Source of the DNA: Ignavibacteriota bacterium | Lineage (GTDB): Bacteria > Bacteroidota > Ignavibacteria > UBA10030 | Assembly (NCBI GenBank): GCA_963701295.1 | Contig: OY969585.1 | Span: forward strand, 576,001-640,000 | Direction: 5' to 3' | Length of the DNA stretch: 64,000 nt | Part shown: positions 1 to 64,000 of the stretch, one piece after another | How positions within the stretch are numbered: position 1 is the stretch's first letter | Layout of the letters: every line of letters starts with the position of its first letter | Made by a program: the position numbers and the translations under genes | The notes under the pieces: model-generated | What the model was told of the DNA's origin: nothing | The model's input: only the letters and a program-made list of their open reading frames with translations | Database searches by the model: none

Positions 1-111
1 AATAAAGGGCAATCCTTTGCCGTCTTGAGATATCGCTTCCATAGGACAAACTCTAATAATAGGACAACGATGGTTCTGCGGACACAAATCAGGATTTATT
101 GTAAGTGCCAT
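1..111 (-). CDS. 4Fe-4S ferredoxin-like protein (5' part; runs off the window edge; not in ORF track)
   Basis: Manual translation from ATG at 111 gives MALTINPDLCPQNHRCPIIRVCPMEAISQDGKGLPFI; the CPQNHxCP...CPxxAI pattern is typical of small 4Fe-4S binding proteins. Confidence 0.8.
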   Translation of the reverse strand, partial: MALTINPDLCPQNHRCPIIRVCPMEAISQDGKGLPFI

Positions 112-169
112 AGTATAATTTTCAAATTATTTAAGAATCCATATTTCTAATTCAAGTGTTCAGTAATAG

Positions 170-196
170 GATGCAGAATTGGATAGAAAGGGTTCA
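170..196 (-). promoter_or_regulatory. Candidate ECF sigma promoter (TGAACC-N16-GCATC) upstream of the ferredoxin
   Basis: Minus strand reads TGAACC CTTTCTATCCAATTCT GCATC; ECF-type -35 AAC motif, 16-nt spacer, ECF gene adjacent. Confidence 0.5.
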
Positions 197-262
197 AATA
201 AGAAAAGAAAAATAATTATCAGTAGCAGAAATTAAGCAGCGCATTACGGCTATAGCAGGGGA

Positions 263-520
263 CTATTTCTTTGTCATCATCGATGACAAACCAGCTATCA
301 ACTTTCTATGGGTTTGATTTGAAATGCCCGGAGCAGGACAATTCCGATAGAGGAATACGGTTTTTTTAAGTGAATCAAGTTGTTTGGAGCACTTCAGACA
401 AGTTTGAAGATGTTTTTTGATTGCGCGGCATTTTCGGGAATTCAAATATTCATCCAGATTCTCGCAGACATACTTTGCCACTTCGGTACATCGCAATTTG
501 TTTACAGATTTCGTTTTCAT
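263..520 (-). CDS. Zinc-binding anti-sigma factor (zf-HC2 / ZAS)
   Basis: HxxxCxxC motif (HLQTCLKC) plus upstream Cys; overlaps the ECF stop codon by 4 bp. Confidence 0.85.
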   Translation of the reverse strand: MKTKSVNKLRCTEVAKYVCENLDEYLNSRKCRAIKKHLQTCLKCSKQLDSLKKTVFLYRNCPAPGISNQTHRKLIAGLSSMMTKK

Positions 521-1137
521 ATTTCCATGTACTCCTGAAGTTGTTTACGAAGAAACACGCGTGCTCGGCGGAGCCTGGATTTTACTGCCGGAATAGAAAC
601 CTTCAGTATCTTTGCAGCTTCTTCTGACGATCGGCCTTCAACGTCGCGTAAAATGAAAACAATCCGCTGCTCTATCGGGAGTTTCAGAATAGCTTTATCG
701 AGAAGCTCACGAAGTTCCTTGTTCACCAGTTCATCCTGCGGTGTCTCTGTTAATGATACAAACGTTTGAAGCGGTGCCCCATCGCTTTTATGTTCCGAAT
801 CTTTCTGTATGCTATCAGGTGATTCAAGGGAAACGGAGAACTTATCCAACTTGCTTTTTCTTCTCTTCATCAGACAATTATTTGTAACGATCTGATAGAG
901 CCAGGTGCTGAACTTTGCCTTTCCATTGAACTGGCCGAGTTTCCGATAGACATTTACAAATGTGTCTTGAAGAGTCTCCTCAGCCTGTTCTTCATTACGA
1001 CACACTTTGTAAGCAAAACTATATACCGTGGACTCATACTTTTTTACAAGAAGTGAAAATGCGCGCTGGTCTCCTTTTTGTGCTTTGTGAACTAATTCCG
1101 ATTCGTTATCAATATTTTGGATTTTTTCTATTTCCAT
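517..1137 (-). CDS. ECF-family RNA polymerase sigma-70 factor
   Basis: Region 2 (AEETLQDTFV, FSTWLYQI) and region 4 (EEAAKILKVSIPAVKSRLRRAR); 206 aa. Confidence 0.93.
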   Translation of the reverse strand: MEIEKIQNIDNESELVHKAQKGDQRAFSLLVKKYESTVYSFAYKVCRNEEQAEETLQDTFVNVYRKLGQFNGKAKFSTWLYQIVTNNCLMKRRKSKLDKFSVSLESPDSIQKDSEHKSDGAPLQTFVSLTETPQDELVNKELRELLDKAILKLPIEQRIVFILRDVEGRSSEEAAKILKVSIPAVKSRLRRARVFLRKQLQEYMEI

Positions 1138-1251
1138 ATATTTAAAAGATACGAAGAGATTGTATAAAGAAACAGCGTTGCGAATGACACAGTAAATAAA
1201 CCAACCCGTCAGTTGAATTTTGAGAGGTTGGTCTATATAATATTTTACATT

Positions 1252-1668
1252 TTAGTGTTGCCCGTGATGCAGATGAATGCGGCGCAAATCACTATCTAAT
1301 GAACCTGCTGCAACTGCAGCGATAACTTCTTCGATAGTATTAAGTCCGGTAAGAACAGGAAGAAGATTCGAATTGCGAAGATGATCAACAGCGCCTTGAC
1401 CCATCCCGCGGACAACCACTGCCTTACAATCCAAGACAGGCGACACCATGGTTTGATGACGATGATCAGACACTTCCCTGTTATGGTGTTCATGTCCACC
1501 TTCTGCCGGTCCGAAAGAATGATGACCGGCTTTTTCTCGCCGTTCACGCTTGATTACTTTTCCTTCAGAGAAGTTCAGTACTTCATAGAAACAAGCACGG
1601 CCAAAATGAGAACTGACTGTTTCACCATCATCTGTGGCGATTGCAATTACTGAATTTTTAAAATCCAT
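1252..1668 (-). CDS. NifB/NifX-family (dinitrogenase FeMo-cofactor domain) protein, His-rich
   Basis: IAIATDDGETVSSHFGRA and GMGQGA motifs; His-rich insert and C-terminus. Confidence 0.85.
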   Translation of the reverse strand: MDFKNSVIAIATDDGETVSSHFGRACFYEVLNFSEGKVIKRERREKAGHHSFGPAEGGHEHHNREVSDHRHQTMVSPVLDCKAVVVRGMGQGAVDHLRNSNLLPVLTGLNTIEEVIAAVAAGSLDSDLRRIHLHHGQH

Positions 1669-1701
1669 TTTTCTGCTCCTTATTATTGATATTGTGAATT
1701 T

Positions 1702-2142
1702 TCATGATTGATGCGATTGACCAAGATGTGGTTCATCGTAATTCTGCAATGGTTGGCAGCAACGTCTGCATTCCACATGCTCTCGTTCACCCATATTTCT
1801 CGACTGCCATCGCCTACAACGAGGGCATTGCAGGTGTTTTCCCCTGCCAAATTTAAATGATCCACCGGTAATTTCTAGTCTGCAGCCCTCAACAAGAGCA
1901 CGAGCAACTTTTGACCTTGCAGATTCTATAATTCTTCCGAATGTTGGGCGTGAAATGCCCATCTTTTTTGCAGATTCTACTTGAGAATGACATTCCAGGT
2001 CTGCAAGCCGCAAGGACTCGAATTCATCCATTGTTAAAACAATAAGTTTCTGCTGGACAAGGCATCGTTCTTCATTAGCAGGGTGAAAAGAGTGTGCTGG
2101 AGGTGAAAAGGCGAGTCTTCGTAATCGTTTGGGCCGAGCCAA
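1702..2142 (-). CDS. DUF134 (UPF0251) HTH protein with C-terminal CxxC...CxxC
   Basis: MARPKRLR, LTMDEFESLRLADLE, MGISRPTFGRIIESARSKVA; CPRC and CRRC; TTG start. Confidence 0.88.
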   Translation of the reverse strand: MARPKRLRRLAFSPPAHSFHPANEERCLVQQKLIVLTMDEFESLRLADLECHSQVESAKKMGISRPTFGRIIESARSKVARALVEGCRLEITGGSFKFGRGKHLQCPRCRRWQSRNMGEREHVECRRCCQPLQNYDEPHLGQSHQS

Positions 2143-2170
2143 AGGAAATCCTTTGTTGTCTATTAGTTCA

Positions 2171-2190
2171 TTATGAGCATATGCTCATAA
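2171..2190. promoter_or_regulatory. Perfect 20-bp palindrome, putative operator
   Basis: TTATGAGCATATGCTCATAA equals its own reverse complement; ~30 bp upstream of the DUF134 start. Confidence 0.7.
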
Positions 2191-2271
2191 CAATATAGGG
2201 CACATGTATATAAAAATCAAGCTTTGATTAGTTAGGAGGGAATAAATTTCGAGATTTTTTCTATCCGGCTA

Positions 2272-3219
2272 TTACTTATGTTGTGCGGAATGAATATCCA
2301 CTACAACTCCTTGATCTTCACAGACGGAAGATTCAAGCTGAAGCGTAGGATGATTGATACCGAATCGATTTCCCAGTTCTTTTTCCAACTGCGAACGAAT
2401 ATTGGTACCGGCGCTAATTAGTTGATCTCGCACAACAACGTGTGCGCTTAAAGCCCGCATTCTGGAAGATAATCCCCAAATGTGTAGATGATGAACGTTC
2501 TTTACTCCGGGAAACGACTGGATATATGCAGCAACTTCGTGTAAATCAATCCCACGCGGTGTTCCTTCAGTCAGGATGTGAACTGTCTCAGCAACGATAC
2601 TCCAAGCACTCTTAATGATGAATAATCCAATAGCAATTGAGATAAGCGGATCGAGCACACGCCAATCTTTCCAAGCAATGAGCCCTGCAATCACAACCAC
2701 AGCGAGTGATTCGAGAGCATCGGTAAGAAGATGCAAGTATGCACTCTTCATATTGAGATCGTGGTGCGCGTGTGTCTTTAATAAGAGAGTAGCTGCCATA
2801 TTCGCAACGAAACCAAAAGCCGCAATGACGAGCATCCATCCACCGGCAACAGGTTCAGGATGAGTAAACCGCTGGATAGCTTCATAGATTATATACAGAC
2901 CAATTAATACCAGCGCCATTGAGTTGATAAACGCTACGAAGATTTCAACTCGTACATAGCCGTACGATTTTTCCGAATTCGATTTCCATTGAACAACTCT
3001 TGAAGCAATGTAGCTCAATATCAATGCGAAGAAATCGCTGAGATTATGGAGTGAGTCGGAAATAAGAGCAAGGCTGTTCGTTAGAATACCTCCGAGAAGC
3101 TCGACAATGAAAATAATAGCATTAAGGGCAATGGAAATACCAAGACTCTTTTCAATGTTACGATGTTTTTCGGTTGCGGTGGAATCGTGAATGTCTATCA
3201 CCTGATCAACATCTGACAT
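2272..3219 (-). CDS. Cation diffusion facilitator (CzcD/ZitB-like Zn/Co/Cd efflux)
   Basis: SLALISDSLHNLSD, AYLHLLTD, HHLHIW, HPTLQLE motifs; about 6 TM segments. Confidence 0.93.
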   Translation of the reverse strand: MSDVDQVIDIHDSTATEKHRNIEKSLGISIALNAIIFIVELLGGILTNSLALISDSLHNLSDFFALILSYIASRVVQWKSNSEKSYGYVRVEIFVAFINSMALVLIGLYIIYEAIQRFTHPEPVAGGWMLVIAAFGFVANMAATLLLKTHAHHDLNMKSAYLHLLTDALESLAVVVIAGLIAWKDWRVLDPLISIAIGLFIIKSAWSIVAETVHILTEGTPRGIDLHEVAAYIQSFPGVKNVHHLHIWGLSSRMRALSAHVVVRDQLISAGTNIRSQLEKELGNRFGINHPTLQLESSVCEDQGVVVDIHSAQHK

Positions 3220-3432
3220 TAATGTATCCTAATAGTTCGTTTCTCGCTTATTATAATGATTAATATGCTTAGATTCTTCCGATAATACCAAAGATTCAAT
3301 TAATACATATTGTTCTGGATACATTTATTGCCTGGGTGCCTACAAGGAAGGAAAAAGGAAATAAACCAATTAATTCCGTAAATTGAATCGTTTCCTCAAC
3401 AAAATTATGTTCTACGTTATGAAAGATTTGCC

Positions 3433-4848
3433 GTGAGAAAACATCTTACAGAATCTACGGTACTGTTTATCAGCATTATCAAATGGGTTTTTCTGGCAAC
3501 CATAGCCGGTGCAATAGTCGGAGGAGCTACAGCAATATTCCTCAAACTTCTTGCTTGGGCAACAGGCGTTGGTCAACAATCACCATATACCTTCTTACTC
3601 CTTCCCGCAGCATTATTTCTCAGTGCATTGTCAATAAAATATCTGGCTCCCGATGCAGAGGGTCACGGTACGGAAAAAGTGATTGAAGCAATCCATAAGC
3701 GATCAGGAAAAATTGGACTTATGGTCGTTCCCGTGAAATTGCTCGCTACGATTATCACTCTCGCCATAGGGGGTTCTGTCGGTAAGGAAGGGCCTTGCGC
3801 ACAAATTGGAGCAGGTCTTACATCTTTTTTTAGCGACATCCTTAGATTCGATGATCATGATAGAAAAAAGTTGGTCATTTGCGGCATTAGTGCAGGATTT
3901 GCTTCGGTGTTTGGAACACCAATCGCCGGTTCATTTTTTGGAGTCGAGGTATTGTTTGTCGGAGCCATTCTGTATGAAGTACTCCTTCCCTCTTTTATCG
4001 CTGGGATAACTGCTTATCAGGTTTCTTCAGCATTCGGCGTTACATATTTCCACGGACCGGTGAATATTATTCCTGTTTTTTCCGAGTTGTTTCTATTTAA
4101 AGTCATGGTAGCCGGATTGTTCTTTGGATTATGTTCAATTTTCCTTATCGAGATGCTGAAAGTCGGCGAGAGATTATCCGAACGGTTGATAATATGGAAA
4201 CCATTAAATGGGCTAATTGGCGGCATTGTGCTTGTCGGATTGACATATATTTTTTCTGCCAGGTATCTCGGATTAGGCCTTAAAACAATCGAAGCCGGAT
4301 TCCGTGGTGAACATACTGATTGGTATGCATTCCTTGTAAAACCCATTTTCACATCTGTCACTCTCGGTTTTGGTGGAAGCGGCGGTATTGTCACACCGAT
4401 TTTTTTCATCGGCGCAACCGCAGGATTGTTCTTTGCTTATGTATTCAGCCTGAACGCTGGAACGTTTGCGGCGATTGGGCTTACGAGCGTCCTTGCGGGA
4501 GCGGCAAACACTCCGATTGCAGCAAGTATTATGGCTGTGGAAATGTTCGGGCCTGCCATCGCACCGTACGCAACTGTTGCGTGTGTTATTAGCTTTCTAA
4601 TAACTGGACATCGAAGTGTGTATCCATCACAGATACTCTCTATTTCAAAATCACCTTCGCTTCAAGTAGAGTTAGGTAAAGAGCTTGCAAATATACAATC
4701 ATTATATCTTCCACGCAAAAAAAGCTTAACGAGTCTTATCCTTCATTTTGTTGATACAGTGGAAAGACTTGTCAGAAAGAGTCAAACAGGCACCTCATCA
4801 TCGGATCACTCAAAAGACGATGATGCACACAATAACAAGAAAGGTTAA
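3433..4848 (+). CDS. CLC-family chloride channel / Cl-/H+ antiporter
   Basis: GSVGKEGP (gating Glu), GGSGGIVTPIF, GAANTPIA motifs; highly hydrophobic. Confidence 0.92.
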   Translation: MRKHLTESTVLFISIIKWVFLATIAGAIVGGATAIFLKLLAWATGVGQQSPYTFLLLPAALFLSALSIKYLAPDAEGHGTEKVIEAIHKRSGKIGLMVVPVKLLATIITLAIGGSVGKEGPCAQIGAGLTSFFSDILRFDDHDRKKLVICGISAGFASVFGTPIAGSFFGVEVLFVGAILYEVLLPSFIAGITAYQVSSAFGVTYFHGPVNIIPVFSELFLFKVMVAGLFFGLCSIFLIEMLKVGERLSERLIIWKPLNGLIGGIVLVGLTYIFSARYLGLGLKTIEAGFRGEHTDWYAFLVKPIFTSVTLGFGGSGGIVTPIFFIGATAGLFFAYVFSLNAGTFAAIGLTSVLAGAANTPIAASIMAVEMFGPAIAPYATVACVISFLITGHRSVYPSQILSISKSPSLQVELGKELANIQSLYLPRKKSLTSLILHFVDTVERLVRKSQTGTSSSDHSKDDDAHNNKKG

Positions 4849-5141
4849 ATAGTAAGAGAATTATCTAACAAAATACATTCGAACTTTTGAATAAGCTGAT
4901 TATTATGTTCTTCTACTCATTCTTCAATTTTACAAACGAATCTGAAATTGTTTGAAACAAAGAGAATGGTTTCTTCGTTTTTTGCTCCAGCAACGGAATT
5001 GATATATCGACCCGCTATAGAGCTTTATATTTAGCAGCCGCTTGGTGAATTGACTTGTCCTACATGTCGCACACGAAAGTCCTATGAATTGATTTACATA
5101 TTTATTATTTTGGCAATGCCCGTCGTGTTGCACAGGTTTTC

Positions 5142-5750
5142 TTATTCATTGAGTTCATCTTTCCGAATCTCCCGTTCCGCTTCAAGCCAGTCTTGACCTG
5201 CTTGGCCTTCGCGGCGACCTCGTTGCTCGTACAATTCATAAGCACGTTTCGCGATCTTTGGCGTCAAATCAGACGATCTCTTGATTTTGACCGGATCGAA
5301 GATCCGATAAGCGAGCAGTTTCATGCGGTCATTCAAGAGGAACCATAGAAGTGCATAGACCCAAACAAACAGTGCCCAACCCCAGCCAAGTGGCGTCATA
5401 AACAATCCATAAACCGCTATCAATGTTGCAATCATTTGCGTGCCGACAACGGCTATCCATAAAATTCGCGCGGGTCGAATAGACCAGAACGGGCCACGTG
5501 TTCGCGTGAGGAAGATTGTCAAATGTCCCGCTACAGACAGCTTCAAATACATTAACGTCTGGATGTACGTACGGTCGAGATGAAAGACGCGTTCACCCAA
5601 ATAAAACAAGCCAAATGCAGAGACGACCCCGATGACACCCAGCACCGTAGATACCCCCAACACCACGCGCATGTTCCATGCCTCGAGCTGATCTTTGTAA
5701 TAAACATTGTCATAAGCAATAGAGAGAATGGCACCGTCATTGAGCAACGC
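5142..5750 (-). pseudogene. 3' fragment of a plasma-membrane proton-efflux P-type ATPase (P3A) with C-terminal DUF2934-like domain
   Basis: [15 protein letters not shown] and YLKLSVAGHLTIFLTRTRGPFWS match the late TM segments; tail IAKRAYELYEQRGRREGQAGQDWLEAERE; the N-terminal cytoplasmic domains (DKTGT etc.) are missing. Confidence 0.85.
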
Positions 5751-5884
5751 ACTTACTCGAAGATGGGCATGATATTCGCACCGTCCAAGAACTTCTCGGC
5801 CATAGTGATGTGCGCACAACAATGATCTACACCCACGTCCTGAATAAAAAAGGATTAACAGTCAGAAGTCCGCTAGACAAATAA
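5744..5884 (+). pseudogene. intI: 3' fragment of an integron integrase (IntI-type tyrosine recombinase); not in ORF track
   Basis: Manual translation [46 protein letters not shown]; box II with the catalytic Tyr and the IntI-typical HVLN...VRSPLD terminus. Confidence 0.85.
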
Positions 5885-5962
5885 GTCTTCATATACTCCC
5901 TAAAAATGATTGCCAAACTTGCGTTGGTTAATAAAACTTTTTAAATTTGATGTATAATTAAC

Positions 5963-6006
5963 GTGTTAGTTTGATCAGAGGTAGCTGCTAACACATGTGC
6001 TAACAC
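5963..6006. repeat. Short repeats: TGCTAACAC x2 direct, plus an inverted partial copy; candidate integrase arm-type sites
   Basis: TGCTAACAC at 5986-5994 and 5998-6006; GTGTTAGT at 5963-5970; ~65-110 bp from the tRNA fragment. Confidence 0.45.
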
Positions 6007-6071
6007 TTGACTTGCTTTTGGGGGTAAAAATACCTCCAAATGTTTTGAATTCGATGTATTTTGGGCACCGG

Positions 6072-6117
6072 TAGGCTTTTCAAGCCTGGAACACGAGTTC
6101 GAATCTCGTTGGGGGCA
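6072..6117 (+). tRNA. Truncated tRNA-Glu(TTC): 3' half only, attR-like remnant
   Basis: Anticodon arm TAGGC-TT TTC AA-GCCTG, T-arm ACGAG-TTCGAAT-CTCGT, acceptor 3' strand TGGGGGC-A; no D-arm or matching 5' acceptor strand upstream. Confidence 0.8.
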
Positions 6118-6121
6118 CGAT

Positions 6122-6163
6122 AAGATTTAAGAATTAAGATTGCAGATGTAAGATTGACGATTG
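6122..6163 (+). repeat. Six degenerate tandem heptamers (consensus AAGATTG)
   Basis: AAGATTT AAGAATT AAGATTG CAGATGT AAGATTG ACGATTG. Confidence 0.6.
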
Positions 6164-6202
6164 AAAAGAGCCGGCTCAGAGATGGGCTGGCGATTTTCTT
6201 TT
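6164..6202. terminator. Intrinsic terminator, possibly bidirectional
   Basis: GCCGGCTC-agagat-GGGCTGGC stem (with G-U pairs) flanked by an A-rich and a T-rich tract, between the tRNA fragment and the convergent regulator. Confidence 0.55.
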
Positions 6203-6242
6203 GTAGACCAAAAATTGTTCAGATGTACGACCAAACACGATT

Positions 6243-7694
6243 TTATTTTAATCCTAACTCTTTGCACATCCGGTAGAAGTTCGAAGGCGCAATGCCAAGT
6301 TTTTCAGCTGCATTGGTATCCGAACTGGAAATGCTTCGCACATATTTAAAATATCTGAGCCGAAATGCTTTTTCCATTTCACGCAGTGTCAGGACTTGTC
6401 CTATATTTAACTCATCGAAAGAGGTATCTTTTGAAAGAACAGAGTTCTTCAGAATCATAGGATTACTGATCTCTTTGACACCAATATGGCCTGCATTATT
6501 CAGAACGAGACGTTGTACCACATTGCGGAGTTCACGTACATTTCCAGGCCACTTATAGTTCATTAAGATTTCCTGCGCCTGAGGATCAACTATTGGCATA
6601 GTAATTCCCATATCATTGCTGAAATATTCGAGGAAGTGATTGAACAATAAAATAATATCTTCACCCCGCTGTCGAAGCGGAACAACGTCGATGGGAATAA
6701 CATTCAATCTGTAATACAAATCTTCACGAAAACGTCCTTCATTCACCTCAACAGCAAGATTCTTATTCGTTGCTGCGATAATACGGACACTGACAGACAT
6801 TCTTCCGGTTCTACCAATCTTTTCGATTTCGCCTTCCTGGATCACACGCAGTAATTTTACTTGCGCAGAAAGCGGAAGTTCCAGAACTTCATCCAAAAAG
6901 ATCGTGCCATTATTCGCAATCTCAAACAATCCTGATTTTGTGCTCCCCGCACCGGTAAATGATCCTTTTTCGTATCCAAATAATTCGCTTTCAACCAATT
7001 CGTGTGGAATACTCCCGCAATTAATCGGAATAAATTTTTCGTATTTACTGCGGCTTTTCAAATGAATATTCCATGCAACTAATTCTTTCCCCGTTCCAGA
7101 TCCCCCCGTAATGAGAATACTGGCATCACTTTTTGCATACTTCTCAATCGTTTCGCGTAATTGAATTATTGGTTTCGATTCGCCGATTATTTTTTTTGCT
7201 TCCAATAAGCCTTCTATACTTTGGAGGAGGCGCTTATCAGATTTCAGTTTCTGTTTTTCAAGCCGCTTTTTTTCATAGGCATTGACTATGCTGAGGATAA
7301 AATCAGTCGGCTGATAAATATAATCTTCAATATTCCCTGGGTACTTCGTGCAGTACCAGAACGCTCCTGCTTTGAGAAGATTATTCGCAAAATCAAAATC
7401 GGTTGTATTCGTTGTCATTTTTGTAATGACGACGATCTGGAGGAATGGATCGGACTCCTTCATCTTTTGAATGAGCTCTTCACCCCGCAATCCCCCCGAG
7501 ATTTGATAATCGAGGATGACAACGTCGTACAAATCCGGATGTTGCTGGATGTGTTCCATTGCTGCCCGCCCATTGGAAACCACACTTTCGATTTGAATCT
7601 TTGTCGATGAGAGGCTAATCGTGTTCTTCACACGGGCCACATCAAAATCCTCATCATCAACCAACAGTACTCGAATGACATTTGTGTTCGTCAT
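6243..7694 (-). CDS. Sigma-54-dependent (NtrC-family) response regulator
   Basis: REC domain (LLVDDE, VILD), Walker A GGSGTGKE, ESELFGYEKGSFTGA, FREDLYYRLNV, WPGNVREL, C-terminal HTH. Confidence 0.95.
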   Translation of the reverse strand: MTNTNVIRVLLVDDEDFDVARVKNTISLSSTKIQIESVVSNGRAAMEHIQQHPDLYDVVILDYQISGGLRGEELIQKMKESDPFLQIVVITKMTTNTTDFDFANNLLKAGAFWYCTKYPGNIEDYIYQPTDFILSIVNAYEKKRLEKQKLKSDKRLLQSIEGLLEAKKIIGESKPIIQLRETIEKYAKSDASILITGGSGTGKELVAWNIHLKSRSKYEKFIPINCGSIPHELVESELFGYEKGSFTGAGSTKSGLFEIANNGTIFLDEVLELPLSAQVKLLRVIQEGEIEKIGRTGRMSVSVRIIAATNKNLAVEVNEGRFREDLYYRLNVIPIDVVPLRQRGEDIILLFNHFLEYFSNDMGITMPIVDPQAQEILMNYKWPGNVRELRNVVQRLVLNNAGHIGVKEISNPMILKNSVLSKDTSFDELNIGQVLTLREMEKAFRLRYFKYVRSISSSDTNAAEKLGIAPSNFYRMCKELGLK

Positions 7695-7702
7695 GCAAAC
7701 TC

Positions 7703-9205
7703 CTAATTTTTAATTGCTAGGGAGAACCTGCAGCCACCCTCCAGAAGATTCTCGACATCAAGCTGCCACCCACACTTTCCTACAGCAAGTTGATGTGCAA
7801 TATAGCATCCGTATCCGGAATGAGATTCAGAAGCCCTCTTTGTCGTTTCATGTTCCAGGAAGAGCTTCTTGACACCTTTTGGTCCAAGCTCCAAAAGTTC
7901 CGGAATAATCCCTATTCCATTGTCGGTAATATAGATATATGAGACTTGTTCTTTCCGATCGTATTTCGTTTGGACGTGAATCACAACAAAACTCACTCCA
8001 CAATGATCGATGCTATTTTGGATCAGCGGCTCCAAAATCTCCCATACGTTGAATTCATTGACACGAATGAGAGGAAGTGAGGGATCTAAATCAAGTTTCA
8101 ACTCAAACATCTCGTTTTTGCTTGAAATACGCAAGAACACATGCTGGACAATAAACTCGATTACTGAATTTACATTTGTGCGAAACATTGAATTGATAAT
8201 CGTATTAATATCCTGATCATACCACTTCATGTCATAAATAATTCTTGAGATAAAGTTGGAATAAGTAATAACTCGTTGTTTGAGCTCATTGAGATTTTCG
8301 GAGTTCATCTTTCGGACATCATCTTTTATGAATCCCATAATCTTTTCTGCTTTGTGATGTGTATGGTAAATTCGTTTCGTAAAAAGTGATTCCTTCTCCA
8401 GACGAATCTGTTTTTCGAGGTTTTCCTCATGCTCGAGGAATAGCTCTTCCTGCACCTTGTTACGCTCACTCACTGCGCGCGACGAGACGATGAAAATAGC
8501 AATCAGCCCAATAAGAATGAGTGCAGAAAATATCAGAGCTACTTTATCAAAGCTGGATGTAATCTCTGTTGTAAGAAAGGAAAAGTCCGGAGTAATGCGG
8601 AAATACAGGACACCCAATAATTCACCATCGGGAACAAAGGGAACGATCACATCGAATGTTTTTTCATTCGTGACAGCACTGAGTATTTTTTCATTGCGTC
8701 GCATCTCATCCCAGGCGCTCAAGTAAAACTGGATACCGGTTTTGTGAGGCGTATTTGTTTCTCCCTCATACGGCACGAGTGACCCGTCGAAATAGGCAGA
8801 CATCTTTTGTCCGCTATCAATGATATAGATTCGATCCTCTTTCACAAGAATCAAGCAAATATCATCCACACTGCGGTGGATTTGCTGCTGCTTAAAAATT
8901 ACATTTAAGGAATGGGCAAGACTCATTTCAGTGCTATCCTGCTGGGCTCGAAGACGCTGTTGACGCTCAAACAATAATTCTACGTTCGTCGTCGTAACCA
9001 ACGCAAGACGCTCTGCATAATATTTTTGAAACCAACTCTGGGTATCCCTCAAAAAATTCCCGAGTGTCGCTTTCTGAAAAAATATCAGTATAATCTGGAA
9101 GGAAATGAGGACGAAGAAAATGACGATGATATGCCGGATTTCGAATTGATACCGCGTTAATTTAACTTTAATCTTTTCTGGGAGATGAATGTGAAAACCC
9201 AACAT
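7703..9205 (-). CDS. Membrane sensor histidine kinase (atypical H-box)
   Basis: Two TM segments flank a periplasmic domain; HATPase boxes LIQNSIDH, DNGIGI, GYGCYI; lies directly upstream of the response regulator. Confidence 0.85.
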   Translation of the reverse strand: MLGFHIHLPEKIKVKLTRYQFEIRHIIVIFFVLISFQIILIFFQKATLGNFLRDTQSWFQKYYAERLALVTTTNVELLFERQQRLRAQQDSTEMSLAHSLNVIFKQQQIHRSVDDICLILVKEDRIYIIDSGQKMSAYFDGSLVPYEGETNTPHKTGIQFYLSAWDEMRRNEKILSAVTNEKTFDVIVPFVPDGELLGVLYFRITPDFSFLTTEITSSFDKVALIFSALILIGLIAIFIVSSRAVSERNKVQEELFLEHEENLEKQIRLEKESLFTKRIYHTHHKAEKIMGFIKDDVRKMNSENLNELKQRVITYSNFISRIIYDMKWYDQDINTIINSMFRTNVNSVIEFIVQHVFLRISSKNEMFELKLDLDPSLPLIRVNEFNVWEILEPLIQNSIDHCGVSFVVIHVQTKYDRKEQVSYIYITDNGIGIIPELLELGPKGVKKLFLEHETTKRASESHSGYGCYIAHQLAVGKCGWQLDVENLLEGGCRFSLAIKN

Positions 9206-9208
9206 GGT

Positions 9209-10516
9209 TCACCTGCCCCTCGTTTGACTACCTTCTGCTTCGATAGAAGTTTGCACGCTCTGCAATGCCTTCTCTACCGACATCTTACCTAGGATAGCCA
9301 AATAAAAATAGCGCGCCATAATCTTCGAATATTTCGTATAGTTATCCTGCATAGGCCTATAAACACCAAAAGCCATCATGCCCTTCATTGTGTATATTTC
9401 CGGATATCGTTGACGATATGTCGAATCATTATAAAATGAATTTATCACAGGACAATATCCCCCTTTTGTATAGAATATTTCCTGCGATTCATCACTCAAT
9501 AAGAATTTTACAAAGTCGATTACGGCTTCTTTCTTCGTACTTGACTTCGACATCATCAGATTCCAACCGCCAAAGACATACGTAGGTTTCCCTTCAGGAA
9601 GATAAGGAATTTGTGCTTTCTTCAGATGTTTTTCCTTGTTATGATCAATGGATGCGTTCATAAAATCTTTGTCATAGCTTGTCCACCCACGAATGAATAG
9701 GCCGTCATTACGGATGAAATATTCATAACTTGATACATCTGTGAAATTACTTACCACCGGTGGTGTTACATGGTACCGGTGGACGAGATCCACTAAAAGC
9801 TGGAGAGCAGTTTTTGCTTCAGGCGTATCAAACTGAAAACCTACTGTTTCGAAATAGTTCGGACGCAGACTCAAGAGAATTTCAATGTAGCTGCATATAA
9901 GGCCTTCAAATTCCGCGGCAGGAAAAATATAGAACGGTTCTTTCGCCTTCAATCGTGTTTTCAGTTTTAAAAAATCAGGCCATGTGATTCCTTTTTTGAC
10001 CGCCTCAATTTCTTTTTCGCCGTTGGGAAACCGTTTCAATAAATCTTCCCGAAAGTACATTACTCCCTGAACACGATCGAGAGGAACCGCGACAAGTTCT
10101 CCTTCATGATAGCATGTCCGCAATGCAGTTTCAGTGAATCCCTTACGCTCTTCGTCAGTAAAGTACTTCCCAAGCGGTTCACACCACTTGGCAAACCTAT
10201 GCACCCAAATGATATCGACTGCGAGCAAATCAATAGCGTCATCTTCTCCGCGCAAGGAACGGGCGAGCACTTCCTTCCGTCCATCGGTGCTAAAATCCTC
10301 AAGCGGGAAATCAATCGGAATCACCTTAACTGAGCCGGCATGCATAGAATTATACTTATCGATGAGAATGCGATGTGCTTCCGTTACGCGATCTGCAAAA
10401 TGGATTTCCGTCACAGATTTTTGTGTTCGGTGACTAAAAATATAAAAGGTCAACACATAAAGGAGCGCAAGAGCTGCAAGAAGTCCAATCCCGATTAATT
10501 GTTTACTCGTCATCAA
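9209..10516 (-). CDS. Extracellular sugar solute-binding protein (SBP family 1)
   Basis: N-terminal anchor; DLLAVDIIWVHRFA, GELVAVP, FGGWNLMM, AVIDFVKFLLS. Confidence 0.88.
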   Translation of the reverse strand: MMTSKQLIGIGLLAALALLYVLTFYIFSHRTQKSVTEIHFADRVTEAHRILIDKYNSMHAGSVKVIPIDFPLEDFSTDGRKEVLARSLRGEDDAIDLLAVDIIWVHRFAKWCEPLGKYFTDEERKGFTETALRTCYHEGELVAVPLDRVQGVMYFREDLLKRFPNGEKEIEAVKKGITWPDFLKLKTRLKAKEPFYIFPAAEFEGLICSYIEILLSLRPNYFETVGFQFDTPEAKTALQLLVDLVHRYHVTPPVVSNFTDVSSYEYFIRNDGLFIRGWTSYDKDFMNASIDHNKEKHLKKAQIPYLPEGKPTYVFGGWNLMMSKSSTKKEAVIDFVKFLLSDESQEIFYTKGGYCPVINSFYNDSTYRQRYPEIYTMKGMMAFGVYRPMQDNYTKYSKIMARYFYLAILGKMSVEKALQSVQTSIEAEGSQTRGR

Positions 10517-10937
10517 AGATGCATTTCCTTTCTCAATTGATTATTTGAATAAGTGCATTCAATAGTATTGTATATGTAATGTGTCGTCTTGTTTCTGTAA
10601 AGTCAACCGTGTAAAATATAGACTCCTGAGATAATAATAGGATATTCCATCTAACATGATAAAGTCCTATGTAGCTCATAATGACGGATAGTGCCATGAT
10701 TTTGTCCCTCCGATTCTTTGATAGTACCCTGGCTATCCAAGTCTAGTGATCCAATCGAACCATAATCAATGATCAGGACCAAAATTGAGATGCAGCTTTG
10801 CGCTGGACTTCCCACCCTAATTTTCCATCGCATAAAAAGAGGCATTGACTGCACTCAAAGGTTTTATTGCCAAGCCCAATGTCCTTTTATTAATTATACA
10901 CAGAAGTACAGAATTTGAAATTGTTATGAGATTTCTG

Positions 10938-11033
10938 TCACCGTACTTTTCGGATATCTCTATGTCTATTATCATTTACAAACTCAAAACACAACGGAAG
11001 ACTTGTGAGAAAATTTCTTCTTTCCATCATCAT
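10938..11033 (-). pseudogene. Short ORF / gene remnant with strong RBS and Tat-like RRNFL start
   Basis: AGGAGAT-ATG ATG ATG; MMMERRNFLTSLPLCFEFVNDNRHRDIRKVR*. Confidence 0.3.
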
Positions 11034-11094
11034 ATCTCCTCGTTTGATAATCGATAAAATCGAATAAACCTAAAGAGATCCTTTTACATCAAGA

Positions 11095-13581
11095 TTACTT
11101 GTTCAATAACCAATCTGCCGCCATAGTTAAGAACATGAAATCCGTTGCTCCTCCACCCATCACATATTCCGTCTGCTGCCAGAAATAGGGCCATATTTTC
11201 AACTCAGGTAAGTCTGGACGAATTATAGCCGTACCGCTCCCTACACCACCTGGAATATATGACCATTCATCTCTGTTGACACCGTAAGCCACTGTCAAGG
11301 ATTTCACTCCAACACCCGAAGCGAACGATGCAGTGTTTTCGCCAGGATGACATCCAAGAATGAAATTCATCGCGTTGAAGGCATATTCAGATGTAAAGAT
11401 CTTGGGAAAACCTAAATAGAGACAGAGTTGCTTGACACCGAATGATTGAATGCTCCACCCCGCTCCCCAGACGTACGGTTTATATGGTACACCATAAGGA
11501 TTCTGTTTCTGTAGTTCGATAATTTTCTCGAATGCTTTCTTGACAGCTTTCTCAATTTTTCCGGTGAATTCATTATTACCCATTTTTGCAGTAACCCTAC
11601 CGATGGTCTCACTGAAATATTCAATATTATCGGTCAATGAGTCTACATATTTTTGTAGATATAATTCATATTCATTTTTCGAAGTTGTTAAGTACAGCTC
11701 GGCAATTGCATTAGCTCTGAGCGTCGGCATTGCAGAGGAATTGCTTTTGCAGAGTTCTTCTGAAATCTTCAAACACTTGCCAGCCAATTCAGGATTATAT
11801 GTTTTCAGCACTCTACACGCTGCAGCCAATACTTGCGCGGTATAGAGTTCTCGTTGAGGATTTTTTTCTGTGAATACCAATCGATCATCTTCCGGCAACG
11901 GTTGACCGAGTATTGGATCTTCTTTATTTTCTTTGTAAACAAGATTATCAGTTATTGTCGAAGCGTCACCTAGATGCACATATTGCTGAAGAGAAACTTC
12001 TTGAATTCCTCGATACAATCTTCCCATCGATTCATATGAACTAACTATGCTTAATACACCATGTTCAATTTGTTGAAGGATATCTGATTTTCCATCCGGT
12101 TTATGAATTTCTACAATTCTTGTCTCTTGATTGATGGACGTCTCGTCATAATTGTTTCCAAAGAACTCATATGCCAGTGCAAGCTTATAGATTGTTTCAG
12201 CTTGCGATTCTATTCTCAGATCATAGTCACCGGCATCATGCCACCCACCAACATTTAATCCAGGCACATGCTCTCCGGATTTGAATTTTGTTAATGTGGA
12301 TTCTAGCTGATAATAACCATCAAAGTGATTATAGTTGATCGGAGCCATAACGGCATCATCCATATGACAGATTCCATGCCATGTTTTGTATCGGTCTTTG
12401 ATTTTCATATGGCACATTTGTACCGGGAGAAAATATTCTAATGTCGGCTGCCATACATGTCTAGCAAAAATATCTCTTTTGATTTCAAATTCATTCGATT
12501 CGACATTGCCATATTGTATTTTGTACAACCCTTCGTCCGCCACATCACTGAAGTCAAATCGCACATACTGATACCGCAAGAATCGTCCCCACGGCTTTGG
12601 AGCAATATCTGCTTTGACCGTTGTTACGGAATCCTCACTAATTTTAAGAAGCTGAACCGGCTCAAAGTTCTCCGTCAATTTATCTAACTCGATTACTGCG
12701 AATTTTGCTTGCTTCGGATGATATCCTATTTGAGACACTTGAATGACCAGCTTATACTTCCAGCCAGGGTTTCGTTTTGGCGTGATTATCCATTCGACTG
12801 CATTTTTGGCGGTACCAGCAGGGATGGTCGATCGTAAGACAAACCATCCGTTGTTATGCAAACCTCTTCCATCAATCAGTTGAAGATCATTTGTTCTGCT
12901 TATAATCTTCAGCTCTTTTCCTATTCTTGTCGGTGCAATGAGCAGTTTTTTCCCTACAGCCAATGGAGTGATTTGGATATTTCCATCTTCATCTCTTTTC
13001 ATTGGACCGTTTGCCTGACGAGGAAAAATACCCGTTTTATTATCCATAAAATAATGCTCGCCAAAGTAATGGCCCGGGAATAATTCCAAATTGAATCCGA
13101 CTTTATTTGCCCACTCCCTGGGGAGGGGTTTTTCGAGATCAACGATAAGTCTTATACTGCCTCCTACTGCTTCAGACCGAATGGTATATTTGAATGTCAA
13201 ATCAGGATAGCGAATCGGGTTAAATCCCTTTTGATTCCTGCTGGAATCCGGATACCACAGATCAACAGAAATCGTTCCCCTCTCTCTATCGATATATTTT
13301 CCACCAATCTTCGGAATTGGTGACCATTGTCCCGGTGTTGGCTCAAGCCGAATATCTCCGTTCGCTGCAACTCGTGTACCGCATTGTATGATGGTCAAGC
13401 CGCTTTGATGACCTTCAGGGTAAAAATCATCAAACATCATGATATTAATCCCTTGAGCCTCATAGTACCCTTCAGTATTTACATGAAGAGTTGTATCAGG
13501 TTGTGCCGAACCAGAATATGAAATCGTTGTGAAACAAAGAATGAGCATTGAAATTATAGTATATTGAACCATCTTTATCAC
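11095..13581 (-). CDS. Glycoside hydrolase family 9 with N-terminal extension and Ig-like domain, secreted
   Basis: Signal peptide; QVSQIGYHP (CelD-N-like); GGWHDAGDY GH9 motif; C-terminal QTEY. Confidence 0.88.
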   Translation of the reverse strand: MIKMVQYTIISMLILCFTTISYSGSAQPDTTLHVNTEGYYEAQGINIMMFDDFYPEGHQSGLTIIQCGTRVAANGDIRLEPTPGQWSPIPKIGGKYIDRERGTISVDLWYPDSSRNQKGFNPIRYPDLTFKYTIRSEAVGGSIRLIVDLEKPLPREWANKVGFNLELFPGHYFGEHYFMDNKTGIFPRQANGPMKRDEDGNIQITPLAVGKKLLIAPTRIGKELKIISRTNDLQLIDGRGLHNNGWFVLRSTIPAGTAKNAVEWIITPKRNPGWKYKLVIQVSQIGYHPKQAKFAVIELDKLTENFEPVQLLKISEDSVTTVKADIAPKPWGRFLRYQYVRFDFSDVADEGLYKIQYGNVESNEFEIKRDIFARHVWQPTLEYFLPVQMCHMKIKDRYKTWHGICHMDDAVMAPINYNHFDGYYQLESTLTKFKSGEHVPGLNVGGWHDAGDYDLRIESQAETIYKLALAYEFFGNNYDETSINQETRIVEIHKPDGKSDILQQIEHGVLSIVSSYESMGRLYRGIQEVSLQQYVHLGDASTITDNLVYKENKEDPILGQPLPEDDRLVFTEKNPQRELYTAQVLAAACRVLKTYNPELAGKCLKISEELCKSNSSAMPTLRANAIAELYLTTSKNEYELYLQKYVDSLTDNIEYFSETIGRVTAKMGNNEFTGKIEKAVKKAFEKIIELQKQNPYGVPYKPYVWGAGWSIQSFGVKQLCLYLGFPKIFTSEYAFNAMNFILGCHPGENTASFASGVGVKSLTVAYGVNRDEWSYIPGGVGSGTAIIRPDLPELKIWPYFWQQTEYVMGGGATDFMFLTMAADWLLNK

Positions 13582-13632
13582 AGAATGCCTCCCAGAAAAA
13601 TATCAATTATAAATAATGTGCATTTTCGAACA

Positions 13633-14502
13633 TTACTTTTTTATTAAAGGTTCGAAAATGAACTGCATACCTCGTGTATACCCTTCCGGCTTTGAACTTG
13701 CATGATACGCATCGTCAAGAATGCGAAAATTATATCTGAAGTTTTTATAATTATGTTTTTTAAGTGCTTCGTCAAACCGTTTTATTCCCTGAAGAAATTC
13801 CGGCTGATCTGCAAATTCCTTTTCTGCGCCAGTCATGAACAGCGCAACCGGTAAATCTGGATGTTGCATGTGAAACTTTTCCTCAAGTCTAAAAAGCCAA
13901 TCATTATCCCATACAGCAGCAGGACTGATGGCAATGTACGCATTGAATAAGTTCGGTCTGGTAAACATAGCATATAATGTAAAGAGACCTCCCAACGAAC
14001 TTCCGCCCAAAGCACGAAAACAAGTATCAACGCGGTAGTGTGTTTCCATAAAAGGAATAAATTCGTGTTCGACAACTTTCAAATATTCAGGAGCACCACC
14101 GGTTCCCTCATAATTCTGCGGTTTAGTCGGCGTATAATCATATGATCTTAATTTCCCATAATCAAGATTTTCTCCTTTATACGAAAAGCCGACAAGAAAA
14201 CACTCACGGATGGTTTTATCAAAAATTTGATCACCATATATCATTGCAAGCAATGCAAAATCATAATATCCGTCACAAAAATAGACAACAGGATAACTTT
14301 TCGTTGTATCTTTATGATAACTATAGGGAAAATTAATAATGAGTTCATAATCCTGACCGGCAATCTTCGAGTGCACTTCCCTAATTTCTGTCCCACGCAT
14401 CTCGAACCATCGAATGTTTTCCTTCGTTTTCTGTCCATAGAGAGATGTACAACAAAGAATTAAAACAGTACTTAATAAATATATGGTACTCTGTTTATGC
14501 AT
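13633..14502 (-). CDS. Alpha/beta hydrolase (IroE/Fes-like esterase), secreted
   Basis: YPVVYFCDG, YDYTP, nucleophile elbow GSSLGG, C-terminal His; signal peptide. Confidence 0.85.
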   Translation of the reverse strand: MHKQSTIYLLSTVLILCCTSLYGQKTKENIRWFEMRGTEIREVHSKIAGQDYELIINFPYSYHKDTTKSYPVVYFCDGYYDFALLAMIYGDQIFDKTIRECFLVGFSYKGENLDYGKLRSYDYTPTKPQNYEGTGGAPEYLKVVEHEFIPFMETHYRVDTCFRALGGSSLGGLFTLYAMFTRPNLFNAYIAISPAAVWDNDWLFRLEEKFHMQHPDLPVALFMTGAEKEFADQPEFLQGIKRFDEALKKHNYKNFRYNFRILDDAYHASSKPEGYTRGMQFIFEPLIKK

Positions 14503-14590
14503 GATAAGCCCTTTCTATTTTTATATTCTAAGGCTTAAAAACAAATCTGTTATTTATCTAAATAAATTCAATTCTCATGTCAAAATAACT

Positions 14591-16783
14591 TTATTTTTCT
14601 TTTAAGAAATCTTCGTGTGTCAGTATCTTAGGATAACTGTAGAGATCCCTTATTTGCTGTGGAGTATTATGTGTATCGACAAAATTTCCCCAGACCATAA
14701 ACCATGTCCACAGAGGTTGACGTGCCAAAATATCCGGAGGCGGCACTTCTCCCACTTCGCCCAGAGCGATCACTTTCCCTTGACCGAGTTTAACAAGATC
14801 ATCGTGATGACTTTGTCTATAATCACTGTGATAGACATCTGCAGCCAGGACATCAACATACTCTAATCCCGGGAAATAATCTTCATAGGCGTATGCTTCG
14901 TCGTTTATCAACTGACGGGGCGCATTCGTGTTCCATACCCAAATCAAATTGTTGAGTTTGTGATAATTGACAAACCGATCAAACAGCATCCTGTACAATT
15001 TGGCAGATCCATTCTCTCCTTTCCTGTCTCCCCACCAGAACCAGACTCCATTCAATTCATGATACGGTCTCCAGAGAACAGGCACACCACGGATCTGCAA
15101 TTCCTTCAGATATGCAGCAATGGTATCCACCCTGCTTATCCACTTAGAATTTAATTTTGTGCCTGGCGTTATTAATTCTTCCCATTCCTTGTCAGTCATC
15201 TTCGCTTGCACGCTTTCTTTCCAACTAAATGGCGGATCGTCTTGTGGTCTCCCAACATGCCACATTAAAGTAACAATGTATCCATCGTTATATTTCTCGT
15301 AAGCTGTTTGAATAAGCGTATCTGTATATCCTTTACGAAAGTATCCTGCAAAATCGCAGCCCCATATTTCCGGTAATTTTCCAGTAAGCTCCTTTACACG
15401 GTTTGGATATGTATCTGTTCTCCCGACATAATTATGATGACCAGCAATAATATTTTTACCGCTGATAGAATATAAATACTCCAATAATTTTCTTGCTTGA
15501 GGGATGGCATTCTTGTTTACCGGATCAAAATGCTTTTGACCAGGGATGAGTGTCTGACTCTTGAGTCTGTTTATGCAGTTTATCAACGCCCTGGATGTGT
15601 GGTAGTTACCTTTCCAAATTGAGCCTTTTGGAGAATACTTCAAGTTTGGTACGATATCTATACCACCCCAATACCAACCTCCATGTTCTTGATCGATAAG
15701 ATACTTTTTGCAGTAGTTCCACTGAATACAGAATTTTTCATAATATTGTTGCTTATCATGAGGGAAGAGATCCGACATCATCAAAAAGGAATTGAGAGCT
15801 TCCACCTGCGACCACCATTCTTTGGTGTTTCGTACAATCACTGCATTCTTTTCTCCAGGGAAATAGTACCCACCGTCAAAAAGACCTCCACGTTCTTTAT
15901 CCCAACCGTTTCGCAATGCATGATCGACCATCTTTTTAGCAACCCTGAGCGTCGTCGTATCGTTTTTCATACCCAGTGCTTCCGATGCCTCCAACATCAG
16001 ATAAGCCGTCTCGACATCATGGCCAAATGAAACATGATCAAATTCGTAATTCTTCATTCGAACGGCTGCAGTAGAATCCATATAGGATACGGGAGTCAAA
16101 TCACGTTTTAAGAATAATGTCAAATATCCTCTGTCTGTCGTAATGATATCCCGTACCAATCGCAACATTGAGGATAAGCGTTCTTTGAGTGTTGAATCCG
16201 GCCAGACTTCATAAAGCTCAGTGAAACATTCGAGTATGTGGATTGAAGAGTTCTGGTCTTTGGGTGGTGACGCTTTATATCCTTCTCTAAAAGGAATTCC
16301 GTCTTGGGACATGAATTGATAATAACCGCCATGGTGAGGATCATAGCTGTGCTTCTCGAGCCACCAAAAAGTTTCCTGAGCAAGTTTCAGCGCAGCAGTA
16401 TCACCCGAAGCCCGGTAATAAGCGGCTAATCCGTAGATGGCAAAAGCATTTCCATATGCTGTTTTAATGATTTCCCCGAATTCTTTGAGCGGTTCCCCTT
16501 CTCTCGAAACGAGATTAAAGAAACCGCCAAACTCTTTATCCCATATTTTATGTTTTAGGAACTGTACACCGTAGCCAGCCACTTTGCGAAGCGCATTATC
16601 TTTCTGATAAAACATACAAGCATTTGCTGTTGACCAAATATGGCGAGACTGTGTAACAATCATCTTGTTTTGCCTGCCGTCCAGTTTCCATTTATAATCT
16701 ATATCACTAAAATAACCTCCAAACGATGTGTCTATTGATAAAGGATACCAACATCCAAATTCAGTATCGAGAACTTTCTGCAT
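14591..16783 (-). CDS. AGE-family cellobiose/mannobiose 2-epimerase fused to a C-terminal GH26 beta-mannanase (ancestral start probably 16930; in-frame TGA at 16802-16804)
   Basis: N-half: QSRHIW, AYGNAFAIY, KDQNSSIH, SFGHDVE, WWSQVE, WKGNYH. C-half: PVLWRPYHELNGVWFWWG, YFPGLEYVDVLAADVY, IALGEVG. Confidence 0.9.
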   Translation of the reverse strand: MQKVLDTEFGCWYPLSIDTSFGGYFSDIDYKWKLDGRQNKMIVTQSRHIWSTANACMFYQKDNALRKVAGYGVQFLKHKIWDKEFGGFFNLVSREGEPLKEFGEIIKTAYGNAFAIYGLAAYYRASGDTAALKLAQETFWWLEKHSYDPHHGGYYQFMSQDGIPFREGYKASPPKDQNSSIHILECFTELYEVWPDSTLKERLSSMLRLVRDIITTDRGYLTLFLKRDLTPVSYMDSTAAVRMKNYEFDHVSFGHDVETAYLMLEASEALGMKNDTTTLRVAKKMVDHALRNGWDKERGGLFDGGYYFPGEKNAVIVRNTKEWWSQVEALNSFLMMSDLFPHDKQQYYEKFCIQWNYCKKYLIDQEHGGWYWGGIDIVPNLKYSPKGSIWKGNYHTSRALINCINRLKSQTLIPGQKHFDPVNKNAIPQARKLLEYLYSISGKNIIAGHHNYVGRTDTYPNRVKELTGKLPEIWGCDFAGYFRKGYTDTLIQTAYEKYNDGYIVTLMWHVGRPQDDPPFSWKESVQAKMTDKEWEELITPGTKLNSKWISRVDTIAAYLKELQIRGVPVLWRPYHELNGVWFWWGDRKGENGSAKLYRMLFDRFVNYHKLNNLIWVWNTNAPRQLINDEAYAYEDYFPGLEYVDVLAADVYHSDYRQSHHDDLVKLGQGKVIALGEVGEVPPPDILARQPLWTWFMVWGNFVDTHNTPQQIRDLYSYPKILTHEDFLKEK

Positions 16784-16992
16784 CTCGATTATGATTGTAT
16801 CTCAATGTACTTGTACATCATTCGAAAAAATTCTTGCGAAGGTTTTCCCAGTGGCAAATAAAGAAAACAGGGCAACAAGAACGATTAATGAATGCAGTGT
16901 TAATTTGTTTTTCATTTTGTACATGCTCATCGCGGTATTTTCATAATAACAAGTTCGAACGGTTTTCATTTATTTGAAGTTGGAAAAATAAA

Positions 16993-17037
16993 CTGAGGCT
17001 GGCAAGGACATATATTATTGCCCTTTTCCAGCCTCAG
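16993..17037 (-). terminator. Stem-loop downstream of the GH5 gene
   Basis: 10-bp inverted repeat CTGAGGCTGG / CCAGCCTCAG followed by a T-rich tract on the minus strand. Confidence 0.6.
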
Positions 17038-17066
17038 AAGGATTTTCCAATATCATTAAGGAATCC

Positions 17067-19616
17067 CTATTTCAGTAGAAGCATCTTCTTATTTGAAATA
17101 AAGTTGCCGGCATTAAGGCTATAGAAATAGACACCTGAAGATAATTTACTTGCATCGAACCTGACAGATTTAAATCCTACATCCATATATGTATCAACAA
17201 GTGTCGCTACTTGTTGACCTAAAATGTTATACACGGACAGCTTTACGTTAGAAGCTTTAGGAATTGAAAAATTAATAACTGTCGTTGGATTAAAAGGATT
17301 CGGATAATTCTGAAACAGCGAATATCCTTTAGGCACTTCTTTTGTAGCCGATAGTACATCCGTTACTACCGCCGGAACGCCATACATAGATACTTCTGCA
17401 ATAGAATAATATGAGAGGCTGCTCTGTGCTTGCAGCAAAAAATTGACATAACGGCCGATGACATTGAGATTCGAGAAGGTTTCCACATAATTTGTTCCGC
17501 CTGTTCCGCTAAACACAGTTGCTATATTCGTCCAGGTACTTGAATCGCTAGAAATATAAATTTTATACGTTTTTGCATATGCCTTATTGCCCCAGTAAAT
17601 AATGAGTTTATTGACTGTATCCGCCATACCGAGATCGATCAGCACCGCCTGCGCTGTCGCCGATGAAGACTGCCATCTGGAATAATTGTTCCCGTCCACG
17701 ATAAAAGATGGATTGCTGTATTGATAACTCGCTGTGTCGTTTGAAGACACGGTCACAGTAGCTCCATACGCTCTGTCGACCTGATCCGGAGGCATAACCG
17801 TGACACTGATCGTCGACGAATCTTGCACATCCCCTTGTGAGCGCAAGATATATGTATTGCTCAATGTCGTCGGATAAACAATCAGCGAACCGACAACTTG
17901 CACGGTACCTGCATTGAGTGTGACAGTGGACCCTTTAACAGCATGCCATTGTAAAAGAGTACTCTCGCCCGTGCCGATTATGGAAGGAAAAGCAGTGAAC
18001 GATACGATTTTTCCCGAAGGTAAAACCGTTAGAACGATCATAGCCGTATCGTTGACCGTTCCGCTTGTGGTCAATGTATACGATGTTGTTATCAAAGGGT
18101 TCACTTTCATGCTGTCTTTCACTGCAACGATTGTTCCGTTTAATTTTACCGTTGACCCCGGTTCAACATCCCAGCGCAGGTACGTGCTGTCGGTCTTTTC
18201 AATGGTATTGCTTCGTGCGGCAAATGTATAGATTGTACCGGTTACCGGATTCGCCTCAATATCGTCATGATAATTCACATACATATATTTCAATGTTGTC
18301 CATGTATCCACTTCAGAATTTGTCATGCTGAAATCGGTATACGACCACATCATCGCGCCCGAATAACCGTTCGCATATAGATTAGGATAAAGATTCAGAT
18401 CACCTACTCCGTCCGTTGCCGTCATATGAAACTCCGCCGCCACAATGGGTTTTGTCAATCCCCAATAGGATGCAGGATGCAGAAATGGAGAAAATTGGGT
18501 TCCATCACCAGTATAGTAATGCACACAATAGAAATCCAACGTACCCAAACTGTCGCCTCCTACTGCAATAAGGCGATCGTCTTTATAATAGTTGTAGTTC
18601 GAGGACACCGCAACTGCCTGCAAATGTGCAACATATTCATTCGCAGTCAAATTGGTGCGATGATGGGCATTAAATGTGTTCGCAAGTTCCTGCTTTTCGG
18701 TGGATGACATTGAACTGAGTTTTTGTAGATCTGAAGTACTCGAAGTAGCGGAAGGAGTAACATCCGTTAATGTCTGGAATGTTACTGCCCCGCTGGTGAC
18801 AAGAGCATTCGGATCCGTGTGATGAATTGCTCCCGCCGTGAGATTGATAAATTGCTGAACCGATGCCATCGGAACATGATTTGTTGTCGACCAACCGAAT
18901 TCGTTTGTCAGACCTTCAGGCTCGTTGAAGATTTCCCATGACCCAATTGCCGGGTGACCTTTGACTGCATTGACCATCGGAATGAGTGCGTTCCGTATAT
19001 ATGTATTCGTATACGATGTATCCGTTAAGAGTTTTGCATTGCGATTCAGTTCTATTGAATTCAATTCGGATGTATTCAACATATCATGAGACCATAAACA
19101 GAGGATAAGACCGATATCATTCGCCTTTGCCATATCCAATATTGTTTTCAAGTTCGCAATGGCGACCGTTCCGGGACCGGTAACATATCCATTTGCATTA
19201 AATACCGGCGTCTGTGCACCGTTTGTATGCAGCCAGAACCGCATAACGTTGCCCCCGTACGAATGGACAGTCCGGAAAATTGTTTTAAATGATGCCGTAT
19301 CCACCGCAGTCGGTCCTAAATCGCCGGCAAAACTAACCCATGCGACATTAAGTCCGCTTATAAAAATATCTCTATTTGCATAATGGACTCTGTTGCCGGA
19401 AGCAGAGTACGATGTTTGATAAAAGGTAAAGAGCATTAAAATGCCCAAATATAATCCCTTTTTATAAAAAGATATTCCTAATAAATTGTTTTTCGCAGAT
19501 TTTCTCCAGAATATCTCAAAGAACGATTGAAACCGACCTTCCTCCTCGAACCTTTCGTAGTCCATTATTCCCTTTCTATTTATAACTGCTCCATCCCTTC
19601 TATTGCATAACAACAA
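17067..19616 (-). CDS. GH5 (subfamily 10-like) endo-beta-mannanase + Ig-like repeats + F5/8 (CBM32) + T9SS CTD; true start probably downstream of 19616
   Basis: ISGLNVAWVSFAGDLG, RFWLHTNG, WEIFNEPEG (acid/base), VHYY, AAEF (nucleophile); VDGNNYSRWQS...IDLG; QNYPNPFNP...KKMLLLK. Confidence 0.85.
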   Translation of the reverse strand: MLLCNRRDGAVINRKGIMDYERFEEEGRFQSFFEIFWRKSAKNNLLGISFYKKGLYLGILMLFTFYQTSYSASGNRVHYANRDIFISGLNVAWVSFAGDLGPTAVDTASFKTIFRTVHSYGGNVMRFWLHTNGAQTPVFNANGYVTGPGTVAIANLKTILDMAKANDIGLILCLWSHDMLNTSELNSIELNRNAKLLTDTSYTNTYIRNALIPMVNAVKGHPAIGSWEIFNEPEGLTNEFGWSTTNHVPMASVQQFINLTAGAIHHTDPNALVTSGAVTFQTLTDVTPSATSSTSDLQKLSSMSSTEKQELANTFNAHHRTNLTANEYVAHLQAVAVSSNYNYYKDDRLIAVGGDSLGTLDFYCVHYYTGDGTQFSPFLHPASYWGLTKPIVAAEFHMTATDGVGDLNLYPNLYANGYSGAMMWSYTDFSMTNSEVDTWTTLKYMYVNYHDDIEANPVTGTIYTFAARSNTIEKTDSTYLRWDVEPGSTVKLNGTIVAVKDSMKVNPLITTSYTLTTSGTVNDTAMIVLTVLPSGKIVSFTAFPSIIGTGESTLLQWHAVKGSTVTLNAGTVQVVGSLIVYPTTLSNTYILRSQGDVQDSSTISVTVMPPDQVDRAYGATVTVSSNDTASYQYSNPSFIVDGNNYSRWQSSSATAQAVLIDLGMADTVNKLIIYWGNKAYAKTYKIYISSDSSTWTNIATVFSGTGGTNYVETFSNLNVIGRYVNFLLQAQSSLSYYSIAEVSMYGVPAVVTDVLSATKEVPKGYSLFQNYPNPFNPTTVINFSIPKASNVKLSVYNILGQQVATLVDTYMDVGFKSVRFDASKLSSGVYFYSLNAGNFISNKKMLLLK

Positions 19617-19619
19617 AAA

Positions 19620-21245
19620 TCACTTTCCAATATATTTTTTCAATGTCGCTTCCAAATTTTGTCCTGTTAAATCTTTTCCTTTTGCAACGACAATACCTTT
19701 CGGATCAATCAGGATTCTTTCCGGAACACCGATGACATGATATTTTCTCGCAAGAGGATGATATTCACCTCCTAAAAAGGCGTTCATCCATGGCATTTCC
19801 CATTTGGTCTTTCTGAACTGAATCACTGCTTGACTTGAAGAATCCATCGAAAGACTGAATATCTGAAGCTTCTTTTCGTAGAGTTCGAACAGCGCATACA
19901 GCACTTTCATATCATTCATGCATGTTGGACTCCAAGAAGCCCAGAAGTCGATTAAACAATATTTCCCTCTGAAGAAATCATTCGTTATAATCTTTGTCGA
20001 ATCATCCATCAATGGAACAGAAAAAGGCAAAGCAGATTCTCCTATAACATTCTCGAACTGGTATGGAAATTGCTCACGAGCCTCTTTCCCTTCCGGTGTA
20101 TCAGCATATTGATTAACAAGAAGTTTGTAATAATAAGCTGTTTTTTCCATATTTTCCGAAAATTTTGAAATCATAAACATATCGTATAACAAAATAGACT
20201 TTATTCTTCTATTTTGATTATTCTTTAAAACACATTCAACAAATTCTTCCTGTTTCTCTTTTGAGAGATTCGAATGCGTGAGTGCATATTGGAGATTGTG
20301 TGGATACAATATCCAAAATGGAGAGACGGGATCTATATCTTTGAGCATGGAAGTATAATATTTTGGATCCCCTACCCTATTACGGACGGCGATCATCATC
20401 TCTATCATTCGTAATTGTTTCCGCAATGCGGTATCAGTTTCCGAAGAAATACATTTTGCAATATATTCTTTCGTTGGAGACCAATCGTATGTTTCGCTCT
20501 GCTTCCTTTCATATACAGCAACAAAATAAAGCGAATCATTCCTATCGATACTCTTTTGAAAGTAATCAGCATAAAGTGTAAATTTCGAAACGCGTGAAAG
20601 CGAATCATCTAACGTTATTCCATATCTTTTACCGTAACTTGGAAATTCTCGTGGATCAAAAACCACATTTACTTTGCCATTCCGAGCAGAAACTACCGAA
20701 CAATATCCCTGTTTTTCGTTCCACACATAACGTTCGGCTTGTGTCCCTGCGACCGGTCCATCCCAGCAGACATTAATCAGTTTGTAGACAACCGTATCTT
20801 CTTTAGTATCAAACTCGCCGCTGTATTTCCCATTTCCTTGTTTCTTCAACTTTATTGCATTTGGAGCATACCAAAGATTAAGTTTACTAACCATTCCGAC
20901 TTGATCGAAATCTTTTCGAAAATTAGAGGCTTGCAAACGAACATCGAGATGGATGGCTTTTTCTTTTTCAAGATACAATGCCACATAATAATCTCTGTGA
21001 TATAAACCCAAAAATCGCAGCATCCATGGGCCGGACTTTTGAACCTCAATTTCGTATGCCCCATCCTTCCCCGCATCCACTTGTTTCTCAATGATGCAAT
21101 CTGGAAATTGTCCAAGAATCACTTTTGCTGCAACCATCGGTTTACCGTCCGACCCGGAAATGACACCGTGTACAACCGTTTGTGACTCAAGAGAAAATGA
21201 AAAAATGATTATTAGAAACAATAAAATTCGGATTTTCAATATCAC
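19620..21245 (-). CDS. Secreted TlpA/redoxin-domain protein with N-terminal carboxypeptidase-regulatory-like domain; SxxC active site
   Basis: FRGKYCLIDFWASWSPTC, GVPERILIDPKG; signal peptide. Confidence 0.8.
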   Translation of the reverse strand: MILKIRILLFLIIIFSFSLESQTVVHGVISGSDGKPMVAAKVILGQFPDCIIEKQVDAGKDGAYEIEVQKSGPWMLRFLGLYHRDYYVALYLEKEKAIHLDVRLQASNFRKDFDQVGMVSKLNLWYAPNAIKLKKQGNGKYSGEFDTKEDTVVYKLINVCWDGPVAGTQAERYVWNEKQGYCSVVSARNGKVNVVFDPREFPSYGKRYGITLDDSLSRVSKFTLYADYFQKSIDRNDSLYFVAVYERKQSETYDWSPTKEYIAKCISSETDTALRKQLRMIEMMIAVRNRVGDPKYYTSMLKDIDPVSPFWILYPHNLQYALTHSNLSKEKQEEFVECVLKNNQNRRIKSILLYDMFMISKFSENMEKTAYYYKLLVNQYADTPEGKEAREQFPYQFENVIGESALPFSVPLMDDSTKIITNDFFRGKYCLIDFWASWSPTCMNDMKVLYALFELYEKKLQIFSLSMDSSSQAVIQFRKTKWEMPWMNAFLGGEYHPLARKYHVIGVPERILIDPKGIVVAKGKDLTGQNLEATLKKYIGK

Positions 21246-21334
21246 TTTTTTTAATGTTTTATTTCTTTCTTACACATCGAACTTGACTATAGTGACTTCT
21301 CTTGCTGAATATAAACTTTTTCCCCCCATTAAAC

Positions 21335-21371
21335 AAAAAGACCGGATAATTAGTACATTGCCCGGTCTTTT
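21335..21371. terminator. Intrinsic terminator
   Basis: AAAAGACCGG...CCGGTCTTTT inverted repeat after the 21418 CDS. Confidence 0.6.
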
Positions 21372-21417
21372 CATTTTTTACCATTTCAATTTAAATCACA
21401 AAATGGATTTCTTCCTT

Positions 21418-23148
21418 TTACTTCATCATAACCATTTTCTTTACAAGAAGTTGATTACCTGCTTGCAGGCTATAGAAATATACACCGCTCGCAAATTTGC
21501 TTCCGTCGAATGTTACGGCATGATCGCCGGCACTTTGCATACCGGATATTAGAGTTTCGACTTCCTGTCCGAGGATATTAAATACTTTCAAATTGACTGT
21601 TCCCATAGTCGAAAGAGAATATTTAATCTGTGTTGTTGGGTTGAAAGGATTCGGATAATTCTGACCAAGAGAATACTTATTTGGAATAACGGTTTGAGTT
21701 CCCTTTACGGAAGTAACAATCCCTCCGGTATGAGTCAAGTCATTTTCAGAACTCCACGATGCTTTTTGTGTTGGGAACCAACGCAAATCACCGATCGGGA
21801 ATGAAAAATAGCCGCCTTTTGCAAGTGTATCGTTTGCATAGGCAAGATTTTCCGTAAACGGCCAAACTAAGGCTTGATAATCCGGTTTGTACATCCAGTT
21901 GACATTTCCACCGGCGCCATACCGTGCTTTTAAGAATGACCATATGCTGTCATAGTTCGTCGGTTCCACTTGAAATCGAGGATTGTATATTCCCGTGTTA
22001 TCATCATCAATAAGGTTATTGACTGACTTGCAATTTCCGCCAAGTGTATAAAGCGACTTGTCAAAGAATGCGGCGCTGCGATCATTCATCCACGGCTCAG
22101 GCAAAATAATGCGTTGTCCATAATCTGGTGCAGTAATCGGTACTGTATCGTTATAGGCCGCATAGAATGTATCAAACCACGGCTCTCTATAATTGGCGTT
22201 ATTGGCAATAACAAGGATACGTTTATTTTCTGTTGTGCCATTTGTAACATCGATAGCTCTGTTACATGTATCAATATTAAGCACGCCATACAGTTGATTA
22301 TCCAAATCTTGACCAGCACGATCCGCATAACGTTCTCCAGTATAATGGCAATTTACAAACAAATTGTTTGTAACATAGGCGTGATACCAATAGCTTTCCT
22401 GAATGGCAAACTTCGAAACGTTCAAGAAGGTATTATGGTTATAATATGCATAACCTATATACTGTCCTTGCGTTTGAATTCCAAAGCCCACGTTGTAATA
22501 GCTGCAATTTTCGCTGTAACAGGTATCTCCTGTTGCGACATTTACATTATAATAAATAGAACGCCCTCCCCACCACTGACTGGGATCGACGCAATTCCTG
22601 ATAATGCAATTTGTGAACCAAGAATTAAAATGATGCCCATTCGTAATGATAGTGGGAGCTTGGTCCAAATCAAAAATGCAATTATCGAACCTGCAATACG
22701 TACTGTCGTTATTGAAAGTCATTTGAATCCACGACTGCGCACCGGTATTATCTTCATATGAAAACCAAACATTCGTTGCTATTATAGAACCATAGCAGTT
22801 AAAATTCGACGTATAATAAACGCCAGAAACATATCCGGGCTGAATCATCGCCATACTGGTCGAAGGATCATTCCCCGGTATTTCGCCGTATAATCTAACG
22901 ACACGGTGTTTATTAGTTACAATGGAACCGTTTAAAAGGTAAATATAACCCTTATGCAATCCATAGATTCTATTCGGATATGCTGCAGTTCCATCAGGAA
23001 GCGTGTCTCCAGCAATAACAGTGTTGATATCGCCCAGCGCATACGAATCGATCCATAAAGTATCGCCTGATTGATGAGTTGTCTGTGCGGGTAACTTTGT
23101 AAGCCCCAAACATAGCAAAACAGCCAAATATAATACACTTTTTTTCAT
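21418..23148 (-). CDS. T9SS-sorted protein, probable parallel beta-helix, directly downstream of the TBDR
   Basis: Signal peptide; repeated FDNCIF / FTNCII / SENCSY / NHNTF / TNNLF; PIGDLRWFP; QNYPNPFNP CTD. Confidence 0.8.
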   Translation of the reverse strand: MKKSVLYLAVLLCLGLTKLPAQTTHQSGDTLWIDSYALGDINTVIAGDTLPDGTAAYPNRIYGLHKGYIYLLNGSIVTNKHRVVRLYGEIPGNDPSTSMAMIQPGYVSGVYYTSNFNCYGSIIATNVWFSYEDNTGAQSWIQMTFNNDSTYCRFDNCIFDLDQAPTIITNGHHFNSWFTNCIIRNCVDPSQWWGGRSIYYNVNVATGDTCYSENCSYYNVGFGIQTQGQYIGYAYYNHNTFLNVSKFAIQESYWYHAYVTNNLFVNCHYTGERYADRAGQDLDNQLYGVLNIDTCNRAIDVTNGTTENKRILVIANNANYREPWFDTFYAAYNDTVPITAPDYGQRIILPEPWMNDRSAAFFDKSLYTLGGNCKSVNNLIDDDNTGIYNPRFQVEPTNYDSIWSFLKARYGAGGNVNWMYKPDYQALVWPFTENLAYANDTLAKGGYFSFPIGDLRWFPTQKASWSSENDLTHTGGIVTSVKGTQTVIPNKYSLGQNYPNPFNPTTQIKYSLSTMGTVNLKVFNILGQEVETLISGMQSAGDHAVTFDGSKFASGVYFYSLQAGNQLLVKKMVMMK

Positions 23149-23254
23149 TGTTCTTCTCCTTTGAAGTTTGTTTATTGTATAAAAAACACGTTGAATCGTT
23201 TGGGCTTTTTTACCTCCTTTCTACTTCTTGAAAATAATATGTTTTTTTTATTCA

Positions 23255-26200
23255 TTAAAATATATATCGAACACCTATGTCAACCGTCAAACCATAGAAC
23301 TGTTCCGATGATATTGCACCAACCCTGGCATTCCTTGAAATATTAGCCTGTTCTGTAAGATTAGTTCCATTCAAATACAACTCCAACCCTTTCCAAGGCA
23401 ATTGTTGCCTAAGAGATACATCTAACTGAGAATAGGGGTCATTATCGCCATCTGTTTCAGGCCGTAAAGCGATATACCCGATGGTTTTACCTTGGTACAA
23501 GTATGATATTCTGCCTGAGAAACCTTTATAGTCGTATCCCAAGGTGACATTGAAAATATCGTTCGGTTGGTTTACCAATGGACCAGCTGTGGATGAATCA
23601 ATAAAATTAGTTACTGATAGTTTAGGGGTTGGATGAGTCGTTACAGCCATTTTAAGAGGATAGATAGCATTGGACTGGATATGGGTATAATTGACATTAA
23701 AGACCAAGCCATTGAGTGGGGCTGGCAAATACCAAAAACGAGTTTGCCAATCCACTTCAACTCCTTTTAAATATGCATTGTTCGTTAAGTTGACCCAGGA
23801 ATTTACCTGAGTCGAGCCGAGATTTACATTTACTAAATTATTATATAAGTTCTTAAAATACGATGCACTCTCGAATCCTTTTGGTGTTAATGAATCAGGA
23901 AATATATTATATTGGGTTGCATAGATAAAGTTCTTGATAGTTTTATAGAACCCGCTCACCGAAAATAATCCGATCATGTTGCCATGCACAGTAAACATTA
24001 CGTCATGATTATATGATTCTGCGGGTATAAGATTCGGATTGCCAGTATAAATATTTGCACTCGTATTATCTTCAAGAAGGTACGGTGAGTTTGCCGTATA
24101 ACTCGGACGCGCAAGAGTCTGTGTATACGCATAACGAATGTCTATATTTTCAGATACATCATATTTTGCCTGTATATCCGGCAGCCAATAATGATTTTCA
24201 GTATTTGAGTGGACAGTCAGATACTGCTGTCCCACAGGACTTTCAGTCGCCTTCATTGCATACGCAGTGAATTTCGTTACATCTTCTTCAAATCTTGCAC
24301 CTCCCGTAACAGAGAAACTTGTACCAATATTCAACTCAGCCATCGAATAGGCAGCAGAGCGTTTTTCATTATTTATATAATCGTTTGCCACAATTTGCCA
24401 TGGCCCATTATACCATGATTCGTTGTTGTTAAAATTATTTAGATATGCTTTATCGCTTTCAACAAAATTCATCATATCACCGAGTACACCGTTAGTAGGC
24501 GCCCAAATAAGGTTTCCCCATCGGTTGCCTAAAAAATTTGAAATCAGACTCTGTTGATTCTTCGCGGCAAAATTATATGCCCAAAAAGTGCCAGCTCCAT
24601 TATTGGGGTCACGTATTAATTGGCTAAATTCCGGTTGTGCCGCAATCCTATCGTTAAAACCTCTACTGCCGCCATAAAACGGCTCAGCATACGGATTATC
24701 TTGATTGTTATCGCGATCATTACTTTGGAATTTGCCTCCGAATTTAAAATAACCCGAAATATCTGTCGTTAACGTAAACGGTATTTTAAAATTGATGGCA
24801 TACGTTTGTCCATTATCTTTAAAGAAGTACGATCCATCACCCAACTCATAAAGGCGTGTAGTTGTATCAAATGACGCCCCTGTAGTTGCGATAAGATATT
24901 CAGGGGTTTGATTTACAAGAGCATGTGCACTTATAGATTTCAAAGCACTCTGATCCCAGAAGAGGAATGTAAAATCATGTGGCACGGTTTGCTGCGTAAA
25001 AGAATTTGAAACGCTAAAATCTGCAGAAACAAAGCCAAAATCGTACTTACCTTGAACCGAATTCGTTGCTGCATCAGTTGTGCCTTTACCATACCGTAAT
25101 GTATAATCAATGTTTTGACCGCTGTAATCGTAATTTGTCGTATAGTCAGTCGAATTTGAAATCAGTTTGCTGCCCATGTTGATTATCGAAATCGAACCTT
25201 CAGGCAGTTTAAAATCGAGGATTAAATTAGCTCCATAACGCGTCCGTGTTTCATCATGCCTATCCAGTTGAATATTATTAAGCGAAACATTGGCTATTCC
25301 TGTATTTTGATTGACAGATGTTACAGAATAACCGGAACTGAGATTATCCGCACTTCGGTCATACTGTTCTGCATTAGCAAGAAAGTATACGCCCATAACA
25401 TCGTTAAAAAATCTGTCGCTTACATCACCTGTAGCCCTGAAGTTATTATACGTATTTGATTTATGAACATAACCGCTTTGCCATTTCAAATCAGTGTGGA
25501 ATCCGCTCGGAGCTTCACGGAGCTGCATGTTGATATAACCACCGACTGCATCTGCTTCCATATCCGGCAAAAGCGTTTTATGGACCTCAATGGACTGTAA
25601 CATATTAGGACTGATCATCGAAATATCTGTGCTTCGATCCTGCGATTGTGACTTATTAGGATATGCAGGGTCATTGTTATTTAAACCTGAAGCATCACCT
25701 GTGCCGCCCAAAGTAATACCGTTGATAGCCACTAAATTATATTGAGGGTCAACGCCGCGGATAACGACTTTGCTGGCCTCACCGGAATTTCGCATTGTCG
25801 AAACACCGGGCAGACGTCCAATTGCTTCTGCTGCGTTGGCATCCGGCAATTCCTGTATTTTCGCTTGAGAAACAATGTTTACCATATTTTTCGCGGCAAG
25901 CTGTTGGTTGATCGCCTCAATCTGTCCTTGTGCCTGAGCCGTCACTGTAACGACTTCACCGACGATAACTTCTGTGAGCAAACTAAAATTTTCTTCTTTC
26001 ACTTCTCCACTTGTCACAGTTACCTCGCGGGTATCTTTTTTGTAACCCACATAGGAAACTTTTAATGTATATGTTCCGGCGGGAACATTTTTTATGACGT
26101 AGTTTCCTTCATTATCTGTAGCTGCGCCCAAGCTCGAATTTTGAATAACTATATTTACTCCAATTAACTCATCCCCTTTTTCTTTATCAAGAACACGTCC

Positions 26201-26308
26201 CTTTATCGTACCGCTGCCTTGAGCGAAAGCAACCTGAAGAACGAAAACAAAACTAAGACACAAAACAAGAAACAAACAGTCAAACATCCGCAATTTTTGA
26301 ATTGCCAT
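23255..26308 (-). CDS. TonB-dependent receptor (carbohydrate uptake)
   Basis: CarboxypepD_reg N-domain; plug (ELPDANAAEAIGRLPGVS, IRGV); GNPNLIP; NLT; terminal aromatic residues VRYIF. Confidence 0.95.
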   Translation of the reverse strand: MAIQKLRMFDCLFLVLCLSFVFVLQVAFAQGSGTIKGRVLDKEKGDELIGVNIVIQNSSLGAATDNEGNYVIKNVPAGTYTLKVSYVGYKKDTREVTVTSGEVKEENFSLLTEVIVGEVVTVTAQAQGQIEAINQQLAAKNMVNIVSQAKIQELPDANAAEAIGRLPGVSTMRNSGEASKVVIRGVDPQYNLVAINGITLGGTGDASGLNNNDPAYPNKSQSQDRSTDISMISPNMLQSIEVHKTLLPDMEADAVGGYINMQLREAPSGFHTDLKWQSGYVHKSNTYNNFRATGDVSDRFFNDVMGVYFLANAEQYDRSADNLSSGYSVTSVNQNTGIANVSLNNIQLDRHDETRTRYGANLILDFKLPEGSISIINMGSKLISNSTDYTTNYDYSGQNIDYTLRYGKGTTDAATNSVQGKYDFGFVSADFSVSNSFTQQTVPHDFTFLFWDQSALKSISAHALVNQTPEYLIATTGASFDTTTRLYELGDGSYFFKDNGQTYAINFKIPFTLTTDISGYFKFGGKFQSNDRDNNQDNPYAEPFYGGSRGFNDRIAAQPEFSQLIRDPNNGAGTFWAYNFAAKNQQSLISNFLGNRWGNLIWAPTNGVLGDMMNFVESDKAYLNNFNNNESWYNGPWQIVANDYINNEKRSAAYSMAELNIGTSFSVTGGARFEEDVTKFTAYAMKATESPVGQQYLTVHSNTENHYWLPDIQAKYDVSENIDIRYAYTQTLARPSYTANSPYLLEDNTSANIYTGNPNLIPAESYNHDVMFTVHGNMIGLFSVSGFYKTIKNFIYATQYNIFPDSLTPKGFESASYFKNLYNNLVNVNLGSTQVNSWVNLTNNAYLKGVEVDWQTRFWYLPAPLNGLVFNVNYTHIQSNAIYPLKMAVTTHPTPKLSVTNFIDSSTAGPLVNQPNDIFNVTLGYDYKGFSGRISYLYQGKTIGYIALRPETDGDNDPYSQLDVSLRQQLPWKGLELYLNGTNLTEQANISRNARVGAISSEQFYGLTVDIGVRYIF

Positions 26309-26533
26309 ATTAATCTCCTCTTCTTTTATCTGATTCTATCGCCCTATAGAATGATCATTCAAATCCATGCTTACAGCATTTAAAAAATTCGAACGATTGA
26401 TATGAACCTTGCAATAAGTACAAAGAACCAAGACAAACCCTGCGCAACATCACCCTGCGCTTTAGAACTTCATGCATAGCGTTTAATAAAAAATACTCGA
26501 GACAAGCTTTCCACGCATAAACAAAAGCGGCAT

Positions 26534-26556
26534 TGGCGGCATCTTGGATGCCGCCA
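26534..26556 (-). terminator. Stem-loop between the T9SS binding protein and the TBDR
   Basis: Perfect 10-bp stem TGGCGGCATC-ttg-GATGCCGCCA; T-tract follows on the minus strand. Confidence 0.65.
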
Positions 26557-26595
26557 TATTCGCATTTACTGAAACATTTGAAACGATATTACTAA

Positions 26596-28533
26596 TTACT
26601 TGATCAGCACAATACGCTGAGTCTTCGCATAACTGCCGGCATTCATCTTCACAAAATACACACCGCTGGTGTAATTTGCCGCATTAAACGTAACTTGATA
26701 AGAACCGGCTTGCTTCTTTTCATTCACCAACGTTGCAACTTCTTTTCCCAGAATATCGTACACTTTAATCTGGACTTGAGATTCGTTTTGCACGTCGTAT
26801 TTGATGTTTGTAGTCGGATTGAACGGATTCGGATAGTTTGCATAAAGCTGAAATTTCTTTACAGTGGCATTCTTATCTGATGTAACGCCAGTGGTTACAC
26901 CCAGTTCTTGCCCAAACCAGTCACCTGTAAAAACCAAATTATCGATCTCGATATTTTGCGAAACTGTTGTATCGAATGGATAATATATTTCTAAACCAAC
27001 CTGATGCTTTTTCGTTGGATTGAATTTACCTTTTGCCGCCAACACGTCAAGACTATCAATTTTCATCGTTGTCCAAAAACCGGGGTTCAATTGTGAACCG
27101 ATCGTATCGATCACAGCTACACTATCTCCCTTTCCAGCCGATAGATAAAATTTCACCAATCCTTTTTTCGGCATTTTAAGGGGGACATACACTTCTAGAG
27201 AAGCAGATATTACTACAGAATCCGCTGCATCTTTCATTGGAACAGAATCGCGTACTGCCTCAAATATAGTACTTTTACCAGTAATAGCCAGCGTGCCTTG
27301 CAACACGTAACCTGGATTGTTGGTTGAAACATCAAGATACCGCTTGACTGAACCTGTTGCGTTACTCGGAACATAAAAAGCGTTAGCATTTAATGTAAAA
27401 GATGCCGCGTTCCAAGAAGGAATTCCCTTTGATATGACTACGGAGTCGAGCAACTCCATCCTACTCATATAAACAGTAAAGTTGGAATCAACTTTTCTTC
27501 CACCCACCATAAGACCCGCCCAACCAAAACCATTACTTTGCGTATTGAATGTTGTTATATCGACAACATCGGCCGCACCAATGTCAAAATACAATGGATA
27601 CCATACCCTTTTCGGTATATTCTTGCCATAATAAGCTGCCGGATAATAAGGCGCCGGATCTGCCCAATGAGATCTATCCTGAGCATATGGAAATACTTGA
27701 GCACTATCGGCAAAAGTTGAATCAACCCATACCCAAGCGACCATTTGCGTCGCATATTGATATTGGGCAACGGTAGCAATCTGACTGGAGGTTCCAGCAA
27801 GGGCATTACCCGTAGCCGCAGAACCATTTTTTAATGTTAAAGCCAACGCTCCGGCACCACCGATACTTGACACGTGATAGAGAGAATCTGTCCAGCCATT
27901 CGTCCAACCAATACCAATGTTGTTATTGCTGGCACTGAAGTCTTCTAGAACCTTCGGCTGAGCTCCTACCAACGAAACATTATCAACGTAAATAACGCCT
28001 TTCCAACTTTTCAGCGAGTCTTTGCTATTGTCAAATTGTATACCAAAATCTCCGATCCCCTTGCTAAGATCGTGGCCGGTAGGATCGGCAACAGAAATCT
28101 GTTTGAAAAAAATACTCAAGGGGAACCATTTATTTTTAGGCATACTTTGAACATAATTATCTACTGCCGTCCATGCCCAACCATTGCTTGGCTGCCACCA
28201 TAACTGCAGGTTGATATTGGGTGTAGCTGTATCAGGAATAAAAACCCAGAAAGTTATAACCTGAGCATTGCCCAATAGACTCGCGCTCAAGTAATTTTGG
28301 TTAACTGGTCGAATGGCGTTGTGCGCCGAAAGTCCGCTTGTATTATTGATAGCAAGAGCCATAACACCATGGCCATTGAATGTCGTTTGATAAATGCTAT
28401 CTGAGAGCGTACCCCATTTGGCATCTTTAAAAATACCGAGACTACCCGCCTTTTCAAAACCTTCAAGCACTTGCGCGCTTGCAAAATTACCCAGGAAAAG
28501 TAATACTGCAACAACCAGTAATGACTTTTTCAT
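26596..28533 (-). CDS. T9SS-sorted protein with three tandem CBM-like beta-sandwich domains
   Basis: GGAGG RBS before MKKSLL (28533); three repeats ending GIQF..IYVDNV / GLMV..VYMSRM / GLEI..IEIDNL; NYPNPFNP CTD. Confidence 0.75.
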   Translation of the reverse strand: MKKSLLVVAVLLFLGNFASAQVLEGFEKAGSLGIFKDAKWGTLSDSIYQTTFNGHGVMALAINNTSGLSAHNAIRPVNQNYLSASLLGNAQVITFWVFIPDTATPNINLQLWWQPSNGWAWTAVDNYVQSMPKNKWFPLSIFFKQISVADPTGHDLSKGIGDFGIQFDNSKDSLKSWKGVIYVDNVSLVGAQPKVLEDFSASNNNIGIGWTNGWTDSLYHVSSIGGAGALALTLKNGSAATGNALAGTSSQIATVAQYQYATQMVAWVWVDSTFADSAQVFPYAQDRSHWADPAPYYPAAYYGKNIPKRVWYPLYFDIGAADVVDITTFNTQSNGFGWAGLMVGGRKVDSNFTVYMSRMELLDSVVISKGIPSWNAASFTLNANAFYVPSNATGSVKRYLDVSTNNPGYVLQGTLAITGKSTIFEAVRDSVPMKDAADSVVISASLEVYVPLKMPKKGLVKFYLSAGKGDSVAVIDTIGSQLNPGFWTTMKIDSLDVLAAKGKFNPTKKHQVGLEIYYPFDTTVSQNIEIDNLVFTGDWFGQELGVTTGVTSDKNATVKKFQLYANYPNPFNPTTNIKYDVQNESQVQIKVYDILGKEVATLVNEKKQAGSYQVTFNAANYTSGVYFVKMNAGSYAKTQRIVLIK

Positions 28534-29030
28534 AACTACCTCCGAGATGGTTTTTTGAATTGTTGATTTGGTTTTTCTATTTGTAACAAAATTAATTAGT
28601 GCGAAATGTATACTCATAGTTAAGATAAAAAATCAATTAGCTGTAAATTGTTTTTTTTGTTCAAAACTCTTCAGATAAATATATTATCCAGTATATTGAA
28701 GGTTCAAGCCAATATGAACGCACCCCTGTAAGAAGAATCTGTACAATTATTCTTTCTTACTTTTGCCTAAAACTTACAATTTACCGTCGCAATAGTCAAT
28801 AGATAGATCTTTATGCAGGAAATATACTTGTATATCTTACACACACATGATGCCACCTTTTATTTAGATACAAGAAATAAAATTCGTTAATACACGCCAT
28901 AAATCAATGTATATAAGGTAATCTTTATATATCATTTTAATAAGTATATATTATTATGATAATGCATGATTCGTATAGATTTCAATTCTATTGCCAGTTA
29001 TGATACTTTCATATTTCAAGAAGAGTTTCC

Positions 29031-30223
29031 TTATTTGCTCAGAATCATCTTCTGTGTATAAATGAAATTGCCAGCGTGGAGTCTGCCAGAATACACACCT
29101 GATGGATACCCAGATGCTTCCCATTTCGTCCAATATTTTCCCGCTGGTAGTTCTTCATTCACCAGCACTGCCAGTTCTCGACCGAGAAGGTCAAATACTT
29201 TGAGACTTACCAGGCTTTTCACTGCCAGCTGATATCCGATCGATGTACTAGGATTAAAAGGATTGGGATAATTTTGAAACAATTTATAATTCTTTGGAAG
29301 ATTCTGTCCGTGATTTTCTTGCACATCCGTTGTGGTCAATCGAATTCTATAAAGCGATGACCCAGCTGTGATATAGAGAGTCCTTCTATCCGCATCTCCC
29401 CATGCACAATTCGAAGGAGTGACAGGGCTAATACTGATTTTTCCGATACCCGTACCGATCGGCAATACAATCCATACTCCGCCTGGACCTGTGCACTAGA
29501 TGTTGCCGGCGGTATCCATTTTCATCCCGTCTGCATATCCGCTAACAGGGATCTTGTAAAATAGCCGTTTATTGGCAAGTGTGGAATCATTCACAACATC
29601 CCAAACATAAATGCTGTCCTGAGCGGATTCATCAACATATAATTTCTTCTCATCCAAAGAAAAGCAAATTCCATTCGGTTTGTTCAACGTGTTATCTAAT
29701 AGTATTATTGAACCGGAAGGGCTTATTCTATAATTACCATGAAATGTAAGTTCTTTATTCTGAGGACCGCCAGGGATATTGAAATCGGGATCCGTAAAAA
29801 ATATAGAGCCGTCAGATTTTTTTTACCACTAGATCATTCGGACTGTTGAATTTTTTGCCGTTGTATGTTGATGCAAGAGGTGTAATTGTTCCATTTAATT
29901 CTTGTCTTGCGACGCGACATTTTCCCATCTAAGTGAGCACCAGACGCCCCTGTAAATCCATTAGACCTATCGGAGGTATTGAGATAAGGAGTGAGCGTGC
30001 TATCAACCGGCGACCATCGATAGATCTTATTACCTTGAATATCGCTGAATAAAAATTCCTAAGCTGTCAACCACACAGGCCCTTCGGGCTGTAAAAATCC
30101 CGTAGCCAACTCTTCCAATTTCGCACCAGCAGGAACCGGTGATCGTGCAAAAAAATTTGTGATGGAAAAGAATACCAAGGCTACAAAAAACATATTGATA
30201 CGAATAGATTTGAGATCTTTCAA
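29031..30223 (-). pseudogene. SMP-30/gluconolactonase-family protein with T9SS CTD, inactivated
   Basis: PEGPVW, FNSPNDLV, FFTDP, PNGICFS, ADGMKMD, PSNCAWG motifs are spread over several frames, with internal TAG stops (e.g. 29496-29498) and a homopolymer frameshift near 29817-29824. Confidence 0.88.
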
Positions 30224-30243
30224 TCTTATCTCCAGAGAAAGAA

Positions 30244-31260
30244 TTATGCTATAGTCTTAATTAGAATATTTTCAATTGCCTTAAGTTCTTGCGTAGAAAA
30301 CGCAGTATTCTTAAGTGTTCCCACTGCATCGTCAATTTGAGAAACGCGGCTAGCTCCGATGAGTACCGAGGTCATTTCGGGATGACGCAAGACCCAAGCA
30401 AGCGCCATCTGTGCCATGGACTGTCCGCGTTGCTGGGCTATTGCATTTAAACGCTTCACCTTAGAAATTGTATCTGCTGTTACTTCCTCGGGTTTGAGAA
30501 AACCATGAGGCTTTGCCGCTCGGGAATCTGAAGGAATTCCTTTAAGATATTTATTCGTCAGCAGTCCCTGCGCTAAAGGAGAAAATGCGATACATCCAAT
30601 TCCCTCTTTGTTTAACACACGCAGCAATCCTTTTTCAATCCAACGATTGAACATGCTATATTTCGGCTGATGAATAATACAAGGAGTGCCAAGCGACTTC
30701 AGGATCTTCGATGCTTTCAACGCAAGCTCCGGTGAATAATTAGAAATTCCAACATATAATGCTTTGCCGCAACGCACAATTTGGTCTAAAGCTTGCATCG
30801 TTTCTTCCAACGGTGTTTCAGGATCCGGTCGATGGTGATAAAAAATATCGACGTATTCCAATCTCATTCTGCACAAACTTTGATTCAAGCTCGAAACTAA
30901 ATACTTACGCGATCCCCAATCACCATACGGTCCTGACCACATCTGATAACCCGCTTTCGATGAAATAATGAGTTCATCTCGATACGAAGAGAAATCCTTC
31001 TTCAAAATTTTCCCGAAGTTTTCTTCAGCAGATCCCGATGGAGGACCGTAATTATTCGCCAGGTCGAAGTGTGTGATACCGAGATCAAACGCACGCCGCA
31101 CCATGGTACGTGCATTTTTGAAACTGTCCACCGCACCAAAATTATGCCATAAGCCTAATGAGACAGCCGGTAATTGAAGCCCGCTCTGCCCGCAGTGGTT
31201 ATATTTCATCGATTCATAGCGTTTCGTTTGGGGTAAATATGATTGCATTTTCCGCTCCAC
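30244..31260 (-). CDS. mgrA: Aldo/keto reductase, L-glyceraldehyde 3-phosphate reductase type (YghZ/MgrA)
   Basis: SLGLWHNFG, GITHFDLANNYGPP, SSKAGYQMW, FYHHRPDP, FSPLAQGLLT. Confidence 0.9.
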   Translation of the reverse strand: MERKMQSYLPQTKRYESMKYNHCGQSGLQLPAVSLGLWHNFGAVDSFKNARTMVRRAFDLGITHFDLANNYGPPSGSAEENFGKILKKDFSSYRDELIISSKAGYQMWSGPYGDWGSRKYLVSSLNQSLCRMRLEYVDIFYHHRPDPETPLEETMQALDQIVRCGKALYVGISNYSPELALKASKILKSLGTPCIIHQPKYSMFNRWIEKGLLRVLNKEGIGCIAFSPLAQGLLTNKYLKGIPSDSRAAKPHGFLKPEEVTADTISKVKRLNAIAQQRGQSMAQMALAWVLRHPEMTSVLIGASRVSQIDDAVGTLKNTAFSTQELKAIENILIKTIA

Positions 31261-31583
31261 TCTTTAAAAAATAGTGACTACAAACCATGGCCCGTACTGT
31301 CAATTTCACTATTCTCTCATTCAAGAATAGATATCTCTAGAACACAGCATACGGTTTCTTTCATGAATTCTTTCTGAAGAAGTATAGGAGAATTCTCGCT
31401 CGAAAACAATAGAGAAAATTTTCATCAAAAAAACCATCCCGCAAAAAAAATATTTCATGGCCCTTCCATGAAAAAGAGCATAAAACCTCATTGGTAATTA
31501 TCAATTCCATAAAACATTATTAACTCAATAAATCAAGGATGAGGAGAGTGGGAAGATACCATAGGCATATGCTTGAATGTTTA

Positions 31584-31600
31584 TGGCATTCTTTATGTTA
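31584..31600 (+). promoter_or_regulatory. Candidate sigma-54-like -24/-12 element upstream of mgp
   Basis: TGGCAT-TCTTT-ATGTTA; -12 GC replaced by GT. Confidence 0.3.
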
Positions 31601-31684
31601 AGATTCGGGCAAATATCTCACAAATGAAAATCTGCAACAAAAAATTTACTATATTTTTGAAGAGCACTAACAAAGGGAATTGCA

Positions 31685-32872
31685 ATGTTAAAAACAGAGT
31701 TTGATAAAAAGGTACAGCTGTTAATAAAAGACCATGAGTCCTTTCTTTCAACAAAGAATATAAAAATTGAAAAAGGAAATGGCATCTATCAGCGCTATGC
31801 CAATCCGGTTGTAACGGCTGAACATACGCCTCTCTTTTGGCGATACGATCTAAATTATGAAACGAATCCATATTTGATGGAGCGTATCGGAGTTAACGCT
31901 GCATTTAACTCTGGTGCAATAGAACATAATGGAAAAATTTTGTTGGTGGTTCGTGTCGAAGGAACAGATCGAAAATCCTTTTTTGCCATTGCGGAATCTC
32001 CTAATGGAATCGATAATTTTCGCTTCTGGGATTTCCCGATTCAACTGGTAGAAACTCCGGATGCCGATATTAATGTGTACGATATGCGGCTTGTGAGACA
32101 CGAAGATGGATGGATCTATGGTTTGTTTTGCACAGAGCGGAAAGATCCGAGTGTTCCGCGAACGGACACATCTTCTGCTATCGCACAATGCGGTATTGTG
32201 AGAACGAAAAATTTATTAGACTGGGAACGACTGCCGGATTTGGTCACAAAATCTCCACAACAAAGAAATGTGGTTCTCCATCCGGAATTTGTTCATGGCA
32301 AGTACGCATTCTATACGCGGCCGCAGGATGGTTTCATCGAAGCAGGGTCAGGTGGCGGCATCGGGTGGGGTCTATCTGAGAAAATTGAGCATGCAGTGAT
32401 TGAAAGTGAAATTATTATCGATGACCGTTCTTATCACACAATAAAAGAAGTCAAAAACGGTTTAGGCCCTGCACCAATCAAAACGACCAGAGGCTGGCTA
32501 CAACTTGCACACGGCGTCCGGAACACTGCTGCAGGACTCCGGTACGTTTTATATATGTTCCTTACCGATTTGAAAGATCCTGCAAAAGTCATTGCAAGAC
32601 CAGGCGGATATTTTATAGCTCCCCAAGGGGCTGAGCGTGTGGGTGATGTCTCAAATATTGTCTTTAGTAATGGATGGGTGAAACGCGACAGCGGCGAAGT
32701 GCTTATCTATTATGGTTCATCTGATACAAGAATGCATGTAGCTGTTTCCACTGTGGATCAATTGCTCGATTATGTACTCCACACTCCAGAAGATGGATTA
32801 AAGACAGGTACAAACCTTCAGCAGCGTATACAACTTATTAATAGAAATCTCGAAATGCTTCATCGCAAGTAG
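31685..32872 (+). CDS. mgp: 4-O-beta-D-mannosyl-D-glucose phosphorylase (GH130_1)
   Basis: [64 protein letters not shown]. Confidence 0.93.
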
Positions 32873-32928
32873 TTTTTATGCTCTTTATGCAAAATCTGGT
32901 GTGGCTGTTGTAAAGGCCAGCAGGTTCT

Positions 32929-34284
32929 CTATTTTGGAAGTAAGTCAGCGGTTTTGCGCCAATGTTCGATGAGTTTGTTTATTTCTTTGTTGGAATCCCC
33001 TTGGAAGATCACGCTGCAATTCATAAGAGTCCGGCCCGTATGATAGGTGCATTTCCACATATGGCTTTTGGGTCCTGTCCGAAAATGCGGTTCTTTATCG
33101 ATACCGCCTTCGAACCAATCCCCATATTGTGTATCGATGATAAAGGATTGCACATACTCCCATTGACGAAGGAAATATTCATAGTACCGAGTTTCTTGAG
33201 GAAAAATTTTGGCAAACAGGAGTAATGCATTTAATCCCTCAGCCTGTGCCCACCAATTTTTTGTATCTCTAATAATAGTGCAGTGGCTATCCCCCTTAAA
33301 ATAATAACCACCCTCATAAAAACCGCCGACTTTTTCATCCCATCCATATTTCATAGCATGATCGAGCATCTTCTTTGCGATGGTCAGTGTGCATGTGTCG
33401 CCATTCAATCCTAATGCATGCGAAGCTTCCAGCATCAAGAAGGCGGTCTCATAGTCGTGACCGAAGGAAACGTGATCCAATCCAAAATTAGCTTCTCGTT
33501 CCTCAGGGTAACTATCACGGAACGTAACAGGTGTCCAATCATTATGGAAGAATAATTGCAAATATCCTTGTTGTGCCACTTGTGTATCTCGAATCAGCTC
33601 GAGAAGTCCCTGAAGACGCTTCCATACCAGAGGATCCTTCCAGACATGATACAGTTCTGTAAATGCTTCTAATAAATGAATCGAGGAATTTTGATCTTTG
33701 AATCCAAGCTCGTTACCATCGGAAGCAATTGTTTTATACTCCGATGAACCATCAAATGGTTTCCCATTACGCATAATAAATTGAAAATACCCTCGTTCTT
33801 TTGAATCGTAGGCATGTTCTTCGATCCAATGAAACGCCGTTTGTGCAAACTCTAAGACTTCTGGATCATGCGTCTGCTTATAGAGTGCGGCGAGAGCATA
33901 TACAGCGAATGCATTTCCGTATGCACGCTTTTCATCCCTCCATCCGTTCACATCCGATATCCCACCGTCACGACTCCGTATTTGAAAGAACCCTCCAAAC
34001 TCTTTATCCCACATGTAATTTTTCAGAAAAGAAAAACCATGGCGGGCCATTTGCTCATACTCCTGTACACCGTCAAAATATTCGCTCGCCTTTGACAACG
34101 TCCATACATGCCGTGCTTGCGACACAATCATCTTTTCCTGCTGCGGAGCTAATTTCCAATCATGAGTAATATTCGTAAAATATCCCCCATATTCTTTATC
34201 AAGAACCGATGGATACCACCTCTTTAGTATTCCATCCATAAATGCTTCTTGCATTTCTTTATTGATAACGGTTTCTTTTTGCAT
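32929..34284 (-). CDS. AGE-family cellobiose/mannobiose 2-epimerase, cytoplasmic
   Basis: QARHVW, AYGNAFAVY, KDQNSSIHLLEA, SFGHDYE, WWAQAE, WKCTYH; no signal peptide. Confidence 0.9.
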   Translation of the reverse strand: MQKETVINKEMQEAFMDGILKRWYPSVLDKEYGGYFTNITHDWKLAPQQEKMIVSQARHVWTLSKASEYFDGVQEYEQMARHGFSFLKNYMWDKEFGGFFQIRSRDGGISDVNGWRDEKRAYGNAFAVYALAALYKQTHDPEVLEFAQTAFHWIEEHAYDSKERGYFQFIMRNGKPFDGSSEYKTIASDGNELGFKDQNSSIHLLEAFTELYHVWKDPLVWKRLQGLLELIRDTQVAQQGYLQLFFHNDWTPVTFRDSYPEEREANFGLDHVSFGHDYETAFLMLEASHALGLNGDTCTLTIAKKMLDHAMKYGWDEKVGGFYEGGYYFKGDSHCTIIRDTKNWWAQAEGLNALLLFAKIFPQETRYYEYFLRQWEYVQSFIIDTQYGDWFEGGIDKEPHFRTGPKSHMWKCTYHTGRTLMNCSVIFQGDSNKEINKLIEHWRKTADLLPK

Positions 34285-34350
34285 AGATATCTTTCATCTC
34301 AAATAAAATTTCTGCTGTTCATTCATTATGGACAGTTAGTAGAGAATCTA

Positions 34351-34367
34351 TAACAATTGATATGCCA
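34351..34367 (-). promoter_or_regulatory. Candidate sigma-54-like -24/-12 element upstream of the epimerase
   Basis: Minus strand TGGCAT-ATCAA-TTGTTA, ~70 bp upstream of the ATG. Confidence 0.4.
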
Positions 34368-34630
34368 TCACATTCTTAGAACATTTCTTACTGGAAAGGA
34401 AGGGTTCATTGTCATTTCAGTCTATCTATTTGATAAACATTCTTAAAATAGTAATCGGATCATCACAAACTCGACGATAGTTATTTGGCCAGCATAAGCT
34501 TGCTGACCCCCAATTGAACTATCGGCTTAAAATCGGCAGAAATACATTCTACTGGAAAGAGTGCCCGCATACAAAATAGCTTAACGTCGAAACAATCAAA
34601 CTTCGTTGCATATCATGCTTCTTTCTTTCA

Positions 34631-35737
34631 TTACTTTGTCGCCGAAAATATTTTATATTTTTCTATCGTATCAATGATTTGACTAGCTATTTTTTGATGC
34701 GTCTCCACAGTGGGGTGACCATTGGCTACATACCCTCCGGGGAAATCATCGAAGTGGGCATAGAAAATATCTTTTCTTCCACTCTGCTGTTCTTCATCCA
34801 CAATCTGTTTCACATTGTTCTGAATCCATTCCGGATATGCTGCAACCGCTAAAATTGCAGTTCCGGGATACGCTGTTCGAAGAGTCATAAGAAAATCACG
34901 ATACCCTTTTCGGAAAACAGCTGATTTTTCTTCTGTCACAGTGCCATCTTTTTCTTTGAGACCGGAATGATCGTTCAAGCCAAGGCAAATAACAACGAGA
35001 TCGGGCTTCCATTGTTTGAAATTCCACTTTGGCTCGCGTGCTTCCATGAGTGCGCGATCAAATAAATTTGGTATTGCCGCCTCCGTTTTTCCCTGCCAAT
35101 CACATACCATGCCGCTGCCTGAGCGGCATATAGTTTGATATTGTGCATGAAAATAACGGGCGATAATCGGTGCGAATCCTTTATCGATATTCGTCACTGG
35201 AAACCGGGCTTCCCATTCTAATTGCTGTACGGCCGCTTCGTTGCTTTCGGCGGCCGTAAAGGAATCTCCAATGAATTCAATCTTTCGCTTCGGTTTTTCC
35301 GGCAGTAGAAAAAGATCTGCATCTTCATCGAGCAACAAACCTGAGACCGAGAAAACCGCATTAAATACAATATTTCGTTTGCTGAGCAGAAGTGTATGGT
35401 GAGTTTTTTCCAAACTGTCTGCAAGCATATAATCTGCTTCCCCGAACATTGTTCCGTGAAAAACTTTCAAGAGCTTTCCGTCGATATAGACATTGTAATA
35501 ATTGATACGATCGGTCATTCGTACGCCGATGCTTGTTCCACTGAATTCGGCAGAGAGATATACTCCAGGCCACGAATGTCGCGGATGAAGCGAATCGGTC
35601 ATATCCCATCTTCCGTAATACTGAATAAAGGGATTGTTTGCGGGAATAAAATGTTTTGAGTATGACATCGTAGAAGCTCCTAGAACGAGAAGAACAATAC
35701 ACAGAGACCAATAGATATGATTCATACATTTACTCAC
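34631..35737 (-). CDS. Carbohydrate esterase family 2 (SGNH; acetyl-mannan/xylan esterase)
   Basis: YYGRW...SWPG N-domain; IEFIGDSFT, SGSG, LGLND, GHP; signal peptide. Confidence 0.88.
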   Translation of the reverse strand: MSKCMNHIYWSLCIVLLVLGASTMSYSKHFIPANNPFIQYYGRWDMTDSLHPRHSWPGVYLSAEFSGTSIGVRMTDRINYYNVYIDGKLLKVFHGTMFGEADYMLADSLEKTHHTLLLSKRNIVFNAVFSVSGLLLDEDADLFLLPEKPKRKIEFIGDSFTAAESNEAAVQQLEWEARFPVTNIDKGFAPIIARYFHAQYQTICRSGSGMVCDWQGKTEAAIPNLFDRALMEAREPKWNFKQWKPDLVVICLGLNDHSGLKEKDGTVTEEKSAVFRKGYRDFLMTLRTAYPGTAILAVAAYPEWIQNNVKQIVDEEQQSGRKDIFYAHFDDFPGGYVANGHPTVETHQKIASQIIDTIEKYKIFSATK

Positions 35738-35763
35738 TTTTTCATTCTTCCAAAGCTATAGAT

Positions 35764-38343
35764 TTATTCATTATAACTATCTGCCAAGCTGATGATCTTT
35801 AATGATCGTTCAAATTCATCTTGTTGAAGCTGTGTCGTTACTGTTACTATCTTTGGGATTCCGGAAATCAGGTCAAAATAATTATCATCAAAGAATCCAT
35901 TCGTATCGCTGCATGTGAGATAAACATTTTTTGCCAGTGTATTCGCTGTCAATTCTATTGTAAATCCTGAAGTTGTCTTTGTGATGTGTTTCATGAATTT
36001 TGGATGTTTGAGATCAAGATCCTTAGGAGATCTAAAATAGGAAATGTTTTCCGCAACCAGAGTATTTCCCTGTTCCAAACGGCAGAAAAGCACGAGGCGA
36101 GTTTCATCGGAACCAGATATAAGCTGCGATAGTGAGAGAGTTGCAGCAATTTCTGAATGGTTTGGCTTCACACTCACAGGCATTGAATGGTGAGATACGA
36201 TCTTTCCTTCAAAATCCAGAACAGCTATATCAAGCAGGGCATTGATGTTCTCCACTTTATCTGATACAAGATGAATCTTGACATTATCCTCTGACAGCAC
36301 AGGTGAAATGAGAACCGATGCATAAGAATTTTTCACTGTATAATGAAGCGCCTTCCATCGTCCATAATAGTCGATGCTTGACCACGAAGCAACTGGCCAG
36401 CAATCATCGATTTGCCAATATAAACTTCCCATACAGAACGGCATTGCACGGCGATGCGCTTCCATTGCCACCTTTACACCTTCTGCCTGCAGCACTTGAC
36501 TTACATAAATGTATGATTCAAAATCTTTCGGTGCACGATACCATTGATCCATATACCATTGAATCAACCGATTCCCATACTCTTTGTCGCGCCGCTCATC
36601 TGCCATACAACGCTGATGAGAGAGCATGACATCAGAATGAAGCGTTCTGTCTTCCGGTTGTGCATACTGAGCAATCGTCGATAATTCTGGGTACGATTGA
36701 AATCCATACTCACTCACAAAGCGGGCAAGGTTGGAAGGATAGCGTTCAAACGGCTCCTTGCCATGCCACACTCCCCAATAATGAATATCGCCTTCACTTG
36801 CTGCGATATTTTTGAATCCTGCAGCAGGACTAGTGGGATGATAGTATCGAGTTGAATCCGCCTCATGTAGAGCTGAAGGTATTACTTCGTAAAATAGTTT
36901 TTTTGCATCATGCTCAAAGGCGCGTTGTGCCTCTTCATTATATTTTTCTTTCCATCCCCATTGGAACCAAGCAGCTTCATTCTCGTTATTTCCGCAATAG
37001 AGCGCAATGCAGGGATGATTACGAATACGAGTAACATTATCAATGACTTCCTGCCGAACACTTTCTATAAACTTTTCGTCACATGGATACATGGCACAGG
37101 CAAAGATCATTTCTTGCCAAATAAGAATTCCATATCGGTCGCACATTTTATAGAACTGATCGTCCTCGTAAATTCCTCCTCCCCAAACACGCAGCATATT
37201 TATGTTCGCTTCTGCTGCAGAGCGGATAATATGTTCGTATCGTTCTTTTGTTACTCTGTTTTGAAAATTATCTTGTGGAATATAATTTGCACCTTTCATA
37301 AACACAGGAATTCCATTGAGACAAACCGTCATGCTTCTCCCTAGAGAATCTTTTTCACGGACTACTTCAATAGATCGAATGCCAATTTCCGTCGAATAAA
37401 TATCCTGATGTCCAGAATCATCCTTTATGGTTATTTGATACGTGTAAAGTTTTTGTGCACCTAATCCATTCGTCCACCAGAGCTGTGGATTGGCAAGATG
37501 GGCACTGAGTTCTATCTGATTTATTCCCGGTTTAAGATGAAGTGTTTCCGTCAACAAATTGAGACTGTCCATGGCAACAGAGGCAGAAAGCTTTTGTTCT
37601 TTCCGAGAAAGAATATGTACTGCGGAAAGAATATCGGCACCGGATACGGAAACATTCTTTTGCTGAATATGAACGTCCTGTATTTTAAATTCACTCCACG
37701 CTTCTAAATAGATCGGACGCCATATACCGCACGTAATCAAGCGCGGACCCCAGTCCCACCCGTAATGAAACTGCGCTTTACGGGAATACATGGCAATCTT
37801 TACATCTGCTTGATCATTATTGGGAAATGCCTGAAGTTCAAAAGGAGCAGCCTTATACTTCGGCATATTTTCATCAAAGACATTTCTAAATCGAATTTCA
37901 ATATGATTCCCTTTCTCTCGTAAGAGACTGCAGCAATTGAACCTCCACGTACGAAACATGTTGTTTGCTTTTAGGACAAGCGAATCGTTCAGAGTCACCT
38001 CTGCATAGGTATCCAGTCCTTCGAAGACAAGTTCAACGACATCTTTACTTAAAATTTCTGCCGGTACGTTAAAAGTTGTTTCATAGATCCAATTCTTCTC
38101 ACCAATCCATTGCAGCGATTGTTCGTTTGTGCCAATAAATGGATCTGGTATCAAATTATTTCTCATCAGATCAGTATGTACACAGCCCGGCACTTCCGCT
38201 GGATACCATTGCCCAGTATTTTCCTGTTTAAATTTCCAATGTTCTTGAATCCTGATTTTCATCTTATTTTCAGCGTTCGTAGAATATATGCTTTGGAAAA
38301 TAAGCATACCCGCCATACAGGTTAGAATATGAAAGTGTTTCAT
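35764..38343 (-). CDS. Beta-mannosidase (GH2)
   Basis: VPGCVHTDL, RKAQFHYGWDWGP, KGANYIP, RVWGGGIYE, CGNNENE, FVSEYGFQS, YWQIDDCWP. Confidence 0.95.
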   Translation of the reverse strand: MKHFHILTCMAGMLIFQSIYSTNAENKMKIRIQEHWKFKQENTGQWYPAEVPGCVHTDLMRNNLIPDPFIGTNEQSLQWIGEKNWIYETTFNVPAEILSKDVVELVFEGLDTYAEVTLNDSLVLKANNMFRTWRFNCCSLLREKGNHIEIRFRNVFDENMPKYKAAPFELQAFPNNDQADVKIAMYSRKAQFHYGWDWGPRLITCGIWRPIYLEAWSEFKIQDVHIQQKNVSVSGADILSAVHILSRKEQKLSASVAMDSLNLLTETLHLKPGINQIELSAHLANPQLWWTNGLGAQKLYTYQITIKDDSGHQDIYSTEIGIRSIEVVREKDSLGRSMTVCLNGIPVFMKGANYIPQDNFQNRVTKERYEHIIRSAAEANINMLRVWGGGIYEDDQFYKMCDRYGILIWQEMIFACAMYPCDEKFIESVRQEVIDNVTRIRNHPCIALYCGNNENEAAWFQWGWKEKYNEEAQRAFEHDAKKLFYEVIPSALHEADSTRYYHPTSPAAGFKNIAASEGDIHYWGVWHGKEPFERYPSNLARFVSEYGFQSYPELSTIAQYAQPEDRTLHSDVMLSHQRCMADERRDKEYGNRLIQWYMDQWYRAPKDFESYIYVSQVLQAEGVKVAMEAHRRAMPFCMGSLYWQIDDCWPVASWSSIDYYGRWKALHYTVKNSYASVLISPVLSEDNVKIHLVSDKVENINALLDIAVLDFEGKIVSHHSMPVSVKPNHSEIAATLSLSQLISGSDETRLVLFCRLEQGNTLVAENISYFRSPKDLDLKHPKFMKHITKTTSGFTIELTANTLAKNVYLTCSDTNGFFDDNYFDLISGIPKIVTVTTQLQQDEFERSLKIISLADSYNE

Positions 38344-38458
38344 AACTCTCCGAGAATGTTAGATCGTTCATGAATTCACAGTACACATTTGAAATGCGAT
38401 CTCATTGGTACACGGTGTTTTATTCTGTAGAGAACAGTTTTGCATTTCTTTTGATTGA

Positions 38459-39802
38459 TTGTTACTATACGCTCGATCAACGACACCATACAACACTGTG
38501 AACAGAATATCACTTTTCAGTCTCTCCATCAGCGTAGCGCTATTGACGTTCGGGTTCTTGTTCGTCCATTTCACTTTTCTCCAGCCAGTCATTACATATA
38601 CTTTTGCTTTCATTGGAACATCAATCTTTTTTTGTTGGATGTGTTGGATAATTTTTCGAGTTGACCCTCCAAAGGATTATATATTCTACTGTCTTGGACT
38701 CGCTCTTTTAATCCGGTTAAGCTTTCTCACCGTCTCTCCTATCGACTCGGATGATGTGTACCGTTACATGTGGGATGGAAAAGTACAGACATCCGGACTT
38801 AATCCGTACTTGTACGCGCCCAATTCCGATTCGTTGAGTCATTTGCATACGGTTCTGCTTCCGGCTTCCGTGAACCACCCTGATATCAAAACCTTGTATT
38901 TTCCGTTCAGTGAATGGATATTCTCTCTTTGCTACCACTTGAGTGGCGAAGCAATCTGGGGATATAAGTTGATATTGTTGTTCGCTGAAATTGCAACCAT
39001 TATTGGATTAATCTTATTCACACGTCGACTTCAAATACCATCCAAGTTTGTTCTTCTTTATGCGCTCTGTCCTTTATCGCTCTTTCAATTTGCAATCGAT
39101 AGCCATCTCGATGGATTAGGTTTTCCATTTCTCATCTTTGGCGTCTTAGCATATCTTCAGAGAAAGACTATATTTGCTTCTTTTTTACTAGGTCTTTCAA
39201 TTTCGATAAAACCTGTTGGATTAGTATTGCTGCCGATATTGATCATTCACGAACAAATATGGGAAAAAAGGATACTGCTCTTGGTTATTCCAGCATTCAC
39301 CATATCATTTCAGTTTACTCCGTATCTATTGAATTCCAATCCATTAGAAGCCTTGTTCACATTTGTAAAACATTGGACATTTAATGGCGTTGTCTTTGAA
39401 TCCCTTAATCTCTATTTTTTCAATAATCAAAAAACCAGATTCATCTGCGCTCTTCTTTTTGGACTCTTTCTTTTACTCCTCTCCGTTAGCAAAAAGCCGC
39501 TCCTTGATAAATTGTATCTTTCTGTTTTGTTGCTCCTTCTTTTCTCACCCGTCGTACATCCTTGGTATGTTGCATGGCTCATGATCTTCCTGCCAATCAT
39601 GCAGCGATGGTCCGGTATTCTCTATGTTGCAACAGCAAGTTTAACCAGTCTTACTATTCTCAATTACAAACTGTTCGGTGTTTGGAAGCAAGACCTCGCG
39701 GTTTTAATAATCGAATACCTGCCGGTCATTGTATTTCTCTTCTTTGAACTCTGGACTTCTCAAAATACAGCGGCTCTGCTTGACAAAAACATGAAGGAAT
39801 AA
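38459..39802 (+). CDS. GT-C fold membrane glycosyltransferase (GT87 / alpha-mannosyltransferase-like)
   Basis: SDDVYRYMWDG, NPYLYAP, HLD, SIKP, VHPWY; many TM segments. Confidence 0.8.
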   Translation: MLLYARSTTPYNTVNRISLFSLSISVALLTFGFLFVHFTFLQPVITYTFAFIGTSIFFCWMCWIIFRVDPPKDYIFYCLGLALLIRLSFLTVSPIDSDDVYRYMWDGKVQTSGLNPYLYAPNSDSLSHLHTVLLPASVNHPDIKTLYFPFSEWIFSLCYHLSGEAIWGYKLILLFAEIATIIGLILFTRRLQIPSKFVLLYALCPLSLFQFAIDSHLDGLGFPFLIFGVLAYLQRKTIFASFLLGLSISIKPVGLVLLPILIIHEQIWEKRILLLVIPAFTISFQFTPYLLNSNPLEALFTFVKHWTFNGVVFESLNLYFFNNQKTRFICALLFGLFLLLLSVSKKPLLDKLYLSVLLLLLFSPVVHPWYVAWLMIFLPIMQRWSGILYVATASLTSLTILNYKLFGVWKQDLAVLIIEYLPVIVFLFFELWTSQNTAALLDKNMKE

Positions 39803-39886
39803 TTTCATAATACTTCTTCATCGCCGATGAAAAGAGAATTTGCTGACAACGGGTTCGCATTTTTTCAAAATGAGCAATCAGTCACA

Positions 39887-40852
39887 CTATATCTTGAGGA
39901 GCTGCTTCCACATGAGTGCAGCTGCCCCAAGAATTGCAGAATTCCCCTTAGGCAAACCCGACGGCAATAGCCGTACTTTGTTCTTAAAAATACCGAGAAG
40001 ATATTCTTCCATATACTTCTTTGTGGGGGAAAATATAAAATCTCCTGCCGCTGCTAATCCGCCAAAAAGAATAATAGCTTCCGGACTTGTATGAGCAACA
40101 GAATCTGCAAGTTTCATGCCTAGATATCGCCCTGTCAATTCAAATGCTTCCAACGCAAGTTTATCTCCGCGCTGCGCTGCTTCGAAAATGCGTTTTGATG
40201 TAATTTGCTCGAGACTGATTTCACGAAGTTCACTTGGAGGTGCAGGCATTTTGAGAAGTTCCTCGACGGTTCTCCGAATCCCGCTTGCCGAGGCGTACGT
40301 TTCCAGACATCCGCGCCGGCCGCAGCCGCACTGACGTCCGTTCGGATCGACAATGGTGTGGCCAATCTCTCCTGCAAAACCATCATGGCCGTAGATTAAT
40401 TCTCCATTTGCTACGATGCCACTGCCAAGACCTGTCCCCAACGTAATGACAATAAAATCTTTCATTCCCTTCGCTGCGCCAAATAACATCTCACCCAGTG
40501 CAGCAGCATTTGCATCATTGGTGAGGGCAATGGGAATGGAATACCAGCGGTGTAATGTTGCAACAACATCGACATATTTCCAGCTCAAATTTGGCGGCTG
40601 TTCGATTGTGCCCTTATAATAGTTGCCATTGGGAGCACCCAAACCGATACCTGCAAGTTTCAGTTGATCTTTTTTTGAATTAAAAAGATCTTCTGCCTGA
40701 GTATGAAGCCGCTCAAAGAATTCTTCAGCCGGCTGATGCGCTTCAGTCAGCATCTCTCCCTCCGCGAGAAGATTTCCGCTCTTATCGACATAGCCAAATT
40801 TCGTGTTGGTGCCGCCGATATCAACGCCAAGTACTACCTCTTTCTGATTCAT
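39887..40852 (-). CDS. ROK-family sugar kinase (glucokinase/mannokinase)
   Basis: GVDIGGT, NDANAAALGE, TLGTGLGSG, GEIGH, CGCGRRGCLETYAS. Confidence 0.93.
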   Translation of the reverse strand: MNQKEVVLGVDIGGTNTKFGYVDKSGNLLAEGEMLTEAHQPAEEFFERLHTQAEDLFNSKKDQLKLAGIGLGAPNGNYYKGTIEQPPNLSWKYVDVVATLHRWYSIPIALTNDANAAALGEMLFGAAKGMKDFIVITLGTGLGSGIVANGELIYGHDGFAGEIGHTIVDPNGRQCGCGRRGCLETYASASGIRRTVEELLKMPAPPSELREISLEQITSKRIFEAAQRGDKLALEAFELTGRYLGMKLADSVAHTSPEAIILFGGLAAAGDFIFSPTKKYMEEYLLGIFKNKVRLLPSGLPKGNSAILGAAALMWKQLLKI

Positions 40853-40854
40853 AC

Positions 40855-42306
40855 TTATCCTTTTTTATATGCGGGAATATGTCCCTTAATCCCGTAGAAC
40901 GCCAGGTAGATATAACAAACAATCGGTATAAAAAAAGACGCATGATAACCACCCATCATGTCGGCAAACCAACCCTGTGCTAGGGGGACAAGTGCGCCGC
41001 CGAGGATCATCATAACGAGAAGCGACGAACCCTGCGATGTATGCTGACCAAGGTCTTTAATGGCGAGGGTAAAGATATTAGACCACATGATGGAGTTGAA
41101 CAGGCCAACGGCGATCACCGTCCAGAGCGCAACATATCCTCCGGTAAATGTCGTCACAACCAGCAGGCAGATGATGATGAGTGAAAAAACAAGCAGTGTC
41201 CTGGCGGCGTGCGATTTCCCGATAATGAATCCGATGAATTGAATTGTCATGAACCCAAGGTACGGCAGCGTTGAGACCACCGAGAATTTTTCTCCGCTCT
41301 GAGTACTCTCGAAGAGGACGATGCCGGAGATGAGACCATAGATGACAAGTGCCGACAATGCCATTTTCAAGTACATTGTTCCCGTACTCTTATTATCACC
41401 AAGTGAAATTGAACCCAGGAACCGTCCGATCATAAGCCCACCCCAGTAATATGCCAGGAACGATTTGGCATTGATTTCCGCCAGCCCGGCCACCTCTTTT
41501 GCATAGTTGATAAAAAGACTGCCGATACTCACCTCTGCACCAACGTAAACGAAAATCGCAATCATACCAAGCACGAGATGGGGATACCTGAGGGCTCCGA
41601 TTCCTTTTTCGATTTTTTCAGTGCTGATGAATTGCGGCAGGTGGGTGAATTTAACAACAACAGCCAGTAAGATAAAAATTGCCGCAAATACTAAATATGG
41701 TAATTGAACGCCCATTGCAGTCATTGACAATCCTTGATCGGTTAGAACCTGCTGACCGGCAGTATTAAGTAATGGAGTACCAATTTTTGCAAAGAAGTGA
41801 AATACAAGATACCCGCCGATGATAGGTGCAATTGTTGTACCTAGAGAGTTCCACGCTTGTGCGAGATTGAGACGGCTCGATGCGGTCTCCGGTTTTCCGA
41901 GAAGTGCTACATAAGGATTAGCCGCTATCTGCAGCAAGGTAAATCCGATCCCGAGAATGAAGAGCAGCCCGAGAAACATACCATATACTTTGATATCTGC
42001 CGCAGGATAAAATCCGGCACAAGCAGCGGCAGAGATTAAAAGACCAAGGATAATACCGTTCTTATATCCCATTTTGCTCATGGGGTCTCCCCAGAGTACC
42101 GAAATAATGAAATAAATGACCGATCCGATAAAATATGCGCCGAAAAATGTGAACTGTACAAACATCGATTGGTAACGGTTCAGCTCGAACATTTTTTTAA
42201 GAAAAGGAATAAGAATATCGTTGAGCACCGTAATAAATCCCCACATAAAGAAAAGCGATGTGAGGACAACGAGCGCTGAAGTATATTTCGGAGATTTTTC
42301 TGCCAT
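40855..42306 (-). CDS. MFS sugar:H+ symporter (GluP/FucP family)
   Basis: LFFMWGFITVLNDILIP, LQIAANPYV, RLNLAQA, YVGAEV, NSIMWSNIFTLA. Confidence 0.93.
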   Translation of the reverse strand: MAEKSPKYTSALVVLTSLFFMWGFITVLNDILIPFLKKMFELNRYQSMFVQFTFFGAYFIGSVIYFIISVLWGDPMSKMGYKNGIILGLLISAAACAGFYPAADIKVYGMFLGLLFILGIGFTLLQIAANPYVALLGKPETASSRLNLAQAWNSLGTTIAPIIGGYLVFHFFAKIGTPLLNTAGQQVLTDQGLSMTAMGVQLPYLVFAAIFILLAVVVKFTHLPQFISTEKIEKGIGALRYPHLVLGMIAIFVYVGAEVSIGSLFINYAKEVAGLAEINAKSFLAYYWGGLMIGRFLGSISLGDNKSTGTMYLKMALSALVIYGLISGIVLFESTQSGEKFSVVSTLPYLGFMTIQFIGFIIGKSHAARTLLVFSLIIICLLVVTTFTGGYVALWTVIAVGLFNSIMWSNIFTLAIKDLGQHTSQGSSLLVMMILGGALVPLAQGWFADMMGGYHASFFIPIVCYIYLAFYGIKGHIPAYKKG

Positions 42307-42777
42307 CGTTTACCTTCCAGAAAAATGTTTAAGAACCATCGCGTCTGTCTATATTGTCTTATTCATAAGCATTATTAAAACAATAAATGGATTTCTACTA
42401 AAAAGATAGTCTAAGATATGAAAAATAATTTGACGCATGATATTGGTGGAATTTGAATACGATTCTATGTTGAACTTTTTATAAAACATACTAGTAAAGA
42501 CATGTTTATGAATTTTATTAATGGCATCATTCTTTATGGTACTACGCAATCGCTTAGCTCATAAATACGTACTAACAGCCTACGGAGACCAGCTGTTGTG
42601 CAAGCGCATTTTCTTCGCGACTGCATACAACGTGTGCGAAAACAACGCAACCCTATTTGACGTTTACGAAAAACATATTCTCAAATGGCAAACGGGATTA
42701 AGCGACAACAATCAAGTTTTTATTATAGAAGTAGCATTATTGTTTTGGTTGTTAATCGATGTGTTTACTTTGTTTTG

Positions 42778-43479
42778 TCAACTCAATCGTTTGATTTCCG
42801 TCAGGATTTCCTCGATAACTTCTGTGTTATATATTTTTTTCTTATCTTTTGCTTCCTTAACGGAGAAAATGAAGAATACCTTACCGCCGTACTTTGCTTG
42901 AAACTTCGCATGGTTGATTCTGTGCATTTCAATCCATTGGTAATCGTTGATAGATTTTCTAGCAGAGATCGGCTTCACTTGAAGTCCGATGTAAGAATTA
43001 GAGATCTTGATGAAGAAGTCAACTCCGTAAGTTCTGTCCCAATCGTCAGGAGCAGGTTCAATTTTGTGTTGCACAATCGATTGCAATTGCCCATAGATTG
43101 TCTCAATCTCGGTGCGGTAACCTTCGTAGGTTCTGTTCAGAATAAGGTTGTATGCATAGTCGATGCATTCTTCCTCTGTAATTGATTCGAGTTCGTTCTG
43201 AACAACTTCTGACAATTTGATGTATAGAGTTTGTCCAAGTCCTGTGATGAAATCCCTTGTCACGCGAATGCCATCTCTCTTCTTTTGTTTAGCAGTATTG
43301 AAATAGAAGTTCTCCCAATCCTCGAAAGTGCCTGGTGCACATGCTCTAATAAGCTCCGACGTAGTGCCGACAGACTGGGCCTTGTTTAAACCCCAACGAT
43401 TCATTCCGTAGTTAAGAAGAGTTTCTCTCTTGAACTTCAAATTCTTTCCTTCAGAGCCGAGTATCCATTCTTTATCCAT
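42778..43479 (-). CDS. MjaI-family type II restriction endonuclease
   Basis: EDWENFYF, RTYEGY, PD-(D/E)xK-like core DRTYGVDFFI...IGLQVKP; 8-bp overlap with the MTase gene. Confidence 0.8.
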   Translation of the reverse strand: MDKEWILGSEGKNLKFKRETLLNYGMNRWGLNKAQSVGTTSELIRACAPGTFEDWENFYFNTAKQKKRDGIRVTRDFITGLGQTLYIKLSEVVQNELESITEEECIDYAYNLILNRTYEGYRTEIETIYGQLQSIVQHKIEPAPDDWDRTYGVDFFIKISNSYIGLQVKPISARKSINDYQWIEMHRINHAKFQAKYGGKVFFIFSVKEAKDKKKIYNTEVIEEILTEIKRLS

Positions 43480-44770
43480 TTTGTTCCTGTAATAGTCTTA
43501 GAAATTTATCCTTCCGTATAAAATGTCTGCTTGTATCTACCAACACCCATCCGCTTTTAATGAGGTGAGCATTTATGAATGTTTTATTCTTAAGATAGAC
43601 ATAAGATAGGAGGGTTCCGTTTTCGTCGTGCTTATCCTTGTCAAACTTGAGAGAGATTTTTTGACCCCTCGTCTTCAAATTGAGAAACTCAACAGCCTGT
43701 TCTCGATGTTTTGGGTCCTCGATTACTCCGATCAGTCTAACCGTGATTCCATTGCTGAGTTTGAGAAGTTCGGGGCTCAGAACTTCTTTAACGGTGAATA
43801 GTTCAATTCTTTCACTATTGTCGCCATTCTCAATTTTCGAACCAAACTTCAACGTACGAGGATCGATTTTTTTGTCTAGTTGATGTGGATCTTTAAACTT
43901 ATAAGGTAATGATTCTATGTCTTTTGAAAAATCCTCGTCTTGTCGTTTTTGAGAAACGAATTCGTACGTGGAATCGCCAAAAATATCACGTTCGGAAATT
44001 TTCAATTTATTTTTAATGATTGGAATAAATGTTTGACTTATTTCATAGCCAACAGAATTTCGATTCAGATTTTTCGCCGCAAGGGACGTGGTTCCACTAC
44101 CAAGAAATGGATCAAGAATTGTATCGCCTACAAAGGAAAACATCCGAATCAATCGACGGGGGAGTTCCTCTGGAAACATTGCAAGATGCTTGTCTTGTCT
44201 CTCTCCAGCAAAGTTCCAGTGTCCCGAGAAGTATGTATTCCATTCATCAGTTGTGAGCTTTGAAAGTTCTTTGATCTCTTTGCTGACCTTCGGTGGATTG
44301 CCCAACTTTTTGAATATCAAAATAAATTCATAATCGATTTTTAATATACCATTTCTCGGATGAGGAAAAGAACCCATTATCGAAGCACCGCCAGTGGTAT
44401 TGGTCGTTGTAACCTTTTGCCAGATGATAGCACCCATATAGTCCATCCCAATGGTTTCACAAAACTTTGTAATTTCTGTTCTGATTGGGATAACTTTATA
44501 ACGTCCATAATAAACTGAGCGTGCGAATTGGTCACCAATGTTGACGCAAAGCCGACAACCATTTTGAAGAACTCGATAGCACTCTTTCCAAACAAGGTTA
44601 AGATTATTGATGTAGCTTTCATAAGTATCATGGAAACCTATTTGATTCTCGTTCCCATAGTCCTTGAGCTGCCAGTACGGTGGCGAAGTAATAACGAGAT
44701 GAACGGATTCGTCAGGAAGTTCCGTAATCCTTCTTGAATCACCGATTATAATTTTATGATGAGTAGCCAT
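43472..44770 (-). CDS. N4/N6 DNA methyltransferase (beta class) with C-terminal thermonuclease (SNase)-like domain
   Basis: Motif IV TSPPY precedes motif I DPFLGSGTT; HLAMFP; C-terminal TVRLIGV...LLSYVYL...FINAHLIKSG. Confidence 0.9.
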   Translation of the reverse strand: MATHHKIIIGDSRRITELPDESVHLVITSPPYWQLKDYGNENQIGFHDTYESYINNLNLVWKECYRVLQNGCRLCVNIGDQFARSVYYGRYKVIPIRTEITKFCETIGMDYMGAIIWQKVTTTNTTGGASIMGSFPHPRNGILKIDYEFILIFKKLGNPPKVSKEIKELSKLTTDEWNTYFSGHWNFAGERQDKHLAMFPEELPRRLIRMFSFVGDTILDPFLGSGTTSLAAKNLNRNSVGYEISQTFIPIIKNKLKISERDIFGDSTYEFVSQKRQDEDFSKDIESLPYKFKDPHQLDKKIDPRTLKFGSKIENGDNSERIELFTVKEVLSPELLKLSNGITVRLIGVIEDPKHREQAVEFLNLKTRGQKISLKFDKDKHDENGTLLSYVYLKNKTFINAHLIKSGWVLVDTSRHFIRKDKFLRLLQEQNG

Positions 44771-45156
44771 TTTTTATTAAAATATACATAATTTCAACTT
44801 CAGTTGCTAGTTCAATCTCACATCAAGAAGACACTACCATATTGCTTAACATCGGAAAATATAGAAACGCTCTCTTAAAAGAAAAGATTCTTCATTCGTG
44901 CTTCGTCTTTCTTAGTGCGATATTATAGGTTGGTTCTTATTCACATGGCAATTCTCCATTATTGTTCTGATATTTAATAAGACAAATTGAATGATTTAGA
45001 GAAAATTCACAAATTATTGTCAGAAGGGTCTTTTAGGAGCTGTCGCGTCTACGAGCATTATCGGGGAAAGTAATGGGAAAGCATTTGGAGGTTTGTCTAT
45101 TTACTGATGGTTTTTTATCCATTTAAACAATTGTTCAACGTGTCAGGATGTAACCC

Positions 45157-46686
45157 ATGATTTATTGTTTATCCGATCTTCTCTTCCAGCAACGCGACAA
45201 AAAAACATCGCACATAGCGCTCATCGATGGACAACACCGGCTCACTTACACAGAACTGATTCATCAGACAGAACGATTTGCAGCAATGTTACAAGCCCAG
45301 GGAGTACAACGAGGCGACCATATTGCTATTTACCTGCAGCGTTCCGTTGAATCTGTTGTTGCTCTTTTTGCTGTGTGGTCTCTTGGCGCCGTCGTTGTCA
45401 TTATCAATGATGTGCTGAAAAATCGGCAGGTCAACTACATTATCGATCATTCGGAAGCTTCCTTTCTCATAACCGACAATCGTCTTCGCACTTCGCTGAC
45501 TGAAGTTCCATTGAGCGCTAATCGCATTCTTACAGTGAACACTGAAAAACCAATCGACCAACAATTTACTCCCTCTCGTGTCATTGGTGCCGATCTTGCT
45601 CTCATCATTTACACGTCTGGATCTACCGGCATGCCCAAAGGAATCATGCTATCGCATAATAATCTCATTTCCGGCGCCTACATCATAACAGACTATCTTC
45701 ATCTCACACAAAACGAGATCATCATCAGCCTTCTGCCATTTAGTTTCGATTACGGGCTCAACCAATTGTTAACAGCATTGCTCGTCGGTGGGACATTGGT
45801 GATACAGCGATCTGTGTTGCCTGCCGATATCTGCAATACTCTGAATCGTGAGCAGGTCACAGGCATGGGAGCTGTGCCGATGATATGGCAGCAATTAGTT
45901 GGAAGCCGATCACCATTTATCAAATTGCAATTTCCACATCTCCGTTATATTACGAACACCGGCGGCCGTATGCCGGAGAGCATCACTAAACTTTTTCGGC
46001 AAGCTCATCCACACATCCAAATCTATTTAATGTTTGGTCTCACTGAAGCATTCCGTTCTACATATCTTCCTCCAGATCAAGTCGATGTTCGTCCGAGTTC
46101 TATTGGAAAAGCAATTCCAAATGTAGAACTCTTAGTACTCAATGAGCGGGGTGAACTGTGTAAGCCGGGTGAGGAGGGAGAACTTGTCCATCGCGGTGCA
46201 AACATCGCTATGGGATATTGGCGGGATCCTGAAAATACCGCCAAAAGATTCAGACCGGCTCCATTCCAACAAGGAAAAGGCGGACAACAAGAGATTGCCG
46301 TGTATTCCGGAGATTATGTAAAGACTGATGAAGAGGGATATTTGTATTTTATTGGTCGGAAAGATCAGATGATCAAATCGCACGGTATGAGGGTGAGTCC
46401 GGAAGAAATTGAAGATTGCATCTATGCATCACAGTTGGTAAAACACGCAGTAGCATTTGCAGTCCCCTTCGATGAAGTGAAAAACTCTATCGTTATAGCT
46501 CTTGTACCTTCTCATCCATTATCGTTTTCAGAAAAGGAATTGCATCTTTACTGCAAGATGCAAATGCCAGAATATATGCGGCCGGATATTATATGGACGA
46601 TTGAGCGGTTTCCCGAAACCTCCTCCGGAAAACCTGACCGCGTCCGCTTGCAGGAAATGTTCAAGGAACATAACCAAAAATCCTAA
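45157..46686 (+). CDS. AMP-dependent acyl/aminoacyl ligase (ANL superfamily; resembles EPS/exosortase-associated acyl-CoA ligases)
   Basis: YTSGSTGMPKG, LPFSFDYGLNQL, MFGLTEAFRST, SGD, GRKDQMIK, SGKPDR. Confidence 0.9.
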   Translation: MIYCLSDLLFQQRDKKTSHIALIDGQHRLTYTELIHQTERFAAMLQAQGVQRGDHIAIYLQRSVESVVALFAVWSLGAVVVIINDVLKNRQVNYIIDHSEASFLITDNRLRTSLTEVPLSANRILTVNTEKPIDQQFTPSRVIGADLALIIYTSGSTGMPKGIMLSHNNLISGAYIITDYLHLTQNEIIISLLPFSFDYGLNQLLTALLVGGTLVIQRSVLPADICNTLNREQVTGMGAVPMIWQQLVGSRSPFIKLQFPHLRYITNTGGRMPESITKLFRQAHPHIQIYLMFGLTEAFRSTYLPPDQVDVRPSSIGKAIPNVELLVLNERGELCKPGEEGELVHRGANIAMGYWRDPENTAKRFRPAPFQQGKGGQQEIAVYSGDYVKTDEEGYLYFIGRKDQMIKSHGMRVSPEEIEDCIYASQLVKHAVAFAVPFDEVKNSIVIALVPSHPLSFSEKELHLYCKMQMPEYMRPDIIWTIERFPETSSGKPDRVRLQEMFKEHNQKS

Positions 46687-46743
46687 AAGGGATCACCGGA
46701 ATAAAATTCCAAATACGTTTCTCGATATCTCAAGAAAAAAGAT

Positions 46744-47643
46744 ATGAGATCAGACCCACTCTACAGTATACTTTTGGATCGTCTGACCGCTTCATGGATA
46801 GCACAGCCGGATAAGCCAGAGGAAACCCCAGAATCAACCTTGAAGGCCCTCTGTTTTTTCGCTGCGGGCATTCCCGTTTCGGTCCAGAAAGCGTTACACG
46901 AGAATATACCGGAGTTGAACGATCATTCACGCAGACAACTTCAGAGTCTTGTTGAAAAACGTCTCGCTGGTTTACCACTTGCTCATATCACAGGACGGCA
47001 ACATTTTCTAGGAATGGAATTACTGGCAGGGCCTGAAGCCTTGATACCACGGATTGAGACTGAGATCCTCGGTCGTGCAGCACTTACGATTGCAAAATCC
47101 ATCGCAGATGCTCAGGGCGCTGTAACCGTTCTGGACGTATGCACCGGGTCTGGAAATGTTGCACTCGGAATCGCGTCAAACGAGTCCCGGTCGAGGGTGT
47201 TCGGGTCAGATCTTTCCGAAGAAGCGGTTGTGCTTGCGCGAAAGAATGCACGACATTTGAATTTGGATAACCGAGCCGAATTCAGGCAGAGTGATCTCTT
47301 TACTGCGTTTGAGTCGGACGAGTTTTATCGGAAGATGGATCTCGTGACTTGCAACCCTCCGTACATCCCATCGGCAAAGGTCGGCAGTATGAATCCAGAA
47401 ATCTCACAGCGCGAGCCTCGCATGGCTTTTGATGGAGGCTCACTTGGGATCACGATCCTCACACGAATGATCAGGGAATCTCCGAAATACCTCAAACCAA
47501 ATTCTTATCTTTGCTTCGAGGTTGGACTCGGGCAGGGGAAAGCTATGGAACAGAGACTCAAGAAGGAGAGCAGATACTGCAACATTCAGTCTTATGTCGA
47601 CGTTGCCAACCAGATACGGGCGTTGTCAGCGCAAGTCGCATAG
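46744..47643 (+). CDS. HemK/PrmC-family N5-glutamine-type methyltransferase with atypical N-terminus
   Basis: PLAHITG, LIPRIETE, LDVCTGSG, NPPY, EP..AFDGG; N-terminus PDKPEETPE. Confidence 0.88.
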   Translation: MRSDPLYSILLDRLTASWIAQPDKPEETPESTLKALCFFAAGIPVSVQKALHENIPELNDHSRRQLQSLVEKRLAGLPLAHITGRQHFLGMELLAGPEALIPRIETEILGRAALTIAKSIADAQGAVTVLDVCTGSGNVALGIASNESRSRVFGSDLSEEAVVLARKNARHLNLDNRAEFRQSDLFTAFESDEFYRKMDLVTCNPPYIPSAKVGSMNPEISQREPRMAFDGGSLGITILTRMIRESPKYLKPNSYLCFEVGLGQGKAMEQRLKKESRYCNIQSYVDVANQIRALSAQVA

Positions 47644-47921
47644 TCTAAATTATTGCCTCAATGTCGTAATATCATATCAATTCAGTCCACTAAGTTAATT
47701 GCTTCTTTCTATCAGTCTGCAAAAGTGTCCTATCTCTTGTTTAAATAGATAAACACTCTCAACATCCGATCAAATTCAAAACCATATCCTTGATTCTATG
47801 AGGGCTTTCATTATGATGATTCTGAGATGACAAAACAGAATCCCAGTTGATTGTTTATTGATTTATAGCGAAAGTTTGCTTAGGTTTTTAAAGTGTATCT
47901 CTGGACATATACATAAATCGA

Positions 47922-49001
47922 ATGGTAAGACTAGAAAAAAAGGATTTAGTTATATTTATTTTTTTGTGGCTTGGGATTGCTCTTTTCCTTACTCTTTGGC
48001 CATTCAATTTCTTGTGTAAAAACGTTGTTACTGCCACCCCAGGCGGGGGCTTTCATTTTGAGTCTCCCTCCATTGCATATCTTAGTCATCTCCCTATAAA
48101 AATTAGTGAACTGAAAAAGTTCTCTCTTATAATGGAAGTGAAATCAGATATTACATTAATTGACATCGACGGCATCATCTTTGGCAACTGCATTAACTAT
48201 GACAAACAGAATTTTCTCATGGTACAGGTGCGCGAAAATGTTGAATTTTTCATAAGCGCCAACGGTGTTTCTCGGGAAATCTTTGGAGAAGGGATTTTCG
48301 AGAAAGACAATCCTGTCTGGATTGAAATAACATATGATGGGAACAAGCTTACCTTCCTTAAGAACGGATCAGTAAAAAATGTGGTCACAATAGAAAATCT
48401 TGATTTTTCTCGCTGGAATAGTTCCTATCCATTCGTTTTCGCGAATGGAGGCGATGGTATGAACCCTTGGTCTGGTACGATCTTTTCATTTGACGTCTTC
48501 GATAGTGTTGTCACAATATCTGATCGTCAACATCTGGAAACGATAAGGAGGCAGGTAGCACCTCTTATAAGTTTGTCTGTGCAACAAGAACAAACGGGAC
48601 CATATCAATTACAAGGAAATATTTCTGCACCATCGGTCGTTATACCAGCGAGATTCAATCCTCCAGGAAAAAGTTTATTAATCAGCCTTTTAAATCTCAC
48701 TGAGTGGGGGCATATAGACTATATGGATTTTTTTCTCAATATTGTATTTTTTCTTCCATTCGGATTCCTCCTGCGGCTCCTTCTAGAAAAATATACCAAC
48801 CGTTATTACTTGAGCTTCTTCATCACAATCATGACTGGATTATTGCTTACAATAACGATCGAAACATTACAATCTTTTCTTCCCATTAGATATACCAGTA
48901 TTCTGGATGTTTTAAGTAATACTCTTGGCACTATTATAGGAGCAATGATTATTACATCTTCCTGGGTTCGACAATTATTAAATTTGCAAAGGCAAAAATA
49001 G
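47922..49001 (+). CDS. VanZ-family membrane protein with inserted LamG/ConA-like domain
   Basis: LTLWPF, then a soluble domain (ITYDG...WSGTI), then NIVFFLPFG, IETLQSFLPIRYTSILDVLSNTLG. Confidence 0.8.
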   Translation: MVRLEKKDLVIFIFLWLGIALFLTLWPFNFLCKNVVTATPGGGFHFESPSIAYLSHLPIKISELKKFSLIMEVKSDITLIDIDGIIFGNCINYDKQNFLMVQVRENVEFFISANGVSREIFGEGIFEKDNPVWIEITYDGNKLTFLKNGSVKNVVTIENLDFSRWNSSYPFVFANGGDGMNPWSGTIFSFDVFDSVVTISDRQHLETIRRQVAPLISLSVQQEQTGPYQLQGNISAPSVVIPARFNPPGKSLLISLLNLTEWGHIDYMDFFLNIVFFLPFGFLLRLLLEKYTNRYYLSFFITIMTGLLLTITIETLQSFLPIRYTSILDVLSNTLGTIIGAMIITSSWVRQLLNLQRQK

Positions 49002-49002
49002 T

Positions 49003-50022
49003 ATGAACAAGCCTCAAAATTGGCTAAAGATCGAGACAACTTCCGAAATAGAGAAGATTGTAAAAGTCATTTATCATCAAGTAAGGGCTATTCTTCGGAA
49101 GAAGGGTGCTATTATTGCTGCATCGGGCGGCATCGATAGTTCCGTTTGTGCTGCATTATGTACAAAAGCACTAGGAAAAGAAAATATACTTGTTCTCTCA
49201 TTGCCTGAGCGTGACTCGTCGCCTGATTCGATAAGACTTGGCCAACAACTTGCTGACGCGCTTGGAATCAAATTACAAATCGTAGATATTGCTCCCATTC
49301 TCAAAGGAGCTCAATGTTATGAGCTTCAACTCGAAGCAATACGCCGAGTATTTCCCGAATATGAAGAGGGCTGGAAGCATAAGGTCTCACTTCCATCTAT
49401 TCTTGAAAATGATCGTTTGAACCTCTCTTTCCTTACTGTTCAAAGCCCGACAGGGAATCTGAAATCAATCCGAATGCCTCTCTCAGTCTATCTTCAGCTC
49501 ATTGCTGCAACGAATTTGAAACAGCGAGCGCGGAAAATGACAGAGTATTCCTATGCAGATGGATTAAACTATGCTGTGTGCGGAACACCAAACCGCCTTG
49601 AATATGACCAGGGCTTCTTTGTAAAGCAGGGTGATGGAAGCGCTGATTTCAAGCCGATAGCTCACCTTTACAAAACACAGGTGTACCAGCTTGCGGAAGC
49701 ACTTGATATCCCAGAAGAAATCCGTAGACGCCCGCCAACCACAGATACATTTTCTCTCCCACAAACACAAGAAGAGTTTTATTTTTCTCTTCCCTACGGA
49801 CAAATGGATCTTTGCCTGTACGGATTCAACCACAACATCACGTCGGCTGAAGTAGCTCGTGCAACAAATCTTACCTCAGAACAAGTGGAGAGAGTTTATA
49901 AAGACATAGAGAAAAAACGTCGCGCGACAATAGCACTCCATCTTCCGCCTCTTCTGATCGATGGCGTTGATGAGATTAACGATTTCATTCAATCGACAGT
50001 CCGTCAATCAAAGGAAGTGTAA
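49003..50022 (+). CDS. nadE: NAD+ synthase (NadE)-like ATP pyrophosphatase, polysaccharide-locus subtype
   Basis: SGGIDS, NLKQRAR, GTPNRLEYDQGFFVKQGDG, PIAHLYKTQVY, PPTTD; central insertion. Confidence 0.85.
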   Translation: MNKPQNWLKIETTSEIEKIVKVIYHQVRAILRKKGAIIAASGGIDSSVCAALCTKALGKENILVLSLPERDSSPDSIRLGQQLADALGIKLQIVDIAPILKGAQCYELQLEAIRRVFPEYEEGWKHKVSLPSILENDRLNLSFLTVQSPTGNLKSIRMPLSVYLQLIAATNLKQRARKMTEYSYADGLNYAVCGTPNRLEYDQGFFVKQGDGSADFKPIAHLYKTQVYQLAEALDIPEEIRRRPPTTDTFSLPQTQEEFYFSLPYGQMDLCLYGFNHNITSAEVARATNLTSEQVERVYKDIEKKRRATIALHLPPLLIDGVDEINDFIQSTVRQSKEV

Positions 50023-50027
50023 TTTCG

Positions 50028-52064
50028 ATGTGCGGGATAGCCGGAATTGTCAATCTCTCTGACCATCAAAACCCACCAACTGTTGAATTGTTGCAGTCGA
50101 TGATCGGTGCTATTCGTCACCGTGGACCGGATGAGTATGGATTATATAGAGATAGGCATGCCGGTTTGGTCCATGCACGGCTATCAATTATCGACCTCCA
50201 GGCGGGTCAGCAACCCATGTCCAATGAAGATCACACCCTTTGGATTGTCTTCAATGGAGAAATTTTCAACTTCATTGAATTGAGAGCTGAGCTTGAAAAA
50301 TTAGGCCATTGCTTTCGAACCCATTCGGATACGGAAGTCATTCTCCATGCATTTGAATCTTGGGATATCGATTGTTTTTCCCGTTTCAACGGCCAATGGG
50401 CGCTTGCATTGTGGAACACGCAAACACGCAATCTTATATTATCTCGTGATCGAATCGGTGTGCGGCCATTATTTATTCACGAAACTCATGATCGTGTTCT
50501 CTTTGCCAGCGAAATGAAAGCGATATTTGCCGATCCTGCAGTTCCACGAGCTATCAATCCGCAAGGACTTGATCAGACGTTCACGTATTGGGCATCGATA
50601 GCTCCGGTAACGGTGTTTGAGGGAATCGATGAACTGCCTCCAGCTTCTATTCGAGTGTATGCACCCAGTGGTGAGAAGGAAGAAAAGTTGTATTGGAGAC
50701 CATCATACCCTGATGCGCCAAGAAGCTGGGAACACGGTTCTGTTTTCCCAACATTTGCCGCTGCTACGGAAATCCTGCGCGATAAATTAGAGCAGGCAAC
50801 AAAATTACGTATGCTGCGTTCGGATGTGCCGGTGGGAAGTTATTTATCTGGCGGATTAGATAGTTCTGTGGTTGCCCAGTTAGGCCGCAAGGCAAAAGAA
50901 GGTCGATTTGAAACGTTTTCCATTCGATTCGACGACACCGAATTCGATGAGACCGAATACCAAAGAACGATGGCTGCTACATTGAACAGCTCTCACAGAG
51001 AAATCATTGTAACAAGGAAAGATATCGCACAAGTTTTTCCTGACGTCATCTGGCATACAGAACGACCGATACTCAGAACAGCTCCTGCACCTTTATTTCT
51101 TCTTTCCAAATCTGTACGCGAAGCCGGAATAAAGGCGGTCTTGACGGGTGAAGGTGCTGATGAAATGTTAGCTGGATATGATATTTTTAGAGAAGCGAAG
51201 ATTCGTCAATTCTGGTCTCATCAGCCGAATTCGAAAGTCCGGCCTTTACTGTTTGACCGAATCTATCCATACCTTGCACGATCACCGCAGCGTGCAAGGG
51301 GAATGGCTTATGAATTCTGGAAAAAAGGACTCGAACACGCCAGCATACCAGGATTTTCCCACGAGCCGCGATGGTCAACTACATCATCACTGAAGAAATT
51401 CTTGTCTAAAGATTTTTTAGACTCTCTTCAAAACAATCCATCTCCTACTCCCCTGGATACTCTGCCCTCCAATTTTAGCCAATGGGATTCTCTCGCACAA
51501 GCACAATATCTTGAAATAACGACATTGCTTTCTTCATACTTGATTTCCTCACAGGGTGATCGTATGTTAATGGCTCATTCTGTCGAAGGCCGTTTTCCTT
51601 TTCTCGATGCCGACGTTATGCAATTCTGCAATGAACTTCCGGCAGAATACAAGCTCGCTTTTCTTGAAGAGAAACGCATCTTAAAAAAGGCGGCGGATGG
51701 ATTGATTCCAGAATCAATCATTCACCGCAAGAAACAGCCGTACCGTGCGCCGGATGCGGCAAGTTTTCTTAGTCGCGATACACCGGAGTATGTTCAAGAG
51801 ATGTTTTCGGACCGTAAACTCAAAGCAAACAGAGTTTTCAATCCACTAGCCGTTCGAGGTTTATACGAAAAATGCATTTCAAAGCGCGACCATGTTCGTG
51901 AACCCGGTTTATTCAGCAATACAGATAATATGGCGTTTGTGGGAATTTTATCTACTCAGCTTGTTGTTCAACAGTTTATCGAAACATCCGGACCAAGATA
52001 TGGAGCAGAAATTGAATTCAAAACATTTGTCGATTATACTCAACATCCATCACGAGCACACTAA
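50028..52064 (+). CDS. asnB: Asparagine synthase (glutamine-hydrolysing) family amidotransferase
   Basis: MCGIAG, HRGPD, RLSIID, FNGEIFN, LSGGLDSS, TGEGADE, EGRFPFLD. Confidence 0.93.
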   Translation: MCGIAGIVNLSDHQNPPTVELLQSMIGAIRHRGPDEYGLYRDRHAGLVHARLSIIDLQAGQQPMSNEDHTLWIVFNGEIFNFIELRAELEKLGHCFRTHSDTEVILHAFESWDIDCFSRFNGQWALALWNTQTRNLILSRDRIGVRPLFIHETHDRVLFASEMKAIFADPAVPRAINPQGLDQTFTYWASIAPVTVFEGIDELPPASIRVYAPSGEKEEKLYWRPSYPDAPRSWEHGSVFPTFAAATEILRDKLEQATKLRMLRSDVPVGSYLSGGLDSSVVAQLGRKAKEGRFETFSIRFDDTEFDETEYQRTMAATLNSSHREIIVTRKDIAQVFPDVIWHTERPILRTAPAPLFLLSKSVREAGIKAVLTGEGADEMLAGYDIFREAKIRQFWSHQPNSKVRPLLFDRIYPYLARSPQRARGMAYEFWKKGLEHASIPGFSHEPRWSTTSSLKKFLSKDFLDSLQNNPSPTPLDTLPSNFSQWDSLAQAQYLEITTLLSSYLISSQGDRMLMAHSVEGRFPFLDADVMQFCNELPAEYKLAFLEEKRILKKAADGLIPESIIHRKKQPYRAPDAASFLSRDTPEYVQEMFSDRKLKANRVFNPLAVRGLYEKCISKRDHVREPGLFSNTDNMAFVGILSTQLVVQQFIETSGPRYGAEIEFKTFVDYTQHPSRAH

Positions 52065-52075
52065 AGGATAATGTA

Positions 52076-52336
52076 ATGATTGATCAACAAAACATTCAGA
52101 AAACAGTAAGAGATTTTATCCAACAGAATTTTATTTTTGACCCGAATACGACACTCGCGGATGATGAATCACTCTTGGGAGCGGGAGTTATTGATTCAAC
52201 GGGTGTACTCGAACTTATAGGATATTTAGAGGATACATTCCAACTTCAATTTGGAGACGATGAACTCATCGCAGAGAATTTCGACACCATTTTAAAAATA
52301 ACTGCATTTTTACAGAAGAAGCTCGACAAACAATAA
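52076..52336 (+). CDS. Acyl/aminoacyl carrier protein
   Basis: 86 aa, acidic; GVIDSTGVLEL phosphopantetheine Ser motif; ENFDT. Confidence 0.9.
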   Translation: MIDQQNIQKTVRDFIQQNFIFDPNTTLADDESLLGAGVIDSTGVLELIGYLEDTFQLQFGDDELIAENFDTILKITAFLQKKLDKQ

Positions 52337-52510
52337 ACAATTTACCGTCAGTCTTATTGAAATTCTATCTCACTATGAATTGGTTGGTTCCATACGTTTT
52401 GTGCTCCTCTTCGTTACATTTTTTGTACTGAAATTCATTGTTTCTGAACAAAGCACAGATTCTTTTCCTCTCCTTTTTCATCGAACTCATCGTTTCCTTT
52501 TTCCGTACAT

Positions 52511-52540
52511 AAAAAAACCTCACATTCATTTCTTGTGAGG
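52511..52540 (-). terminator. Intrinsic terminator of the polysaccharide operon
   Basis: CCTCACA / TGTGAGG stem followed by T7 on the minus strand. Confidence 0.65.
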
Positions 52541-52661
52541 CTTAGAGAACTTGTCCATCAGTGTCCTTCGTATGAGGGACACCACCGATTCGGGCTTACA
52601 ACGTATGTTAACGTATATCGGTCAATTCCTTCCCGATACTCATCCTGTCAGTTGGCGCTGG

Positions 52662-54662
52662 TTATGCAGCCACCTCGGCCGAATTGCGAATTCTTTCCCG
52701 AGCCTTGAGATCCTCAAGGTTCACGCGAAAGGATTCAGTCTCACGGTACTGAGGAACGATTTTATTCAGATACTGGTGAACAAGATCGGTCTTGCCAGCT
52801 CGGGCTACATTAACCAGCAAGTTAATATCGCGAATGAGCAACGACGATTCTTCACTGATAGTATTTCTGGAGTTTCTATAATCTTGAGCTTCCGTTGGGA
52901 GACTGTCGTCATTGCTGCAGACAAATATCTTTTCATGACTCGACCGCGTATGATTCTCCGTTGCATAGAACAGTTCTTCGTGCATCTTCTCGCCTTTCTG
53001 TAGACCGGTGAAGACGATGTCGACATCAGTTCCTTCACGTAACCCGCTGAGCCGAATAAGATCACGCGCAAGATCAACAATTTTTATTGGCTGTCCCATG
53101 TCAAGGACAAACGTCTCCCCACACTTTCCTAATGCTCCTGCTTGCAGCACAAGCTGCACAGCTTCAGGAATCGTCATAAAGAACCTTGTCACATCTGGAT
53201 GTGTTATTGTCACCGGCCCACCAGCGCGAATCTGCTTCTCTAAGATAGGCACAATACTCCCTCTGCTCCCAAGGACATTGCCAAACCGTACCACAACAAA
53301 TGCCTTGCGATGGTTTACCGCAGCATTATGGACAACCAACTCGGCAATACGCTTCGTTACTCCCATGACGCTTGTCGGATTGACTGCCTTGTCCGATGAA
53401 ATCATGACAAACTTTTCTACTCCATAGCGAGTTGCGAGTTCAACAAGGGTCTGCGTGCCTAAAACGTTATTGGTCACAGCATCGAGACAATTCTTTTCCA
53501 TCAACCCTACATGTTTATGGGCAGCTGCGTGAAAAATGATTTGCGGCTGAGATTCCTCCATGACATGAGCCATTCGATCACGATCTCTGATATCTGCAAT
53601 CACTGTTTTAAATGAAATCGTCTGACCAACCACACCATGTTTGGTCTTAATCTCATTCGCGATCTGGAAAATCGAATTCTCTCCGTGACCCAGCATAATG
53701 AGCTCTTTCGGATGGAAATTGATAATCTGACGGCAGAGTTCGCTTCCGATGGATCCACCAGCTCCCGTAACCATCACCCGCATCCCTTGGATGAGATTCC
53801 ATAAATTTATTTCGTTGATTTCGATGGTTCCACGCCGGAGCAGGTCATTGATTTGAACCTCGCGTAATTGTGCAACAGCGGATCCAGAAATAATTTCAAA
53901 AACACCAGGGATTGTTTTACTTGTCACCTTCAGCGTTTGGCACATCTGAACAACGCTATTGATCGTTTTTCCGGAAGCCGTCGGCATTGCAATAATGATT
54001 TCATCAATCCTATTTTCTTTCACAATGTCGGGAATATGTTCAAGCGTTCCCACCACTTGAACACCGTGTATGTTTACATTCTGTTTGACTGGATCATCAT
54101 CAACAAACGCGATAGGCTTCAAGCCTAGTTGCGGATTTGTCCTAAGTTCTTTGACGATCATCGATCCAGCAATACCGGCACCGACAATGAGAACATTTTT
54201 GTTTTTAAGTCCTGTGCCAATCCGTTCGTTGAAGACATAGACAAGTCTGAACATAACCCGTACGCCGCCAATCATCAGTATCGTCAGCAAACCATCGATA
54301 AAAGGTATCGACAGAGGAAAACCCGGCGCAAGGAAACCGAATGGTTTTAAGATTCCAAAGAATACGATAATGCACAAGAGCCATGATGCCATGGTTGCAA
54401 TAAACAATATAGCGACTTCATCCACACTGGCATACACCCAGTAACGGTTATAAAATTTGCAAAGTTGAAACACGCTTAACTTGAGAACGAGCGATACCAG
54501 TGTGTAGATGATCAATGACTTGCCAACAAATACCACAGCATGGACCGTCTCGTATCTCAAAATTAAAGACAGCATAGGGATGATGGAAAGAATGATAATA
54601 TCGAGCACAAAAAGATGCCGATTCTGTGCCTTTAGGATGATAGTAAAGAAACGCTTACTCAT
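52662..54662 (-). CDS. Membrane-bound UDP-sugar 4,6-dehydratase (CapD/PglF/WbpM family)
   Basis: 4 TM segments; VLIVGAG, VTGAGGSIGSELCRQ, FHAAAHKHV, SSDKAVNP, VRFGNVLGSRGS, GEKMHEEL. Confidence 0.95.
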   Translation of the reverse strand: MSKRFFTIILKAQNRHLFVLDIIILSIIPMLSLILRYETVHAVVFVGKSLIIYTLVSLVLKLSVFQLCKFYNRYWVYASVDEVAILFIATMASWLLCIIVFFGILKPFGFLAPGFPLSIPFIDGLLTILMIGGVRVMFRLVYVFNERIGTGLKNKNVLIVGAGIAGSMIVKELRTNPQLGLKPIAFVDDDPVKQNVNIHGVQVVGTLEHIPDIVKENRIDEIIIAMPTASGKTINSVVQMCQTLKVTSKTIPGVFEIISGSAVAQLREVQINDLLRRGTIEINEINLWNLIQGMRVMVTGAGGSIGSELCRQIINFHPKELIMLGHGENSIFQIANEIKTKHGVVGQTISFKTVIADIRDRDRMAHVMEESQPQIIFHAAAHKHVGLMEKNCLDAVTNNVLGTQTLVELATRYGVEKFVMISSDKAVNPTSVMGVTKRIAELVVHNAAVNHRKAFVVVRFGNVLGSRGSIVPILEKQIRAGGPVTITHPDVTRFFMTIPEAVQLVLQAGALGKCGETFVLDMGQPIKIVDLARDLIRLSGLREGTDVDIVFTGLQKGEKMHEELFYATENHTRSSHEKIFVCSNDDSLPTEAQDYRNSRNTISEESSLLIRDINLLVNVARAGKTDLVHQYLNKIVPQYRETESFRVNLEDLKARERIRNSAEVAA

Positions 54663-55376
54663 TGGATTTAGAATCCCCTCTTGTACATATAGAAAGTTGT
54701 AAGTTTCTTCAGCATAGTTTCTTGTAACGCAACTAATTAGTGGTCAGATTACCTTTTTTGCCTTGAATAAGTATATTAAGTTTCGAAGAAGGTTGCTAAT
54801 TAGAATTCTCTAATGCTTATTAGAACTCATTAATAAAAAAACTATAAAAACCTGTAACTACTCACCATGCTTTTCATGGATATGATGGTAAACAATGAGT
54901 TCAGTCATTCCCAGTCCGTCCGCCATGCCGCTGTACAACATGCCGGAAAATAGCAGGAACGCACATGGGAACAACAGAGAGAAATAAATACAGATTCTTA
55001 AAATTATTTCTGATTACCATTGGCTTGAAAAAACAATAATGTATTCAATGGACGCAGAACAGTGCTGTTACAAACTGTCCTCATCGTCTTTTTTTTATTT
55101 GCACAACTTTAGAAGGTAACTCTTTATTCGATACTTGGTAAAATGGTATTAAATAAAAATTTAAAAAAATGTGACCTATATCATACCGTAGAAATGCCAA
55201 TAAATATGTTATCAATAGAACAATTGACCGAATTGTTGATACAAAGAATAAGTTTGCATGATATAGTGTTCTATTCATGAATCATACCATTCTTTAACAG
55301 AACACCGGTTCTCAAATCATGGTTCCAGGATTCTGACTCAATATAAGACCGATGAAAAATATCAACAGGGAATGTT

Positions 55377-56519
55377 CTATACTCCGACACAGACTTTTCG
55401 AACAACATCAGCAACACGGTGCAGGTCGCTTGTTGTCATTGCTGATCCACTCGGGAGACAGAGCCCTTCTGCAAAGAGCTTTTCTGTAACAGCACCTCCT
55501 CGTATGCGGCAAGAATGAAATACAGGCTGAAGGTGCATCGGCTTCCAGAGCGGGCGCGATTCAATATTTTCTTTTTCGAGTGCAAGCCGGATATCCTCTC
55601 TTGAAGCTCTTGAGTGTGAAGGATCGACAGTGATGCATGTAAGCCAATAATTAGGCTCACCATACGATGCAATAGGCATGAATTTCATTCCAGCAACATC
55701 CGCGAAGGCTTCTCGGTAGAAACGATTAATTTCTTTCCGGCGGGCAATTTTCTTATCAAGGTTTTCCAATTGGCCTCGGCCAATTGCAGCAAGAATATTG
55801 CTCAGACGATAATTATAACCAATAGAAGAGTGTTGGTAATGCGGGGCCGGATCACGCGCTTGTGTCGCTAAAAACCGCGCATGGTCCACATATACTTTGT
55901 TGGCAGACACGAGCATTCCACCGCCGCTTGTCGTAATGATTTTATTCCCGTTAAATGAGAAAACACCCATGACGCCAAATGAACCGGCAGATTTTCCCTT
56001 GTATGTTGTACCAAGCGCTTCCGCCGCATCCTCAATGATTGGCACTCCATACTCTGCACAAATCTTGAGAATAGGGTCATAATCCGCCGACTGGCCGTAG
56101 AGGTCGACAACGATTAACGCGCGTGGAAGTTTTCCTTTTTTGCTGCATACGCGGAGTTCTTCTTCGAGTAAAAGTGGATCCAGGTTCCATGTGGTTGTAT
56201 TGCTGTCGATGAATACCGGAGAGGCGCCACAGTAGGCTATAGGATTTGCCGACGCGGAAAATGTAAACGTCGAGCAGAGCACTTCGTCACCTTGTTGGAC
56301 ACCAAGATTGATAAGTGCCAAGTGAAGAGCCGATGTTCCGCTTGCTAAAGCGGCAGCATGAGGAACACCAACCCGTGCACAAATATCGTGCTCAAATGCA
56401 TCCACTTGCGGTCCGAGTGTCGTTATCCAGTTCGATTCAAATGCTTGGAGGAGAAGCTCACGTTCCCTTCCATCGAGGTGAGGCGGAGAAAGATAAATAC
56501 GGTTCGTTTTCAAATCCAT
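55377..56519 (-). CDS. DegT/DnrJ/EryC1/StrS aminotransferase (PglE/EpsN-like)
   Basis: IYLSPPH, SGTSALHLAL, EDAAEALG, SFNGNKIITTSGGG, GYNYRLSN, RPLWKPMH. Confidence 0.95.
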   Translation of the reverse strand: MDLKTNRIYLSPPHLDGRERELLLQAFESNWITTLGPQVDAFEHDICARVGVPHAAALASGTSALHLALINLGVQQGDEVLCSTFTFSASANPIAYCGASPVFIDSNTTTWNLDPLLLEEELRVCSKKGKLPRALIVVDLYGQSADYDPILKICAEYGVPIIEDAAEALGTTYKGKSAGSFGVMGVFSFNGNKIITTSGGGMLVSANKVYVDHARFLATQARDPAPHYQHSSIGYNYRLSNILAAIGRGQLENLDKKIARRKEINRFYREAFADVAGMKFMPIASYGEPNYWLTCITVDPSHSRASREDIRLALEKENIESRPLWKPMHLQPVFHSCRIRGGAVTEKLFAEGLCLPSGSAMTTSDLHRVADVVRKVCVGV

Positions 56520-56750
56520 GATTCCTTCAATGATGATATACAGTGTTTATAAATCGTCCTCTTGATAATCCAGAATTTACGCTGGACGTTCAGCGTTCAC
56601 GACTATTGACGCGCCCCAATTCCCTTAATATTCTTGCATTAGGAAGTTGATATGCGGAATATAATTTATGAAGACGAACCAATTCCTTCGCATCGGGAAT
56701 CCTTGTTAGTCTCAGATTTATATTTGCATCTGATTGCTCTGGGCCGCATC

Positions 56751-57638
56751 CTAAGTAGTATGAATCCCAGTTATGCCCGTGGTTTGGTTCTTTGTAAGTC
56801 CAGCCAGCATTTCGCTCAACAGCCATAACTTCTCGGCGATCGCTACATCGTACGACTCGCTGGAAGAGCGAATTGCTTTGCAATCGTAAAAATATTTGCC
56901 TATCATACCTTCCACATCCGGAGATGCGGCAAGATAAACGATTGTTTTCGCACCATCTTCTGGACTGATCAACTCCCGTTTCACTAGATTACGTAATTTT
57001 GTTTTCAGCCAACTATTGTTGCTGCCAAAGTTTGTTGCGACGATTCCCGGGTGAAGCGCATTGGCAGTGACATGTGTGCCTTCCAAACGCCGGGCAAGAG
57101 CATAGGTAAAAAGAAGATTCGCAAGTTTCGATTGCGCGTACGCCTGAATGCGGTTATAGCTCCGCTCCGACTGCAGGTCTTCGAAGTTGATACTCCCTTG
57201 CTCATGCGCGGCAGAAGAAACCATTACAATTCTTGCTGAGGTGCTCGCCTTCAACTTATCGAGAAGCAGGTGGGTAAGCAAAAAGCAGCTCATATGATTG
57301 AGGGCAAACGTCATTTCGAGGCTGTCCACACTGACAGTTCGCTTCGCAAAAATAGCGCCTGCATTGTTGATGAGTACATCAAGGTGGGAATAGCGGTTCA
57401 CAAACTCCCCGGCAAGCTGTCGAACCTGCTTTTGAGACGAAAGATCTGCTTGGAGAAAGTCTACTCGCGCATCTGGAACAGAGCGCCGGATCTTTTCAAC
57501 CTGACGCACACATTTTCCGGCGTTGCGTCCCACAATAATTACGGCAGCTCCGAGGTGTGACAACTGCCGTGCAGCCGCCGCACCTATGCCTGAGGTACCA
57601 CCGGTAATCAAGCAAATCTTATCGGTTGTATTTTTCAT
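56751..57638 (-). CDS. Short-chain dehydrogenase/reductase (retinol-DH-like)
   Basis: TGGTSGIG, INNAG, YAQSK (YxxxK), ALHPG. Confidence 0.92.
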   Translation of the reverse strand: MKNTTDKICLITGGTSGIGAAAARQLSHLGAAVIIVGRNAGKCVRQVEKIRRSVPDARVDFLQADLSSQKQVRQLAGEFVNRYSHLDVLINNAGAIFAKRTVSVDSLEMTFALNHMSCFLLTHLLLDKLKASTSARIVMVSSAAHEQGSINFEDLQSERSYNRIQAYAQSKLANLLFTYALARRLEGTHVTANALHPGIVATNFGSNNSWLKTKLRNLVKRELISPEDGAKTIVYLAASPDVEGMIGKYFYDCKAIRSSSESYDVAIAEKLWLLSEMLAGLTKNQTTGITGIHTT

Positions 57639-57720
57639 CTATCCTTAATACGATACCGATATTGCCATGCCGGAAGAGTTCTTTTTCCCGGTTACGCGTT
57701 ATTCGATAAGAGAGATCGTA

Positions 57721-59193
57721 TCACTTCATCAATTGCATTCTCTTGATATCGGTTTGCGTGGGTGTCGTCAACTTATAGAAATATATTCCGCTTGCACATC
57801 CCGATGCATCAAAGTTCATTTCGTAATTCTTCTGGGCTTCAGCAACTCCATCGAATAATGTTTTCACTTGCTGTCCTAACAAATTATAGACGACCAACTT
57901 TGCCTGTTCTGTCTTGGAGAGAGAAAACGAAATTTTCGTGCTCGGATTAAATGGATTTGGAAAATTTTGAACGAGTCCAAGAGCCGCTGGTGCCGACTTC
58001 ACTTCCAATTCTACATTCGCTGAGTACTTATACGCACCATCGTTATCAATTTGTTTCAGGCGATATACATAACTGCCGGAACTCAGTTTCGAATCGATAA
58101 ACGAGTATGCTTTCGGCGCATTGCTTGTGCCTGAGCCCTTCACAAATCCAATTTTCACCCAACTGTTCACCGCCATTCTCTCCACTTCAAACCCATAGTT
58201 ATTCACTTCCGTTGCCGTTTGCCAGTTAAGCGTAATATTATTTCCAATTGCTTGTGCTGTAAAAGATGTTAATTCTACCGGAAGCGGTGTACCGCTTGGA
58301 TTTTGCCATGCTAAATAAGGATATCCGTCATTAAATCCTGCATCCATATACCAAGTACTTGGAGACCATCCTGCACCAAGGAAAATGGAATTGGTTTTCA
58401 TATCAGCCGTCAATTCGCCCGTACCACCATGAGTGTCTGACCGCCCTGAAGTCGTTTCATCATAGAAACAATTAGTAATGAAAACGGCATTACCTGCATT
58501 TCCCGAAAAACCGCCAACGGAGGCATCAACTAATACAACAACAGCCCCCGTGCTGTAGCAATTTGAAATAACAGGAGCACTATAAGTTCCATCGATATAT
58601 CCCACAAAGCCGCCAACATTCCCATTACCAGTAACAGCGGCCCTACTATAGCAATTTGAAATGATGTCGGTAGACGTATAACTTCCTATAACGCCTCCGA
58701 CATGACTTCCGCCTGTAACACTGCCTGTGGTGTAGCAGTTAGAAATGGTACAACCACCTAATGCTGAATATCCTACCAAACCACCAACATCATAACTACC
58801 TGCAATATTGACTCCTTCCACACCAAGATTTTTGATTTCAGCTCCGATAATACTGCCGAATAATCCTTGATAGTCTGCAGTGTTGTTAATCATTAAATTT
58901 ATAATTTTCTTGCCGTTACCGTTAAATTTTCCAGTGAAACTGTAGCTGCTGGAGCCATCACCAGAAATCGCCGGCCAGCCAGTACCAGAATTATACGGGG
59001 ATACATTCAAATCAATGTCATTGTTAAGGATAAAATAAGAGGAATAATAATTATGCACTTGAGCTAATTGTGCGGCAGTCGCGATTTGATATGGGGTGCT
59101 TGATGTTCCATCTCCTCCGGCAAATTGCGCTACGAGATTTTGCGTAGACAATAAAAACATCATAACAATGAGTGGTTTTAAAATATTTTTCAT
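57721..59193 (-). CDS. T9SS-sorted GLUG-repeat surface protein
   Basis: GGDGT..PYQI, FNGNG, repeated VGGLVG / VGGVIG / VGGFVG with ISNCY; PLPVELTSF domain; NFPNPFNP CTD. Confidence 0.88.
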   Translation of the reverse strand: MKNILKPLIVMMFLLSTQNLVAQFAGGDGTSSTPYQIATAAQLAQVHNYYSSYFILNNDIDLNVSPYNSGTGWPAISGDGSSSYSFTGKFNGNGKKIINLMINNTADYQGLFGSIIGAEIKNLGVEGVNIAGSYDVGGLVGYSALGGCTISNCYTTGSVTGGSHVGGVIGSYTSTDIISNCYSRAAVTGNGNVGGFVGYIDGTYSAPVISNCYSTGAVVVLVDASVGGFSGNAGNAVFITNCFYDETTSGRSDTHGGTGELTADMKTNSIFLGAGWSPSTWYMDAGFNDGYPYLAWQNPSGTPLPVELTSFTAQAIGNNITLNWQTATEVNNYGFEVERMAVNSWVKIGFVKGSGTSNAPKAYSFIDSKLSSGSYVYRLKQIDNDGAYKYSANVELEVKSAPAALGLVQNFPNPFNPSTKISFSLSKTEQAKLVVYNLLGQQVKTLFDGVAEAQKNYEMNFDASGCASGIYFYKLTTPTQTDIKRMQLMK

Positions 59194-59401
59194 GATGATA
59201 CCTCCATTGAATATTTTTTATTTCCACAAACAGTGGTTTAGTTATTTTCTTTTATTTGTCTTGAGCAAGATAATACATAGTTCAAATTCATTCTTCAACA
59301 CAGCAAAAAGAGCGCTGCTGAGAGAGAGTAACCCTTTGTTGTTTCCTGAAGGATATGCATCCCCACGGCGTTATTTTAATATAAGCATAAATACACACAT
59401 G

Positions 59402-60070
59402 TTACATGTCTCGAGTATCCGGGCTGCGCCGAGTAGTTTGTTCGGGCACAGGAATTGCAGGAACACCCACAACCGTCTTAAACGGAAGGACATCACGAAT
59501 GACCGCTGCCCCGGCACCGATAATAGCCCAATTGCCTATCATTCTATTGTGAATAACGGCACTCCCAATTCCAACGAACGCTCCTTTTCCCACTTTCACT
59601 CCTCCTCCGAGATGCACTCCGGGACAGATGTGAGCATGGGATTCGATCACAGAGTCATGATCGACCGTCGCACCTGTGTTTATAATGACATTGGAACCGA
59701 TTTGCGCGCCGCTGTTCACGACCACACCGGCGAACAAGACACTCCCATCTCCGACCACAACACTTGCTGCAACAGTAGCGCGGGGGTGGATCACGGATAT
59801 CACATTTTCGCCTTGTTTCTTCAAATCCATGTAGATATTCTGTCTGGTTAAATTATCTCCTATCCCTACGACCACTCCGTCATGCTCAAACTTCTCTATA
59901 TCGGAAATTCTTCCCAGGATTCGTATGCCGAGCTGTTTCTGATCCAGAAGTTTTCTATCATCGTCAAGAAACCCGACGACTTCATTCTTTTCGCCAAGCT
60001 GGTTACGGCTAATGAATGCATCAGCCACAACTCTCGCATGGCCTCCTGCACCTATGATCAGCACTTTCAT
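59402..60070 (-). CDS. Sugar N/O-acetyltransferase (PglD/NeuD family)
   Basis: IIGAGGHA, GFLDD, IHP, hexapeptide repeats, VDHD, VGVPA. Confidence 0.92.
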   Translation of the reverse strand: MKVLIIGAGGHARVVADAFISRNQLGEKNEVVGFLDDDRKLLDQKQLGIRILGRISDIEKFEHDGVVVGIGDNLTRQNIYMDLKKQGENVISVIHPRATVAASVVVGDGSVLFAGVVVNSGAQIGSNVIINTGATVDHDSVIESHAHICPGVHLGGGVKVGKGAFVGIGSAVIHNRMIGNWAIIGAGAAVIRDVLPFKTVVGVPAIPVPEQTTRRSPDTRDM

Positions 60071-60094
60071 CGTTTCATCCTTTCTTCTTCGCTG

Positions 60095-61225
60095 TTATGA
60101 CAACGAATTATGTTTTTCTTTTGATTCTCCGTGTTGAATTAAGATACCGGCAACTTGCCTCATGTCATTGCCATCATATCTTGCATCGCAGGCAATCGAA
60201 AGCATTCTTTTGCTCAACGAAATATCTTCGGCAGGTACTCCCTGAATTCTGGGAGAATCCAAGGGCCAGAGGACAGCAGGATAAATCCTCGACTGTATAA
60301 GCTTATGTCTCATGTACCGAGTTATTTCTTGAGAATGAAATATCAAAATCACAGAGTATGGAGAAACGCCGTTTTGAAATTTATGCTGAATGAATTTGAT
60401 CCAAGGAATCCCAGCTACAGATTCAGCCAGAATCTTGTAATTCTTGCTTCTGATGCTACGCCATCTATCAACCGGCGCTATTTTCAGAAAGCTTTCCACC
60501 CAAGGTGAGGCACCGGAAACTTGGCCCAAGGAAATATTCTGCTCTGCATGCATAGATAACTTTCGAAAAAGCATTTTACTATCAAAACCGCCTTCAAGGA
60601 AGCAGCTCTTCATGGCTAAAGCCGTGTGCTTTTGTATCGCAGCAAGATAATGTTCGTCAGTCAGCGGAGGAGACTTTGGAAGTCTTTTTCTGCGCGGCGA
60701 CCAGAGCACACCGCCATCCGGTACCGGAATCGTTTTACGCAATGACGCTACACACCAATCCGCCCGGCTGTGAAGAGCCCAATCAGAAAGCACATCATGC
60801 GAATGGTCTTCTATCACTTCCACAGTACCTGCAGCTTCGACATGATTTTGAGCACTTGGTTTAAACCCAAAAAAGTTGACAATAAAAGCAACGTCCCCCT
60901 TTTTGAAACGATCAAGCGGCAGAATCCCGGCGTTCCAGGGGTTCGATTGATACGTCAACACTTGAATGCCTGTGGTTACAATACTCCCAACAACTTCCTG
61001 GCAAAAATAGCTTGGTATCCAGAGGCGTTTCCATCCTTTTGATTGCATGCCTTGGAAGAGAAGGCAACGAAGAGCATCCCTCCCTGACCCAAAATATTGT
61101 GCATTGCTCCCCCATGGGCTCTCGAACCCTATTCCCGGGACAAGTTTCTTGGTCCAGCATAAATCTGAACCGACTTCCCATCGGTCTCTTATGTTCTTCT
61201 CTATTCCTCGGATACGAATCCCCAT
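60095..61225 (-). CDS. Divergent PLP-dependent (DegT-like fold) protein
   Basis: SGRDAL, PSYFC, VNFFG, IEDHSH, ASLRKTIPVPDGG, DARY. Confidence 0.65.
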   Translation of the reverse strand: MGIRIRGIEKNIRDRWEVGSDLCWTKKLVPGIGFESPWGSNAQYFGSGRDALRCLLFQGMQSKGWKRLWIPSYFCQEVVGSIVTTGIQVLTYQSNPWNAGILPLDRFKKGDVAFIVNFFGFKPSAQNHVEAAGTVEVIEDHSHDVLSDWALHSRADWCVASLRKTIPVPDGGVLWSPRRKRLPKSPPLTDEHYLAAIQKHTALAMKSCFLEGGFDSKMLFRKLSMHAEQNISLGQVSGASPWVESFLKIAPVDRWRSIRSKNYKILAESVAGIPWIKFIQHKFQNGVSPYSVILIFHSQEITRYMRHKLIQSRIYPAVLWPLDSPRIQGVPAEDISLSKRMLSIACDARYDGNDMRQVAGILIQHGESKEKHNSLS

Positions 61226-61249
61226 CGAATATTTATTCCAAATATGAAT

Positions 61250-62350
61250 TTAAGACTGAAGTGGCTTTTCAGAGTTATCTGTTACAGCTGACCTGTATAA
61301 TGGAAAATACATATGATTATCCTTACTCATTAGCGGCGCTGTTTCCCCAAATCTTTCACGAACGAGTGAGTCATACACAAGAGGCTGAACAATTAACTGC
61401 CATGTCATAAATTGATTGCGCGCTTTTGAAAAACCAGATTTGAAATGAAAGAGGGAATCCTGCGCACCTCCGACACCGCCCCCGAGGTGTAAAACTCGAG
61501 CACCCATAGAGACACCCCACTGACGAATCGAATTAAAAAGGAGCTTAACCGGAGCCATAGGAAGAAATTCATTGGGAGTTGCAGCGAGATGAATTTCAAT
61601 TATCCCGTTACATATCGTTATGAGTCCACCGGAGACCAATCTGCCTTGATACTCGCAGAAGCAAAGGAAAAGAAGATCGCCGAGTGAGCGTTTCAACCCA
61701 TGAAAATACGATTTGTCAAACTTGTAAAATGTATCAGCTCCAACACGCTGCATTGTTTCGAGGTACATATCGATGAACGCATCGTAGTGCTCCCACTGTG
61801 TATCCATGAAGGAGGTCATTCCTATCGCCTGTAGATGTTGAATATCCGATCTGTGATTCCTTCTGTAGGCAGACCATTGGTCCTTCTCGGGCAACGTAAG
61901 ATCGATTGAAACAGTCTCTCCTATTTGCCGACAGACGCCAAAATCCGATACCAATGACGCATTAGCAAGGAACGGATGAAGACGTGAAAAGACACTTACA
62001 AGACGTAAATTCATGAAAGCATCCATGAGTGTAGCATGAAAGTTCTTTAGTACTTCATCTGGTACCGGGAGACTTGAGCTCACCGGGCCGATATAACCAT
62101 AGGCAGATGTAGCATCAAACCAATCAAGTCCATCGTTATTCTCTTGGGATGATCGATTGATTTTCCGGATCAGCAATGGGAGGGCGATTGTATAGTCATC
62201 TTCAGAATAGACAAAGAGCATCGCTTTCCCTTCACATCTATCTTCAGCAAGCTTATGATATGAGTGAAGATGGAAAACGTCGAAGGCCTCTATAGATTCA
62301 AGAACCTGAAACCATTCTTTTTTATCGCTCGTTGTAAGGATGCGTAGCAT
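61250..62350 (-). CDS. GNAT / FemAB-like acyltransferase
   Basis: DATSAYGYIGP, FSRLHP, IDLT, YLETMQRVGA, LHLGGG, FKSGFS. Confidence 0.85.
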   Translation of the reverse strand: MLRILTTSDKKEWFQVLESIEAFDVFHLHSYHKLAEDRCEGKAMLFVYSEDDYTIALPLLIRKINRSSQENNDGLDWFDATSAYGYIGPVSSSLPVPDEVLKNFHATLMDAFMNLRLVSVFSRLHPFLANASLVSDFGVCRQIGETVSIDLTLPEKDQWSAYRRNHRSDIQHLQAIGMTSFMDTQWEHYDAFIDMYLETMQRVGADTFYKFDKSYFHGLKRSLGDLLFLCFCEYQGRLVSGGLITICNGIIEIHLAATPNEFLPMAPVKLLFNSIRQWGVSMGARVLHLGGGVGGAQDSLFHFKSGFSKARNQFMTWQLIVQPLVYDSLVRERFGETAPLMSKDNHMYFPLYRSAVTDNSEKPLQS

Positions 62351-62378
62351 TGTGTCTCATCTTAGAAATAGTATTACG

Positions 62379-63047
62379 TTACGGGGACGTTAGATTTTTG
62401 TCGGTTCCGCTCTTTGGATCCTCTGCTTTTAATGAAGAACCCATAAATTCCGGAGCAGAAACGTATCCTTCACTGCTAATCCCTTCCCGGCGAAGAACCT
62501 TCAAGAATGTCTTCGCGATAATATACATATCCAGTTTGAACGATTGGTGGTCTACGTACCAAACATCAAGCTTAAATTTTTCTTCCCAGGCAAGATCGTT
62601 GCGTCCATTAATTTGTACCCACCCTGTAATCCCGGGCATAACTTCATGGCGGCGTGCCTGTTCAGGAGTATACCGCTCCAGATACGGCATGATCAGCGGC
62701 CTCGGGCCGACGACGCTCATATCTCCTTTGAGCACGTTCCATATCTCGGGGAGCTCGTCGAGACTGAGACTGCGCAAAATTCTGCCAACGGGAGTAATGC
62801 GTTGCTCATCCGGCAGGAGACTGCCGTTTGCATCCCGCTGTTCGGTCATCGTTCGGAATTTGCAAATGATAAAGGGCTTTCCCATGAATCCTGGGCGTCT
62901 CTGCCGTAACATCACCGGCGAGCCGATCATAATTCTCAAGACTACATAAATCAGCAGAAGGAATGGCCAGATAAGAAGTAAAGCCAATAATGCCGCTGAG
63001 AGATCAAACATCCTTTTACTATACTGTCTGTAAACTTTGCTGCTCAT
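62379..63047 (-). CDS. Undecaprenyl-phosphate sugar phosphotransferase (PglC/EpsL-like)
   Basis: KRMFD, KFRTM, SLDELPE, GDMSVVGPRP, PGITGWVQINGRN, DVWYVD. Confidence 0.95.
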   Translation of the reverse strand: MSSKVYRQYSKRMFDLSAALLALLLIWPFLLLIYVVLRIMIGSPVMLRQRRPGFMGKPFIICKFRTMTEQRDANGSLLPDEQRITPVGRILRSLSLDELPEIWNVLKGDMSVVGPRPLIMPYLERYTPEQARRHEVMPGITGWVQINGRNDLAWEEKFKLDVWYVDHQSFKLDMYIIAKTFLKVLRREGISSEGYVSAPEFMGSSLKAEDPKSGTDKNLTSP

Positions 63048-63117
63048 TGAATATACTATGATAGTTGTGATAGTGTTAAATCGGTTTCATACATTTTTTG
63101 TCTGACTGCTCTGAGTA

Positions 63118-63771
63118 TCATTGCGGGATGGGTCTAGCAGGATTTCCAAAAACGTGTGATTTGGCAGGCAAAGATCGAATGACACACGACCCTGCTCCAA
63201 TCACGGTATCATCTCCGATGATGATCGGTTTTGTTGCTGTACTATTGACGATGACAGTACCTGCTCCAATGAAAACTCGCTTACCGATAATGACGGATCC
63301 GGCAATGCAAACATCCGGCCCAACAATAGAGTAGTCACCGATGACATCATTGTGTCCTATGGTCGCATGAAAGAGGATCGCTACATGCTGTCCGAGAACA
63401 ACGTCGGTGGTTAAAACACATCCGGCACAGATGATGCTGCCGATTCCCAAATCAACCGAAGAAGATAGTATAACACTTGGATGTACAAAGGTCTCAAAAG
63501 TCAAGCCTGCTTCCAGCACTTTTTTCGCTAATTGTTCTCTTACGTTTGGACCGCCAACAGCAATAATCACCCGTGCATCTGGAAATGTTCGAGCAACATG
63601 TGTCAGAGTGAATACCGGACTCCCATTGACTTGCCGGACTTGGCCCGGGTCGTCATCGATAAAACCTAGATACTGGTACTGCTTCTCCGACCAATGAGAC
63701 TCTCTGACCAACCACGCCACCTCGCGGCCCATCCCCCCAGCGCCATAAATCGCAACCTTGATTTTTTCCAT
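63118..63771 (-). CDS. Sugar acetyltransferase (NeuD/PglD/VioB family), second paralogue
   Basis: IYGAGGMGREV, GFIDD, VHP, hexapeptide repeats, IGHN, GNPAR. Confidence 0.9.
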   Translation of the reverse strand: MEKIKVAIYGAGGMGREVAWLVRESHWSEKQYQYLGFIDDDPGQVRQVNGSPVFTLTHVARTFPDARVIIAVGGPNVREQLAKKVLEAGLTFETFVHPSVILSSSVDLGIGSIICAGCVLTTDVVLGQHVAILFHATIGHNDVIGDYSIVGPDVCIAGSVIIGKRVFIGAGTVIVNSTATKPIIIGDDTVIGAGSCVIRSLPAKSHVFGNPARPIPQ

Positions 63772-63845
63772 GATAAGAAGTAATCCTCTCTTATAATCTG
63801 AACTTCTAAAGTAAATTCTTCTCTCAATCTAAATCATCGGGATCA

Positions 63846-63895
63846 GAATGACATTTTTCCCTTTTGTCATTCCCGCGGATTGTATGCGGAAATCT
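63846..63895. repeat. Degenerate REP-like palindromic element (GTCATTCCCGC type)
   Basis: GAATGACA ... TGTCATTCCCGC-N9-GCGGAAATC in intergenic DNA; single locus in the window. Confidence 0.35.
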
Positions 63896-63910
63896 AAAGA
63901 CTCCCTGACT

Positions 63911-64000
63911 TCACGTGACACCGGTATTTCTCTTCCAAATCCTGACAAACAAGAATATGACTGCGATGTTCGCCGACCACATCACGATCTCAAGCCACAT
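63911..64000 (-). CDS. 3' end of a membrane protein (continues beyond the window)
   Basis: Manual translation ...MWLEIVMWSANIAVIFLFVRIWKRNTGVT*; TM helix followed by a basic tail. Confidence 0.5.
   Translation of the reverse strand: MWLEIVMWSANIAVIFLFVRIWKRNTGVT

Follow-up and report, generated by a model that had tools for sequence, protein, structure and literature searches.

An epimerase–GH26 fusion family in a bacterial mannan locus: a candidate exported epimerise-and-trim enzyme, interrupted in this genome by an in-frame stop codon

The window, by which we mean the whole 64,000-nucleotide stretch of DNA that was analysed, carries a single open frame (16783..14591, minus strand; 730 residues, P0001) in which an epimerase domain of the AGE/CE family is joined to a GH26 domain. 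This architecture is real, recurrent, composed of known families and apparently undescribed. We propose tentatively, at a little below an even chance and from sequence comparison, that intact members of the family are exported epimerise-and-trim enzymes, in which reducing-end mannose would be converted to glucose and the GH26 domain would then clip that glucose off. The value of the finding lies in the family; the copy in this genome is interrupted. The features of the gene are as follows.

16835..16915, minus strand: predicted Sec signal peptide from ATG 16915, with a further in-frame ATG at 16930 (hydrophobicity; near-identical leaders in P0107 and genome G009)
16802..16804, minus strand: in-frame TGA where relatives encode Arg or Lys, a nonsense mutation or consensus error (homologue alignment, G009)
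15551..16783, minus strand: (alpha/alpha)6 epimerase domain of the AGE/CE family, residues 1-411 of P0001 (Pfam, alignment to RmCE 3WKF, 91-row conservation, Foldseek)
16037..16087, minus strand: insertion of about 15 residues before the catalytic His255 (alignments to known epimerases)
15533..15550, minus strand: short interdomain linker of strongly conserved length (motif-to-motif distance; model pTM 0.87)
14594..15532, minus strand: GH26 domain of the Muricauda GH26A type (6Q75 match, structure search, 91-row conservation)
15056-15058 and 14756-14758, minus strand: GH26 acid/base E576 and nucleophile E676, respectively
14885..14923, minus strand: 12-residue insert, residues 621-633, common to GH26A and absent from 3ZM8 (structure-sequence alignments)

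Pfam placed both domains within the 730-residue frame of P0001, PF07221 at residues 23-371 (E 1e-35; 124 bits against a cut-off of 23.4) and PF02156 at residues 422-722 (E 2e-51; 175 bits against a cut-off of 20.2), and the in-frame union of AGE/CE and GH26 domains described in an earlier note on this DNA was thereby borne out. The motifs named there were also found, as H182, H255 and H395 in the epimerase and E576 and E676 in GH26. An AlphaFold model of the fusion gave a pLDDT of 92 and a pTM of 0.87, and the linker distance was 22 residues in 73 of 90 measured rows and 20 residues in nine; this pTM and linker length would be consistent with contact between the two domains.

Among the matches listed, both Pfam domains were present in 105 of 119 other clusters, and 92 of the 119 matched the query over 97% or more of its length in a single alignment. 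The fusion was found in one open frame in six of 60 related genomes, two ESM Atlas clusters (103 and 59 members) have the epimerase-GH26 architecture, and UBA10030, Ignavibacteriae and some Bacteroidales MAGs are among the carriers identified by name. An assembly error joining two genes was rejected, since the fusion is common to many clusters and stands in one open frame in the six genomes. For conservation, the window protein was aligned with 90 of its 92 full-length homologues (91 rows): H182, H395, E185, E258, W390, R398, H575, E576 and E676 were invariant and H255 was kept in 90 rows. With both catalytic sets conserved in the 91 rows, a dead domain is excluded at the level of the family. 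The database labels of fusion proteins were mannobiose 2-epimerase or glycosyl hydrolase only. A full-text literature search, whose coverage is thin for subscription journals, much of the CE literature included, returned no published description of the fusion or of an exported CE by title or abstract, and a term search of PMC13281645 gave no match.

By a simple hydrophobicity rule, a hydrophobic leader was present in 78 of the 83 homologues with a leader of at least 25 residues, a further seven rows being too short to judge. No match to the T9SS C-terminal domain (PF18962/TIGR04183) was found on P0001, and such domains are present on neighbouring proteins. The absence of a T9SS tail makes the periplasm the most likely location, and intact family members are thus likely to be periplasmic. 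In the present gene, the 42 codons 5' of the TGA encode a basic and then hydrophobic leader (best nine-residue hydrophobicity 3.1; cleavage site judged by eye), and the TGA itself, codon 43 counted from ATG 16930, falls between the leader and the epimerase core. The span 16930..14591, previously taken as one gene, is therefore broken by the in-frame TGA at 16804-16802, and the idea of leader and enzyme as one exported protein holds across the homologues and fails for this copy, in which the stop cuts the leader off. The gene as assembled in this genome cannot make an exported protein; a restart at ATG 16783 would yield a product lacking both the leader and the start of the first helix.

At the column of the stop, Arg was found in 52 and Lys in 25 of 105 homologue rows, and CGA stands there in G009, a genome of the same genus that is 89% identical where the two align. 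The Arg and Lys of relatives together with the CGA of G009 indicate that the leader is part of the gene and that a single C-to-T difference breaks the gene. With the TGA between leader and enzyme, this copy is a pseudogene, encodes a shortened cytoplasmic protein or reflects a mistake in the assembly. Recoding of the TGA was not supported, given the same aligned residues and the CGA of G009. We regard a real mutation and an error at 16804-16802 as about equally probable. Among public read sets no run of this strain and no RNA data set was found; the two runs located contained relatives only (shares 0.07 and 0.05), with almost no cover at the stop. When this assembly was compared with G009 (210 of 291 G009 genes aligned), a net frameshift was found in 19 genes, about seven or eight of them single-base and mid-gene by reading, and these suggest decay or errors left over in the assembly. 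The comparison with G009 also showed nine in-frame stops; four lie in codons 10-13 and the other five in a pair of frames resembling shadow ORFs, and from these positions no clear mid-gene nonsense emerges elsewhere in the comparison. A gluconolactonase-like gene 12 kb away has several stops and frameshifts, and its state indicates that real decay occurs in this locus. The word TCGA, examined for methylation-linked error, was not under-represented (ratio 1.01).

The epimerase domain belongs to the AGE superfamily by its PF07221 score, its (alpha/alpha)6 barrel and its catalytic histidines, and Foldseek gave a TM of 0.85-0.86 to 3WKF, 5ZIG and 8H1L and of 0.85-0.89 overall for the AGE fold. H255 and H395 align with His259 and His390 of RmCE, for which catalytic roles are given in PMC5726027. 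All ten RmCE site residues (Tyr124, Asn196, His200, Glu203, His259, Glu262, Trp322, Trp385, His390 and Arg393, counted from a printed alignment) found an aligned residue in the fusion, and these counterparts are conserved in 86-91 of the 91 rows; N178, E185, E258, W390 and R398 are further site residues listed in this domain. RmCE residues of this set other than His259 and His390 have active-site roles as well. The insertion before His255 is absent from RmCE and StCE, and a longer one lies at the same place in the Runella mannose 2-epimerase. In mannose 2-epimerase, a loop with a Trp and Asp254 reportedly covers the pocket and excludes disaccharides; when the fusion epimerase was examined for this loop, an insertion was present, but its sequence did not match. 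Scores were about equal to CEs and to mannose 2-epimerase. The NCBIfam EpiA model NF041848, which is narrow, gave 150 bits against a cut-off of 800, and on sequence the domain is assigned to a clade other than EpiA.

The second domain is identified as GH26 by its PF02156 score, its TIM barrel and the presence of E576 and E676 in 91 of 91 rows. The closest solved structure was Muricauda GH26A (6Q75, E 7e-121), the next GH26 being at E 3e-42, and structure comparison to 6Q75 gave a target TM of 0.94-0.95 and 51% identity, with 310 columns aligned to the 310-residue chain A. The match to CjMan26C, a mannobiose-producing GH26, was weak (E about 1e-13). The 12-residue insert is the only large insertion common to the window domain and GH26A relative to 3ZM8. 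Its motif was found in 91 of 91 fusions, with R623, D628 and A630 invariant, and in six of the nearest 150 GH26 representatives of 50%-identity clusters, so that the insert type appears from sequence to be a minority of GH26. According to PMC9860051, the extra loop of GH26A blocks subsite +2 relative to 3ZM8, and we infer that the insert is the loop closing this subsite. The same paper describes GH26A as without activity on commercial mannans and manno-oligosaccharides, as abolishing the LM21 mannan epitope on algal bloom material and as probably periplasmic, and proposes that it is an exo enzyme acting from the reducing end on some manno-gluco oligosaccharide yet to be identified. The release of mannobiose by GH26, as the earlier note had it, is consequently doubtful, the domain being of a type blocked at +2 and inactive on such commercial substrates (PMC9860051).

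Further genes of the window place the fusion in a mannan locus.

17067..19616, minus strand: GH5 endo-mannanase-like gene with a T9SS tail, upstream of the fusion (best match 2C0H, E 1.5e-46)
11095..13581, minus strand: GH9 gene, often adjoining the fusion in relatives (Pfam, neighbourhoods)
6243..10516, minus strand: sugar-binding protein (SBP), histidine kinase and sigma-54 response regulator (Pfam)
21418..28617, minus strand: TonB-dependent transporter flanked by two T9SS-tailed proteins (Pfam/NCBIfam)
31685..32872, plus strand: mannosylglucose phosphorylase, GH130 (3WAS, E 1e-175)
32929..34284, minus strand: signal-less epimerase paralogue, about 47% identical (PF07221)
34631..42306, minus strand: CE2 esterase, GH2 beta-mannosidase-like enzyme, ROK kinase and GluP-type glucose/galactose transporter (Pfam/NCBIfam)

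The locus additionally holds an esterase gene, and its GH2 beta-mannosidase-like enzyme has a hydrophobic N-terminus; free mannose is probably usable anyway via this enzyme. No sulfatase was found among the window-locus proteins scanned, and the (gluco)mannan enzymes are plain. The fusion and the signal-less paralogue are the only PF07221 genes of the genome, and the paralogue carries the same insertion before the catalytic His. This paralogue, lying beside the phosphorylase with the same insertion, is also the only candidate supplier of Man-Glc, and on these grounds beta-1,4-linked di- and oligosaccharides are the most likely substrates of the long-loop clade. In related genomes a signal-less epimerase, either the long-loop paralogue or a short-loop classical one, lies by the phosphorylase, and a leader-bearing one lies with the transporter and hydrolases; in a quick tree, a single clade (support 99) set among leader-bearing rows took in 17 of the 18 long-loop paralogues without a signal. 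This repeated pattern of two epimerases argues that the exported epimerase is additional to the known cytoplasmic step. Genes for an SBP, kinase and regulator lie near exported epimerases in L009, L014, L016, L024, L042 and L090. The suggestion that the product might serve as the inducer sensed by the SBP and kinase thus gains some support, and only some, from the exported epimerase often lying near an SBP sensor gene where GH26 is missing.

Fusions of insert-type GH26 and epimerase come in four arrangements, which involve different branches and both domain orders. These are CE-GH26 of the window type; GH26-CE with a long-loop epimerase (P0101 and the partial P0123, Gemmatimonadaceae); short-loop CE-GH26 (P0193, four full-length members); and GH26-short-loop CE (P0214, two full-length members). 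In FastTree trees, P0193 and P0214 fall on a branch other than that of the window protein by their GH26 halves, and outside the long-loop clade by their epimerases. A fifth arrangement, the single-member P0126, joins an exported epimerase to a different GH26 type. Independent fusions were counted from domain order and branch placement rather than by a formal clade test, the trees were quick IQ-TREE and FastTree trees without bootstrap (10 and 19 duplicate, partial or distant rows dropped), and the four-of-five count is biased, the searches having been seeded with insert-bearing GH26 and not drawn from an unbiased census. Epimerase and insert-type GH26 also occur as adjoining separate genes (L025, L028 and L091). 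Insert-type GH26 is further fused to GH5 glucanase-like domains in L079, L083, P0144 (191 members) and P0224, the best GH5 matches in L079 and L083 being Cel5C 8BN7 and 5A8M. Its other fusion partners are a GH8 xylanase-like domain (P0201), esterase domains (P0145) and a second GH26 of the insert type. The fusion is absent from eight of 15 related genomes with the same epimerase clade. In G044 and G060 a GH26 remnant (residues 611-657) is all that is left, the fusion is frameshifted in L008 and L042, and most of 31 loci (two of them repeats; flanks mostly 1.5 kb) lack a GH26A-type gene. For most stand-alone GH26A-type genes among 67 loci, no epimerase was found within 10 kb, and several have sulfatases or rhamnosidases as neighbours (L027, L028, L031, L032, L035, L036 and L038; 79 of 208 neighbouring ORFs scanned).

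In the reading that we favour, the epimerase, acting in the periplasm, would convert the mannose at the reducing end of a beta-1,4-manno-oligosaccharide to glucose (Man(n) to Man(n-1)-Glc), and the GH26A-type domain, with a subsite +1 that would prefer glucose, would cut this terminal glucose off. Rounds of this cycle would go on until only a disaccharide remained, to be processed by the epimerase and phosphorylase of the cytoplasm, and the GluP transporter and ROK kinase encoded in the locus could serve for entry of the freed glucose. GH26 enzymes require mannose at -1. With +2 closed and mannose needed at -1, the domain could remove only a single reducing-end sugar; since GH26A leaves a mannose in that place uncut, these points are most simply combined by taking glucose as the sugar clipped. 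Endoglucanases leave glucose at the reducing end, and the glucanase fusion partners would make the same Glc ends from glucomannan. The reading is supported by the GH26A-type match, the four arrangements, the minority insert type, the GH5 fusions, the conserved sites and linker, the paralogue by the phosphorylase, and the ability of RiMep to epimerise oligosaccharides above DP2 (PMC6385246). Against it, the loss of LM21 caused by GH26A (PMC9860051) is poorly explained by a single end-clip, and the losses, remnants and frameshifts in relatives indicate that the GH26 half is dispensable. Other observations also run counter to it: P0126 uses a different GH26 type and a GH26A-type domain is fused to a GH8 xylanase-like one, the EpiA score is far below its cut-off while CE and mannose 2-epimerase scores are about equal, most stand-alone GH26A-type genes lack a nearby epimerase, and free mannose is probably usable anyway.

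Other explanations share much of this evidence. GH26 could cut mannan or manno-oligosaccharides to mannobiose, from which the fused epimerase would make Man-Glc in the periplasm, either to be taken up or to relieve product inhibition, in line with the known pathway (PMC12871903 and PMC6385246), the phosphorylase in the locus and the joining of an exported epimerase to a different GH26 type in P0126. We consider this unlikely, as the nearest characterised GH26 is inactive on such substrates and blocked at +2 (PMC9860051) and a signal-less epimerase already adjoins the phosphorylase. A looser coupling, in which the exported epimerase would make the SBP-kinase inducer or Man-Glc for periplasmic beta-mannosidases and the fusion would merely join operon neighbours, could account for the frequency of exported epimerases standing alone, their position near SBP genes without GH26 (L009, L014, L016 and L090) or beside GH5 and GH2 genes (L117), and the repeated loss of the GH26 half. 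It has difficulty, however, with the renewed fusion of the same minority GH26 type in both orders with different epimerase branches, and with a linker of nearly fixed length, and is to our minds rather unlikely.

The plain (gluco)mannan enzymes of the window locus, with no sulfatase among the proteins scanned, make it improbable that the GH26A-type domain acts on another mannoside, decorated or algal, with the epimerase working on the product, even though stand-alone relatives occur among sulfatases and rhamnosidases and GH26A was active on bloom-derived material only (PMC9860051). Least probable, and quite remote in our judgement, is that GH26 frees reducing-end mannose, as RiGH113 does, and that the AGE domain is a mannose 2-epimerase converting it to glucose. 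The long insertion before His255, as in the Runella enzyme, and the similar scores to 8H1K/L and CEs would fit this; N178, however, matches Asn196 of RmCE where the Runella enzyme has Asp, the same insertion is found in the phosphorylase-adjacent paralogue, the only other AGE gene of the genome, P0193 and P0214 have the short loop, and GH26A does not cut manno-oligosaccharides (PMC9860051).

The broader form of the epimerise-and-trim proposal, an undescribed periplasmic route from mannan to glucose in which an exported oligosaccharide 2-epimerase clade and a glucose-releasing GH26 exo-enzyme have been fused at least four times, is held with slightly more reserve, as a possibility somewhat short of an even chance. 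If true, it would represent a new GH26 activity, with Man(n)-Glc as the missing substrate of GH26A, and so offer a direct handle on the open question of what this structurally solved, substrate-less enzyme cuts. The fusion family also draws attention to a widespread clade of signal-bearing epimerases, as against pathway papers that place epimerisation in the cytoplasm, and a single enzyme taking manno-oligosaccharides to glucose would be useful in softwood and copra saccharification.

When compared with the GH26-CE-GH130 pathway of Bacteroides, Roseburia and Cellvibrio, the window locus likewise has GH130, a signal-less epimerase, GH5, GH26, CE2 and GH2, and adds to them an exported epimerase whose fusion partner is a GH26 of a type that is not known to release mannobiose. 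As mentioned above, Muricauda sp. MAR_2010_75 GH26A (6Q75) has the same catalytic residues and the same insert, and both lie in beta-mannan loci; GH26A, however, is single-domain, whereas the GH26 of the window has an epimerase as fusion partner, a possible source of the substrate still missing for GH26A. The fusion epimerase shares with RmCE (3WKF), StCE (5ZIG), EpiA and RiMep the same fold, aligned His, Asn, Glu, Trp and Arg site residues and a phosphorylase in the locus. It differs from known CEs in its 26-29% identity by structure, its 15-residue loop insertion, its leader peptide and its GH26 partner, and the 185-188 stretch of RmCE has no clear match in it. Cellvibrio EpiA is predicted to be cytoplasmic (PMC12871903) and the Roseburia scheme puts RiMep in the cytoplasm (PMC6385246). 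The Runella mannose 2-epimerase Runsl_4512 (8H1K-8H1N) has the same fold, a similar score and a long loop at the same place; in contrast, the loop of the fusion epimerase is shorter and unrelated in sequence, the residue four positions before the first His is Asn rather than the Asp of Runsl_4512, and its paralogue serves a disaccharide phosphorylase. Finally, a known reducing-end exo enzyme of another family resembles the proposed enzyme in its reducing-end exo action on manno-oligosaccharides, but is intracellular and frees mannose without an epimerase, whereas the enzyme proposed here would free glucose.

The following features were found in the window, besides the epimerase-GH26 fusion:

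5142-5822 (-), C-terminal remnant of an apparent P-type ATPase (assigned by eye)
6243-10516 (-), sugar-binding protein (SBP), histidine kinase and sigma-54 regulator
11095-13581 (-), divergent GH9 gene (top PDB match E 6e-8)
21418-28617 (-), TonB transporter and proteins with a T9SS tail (C-terminal sorting domain)
29031-30223 (-), gluconolactonase-like gene (assigned by eye), bearing a T9SS tail
42778-44770 (-), pair of genes, one for a DNA methyltransferase and one endonuclease-like (assigned by eye), adjoining the sugar locus

GH9 also accompanied the fusion in the related loci L002, L004, L005/L021, L025, L026, L033, L034 and L042. The SBP, kinase and regulator set, which is devoid of ABC permeases and is conserved next to exported epimerases, looks like a dedicated sugar sensor. 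In place of SusD, the TonB transporter was partnered by the T9SS-tailed proteins, which belong to no known catalytic family, and this pairing was found again in many related loci.

The gluconolactonase-like gene was disrupted by several frameshifts and in-frame stops. The ATPase-like remnant had no in-frame upstream portion. A gene-by-gene comparison of the source genome (G000) with its same-genus relative G009 revealed single-base, mid-gene frameshifts in about 7-8 of the 210 genes compared, and read checks are therefore called for on its broken genes.

G000 encodes a second GH26 (G000:C1:3015817-3016809; 516 aa, with a leader, ~40% identity), which lacks the GH26A insert and carries an additional C-terminal domain. 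Approximately 100 further clusters (P0146-P0256) comprised proteins of 610-750 aa with PF02156 as the only domain, and those inspected (P0146 and P0163) displayed a tandem GH26-GH26 architecture. Separately, two rumen Bacteroidales SusC/D loci (L069 and L071) combined GH26A-type genes with a distant AGE gene as well as ROK and DUF4434 genes, which may hint at Man-GlcNAc as the substrate.

Epimerases standing alone were represented by P0408, P0410, P0411 and P0124-P0143. Leader peptides were present in those inspected (P0408, P0410, P0411, P0125 and P0127), which fall in both the long-loop and short-loop branches, with or without the insertion before the catalytic His255; thus exported cellobiose 2-epimerases extend beyond the fusion.

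What the first reader, a model, noticed from the sequence alone, without database searches (positions are those of the whole stretch)
45157..52336. Carrier-protein-dependent amide/methyl tailoring module (ligase, HemK-like, VanZ-LamG, NadE-like, AsnB, ACP) facing a surface-polysaccharide locus
Seen: six co-oriented genes. The last four are separated by only 1-11 bp, and the cluster converges on a PglF/E/D/C-type glycan operon. Established: ANL ligases load acids onto ACPs, NadE and AsnB both adenylate a carboxylate and convert it to an amide, and HemK/PrmC methylates an amide nitrogen using NPPY. Inference: these are repurposed housekeeping paralogues that together form a small assembly line. 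It would load a small acid or amino acid on the ACP, amidate or condense it twice, N-methylate it and deliver it to the glycan, loosely analogous to Dlt but with different chemistry. I know of no biochemical characterisation of this combination. It is the best candidate for an undescribed system in the window.
Basis: partly seen in the sequence, partly recalled or inferred. Interest (0 to 1): 0.8.

Follow-up and report, generated by a model that had tools for sequence, protein, structure and literature searches.

The report
Carrier-protein cassette with repurposed HemK methylase
Six genes beside a surface-sugar locus are a version of a widespread bacterial gene set of unknown product, here with an extra copy of a translation-factor methylase from a separate family branch that likely methylates a small amide built on a carrier protein before it would be attached to the sugar polymer.

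Summary
The six genes and their spacing are real. Ligase, ACP, AsnB and NadE-like form a widespread core (70, 69 and 65 of 80 NadE-like loci carry AsnB, ligase and ACP) whose counterpart lies on Sinorhizobium meliloti pSymB. There the ligase was shown to acylate the ACP; I found no product reported. The genome has separate housekeeping nadE, prmC and acpP. The HemK-like gene belongs to its own clade. It lies beside cassette genes in 21 of 43 loci (PrmC 0 of 37). It occurs fused to the ligase, to GNAT-like and hexapeptide acyltransferases and after an NRPS carrier domain, and it travels only with VinN-like (Arg331) ligases (16 of 16). Its predicted complex with the ACP gets weak support (0.49; controls 0.00). 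Best reading: an acidic amino acid is loaded on the ACP, amidated, N-methylated and passed to the polysaccharide; substrate, order and acceptor are inferred. VanZ-LamG is a variable insert (2 of 5 genus copies). The Dlt analogy lacks an MBOAT, and no transferase was identified here. This scan noted the core repeatedly on other DNA and a HemK version once. S. meliloti 1021 carries the five enzyme and carrier genes, so the idea is testable.

The parts
45157..46686 (+). ANL adenylating ligase, TIGR03098-like (FDYG / TNTGGRM / MFGLTEAFR); predicted acidic amino acid:ACP ligase
   Evidence: best match of the substrate-binding segment in PDB is VinN; D198, M292 and R300 align to VinN D230, M323 and R331; K330 is replaced by F299
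46744..47643 (+). HemK/PrmC paralogue of a separate clade (CNPPY, DKPEE N-terminal motif); predicted N-methyltransferase for a carrier-bound amide
47922..49001 (+). VanZ-family membrane protein with a probable LamG-like domain; variable insert, not core
49003..50022 (+). NadE-like PP-loop amide synthetase (NF002048 subfamily) with a conserved insertion of about 55 residues; second copy besides the housekeeping NadE
50028..52064 (+). AsnB-type glutamine amidotransferase with N-terminal MCG and SGGLDS intact
52076..52336 (+). Specialised acyl carrier protein, Ser41 invariant (GxIDSTG)
   Evidence: housekeeping ACP elsewhere
52662..63771 (-). Distal end of a Wzx/Wzy-type surface-polysaccharide locus (PglF-, PglE/DegT-, PglD/NeuD x2, divergent DegT-like, FemAB-like GNAT, PglC-type); inferred acceptor pathway

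Best explanation
The ligase, ACP, AsnB, NadE-like enzyme and HemK paralogue form a conserved gene cassette separate from the housekeeping copies, and it likely works as a small assembly line that builds an N-methylated amide of an acidic amino acid on the carrier protein, which would then be attached to the neighbouring surface polysaccharide. Step 1 (shown for the S. meliloti counterpart that the ligase acylates the ACP; substrate inferred): the ligase adenylates an aspartate-like acid through its side-chain carboxyl, as VinN does, and loads it on Ser41-phosphopantetheine. Step 2 (inferred): AsnB converts the free carboxylate of the tethered acid to a carboxamide using glutamine. Step 3 (inferred): the NadE-like enzyme makes a second amide, either on a uronic-acid nucleotide sugar or joining the aminoacyl unit to it. 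Step 4 (inferred; supported by fusions and a weak complex prediction): the HemK paralogue methylates the carboxamide nitrogen while the unit is on the ACP, the chemistry PrmC uses on glutamine. Step 5 (weakest): an acyltransferase moves the unit to the repeat unit. Elsewhere a GNAT travels with the cassette; here the candidates are the FemAB-like GNAT or the PglD-type enzymes of the facing operon. VanZ-LamG is a passenger.
For: Separate housekeeping nadE (NF010587 344 bits, over cut-off), prmC (TIGR03534 282 bits) and ACP. AsnB 70, ligase 69, ACP 65 and HemK-like 16 of 80 NadE-like loci across many phyla. The same 5 of 16 genus genomes carry both HemK paralogue and NadE-like, in the same gene order. 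HemK paralogues form one clade apart from PrmC (SH-aLRT 100 on a quick tree; 42 of 62 rows beside cassette genes versus 0 of 38); 21 of 43 versus 0 of 37 metagenome loci. All 14 longer relatives found are fusions: ligase (2, plus locus L104), GNAT-like (9), hexapeptide acyltransferase (2), and terminal to a carrier domain in an NRPS module (1). HemK loci hold xKR/AFR ligases in 16 of 16 versus 19 of 45 others. VinN is the best PDB match of the ligase pocket segment. ACP-HemK prediction: score 0.49, best control 0.00, weak support; that mark was reached by 116 of 157 solved pairs and 2 of 215 mismatches, but at 0.60 or under by only 18 of 157 and by both mismatches; runs agree in at least 90% of contacts, partner pLDDT at least 83. 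SMb20650 acylates SMb20651 in vivo and is not a long-chain acyl-CoA ligase (PMC7232532 passages). Glycan genes near 30 of 80 NadE-like loci versus 1 of 37 prmC loci.
Against: No substrate, product or acceptor is shown by any search. The window's ligase lacks the VinN Lys330 equivalent and has GG for AA, so aspartate is less sure here than for the TECKR ligases. The cassette's usual GNAT was not found in this genome, nor an MBOAT, nor a TIGR03099 decarboxylase over cut-off. 50 of 80 NadE-like loci and 38 of 43 HemK-paralogue loci showed no glycan gene with my limited query panel (many contigs are short). One of four genus relatives (G312) has no glycan gene in the stretch fetched. 20 of 62 paralogue rows have no cassette gene in their locus, among them an 8-row subclade with a CysE-like acyltransferase gene beside it in at least five loci. 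HemK is absent from 64 of 80 loci, so it is optional. The paralogue still passes the PrmC cut-off and its closest fold is PrmC. Kin inflate all counts.
Confidence: 0.45

Rival explanations
1. Same cassette, but amidation and methylation happen on the sugar and not on the carrier: AsnB and NadE-like amidate uronic acids of a nucleotide sugar or repeat unit, HemK methylates that amide, and ligase plus ACP supply an independent aminoacyl group.
For: The facing locus has a UDP-sugar dehydrogenase and an epimerase-like ORF. HemK is also fused to or beside acyltransferases that act on sugars. AsnB-type amidation of O-antigen uronic acids is established knowledge (recalled).
Against: It does not explain why HemK tracks one ligase pocket type (16 of 16), is fused to the ligase and follows an NRPS carrier domain; weak ACP-HemK support.
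Confidence: 0.22
2. The carrier-bound, amidated and methylated unit is real but ends up in a small metabolite, an aminolipid or a protein modification, and the glycan locus is only a frequent neighbour.
For: Most loci showed no glycan gene in my panel; G312 and the Sorangium loci lack them nearby. The ACP's best NCBIfam hits, all below cut-off, are lipid and natural-product ACPs. One HemK sits in an NRPS.
Against: 30 of 70 loci of 10 kb or more have glycan genes versus 0 of 16 controls. In S. meliloti the HemK-like gene and two GNAT-like genes sit among annotated polysaccharide genes. pglF abuts the cassette in 4 of 5 genus copies.
Confidence: 0.17
3. The HemK paralogue still methylates a protein glutamine, either release factors or the GKGGQ loop of the adjacent ligase, as a regulatory modification.
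For: It passes TIGR03534 and has the PrmC fold, TM 0.78. The window's ligase has a release-factor-like GKGGQ loop, with GGQ in 39 of 43 close relatives.
Against: GGQ is absent from that loop in all 77 more distant ligases, 6 of them with the same longest-contig length as a HemK paralogue, and from the TECKR ligases beside or fused to HemK. Many paralogues are about 230 aa and lack most of the N-terminal domain. A higher-scoring PrmC exists in this genome and in 5 of 5 other carriers checked.
Confidence: 0.1
4. These are redundant housekeeping copies (NAD synthase, asparagine synthase, PrmC) gathered by chance.
For: Automatic annotation names them so; no other full-length asnB was found in the genome.
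Against: Cross-phylum linkage, a family-specific insertion in the NadE-like protein, patchy presence in the family and fusions.
Confidence: 0.03

Closest known systems
S. meliloti 1021 pSymB operon with ligase SMb20650 and ACP SMb20651 (Ramos-Vega et al. 2009, seen only as cited in PMC7232532 and PMC5686131 passages)
   Same: pSymB (NC_003078.1) encodes AsnB (47%), ACP (42%), ligase (35%) and NadE-like (56%) in a row, and a HemK-clade gene (40%, CNPPY) 12 kb away among polysaccharide genes. The ligase acylates the ACP in vivo. Matching these ORFs to the SMb tags rests on the paper's description and on recall, as the record is unannotated.
   Different: The window's ligase is the TEAFR/TIGR03098 type, not TECKR; its HemK is the long DKPEE form and sits inside the cassette; the GNAT beside the rhizobial HemK was not found here; VanZ-LamG is inserted. 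No product is reported in the passages read.
VinN/VinL/VinO beta-amino-acid starter pathway (vicenistatin)
   Same: Stand-alone adenylation enzyme plus ACP; pocket motifs align (D230, M323, R331 kept).
   Different: K330 is lost in this copy; no decarboxylase over cut-off; no PKS in the cluster; amidotransferases and a methylase follow instead.
PrmC/HemK N5-glutamine methyltransferase
   Same: Fold, NPPY and SAM motifs, over the TIGR03534 cut-off.
   Different: Separate clade with CNPPY and a different or missing N-domain; accessory copy; fused to biosynthetic enzymes.
OxyD-type amidotransferase (malonamate starter of oxytetracycline)
   Same: An amidotransferase that supplies an amide-bearing starter unit (PMC7749508 passages); its AsnB homology and action on a carrier-bound acid are recalled.
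   Different: Polyketide context; no NadE-like or HemK partner; no sequence comparison made here.
XrtA/PEP-CTERM EPS accessory genes (TIGR03098, TIGR03099, TIGR03108)
   Same: The ligase is just under the TIGR03098 cut-off; glycan context.
   Different: AsnB is far below TIGR03108 (403.7 versus 816.9) and no TIGR03099 member passes cut-off.
Dlt D-alanylation system
   Same: Ligase plus dedicated carrier beside a surface-polymer pathway.
   Different: DltA cut-off not met (193 versus 559.85); no MBOAT found in the genome.

Membership tests
S. meliloti SMb20650/SMb20651-type cassette | Adjacent AsnB, ACP, ANL ligase and NF002048 NadE-like genes | tested here: met
S. meliloti SMb20650/SMb20651-type cassette | TECKR-type ligase and accompanying GNAT | tested here: not met
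   TEAFR ligase; GNAT not found by protein or profile
S. meliloti SMb20650/SMb20651-type cassette | Ligase acylates the cognate ACP | not testable with these tools
   shown only for the rhizobial pair
PrmC release-factor methyltransferase | TIGR03534 cut-off, NPPY motif, PrmC fold | tested here: met
PrmC release-factor methyltransferase | Groups with housekeeping PrmC and is the genome's PrmC | tested here: not met
   separate clade; higher-scoring copy elsewhere
PrmC release-factor methyltransferase | Methylates the GGQ glutamine of RF1/RF2 | not testable with these tools
   needs an assay
NH3-dependent NAD+ synthetase NadE | PP-loop SGGxDS and NadE core motifs | tested here: met
NH3-dependent NAD+ synthetase NadE | Housekeeping equivalog NF010587 and no large insertion | tested here: not met
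   168.5 versus cut-off 255; insertion of about 55 aa; the other copy scores 344
AsnB glutamine-hydrolysing amidotransferase | TIGR01536 cut-off, N-terminal Cys, PP-loop | tested here: met
VinN-type beta-amino-acid adenylation enzyme | D230, M323, K330, R331 pocket | tested here: inconclusive
   three kept, K330 replaced by Phe
XrtA-associated ligase/decarboxylase/amidotransferase set | TIGR03098, TIGR03099 and TIGR03108 over cut-off | tested here: not met
XrtA-associated ligase/decarboxylase/amidotransferase set | Exosortase A in the genome | not tested
   no search run
Dlt system | DltA equivalog and an MBOAT (DltB) | tested here: not met

The most novel reading that the evidence does not exclude
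A whole clade of PrmC/HemK, routinely annotated as release-factor methyltransferase, has been repurposed as a carrier-protein-dependent amide N-methyltransferase. It is the stand-alone counterpart of an NRPS methylation domain, and with a VinN-like ligase, an ACP, AsnB and a NadE paralogue it installs an undescribed N-methyl-amide aminoacyl substituent on surface polysaccharides across many phyla, S. meliloti 1021 included.
Probability: 0.35. Interest if true: 0.75.

Novelty: new variant of a known kind. Interest (0 to 1): 0.55.

Why it matters
The HemK clade gives a sharp handle: it predicts an amide nitrogen on the carrier-bound intermediate and a +14 Da step that intact-mass spectrometry can see. 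If right, it adds a glycan-decorating chemistry and a new substrate class for PrmC-fold enzymes. S. meliloti 1021 carries ligase, ACP, AsnB, NadE-like and HemK-clade genes, so the test needs no uncultured organism.

Tried and rejected
GGQ loop of the ligase as the general HemK substrate: rejected, confined to the close clade. VanZ-LamG as a core part: rejected. Dlt-type export: no MBOAT found. VinO/TIGR03099-type decarboxylation: three weak matches, none over cut-off. Search for the cassette's GNAT in this genome: nothing by single protein or by two home-made profiles. Class-wide searches found the HemK paralogue and the ligase only in this genome among 301. The promoter/terminator scan was at about chance level (21 versus 16.9 +/- 3.7; 10 versus 7.2 +/- 2.6), so whether the 278 bp gap splits the operon is open. 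Literature: ten searches listed no paper on this combination or on a HemK paralogue in it; the library lacks most subscription journals. The VinN structure paper and one review were not held; the 2009 SMb20651 paper was not looked up and is known only from citations; PMC1569441 had none of my terms. No supplements were read. The careful tree did not finish; the quick tree is reported.
Full report
Observation. The six ORFs exist at the stated coordinates on the + strand, with gaps of 57, 278, 1, 5 and 11 bp. NCBIfam and Pfam give an AMP-binding ligase closest to TIGR03098 (567.7 bits, cut-off 592.35), a PrmC-family methyltransferase (TIGR03534 207.2, cut-off 199.1), a protein with a C-terminal VanZ domain, an NF002048-subfamily NAD synthase-like protein, a TIGR01536 AsnB and an ACP. 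The LamG label is backed only by an Atlas feature score of 0.93. The facing - strand genes are PglF-, PglE/DegT-, PglD- and PglC-type. They are the end of a polysaccharide locus that continues about 30 kb past the window. The genome is 3.64 Mb and 42% GC; the best NadE-like hits are from Ignavibacteria/Bacteroidota.

Paralogues, not housekeeping genes. The genome has a second nadE (G000 192824-193669; NF010587 344 bits, over cut-off), a second prmC (2579408-2580325; TIGR03534 282 bits, 34% identical over 211 aa) and another ACP. An alignment of 100 NadE-like proteins shows intact SGGxDS, NxKQR and GTPN motifs and an insertion of about 55 residues that the housekeeping copy lacks; 78 AsnB proteins keep the N-terminal MCG and SGGLDS. 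No other full-length AsnB was found in the genome.

The core is widespread and already on record. By blastp, 70 of 80 hold AsnB, 69 an ANL ligase, 65 an ACP, 16 a HemK-like gene and 1 a VanZ-LamG relative. S. meliloti 1021 pSymB has AsnB, ACP, ligase and NadE-like in a row at 47, 42, 35 and 56% identity. Passages of PMC7232532 state that SMb20650 is co-transcribed with the ACP SMb20651, acylates it in vivo, and does not replace FadD; a passage of PMC5686131 says the function of SMb20651 needs further study. The 1021 record is unannotated, so the match of tags to these ORFs is inferred. Earlier notes of this scan describe the core on other DNA (seven of the eight listed) and one HemK-containing version; they are leads, not support.

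The HemK gene is the distinctive part. In the family, 5 of 86 genomes have it, all among the 16 of this genus; the same five have the NadE-like gene, which occurs in 9 of 86. The four relatives keep the order ligase-HemK-NadE-AsnB-ACP; VanZ-LamG is present in one of them and pglF abuts the ACP in three. A metagenome scan kept 80 of 560 relatives; I split them by identity into 43 paralogues and 37 ordinary PrmC. Cassette genes lie in 21 of 43 versus 0 of 37 loci, and in 11 of 15 versus 0 of 22 for loci of 5 kb or more. A quick maximum-likelihood tree of 100 rows (matches under 170 aa left out) puts all paralogues in one clade (SH-aLRT 100; 42 rows with cassette genes, 20 without) apart from 38 PrmC rows. 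The clade almost always has CNPPY where PrmC mostly has SNPPY. One branch has the DKPEE N-domain; the other is often about 230 aa and lacks most of the N-domain, and 5 of 5 such genomes checked also hold a higher-scoring PrmC over cut-off. An 8-row subclade lacks the cassette; five of its loci have a CysE-like acyltransferase gene beside HemK.

Fusions point to carrier-linked biosynthesis. A search for longer relatives returned 14 proteins, all fusions: 2 ligase-HemK (68% identical to each other; locus L104 holds a further in-frame copy), 9 HemK plus a GNAT-like domain (weak Pfam hits on one of the four scanned; homologues lie beside NadE-like genes in L067 and L095), 2 hexapeptide acyltransferase-HemK, and 1 NRPS module with condensation, partial adenylation and two carrier domains ending in HemK. 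In the 80 NadE-like loci, all 16 with HemK have a ligase with the xKR or AFR motif, against 19 of 45 without; 19 loci with no ligase or no readable motif were left out. Fisher's p of 2e-5 overstates because of kin. An AlphaFold model (pLDDT 92) matches PrmC best (TM 0.78); further hits are titled PsiM, AerE and a carbamoyl N-methyltransferase, so related folds include small-molecule and amide N-methylases. The ACP-HemK-SAM prediction scored 0.49 against 0.00 for the best of three controls: weak support. The mark was reached by 116 of 157 solved pairs and 2 of 215 mismatches, but at 0.60 or under by only 18 of 157 and by both mismatches. The runs agree in at least 90% of contacts and the partner's pLDDT is at least 83.

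What the ligase loads. The pocket segments of both a TECKR ligase and the window's ligase match VinN best in the PDB (E 1e-21 and 3e-10). A passage of PMC9484153 names M323, K330 and R331 in VinN's recognition of 3-methylaspartate; that K330 and R331 bind the free carboxylate is recalled, since the structure paper was not held. TECKR ligases keep D, M, K and R. The window's ligase keeps D198, M292 and R300 but has Phe for Lys and GG for AA. An acidic amino acid linked through its side chain is therefore likely, but its identity here is open. Such loading leaves one free carboxylate, which AsnB could amidate and HemK could then methylate; this order is inferred.

Evidence against and gaps. Glycan genes were detected near 30 of 80 NadE-like loci versus 1 of 37 prmC loci (30 of 70 versus 0 of 16 at 10 kb or more), but near only 5 of 43 HemK-paralogue loci (1 of 9 at 10 kb or more). 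The panel is a lower bound, as it missed a flippase-family gene in L104. In S. meliloti the HemK-clade gene lies 12 kb from the core, between GNAT-like genes and polysaccharide genes that include a VanZ-family gene (annotation of strain ml21; same layout in 1021). In this genome I found no MBOAT, no cassette-type GNAT and no TIGR03099 decarboxylase over cut-off, so the transfer step has no identified enzyme; the FemAB-like GNAT at 61250-62350 and the two PglD-type enzymes are candidates only. The ligase's GKGGQ loop resembles the release-factor motif, but GGQ occurs in 39 of 43 close and 0 of 77 distant ligases and not in the TECKR ligases beside HemK.

Novelty and verdict. Ten literature searches listed no paper on this combination; I saw listings and selected passages only, and the library lacks most subscription journals. 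The core is a known but unsolved operon type. The HemK clade, its fusions and its link to one ligase type were not found in print by those searches. I rate it a new variant of a known kind, interest 0.55, with about 45% confidence in the carrier-bound amidation and N-methylation model with a glycan acceptor.

Noticed in passing
window 42778-44770 (-): MjaI-family restriction endonuclease with an N6/N4 DNA methylase carrying a C-terminal SNase-like domain, directly upstream of the cassette; not seen at this position in the four genus relatives.
   Followed up: partly
window 56751-59193 (-): An SDR oxidoreductase and a GLUG-repeat protein with a Por secretion tail interrupt the Pgl-type gene run.
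   Followed up: no
window 60095-62350 (-): A divergent DegT-like protein with no Pfam or NCBIfam hit (Atlas 0.99 to DegT-named clusters) beside a FemAB-like GNAT; a relative of the first lies downstream of a HemK paralogue in L121.
   Followed up: partly
L001 11429-16575 (-) (G000 647429-652575): Inside the polysaccharide locus: a TupA-like ATP-grasp, an AlaDH/PNT-family enzyme and two ORFs without Pfam hits that carry PP-loop-like motifs (LSCGIDS, FSGGVDS), suggesting further amide or carboxyethyl decorations.
   Followed up: no
P0254: A 1370-aa NRPS-like protein: carrier, condensation, partial adenylation, carrier, then a HemK-clade domain where a release domain usually sits.
   Followed up: partly
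L093, L101-L103, L105, L106, L118, L125: A HemK-paralogue subclade without the cassette; in L093 and L101 it lies downstream of molybdopterin-synthesis-like genes, in five loci beside a CysE-like hexapeptide gene, and the two are fused in P0241 and P0246.
   Followed up: partly
L009 7714-8544 and 11 other NadE-like loci; L174 1086-1919: A GDSL/SGNH-like protein with a probable signal peptide recurs beside the ACP in 12 of 80 loci; a possible periplasmic transfer step in those versions.
   Followed up: partly
L188 7523-9447: The asnB of S. meliloti ml21 pSymB aligns in two frames, so it appears frameshifted.
   Followed up: no
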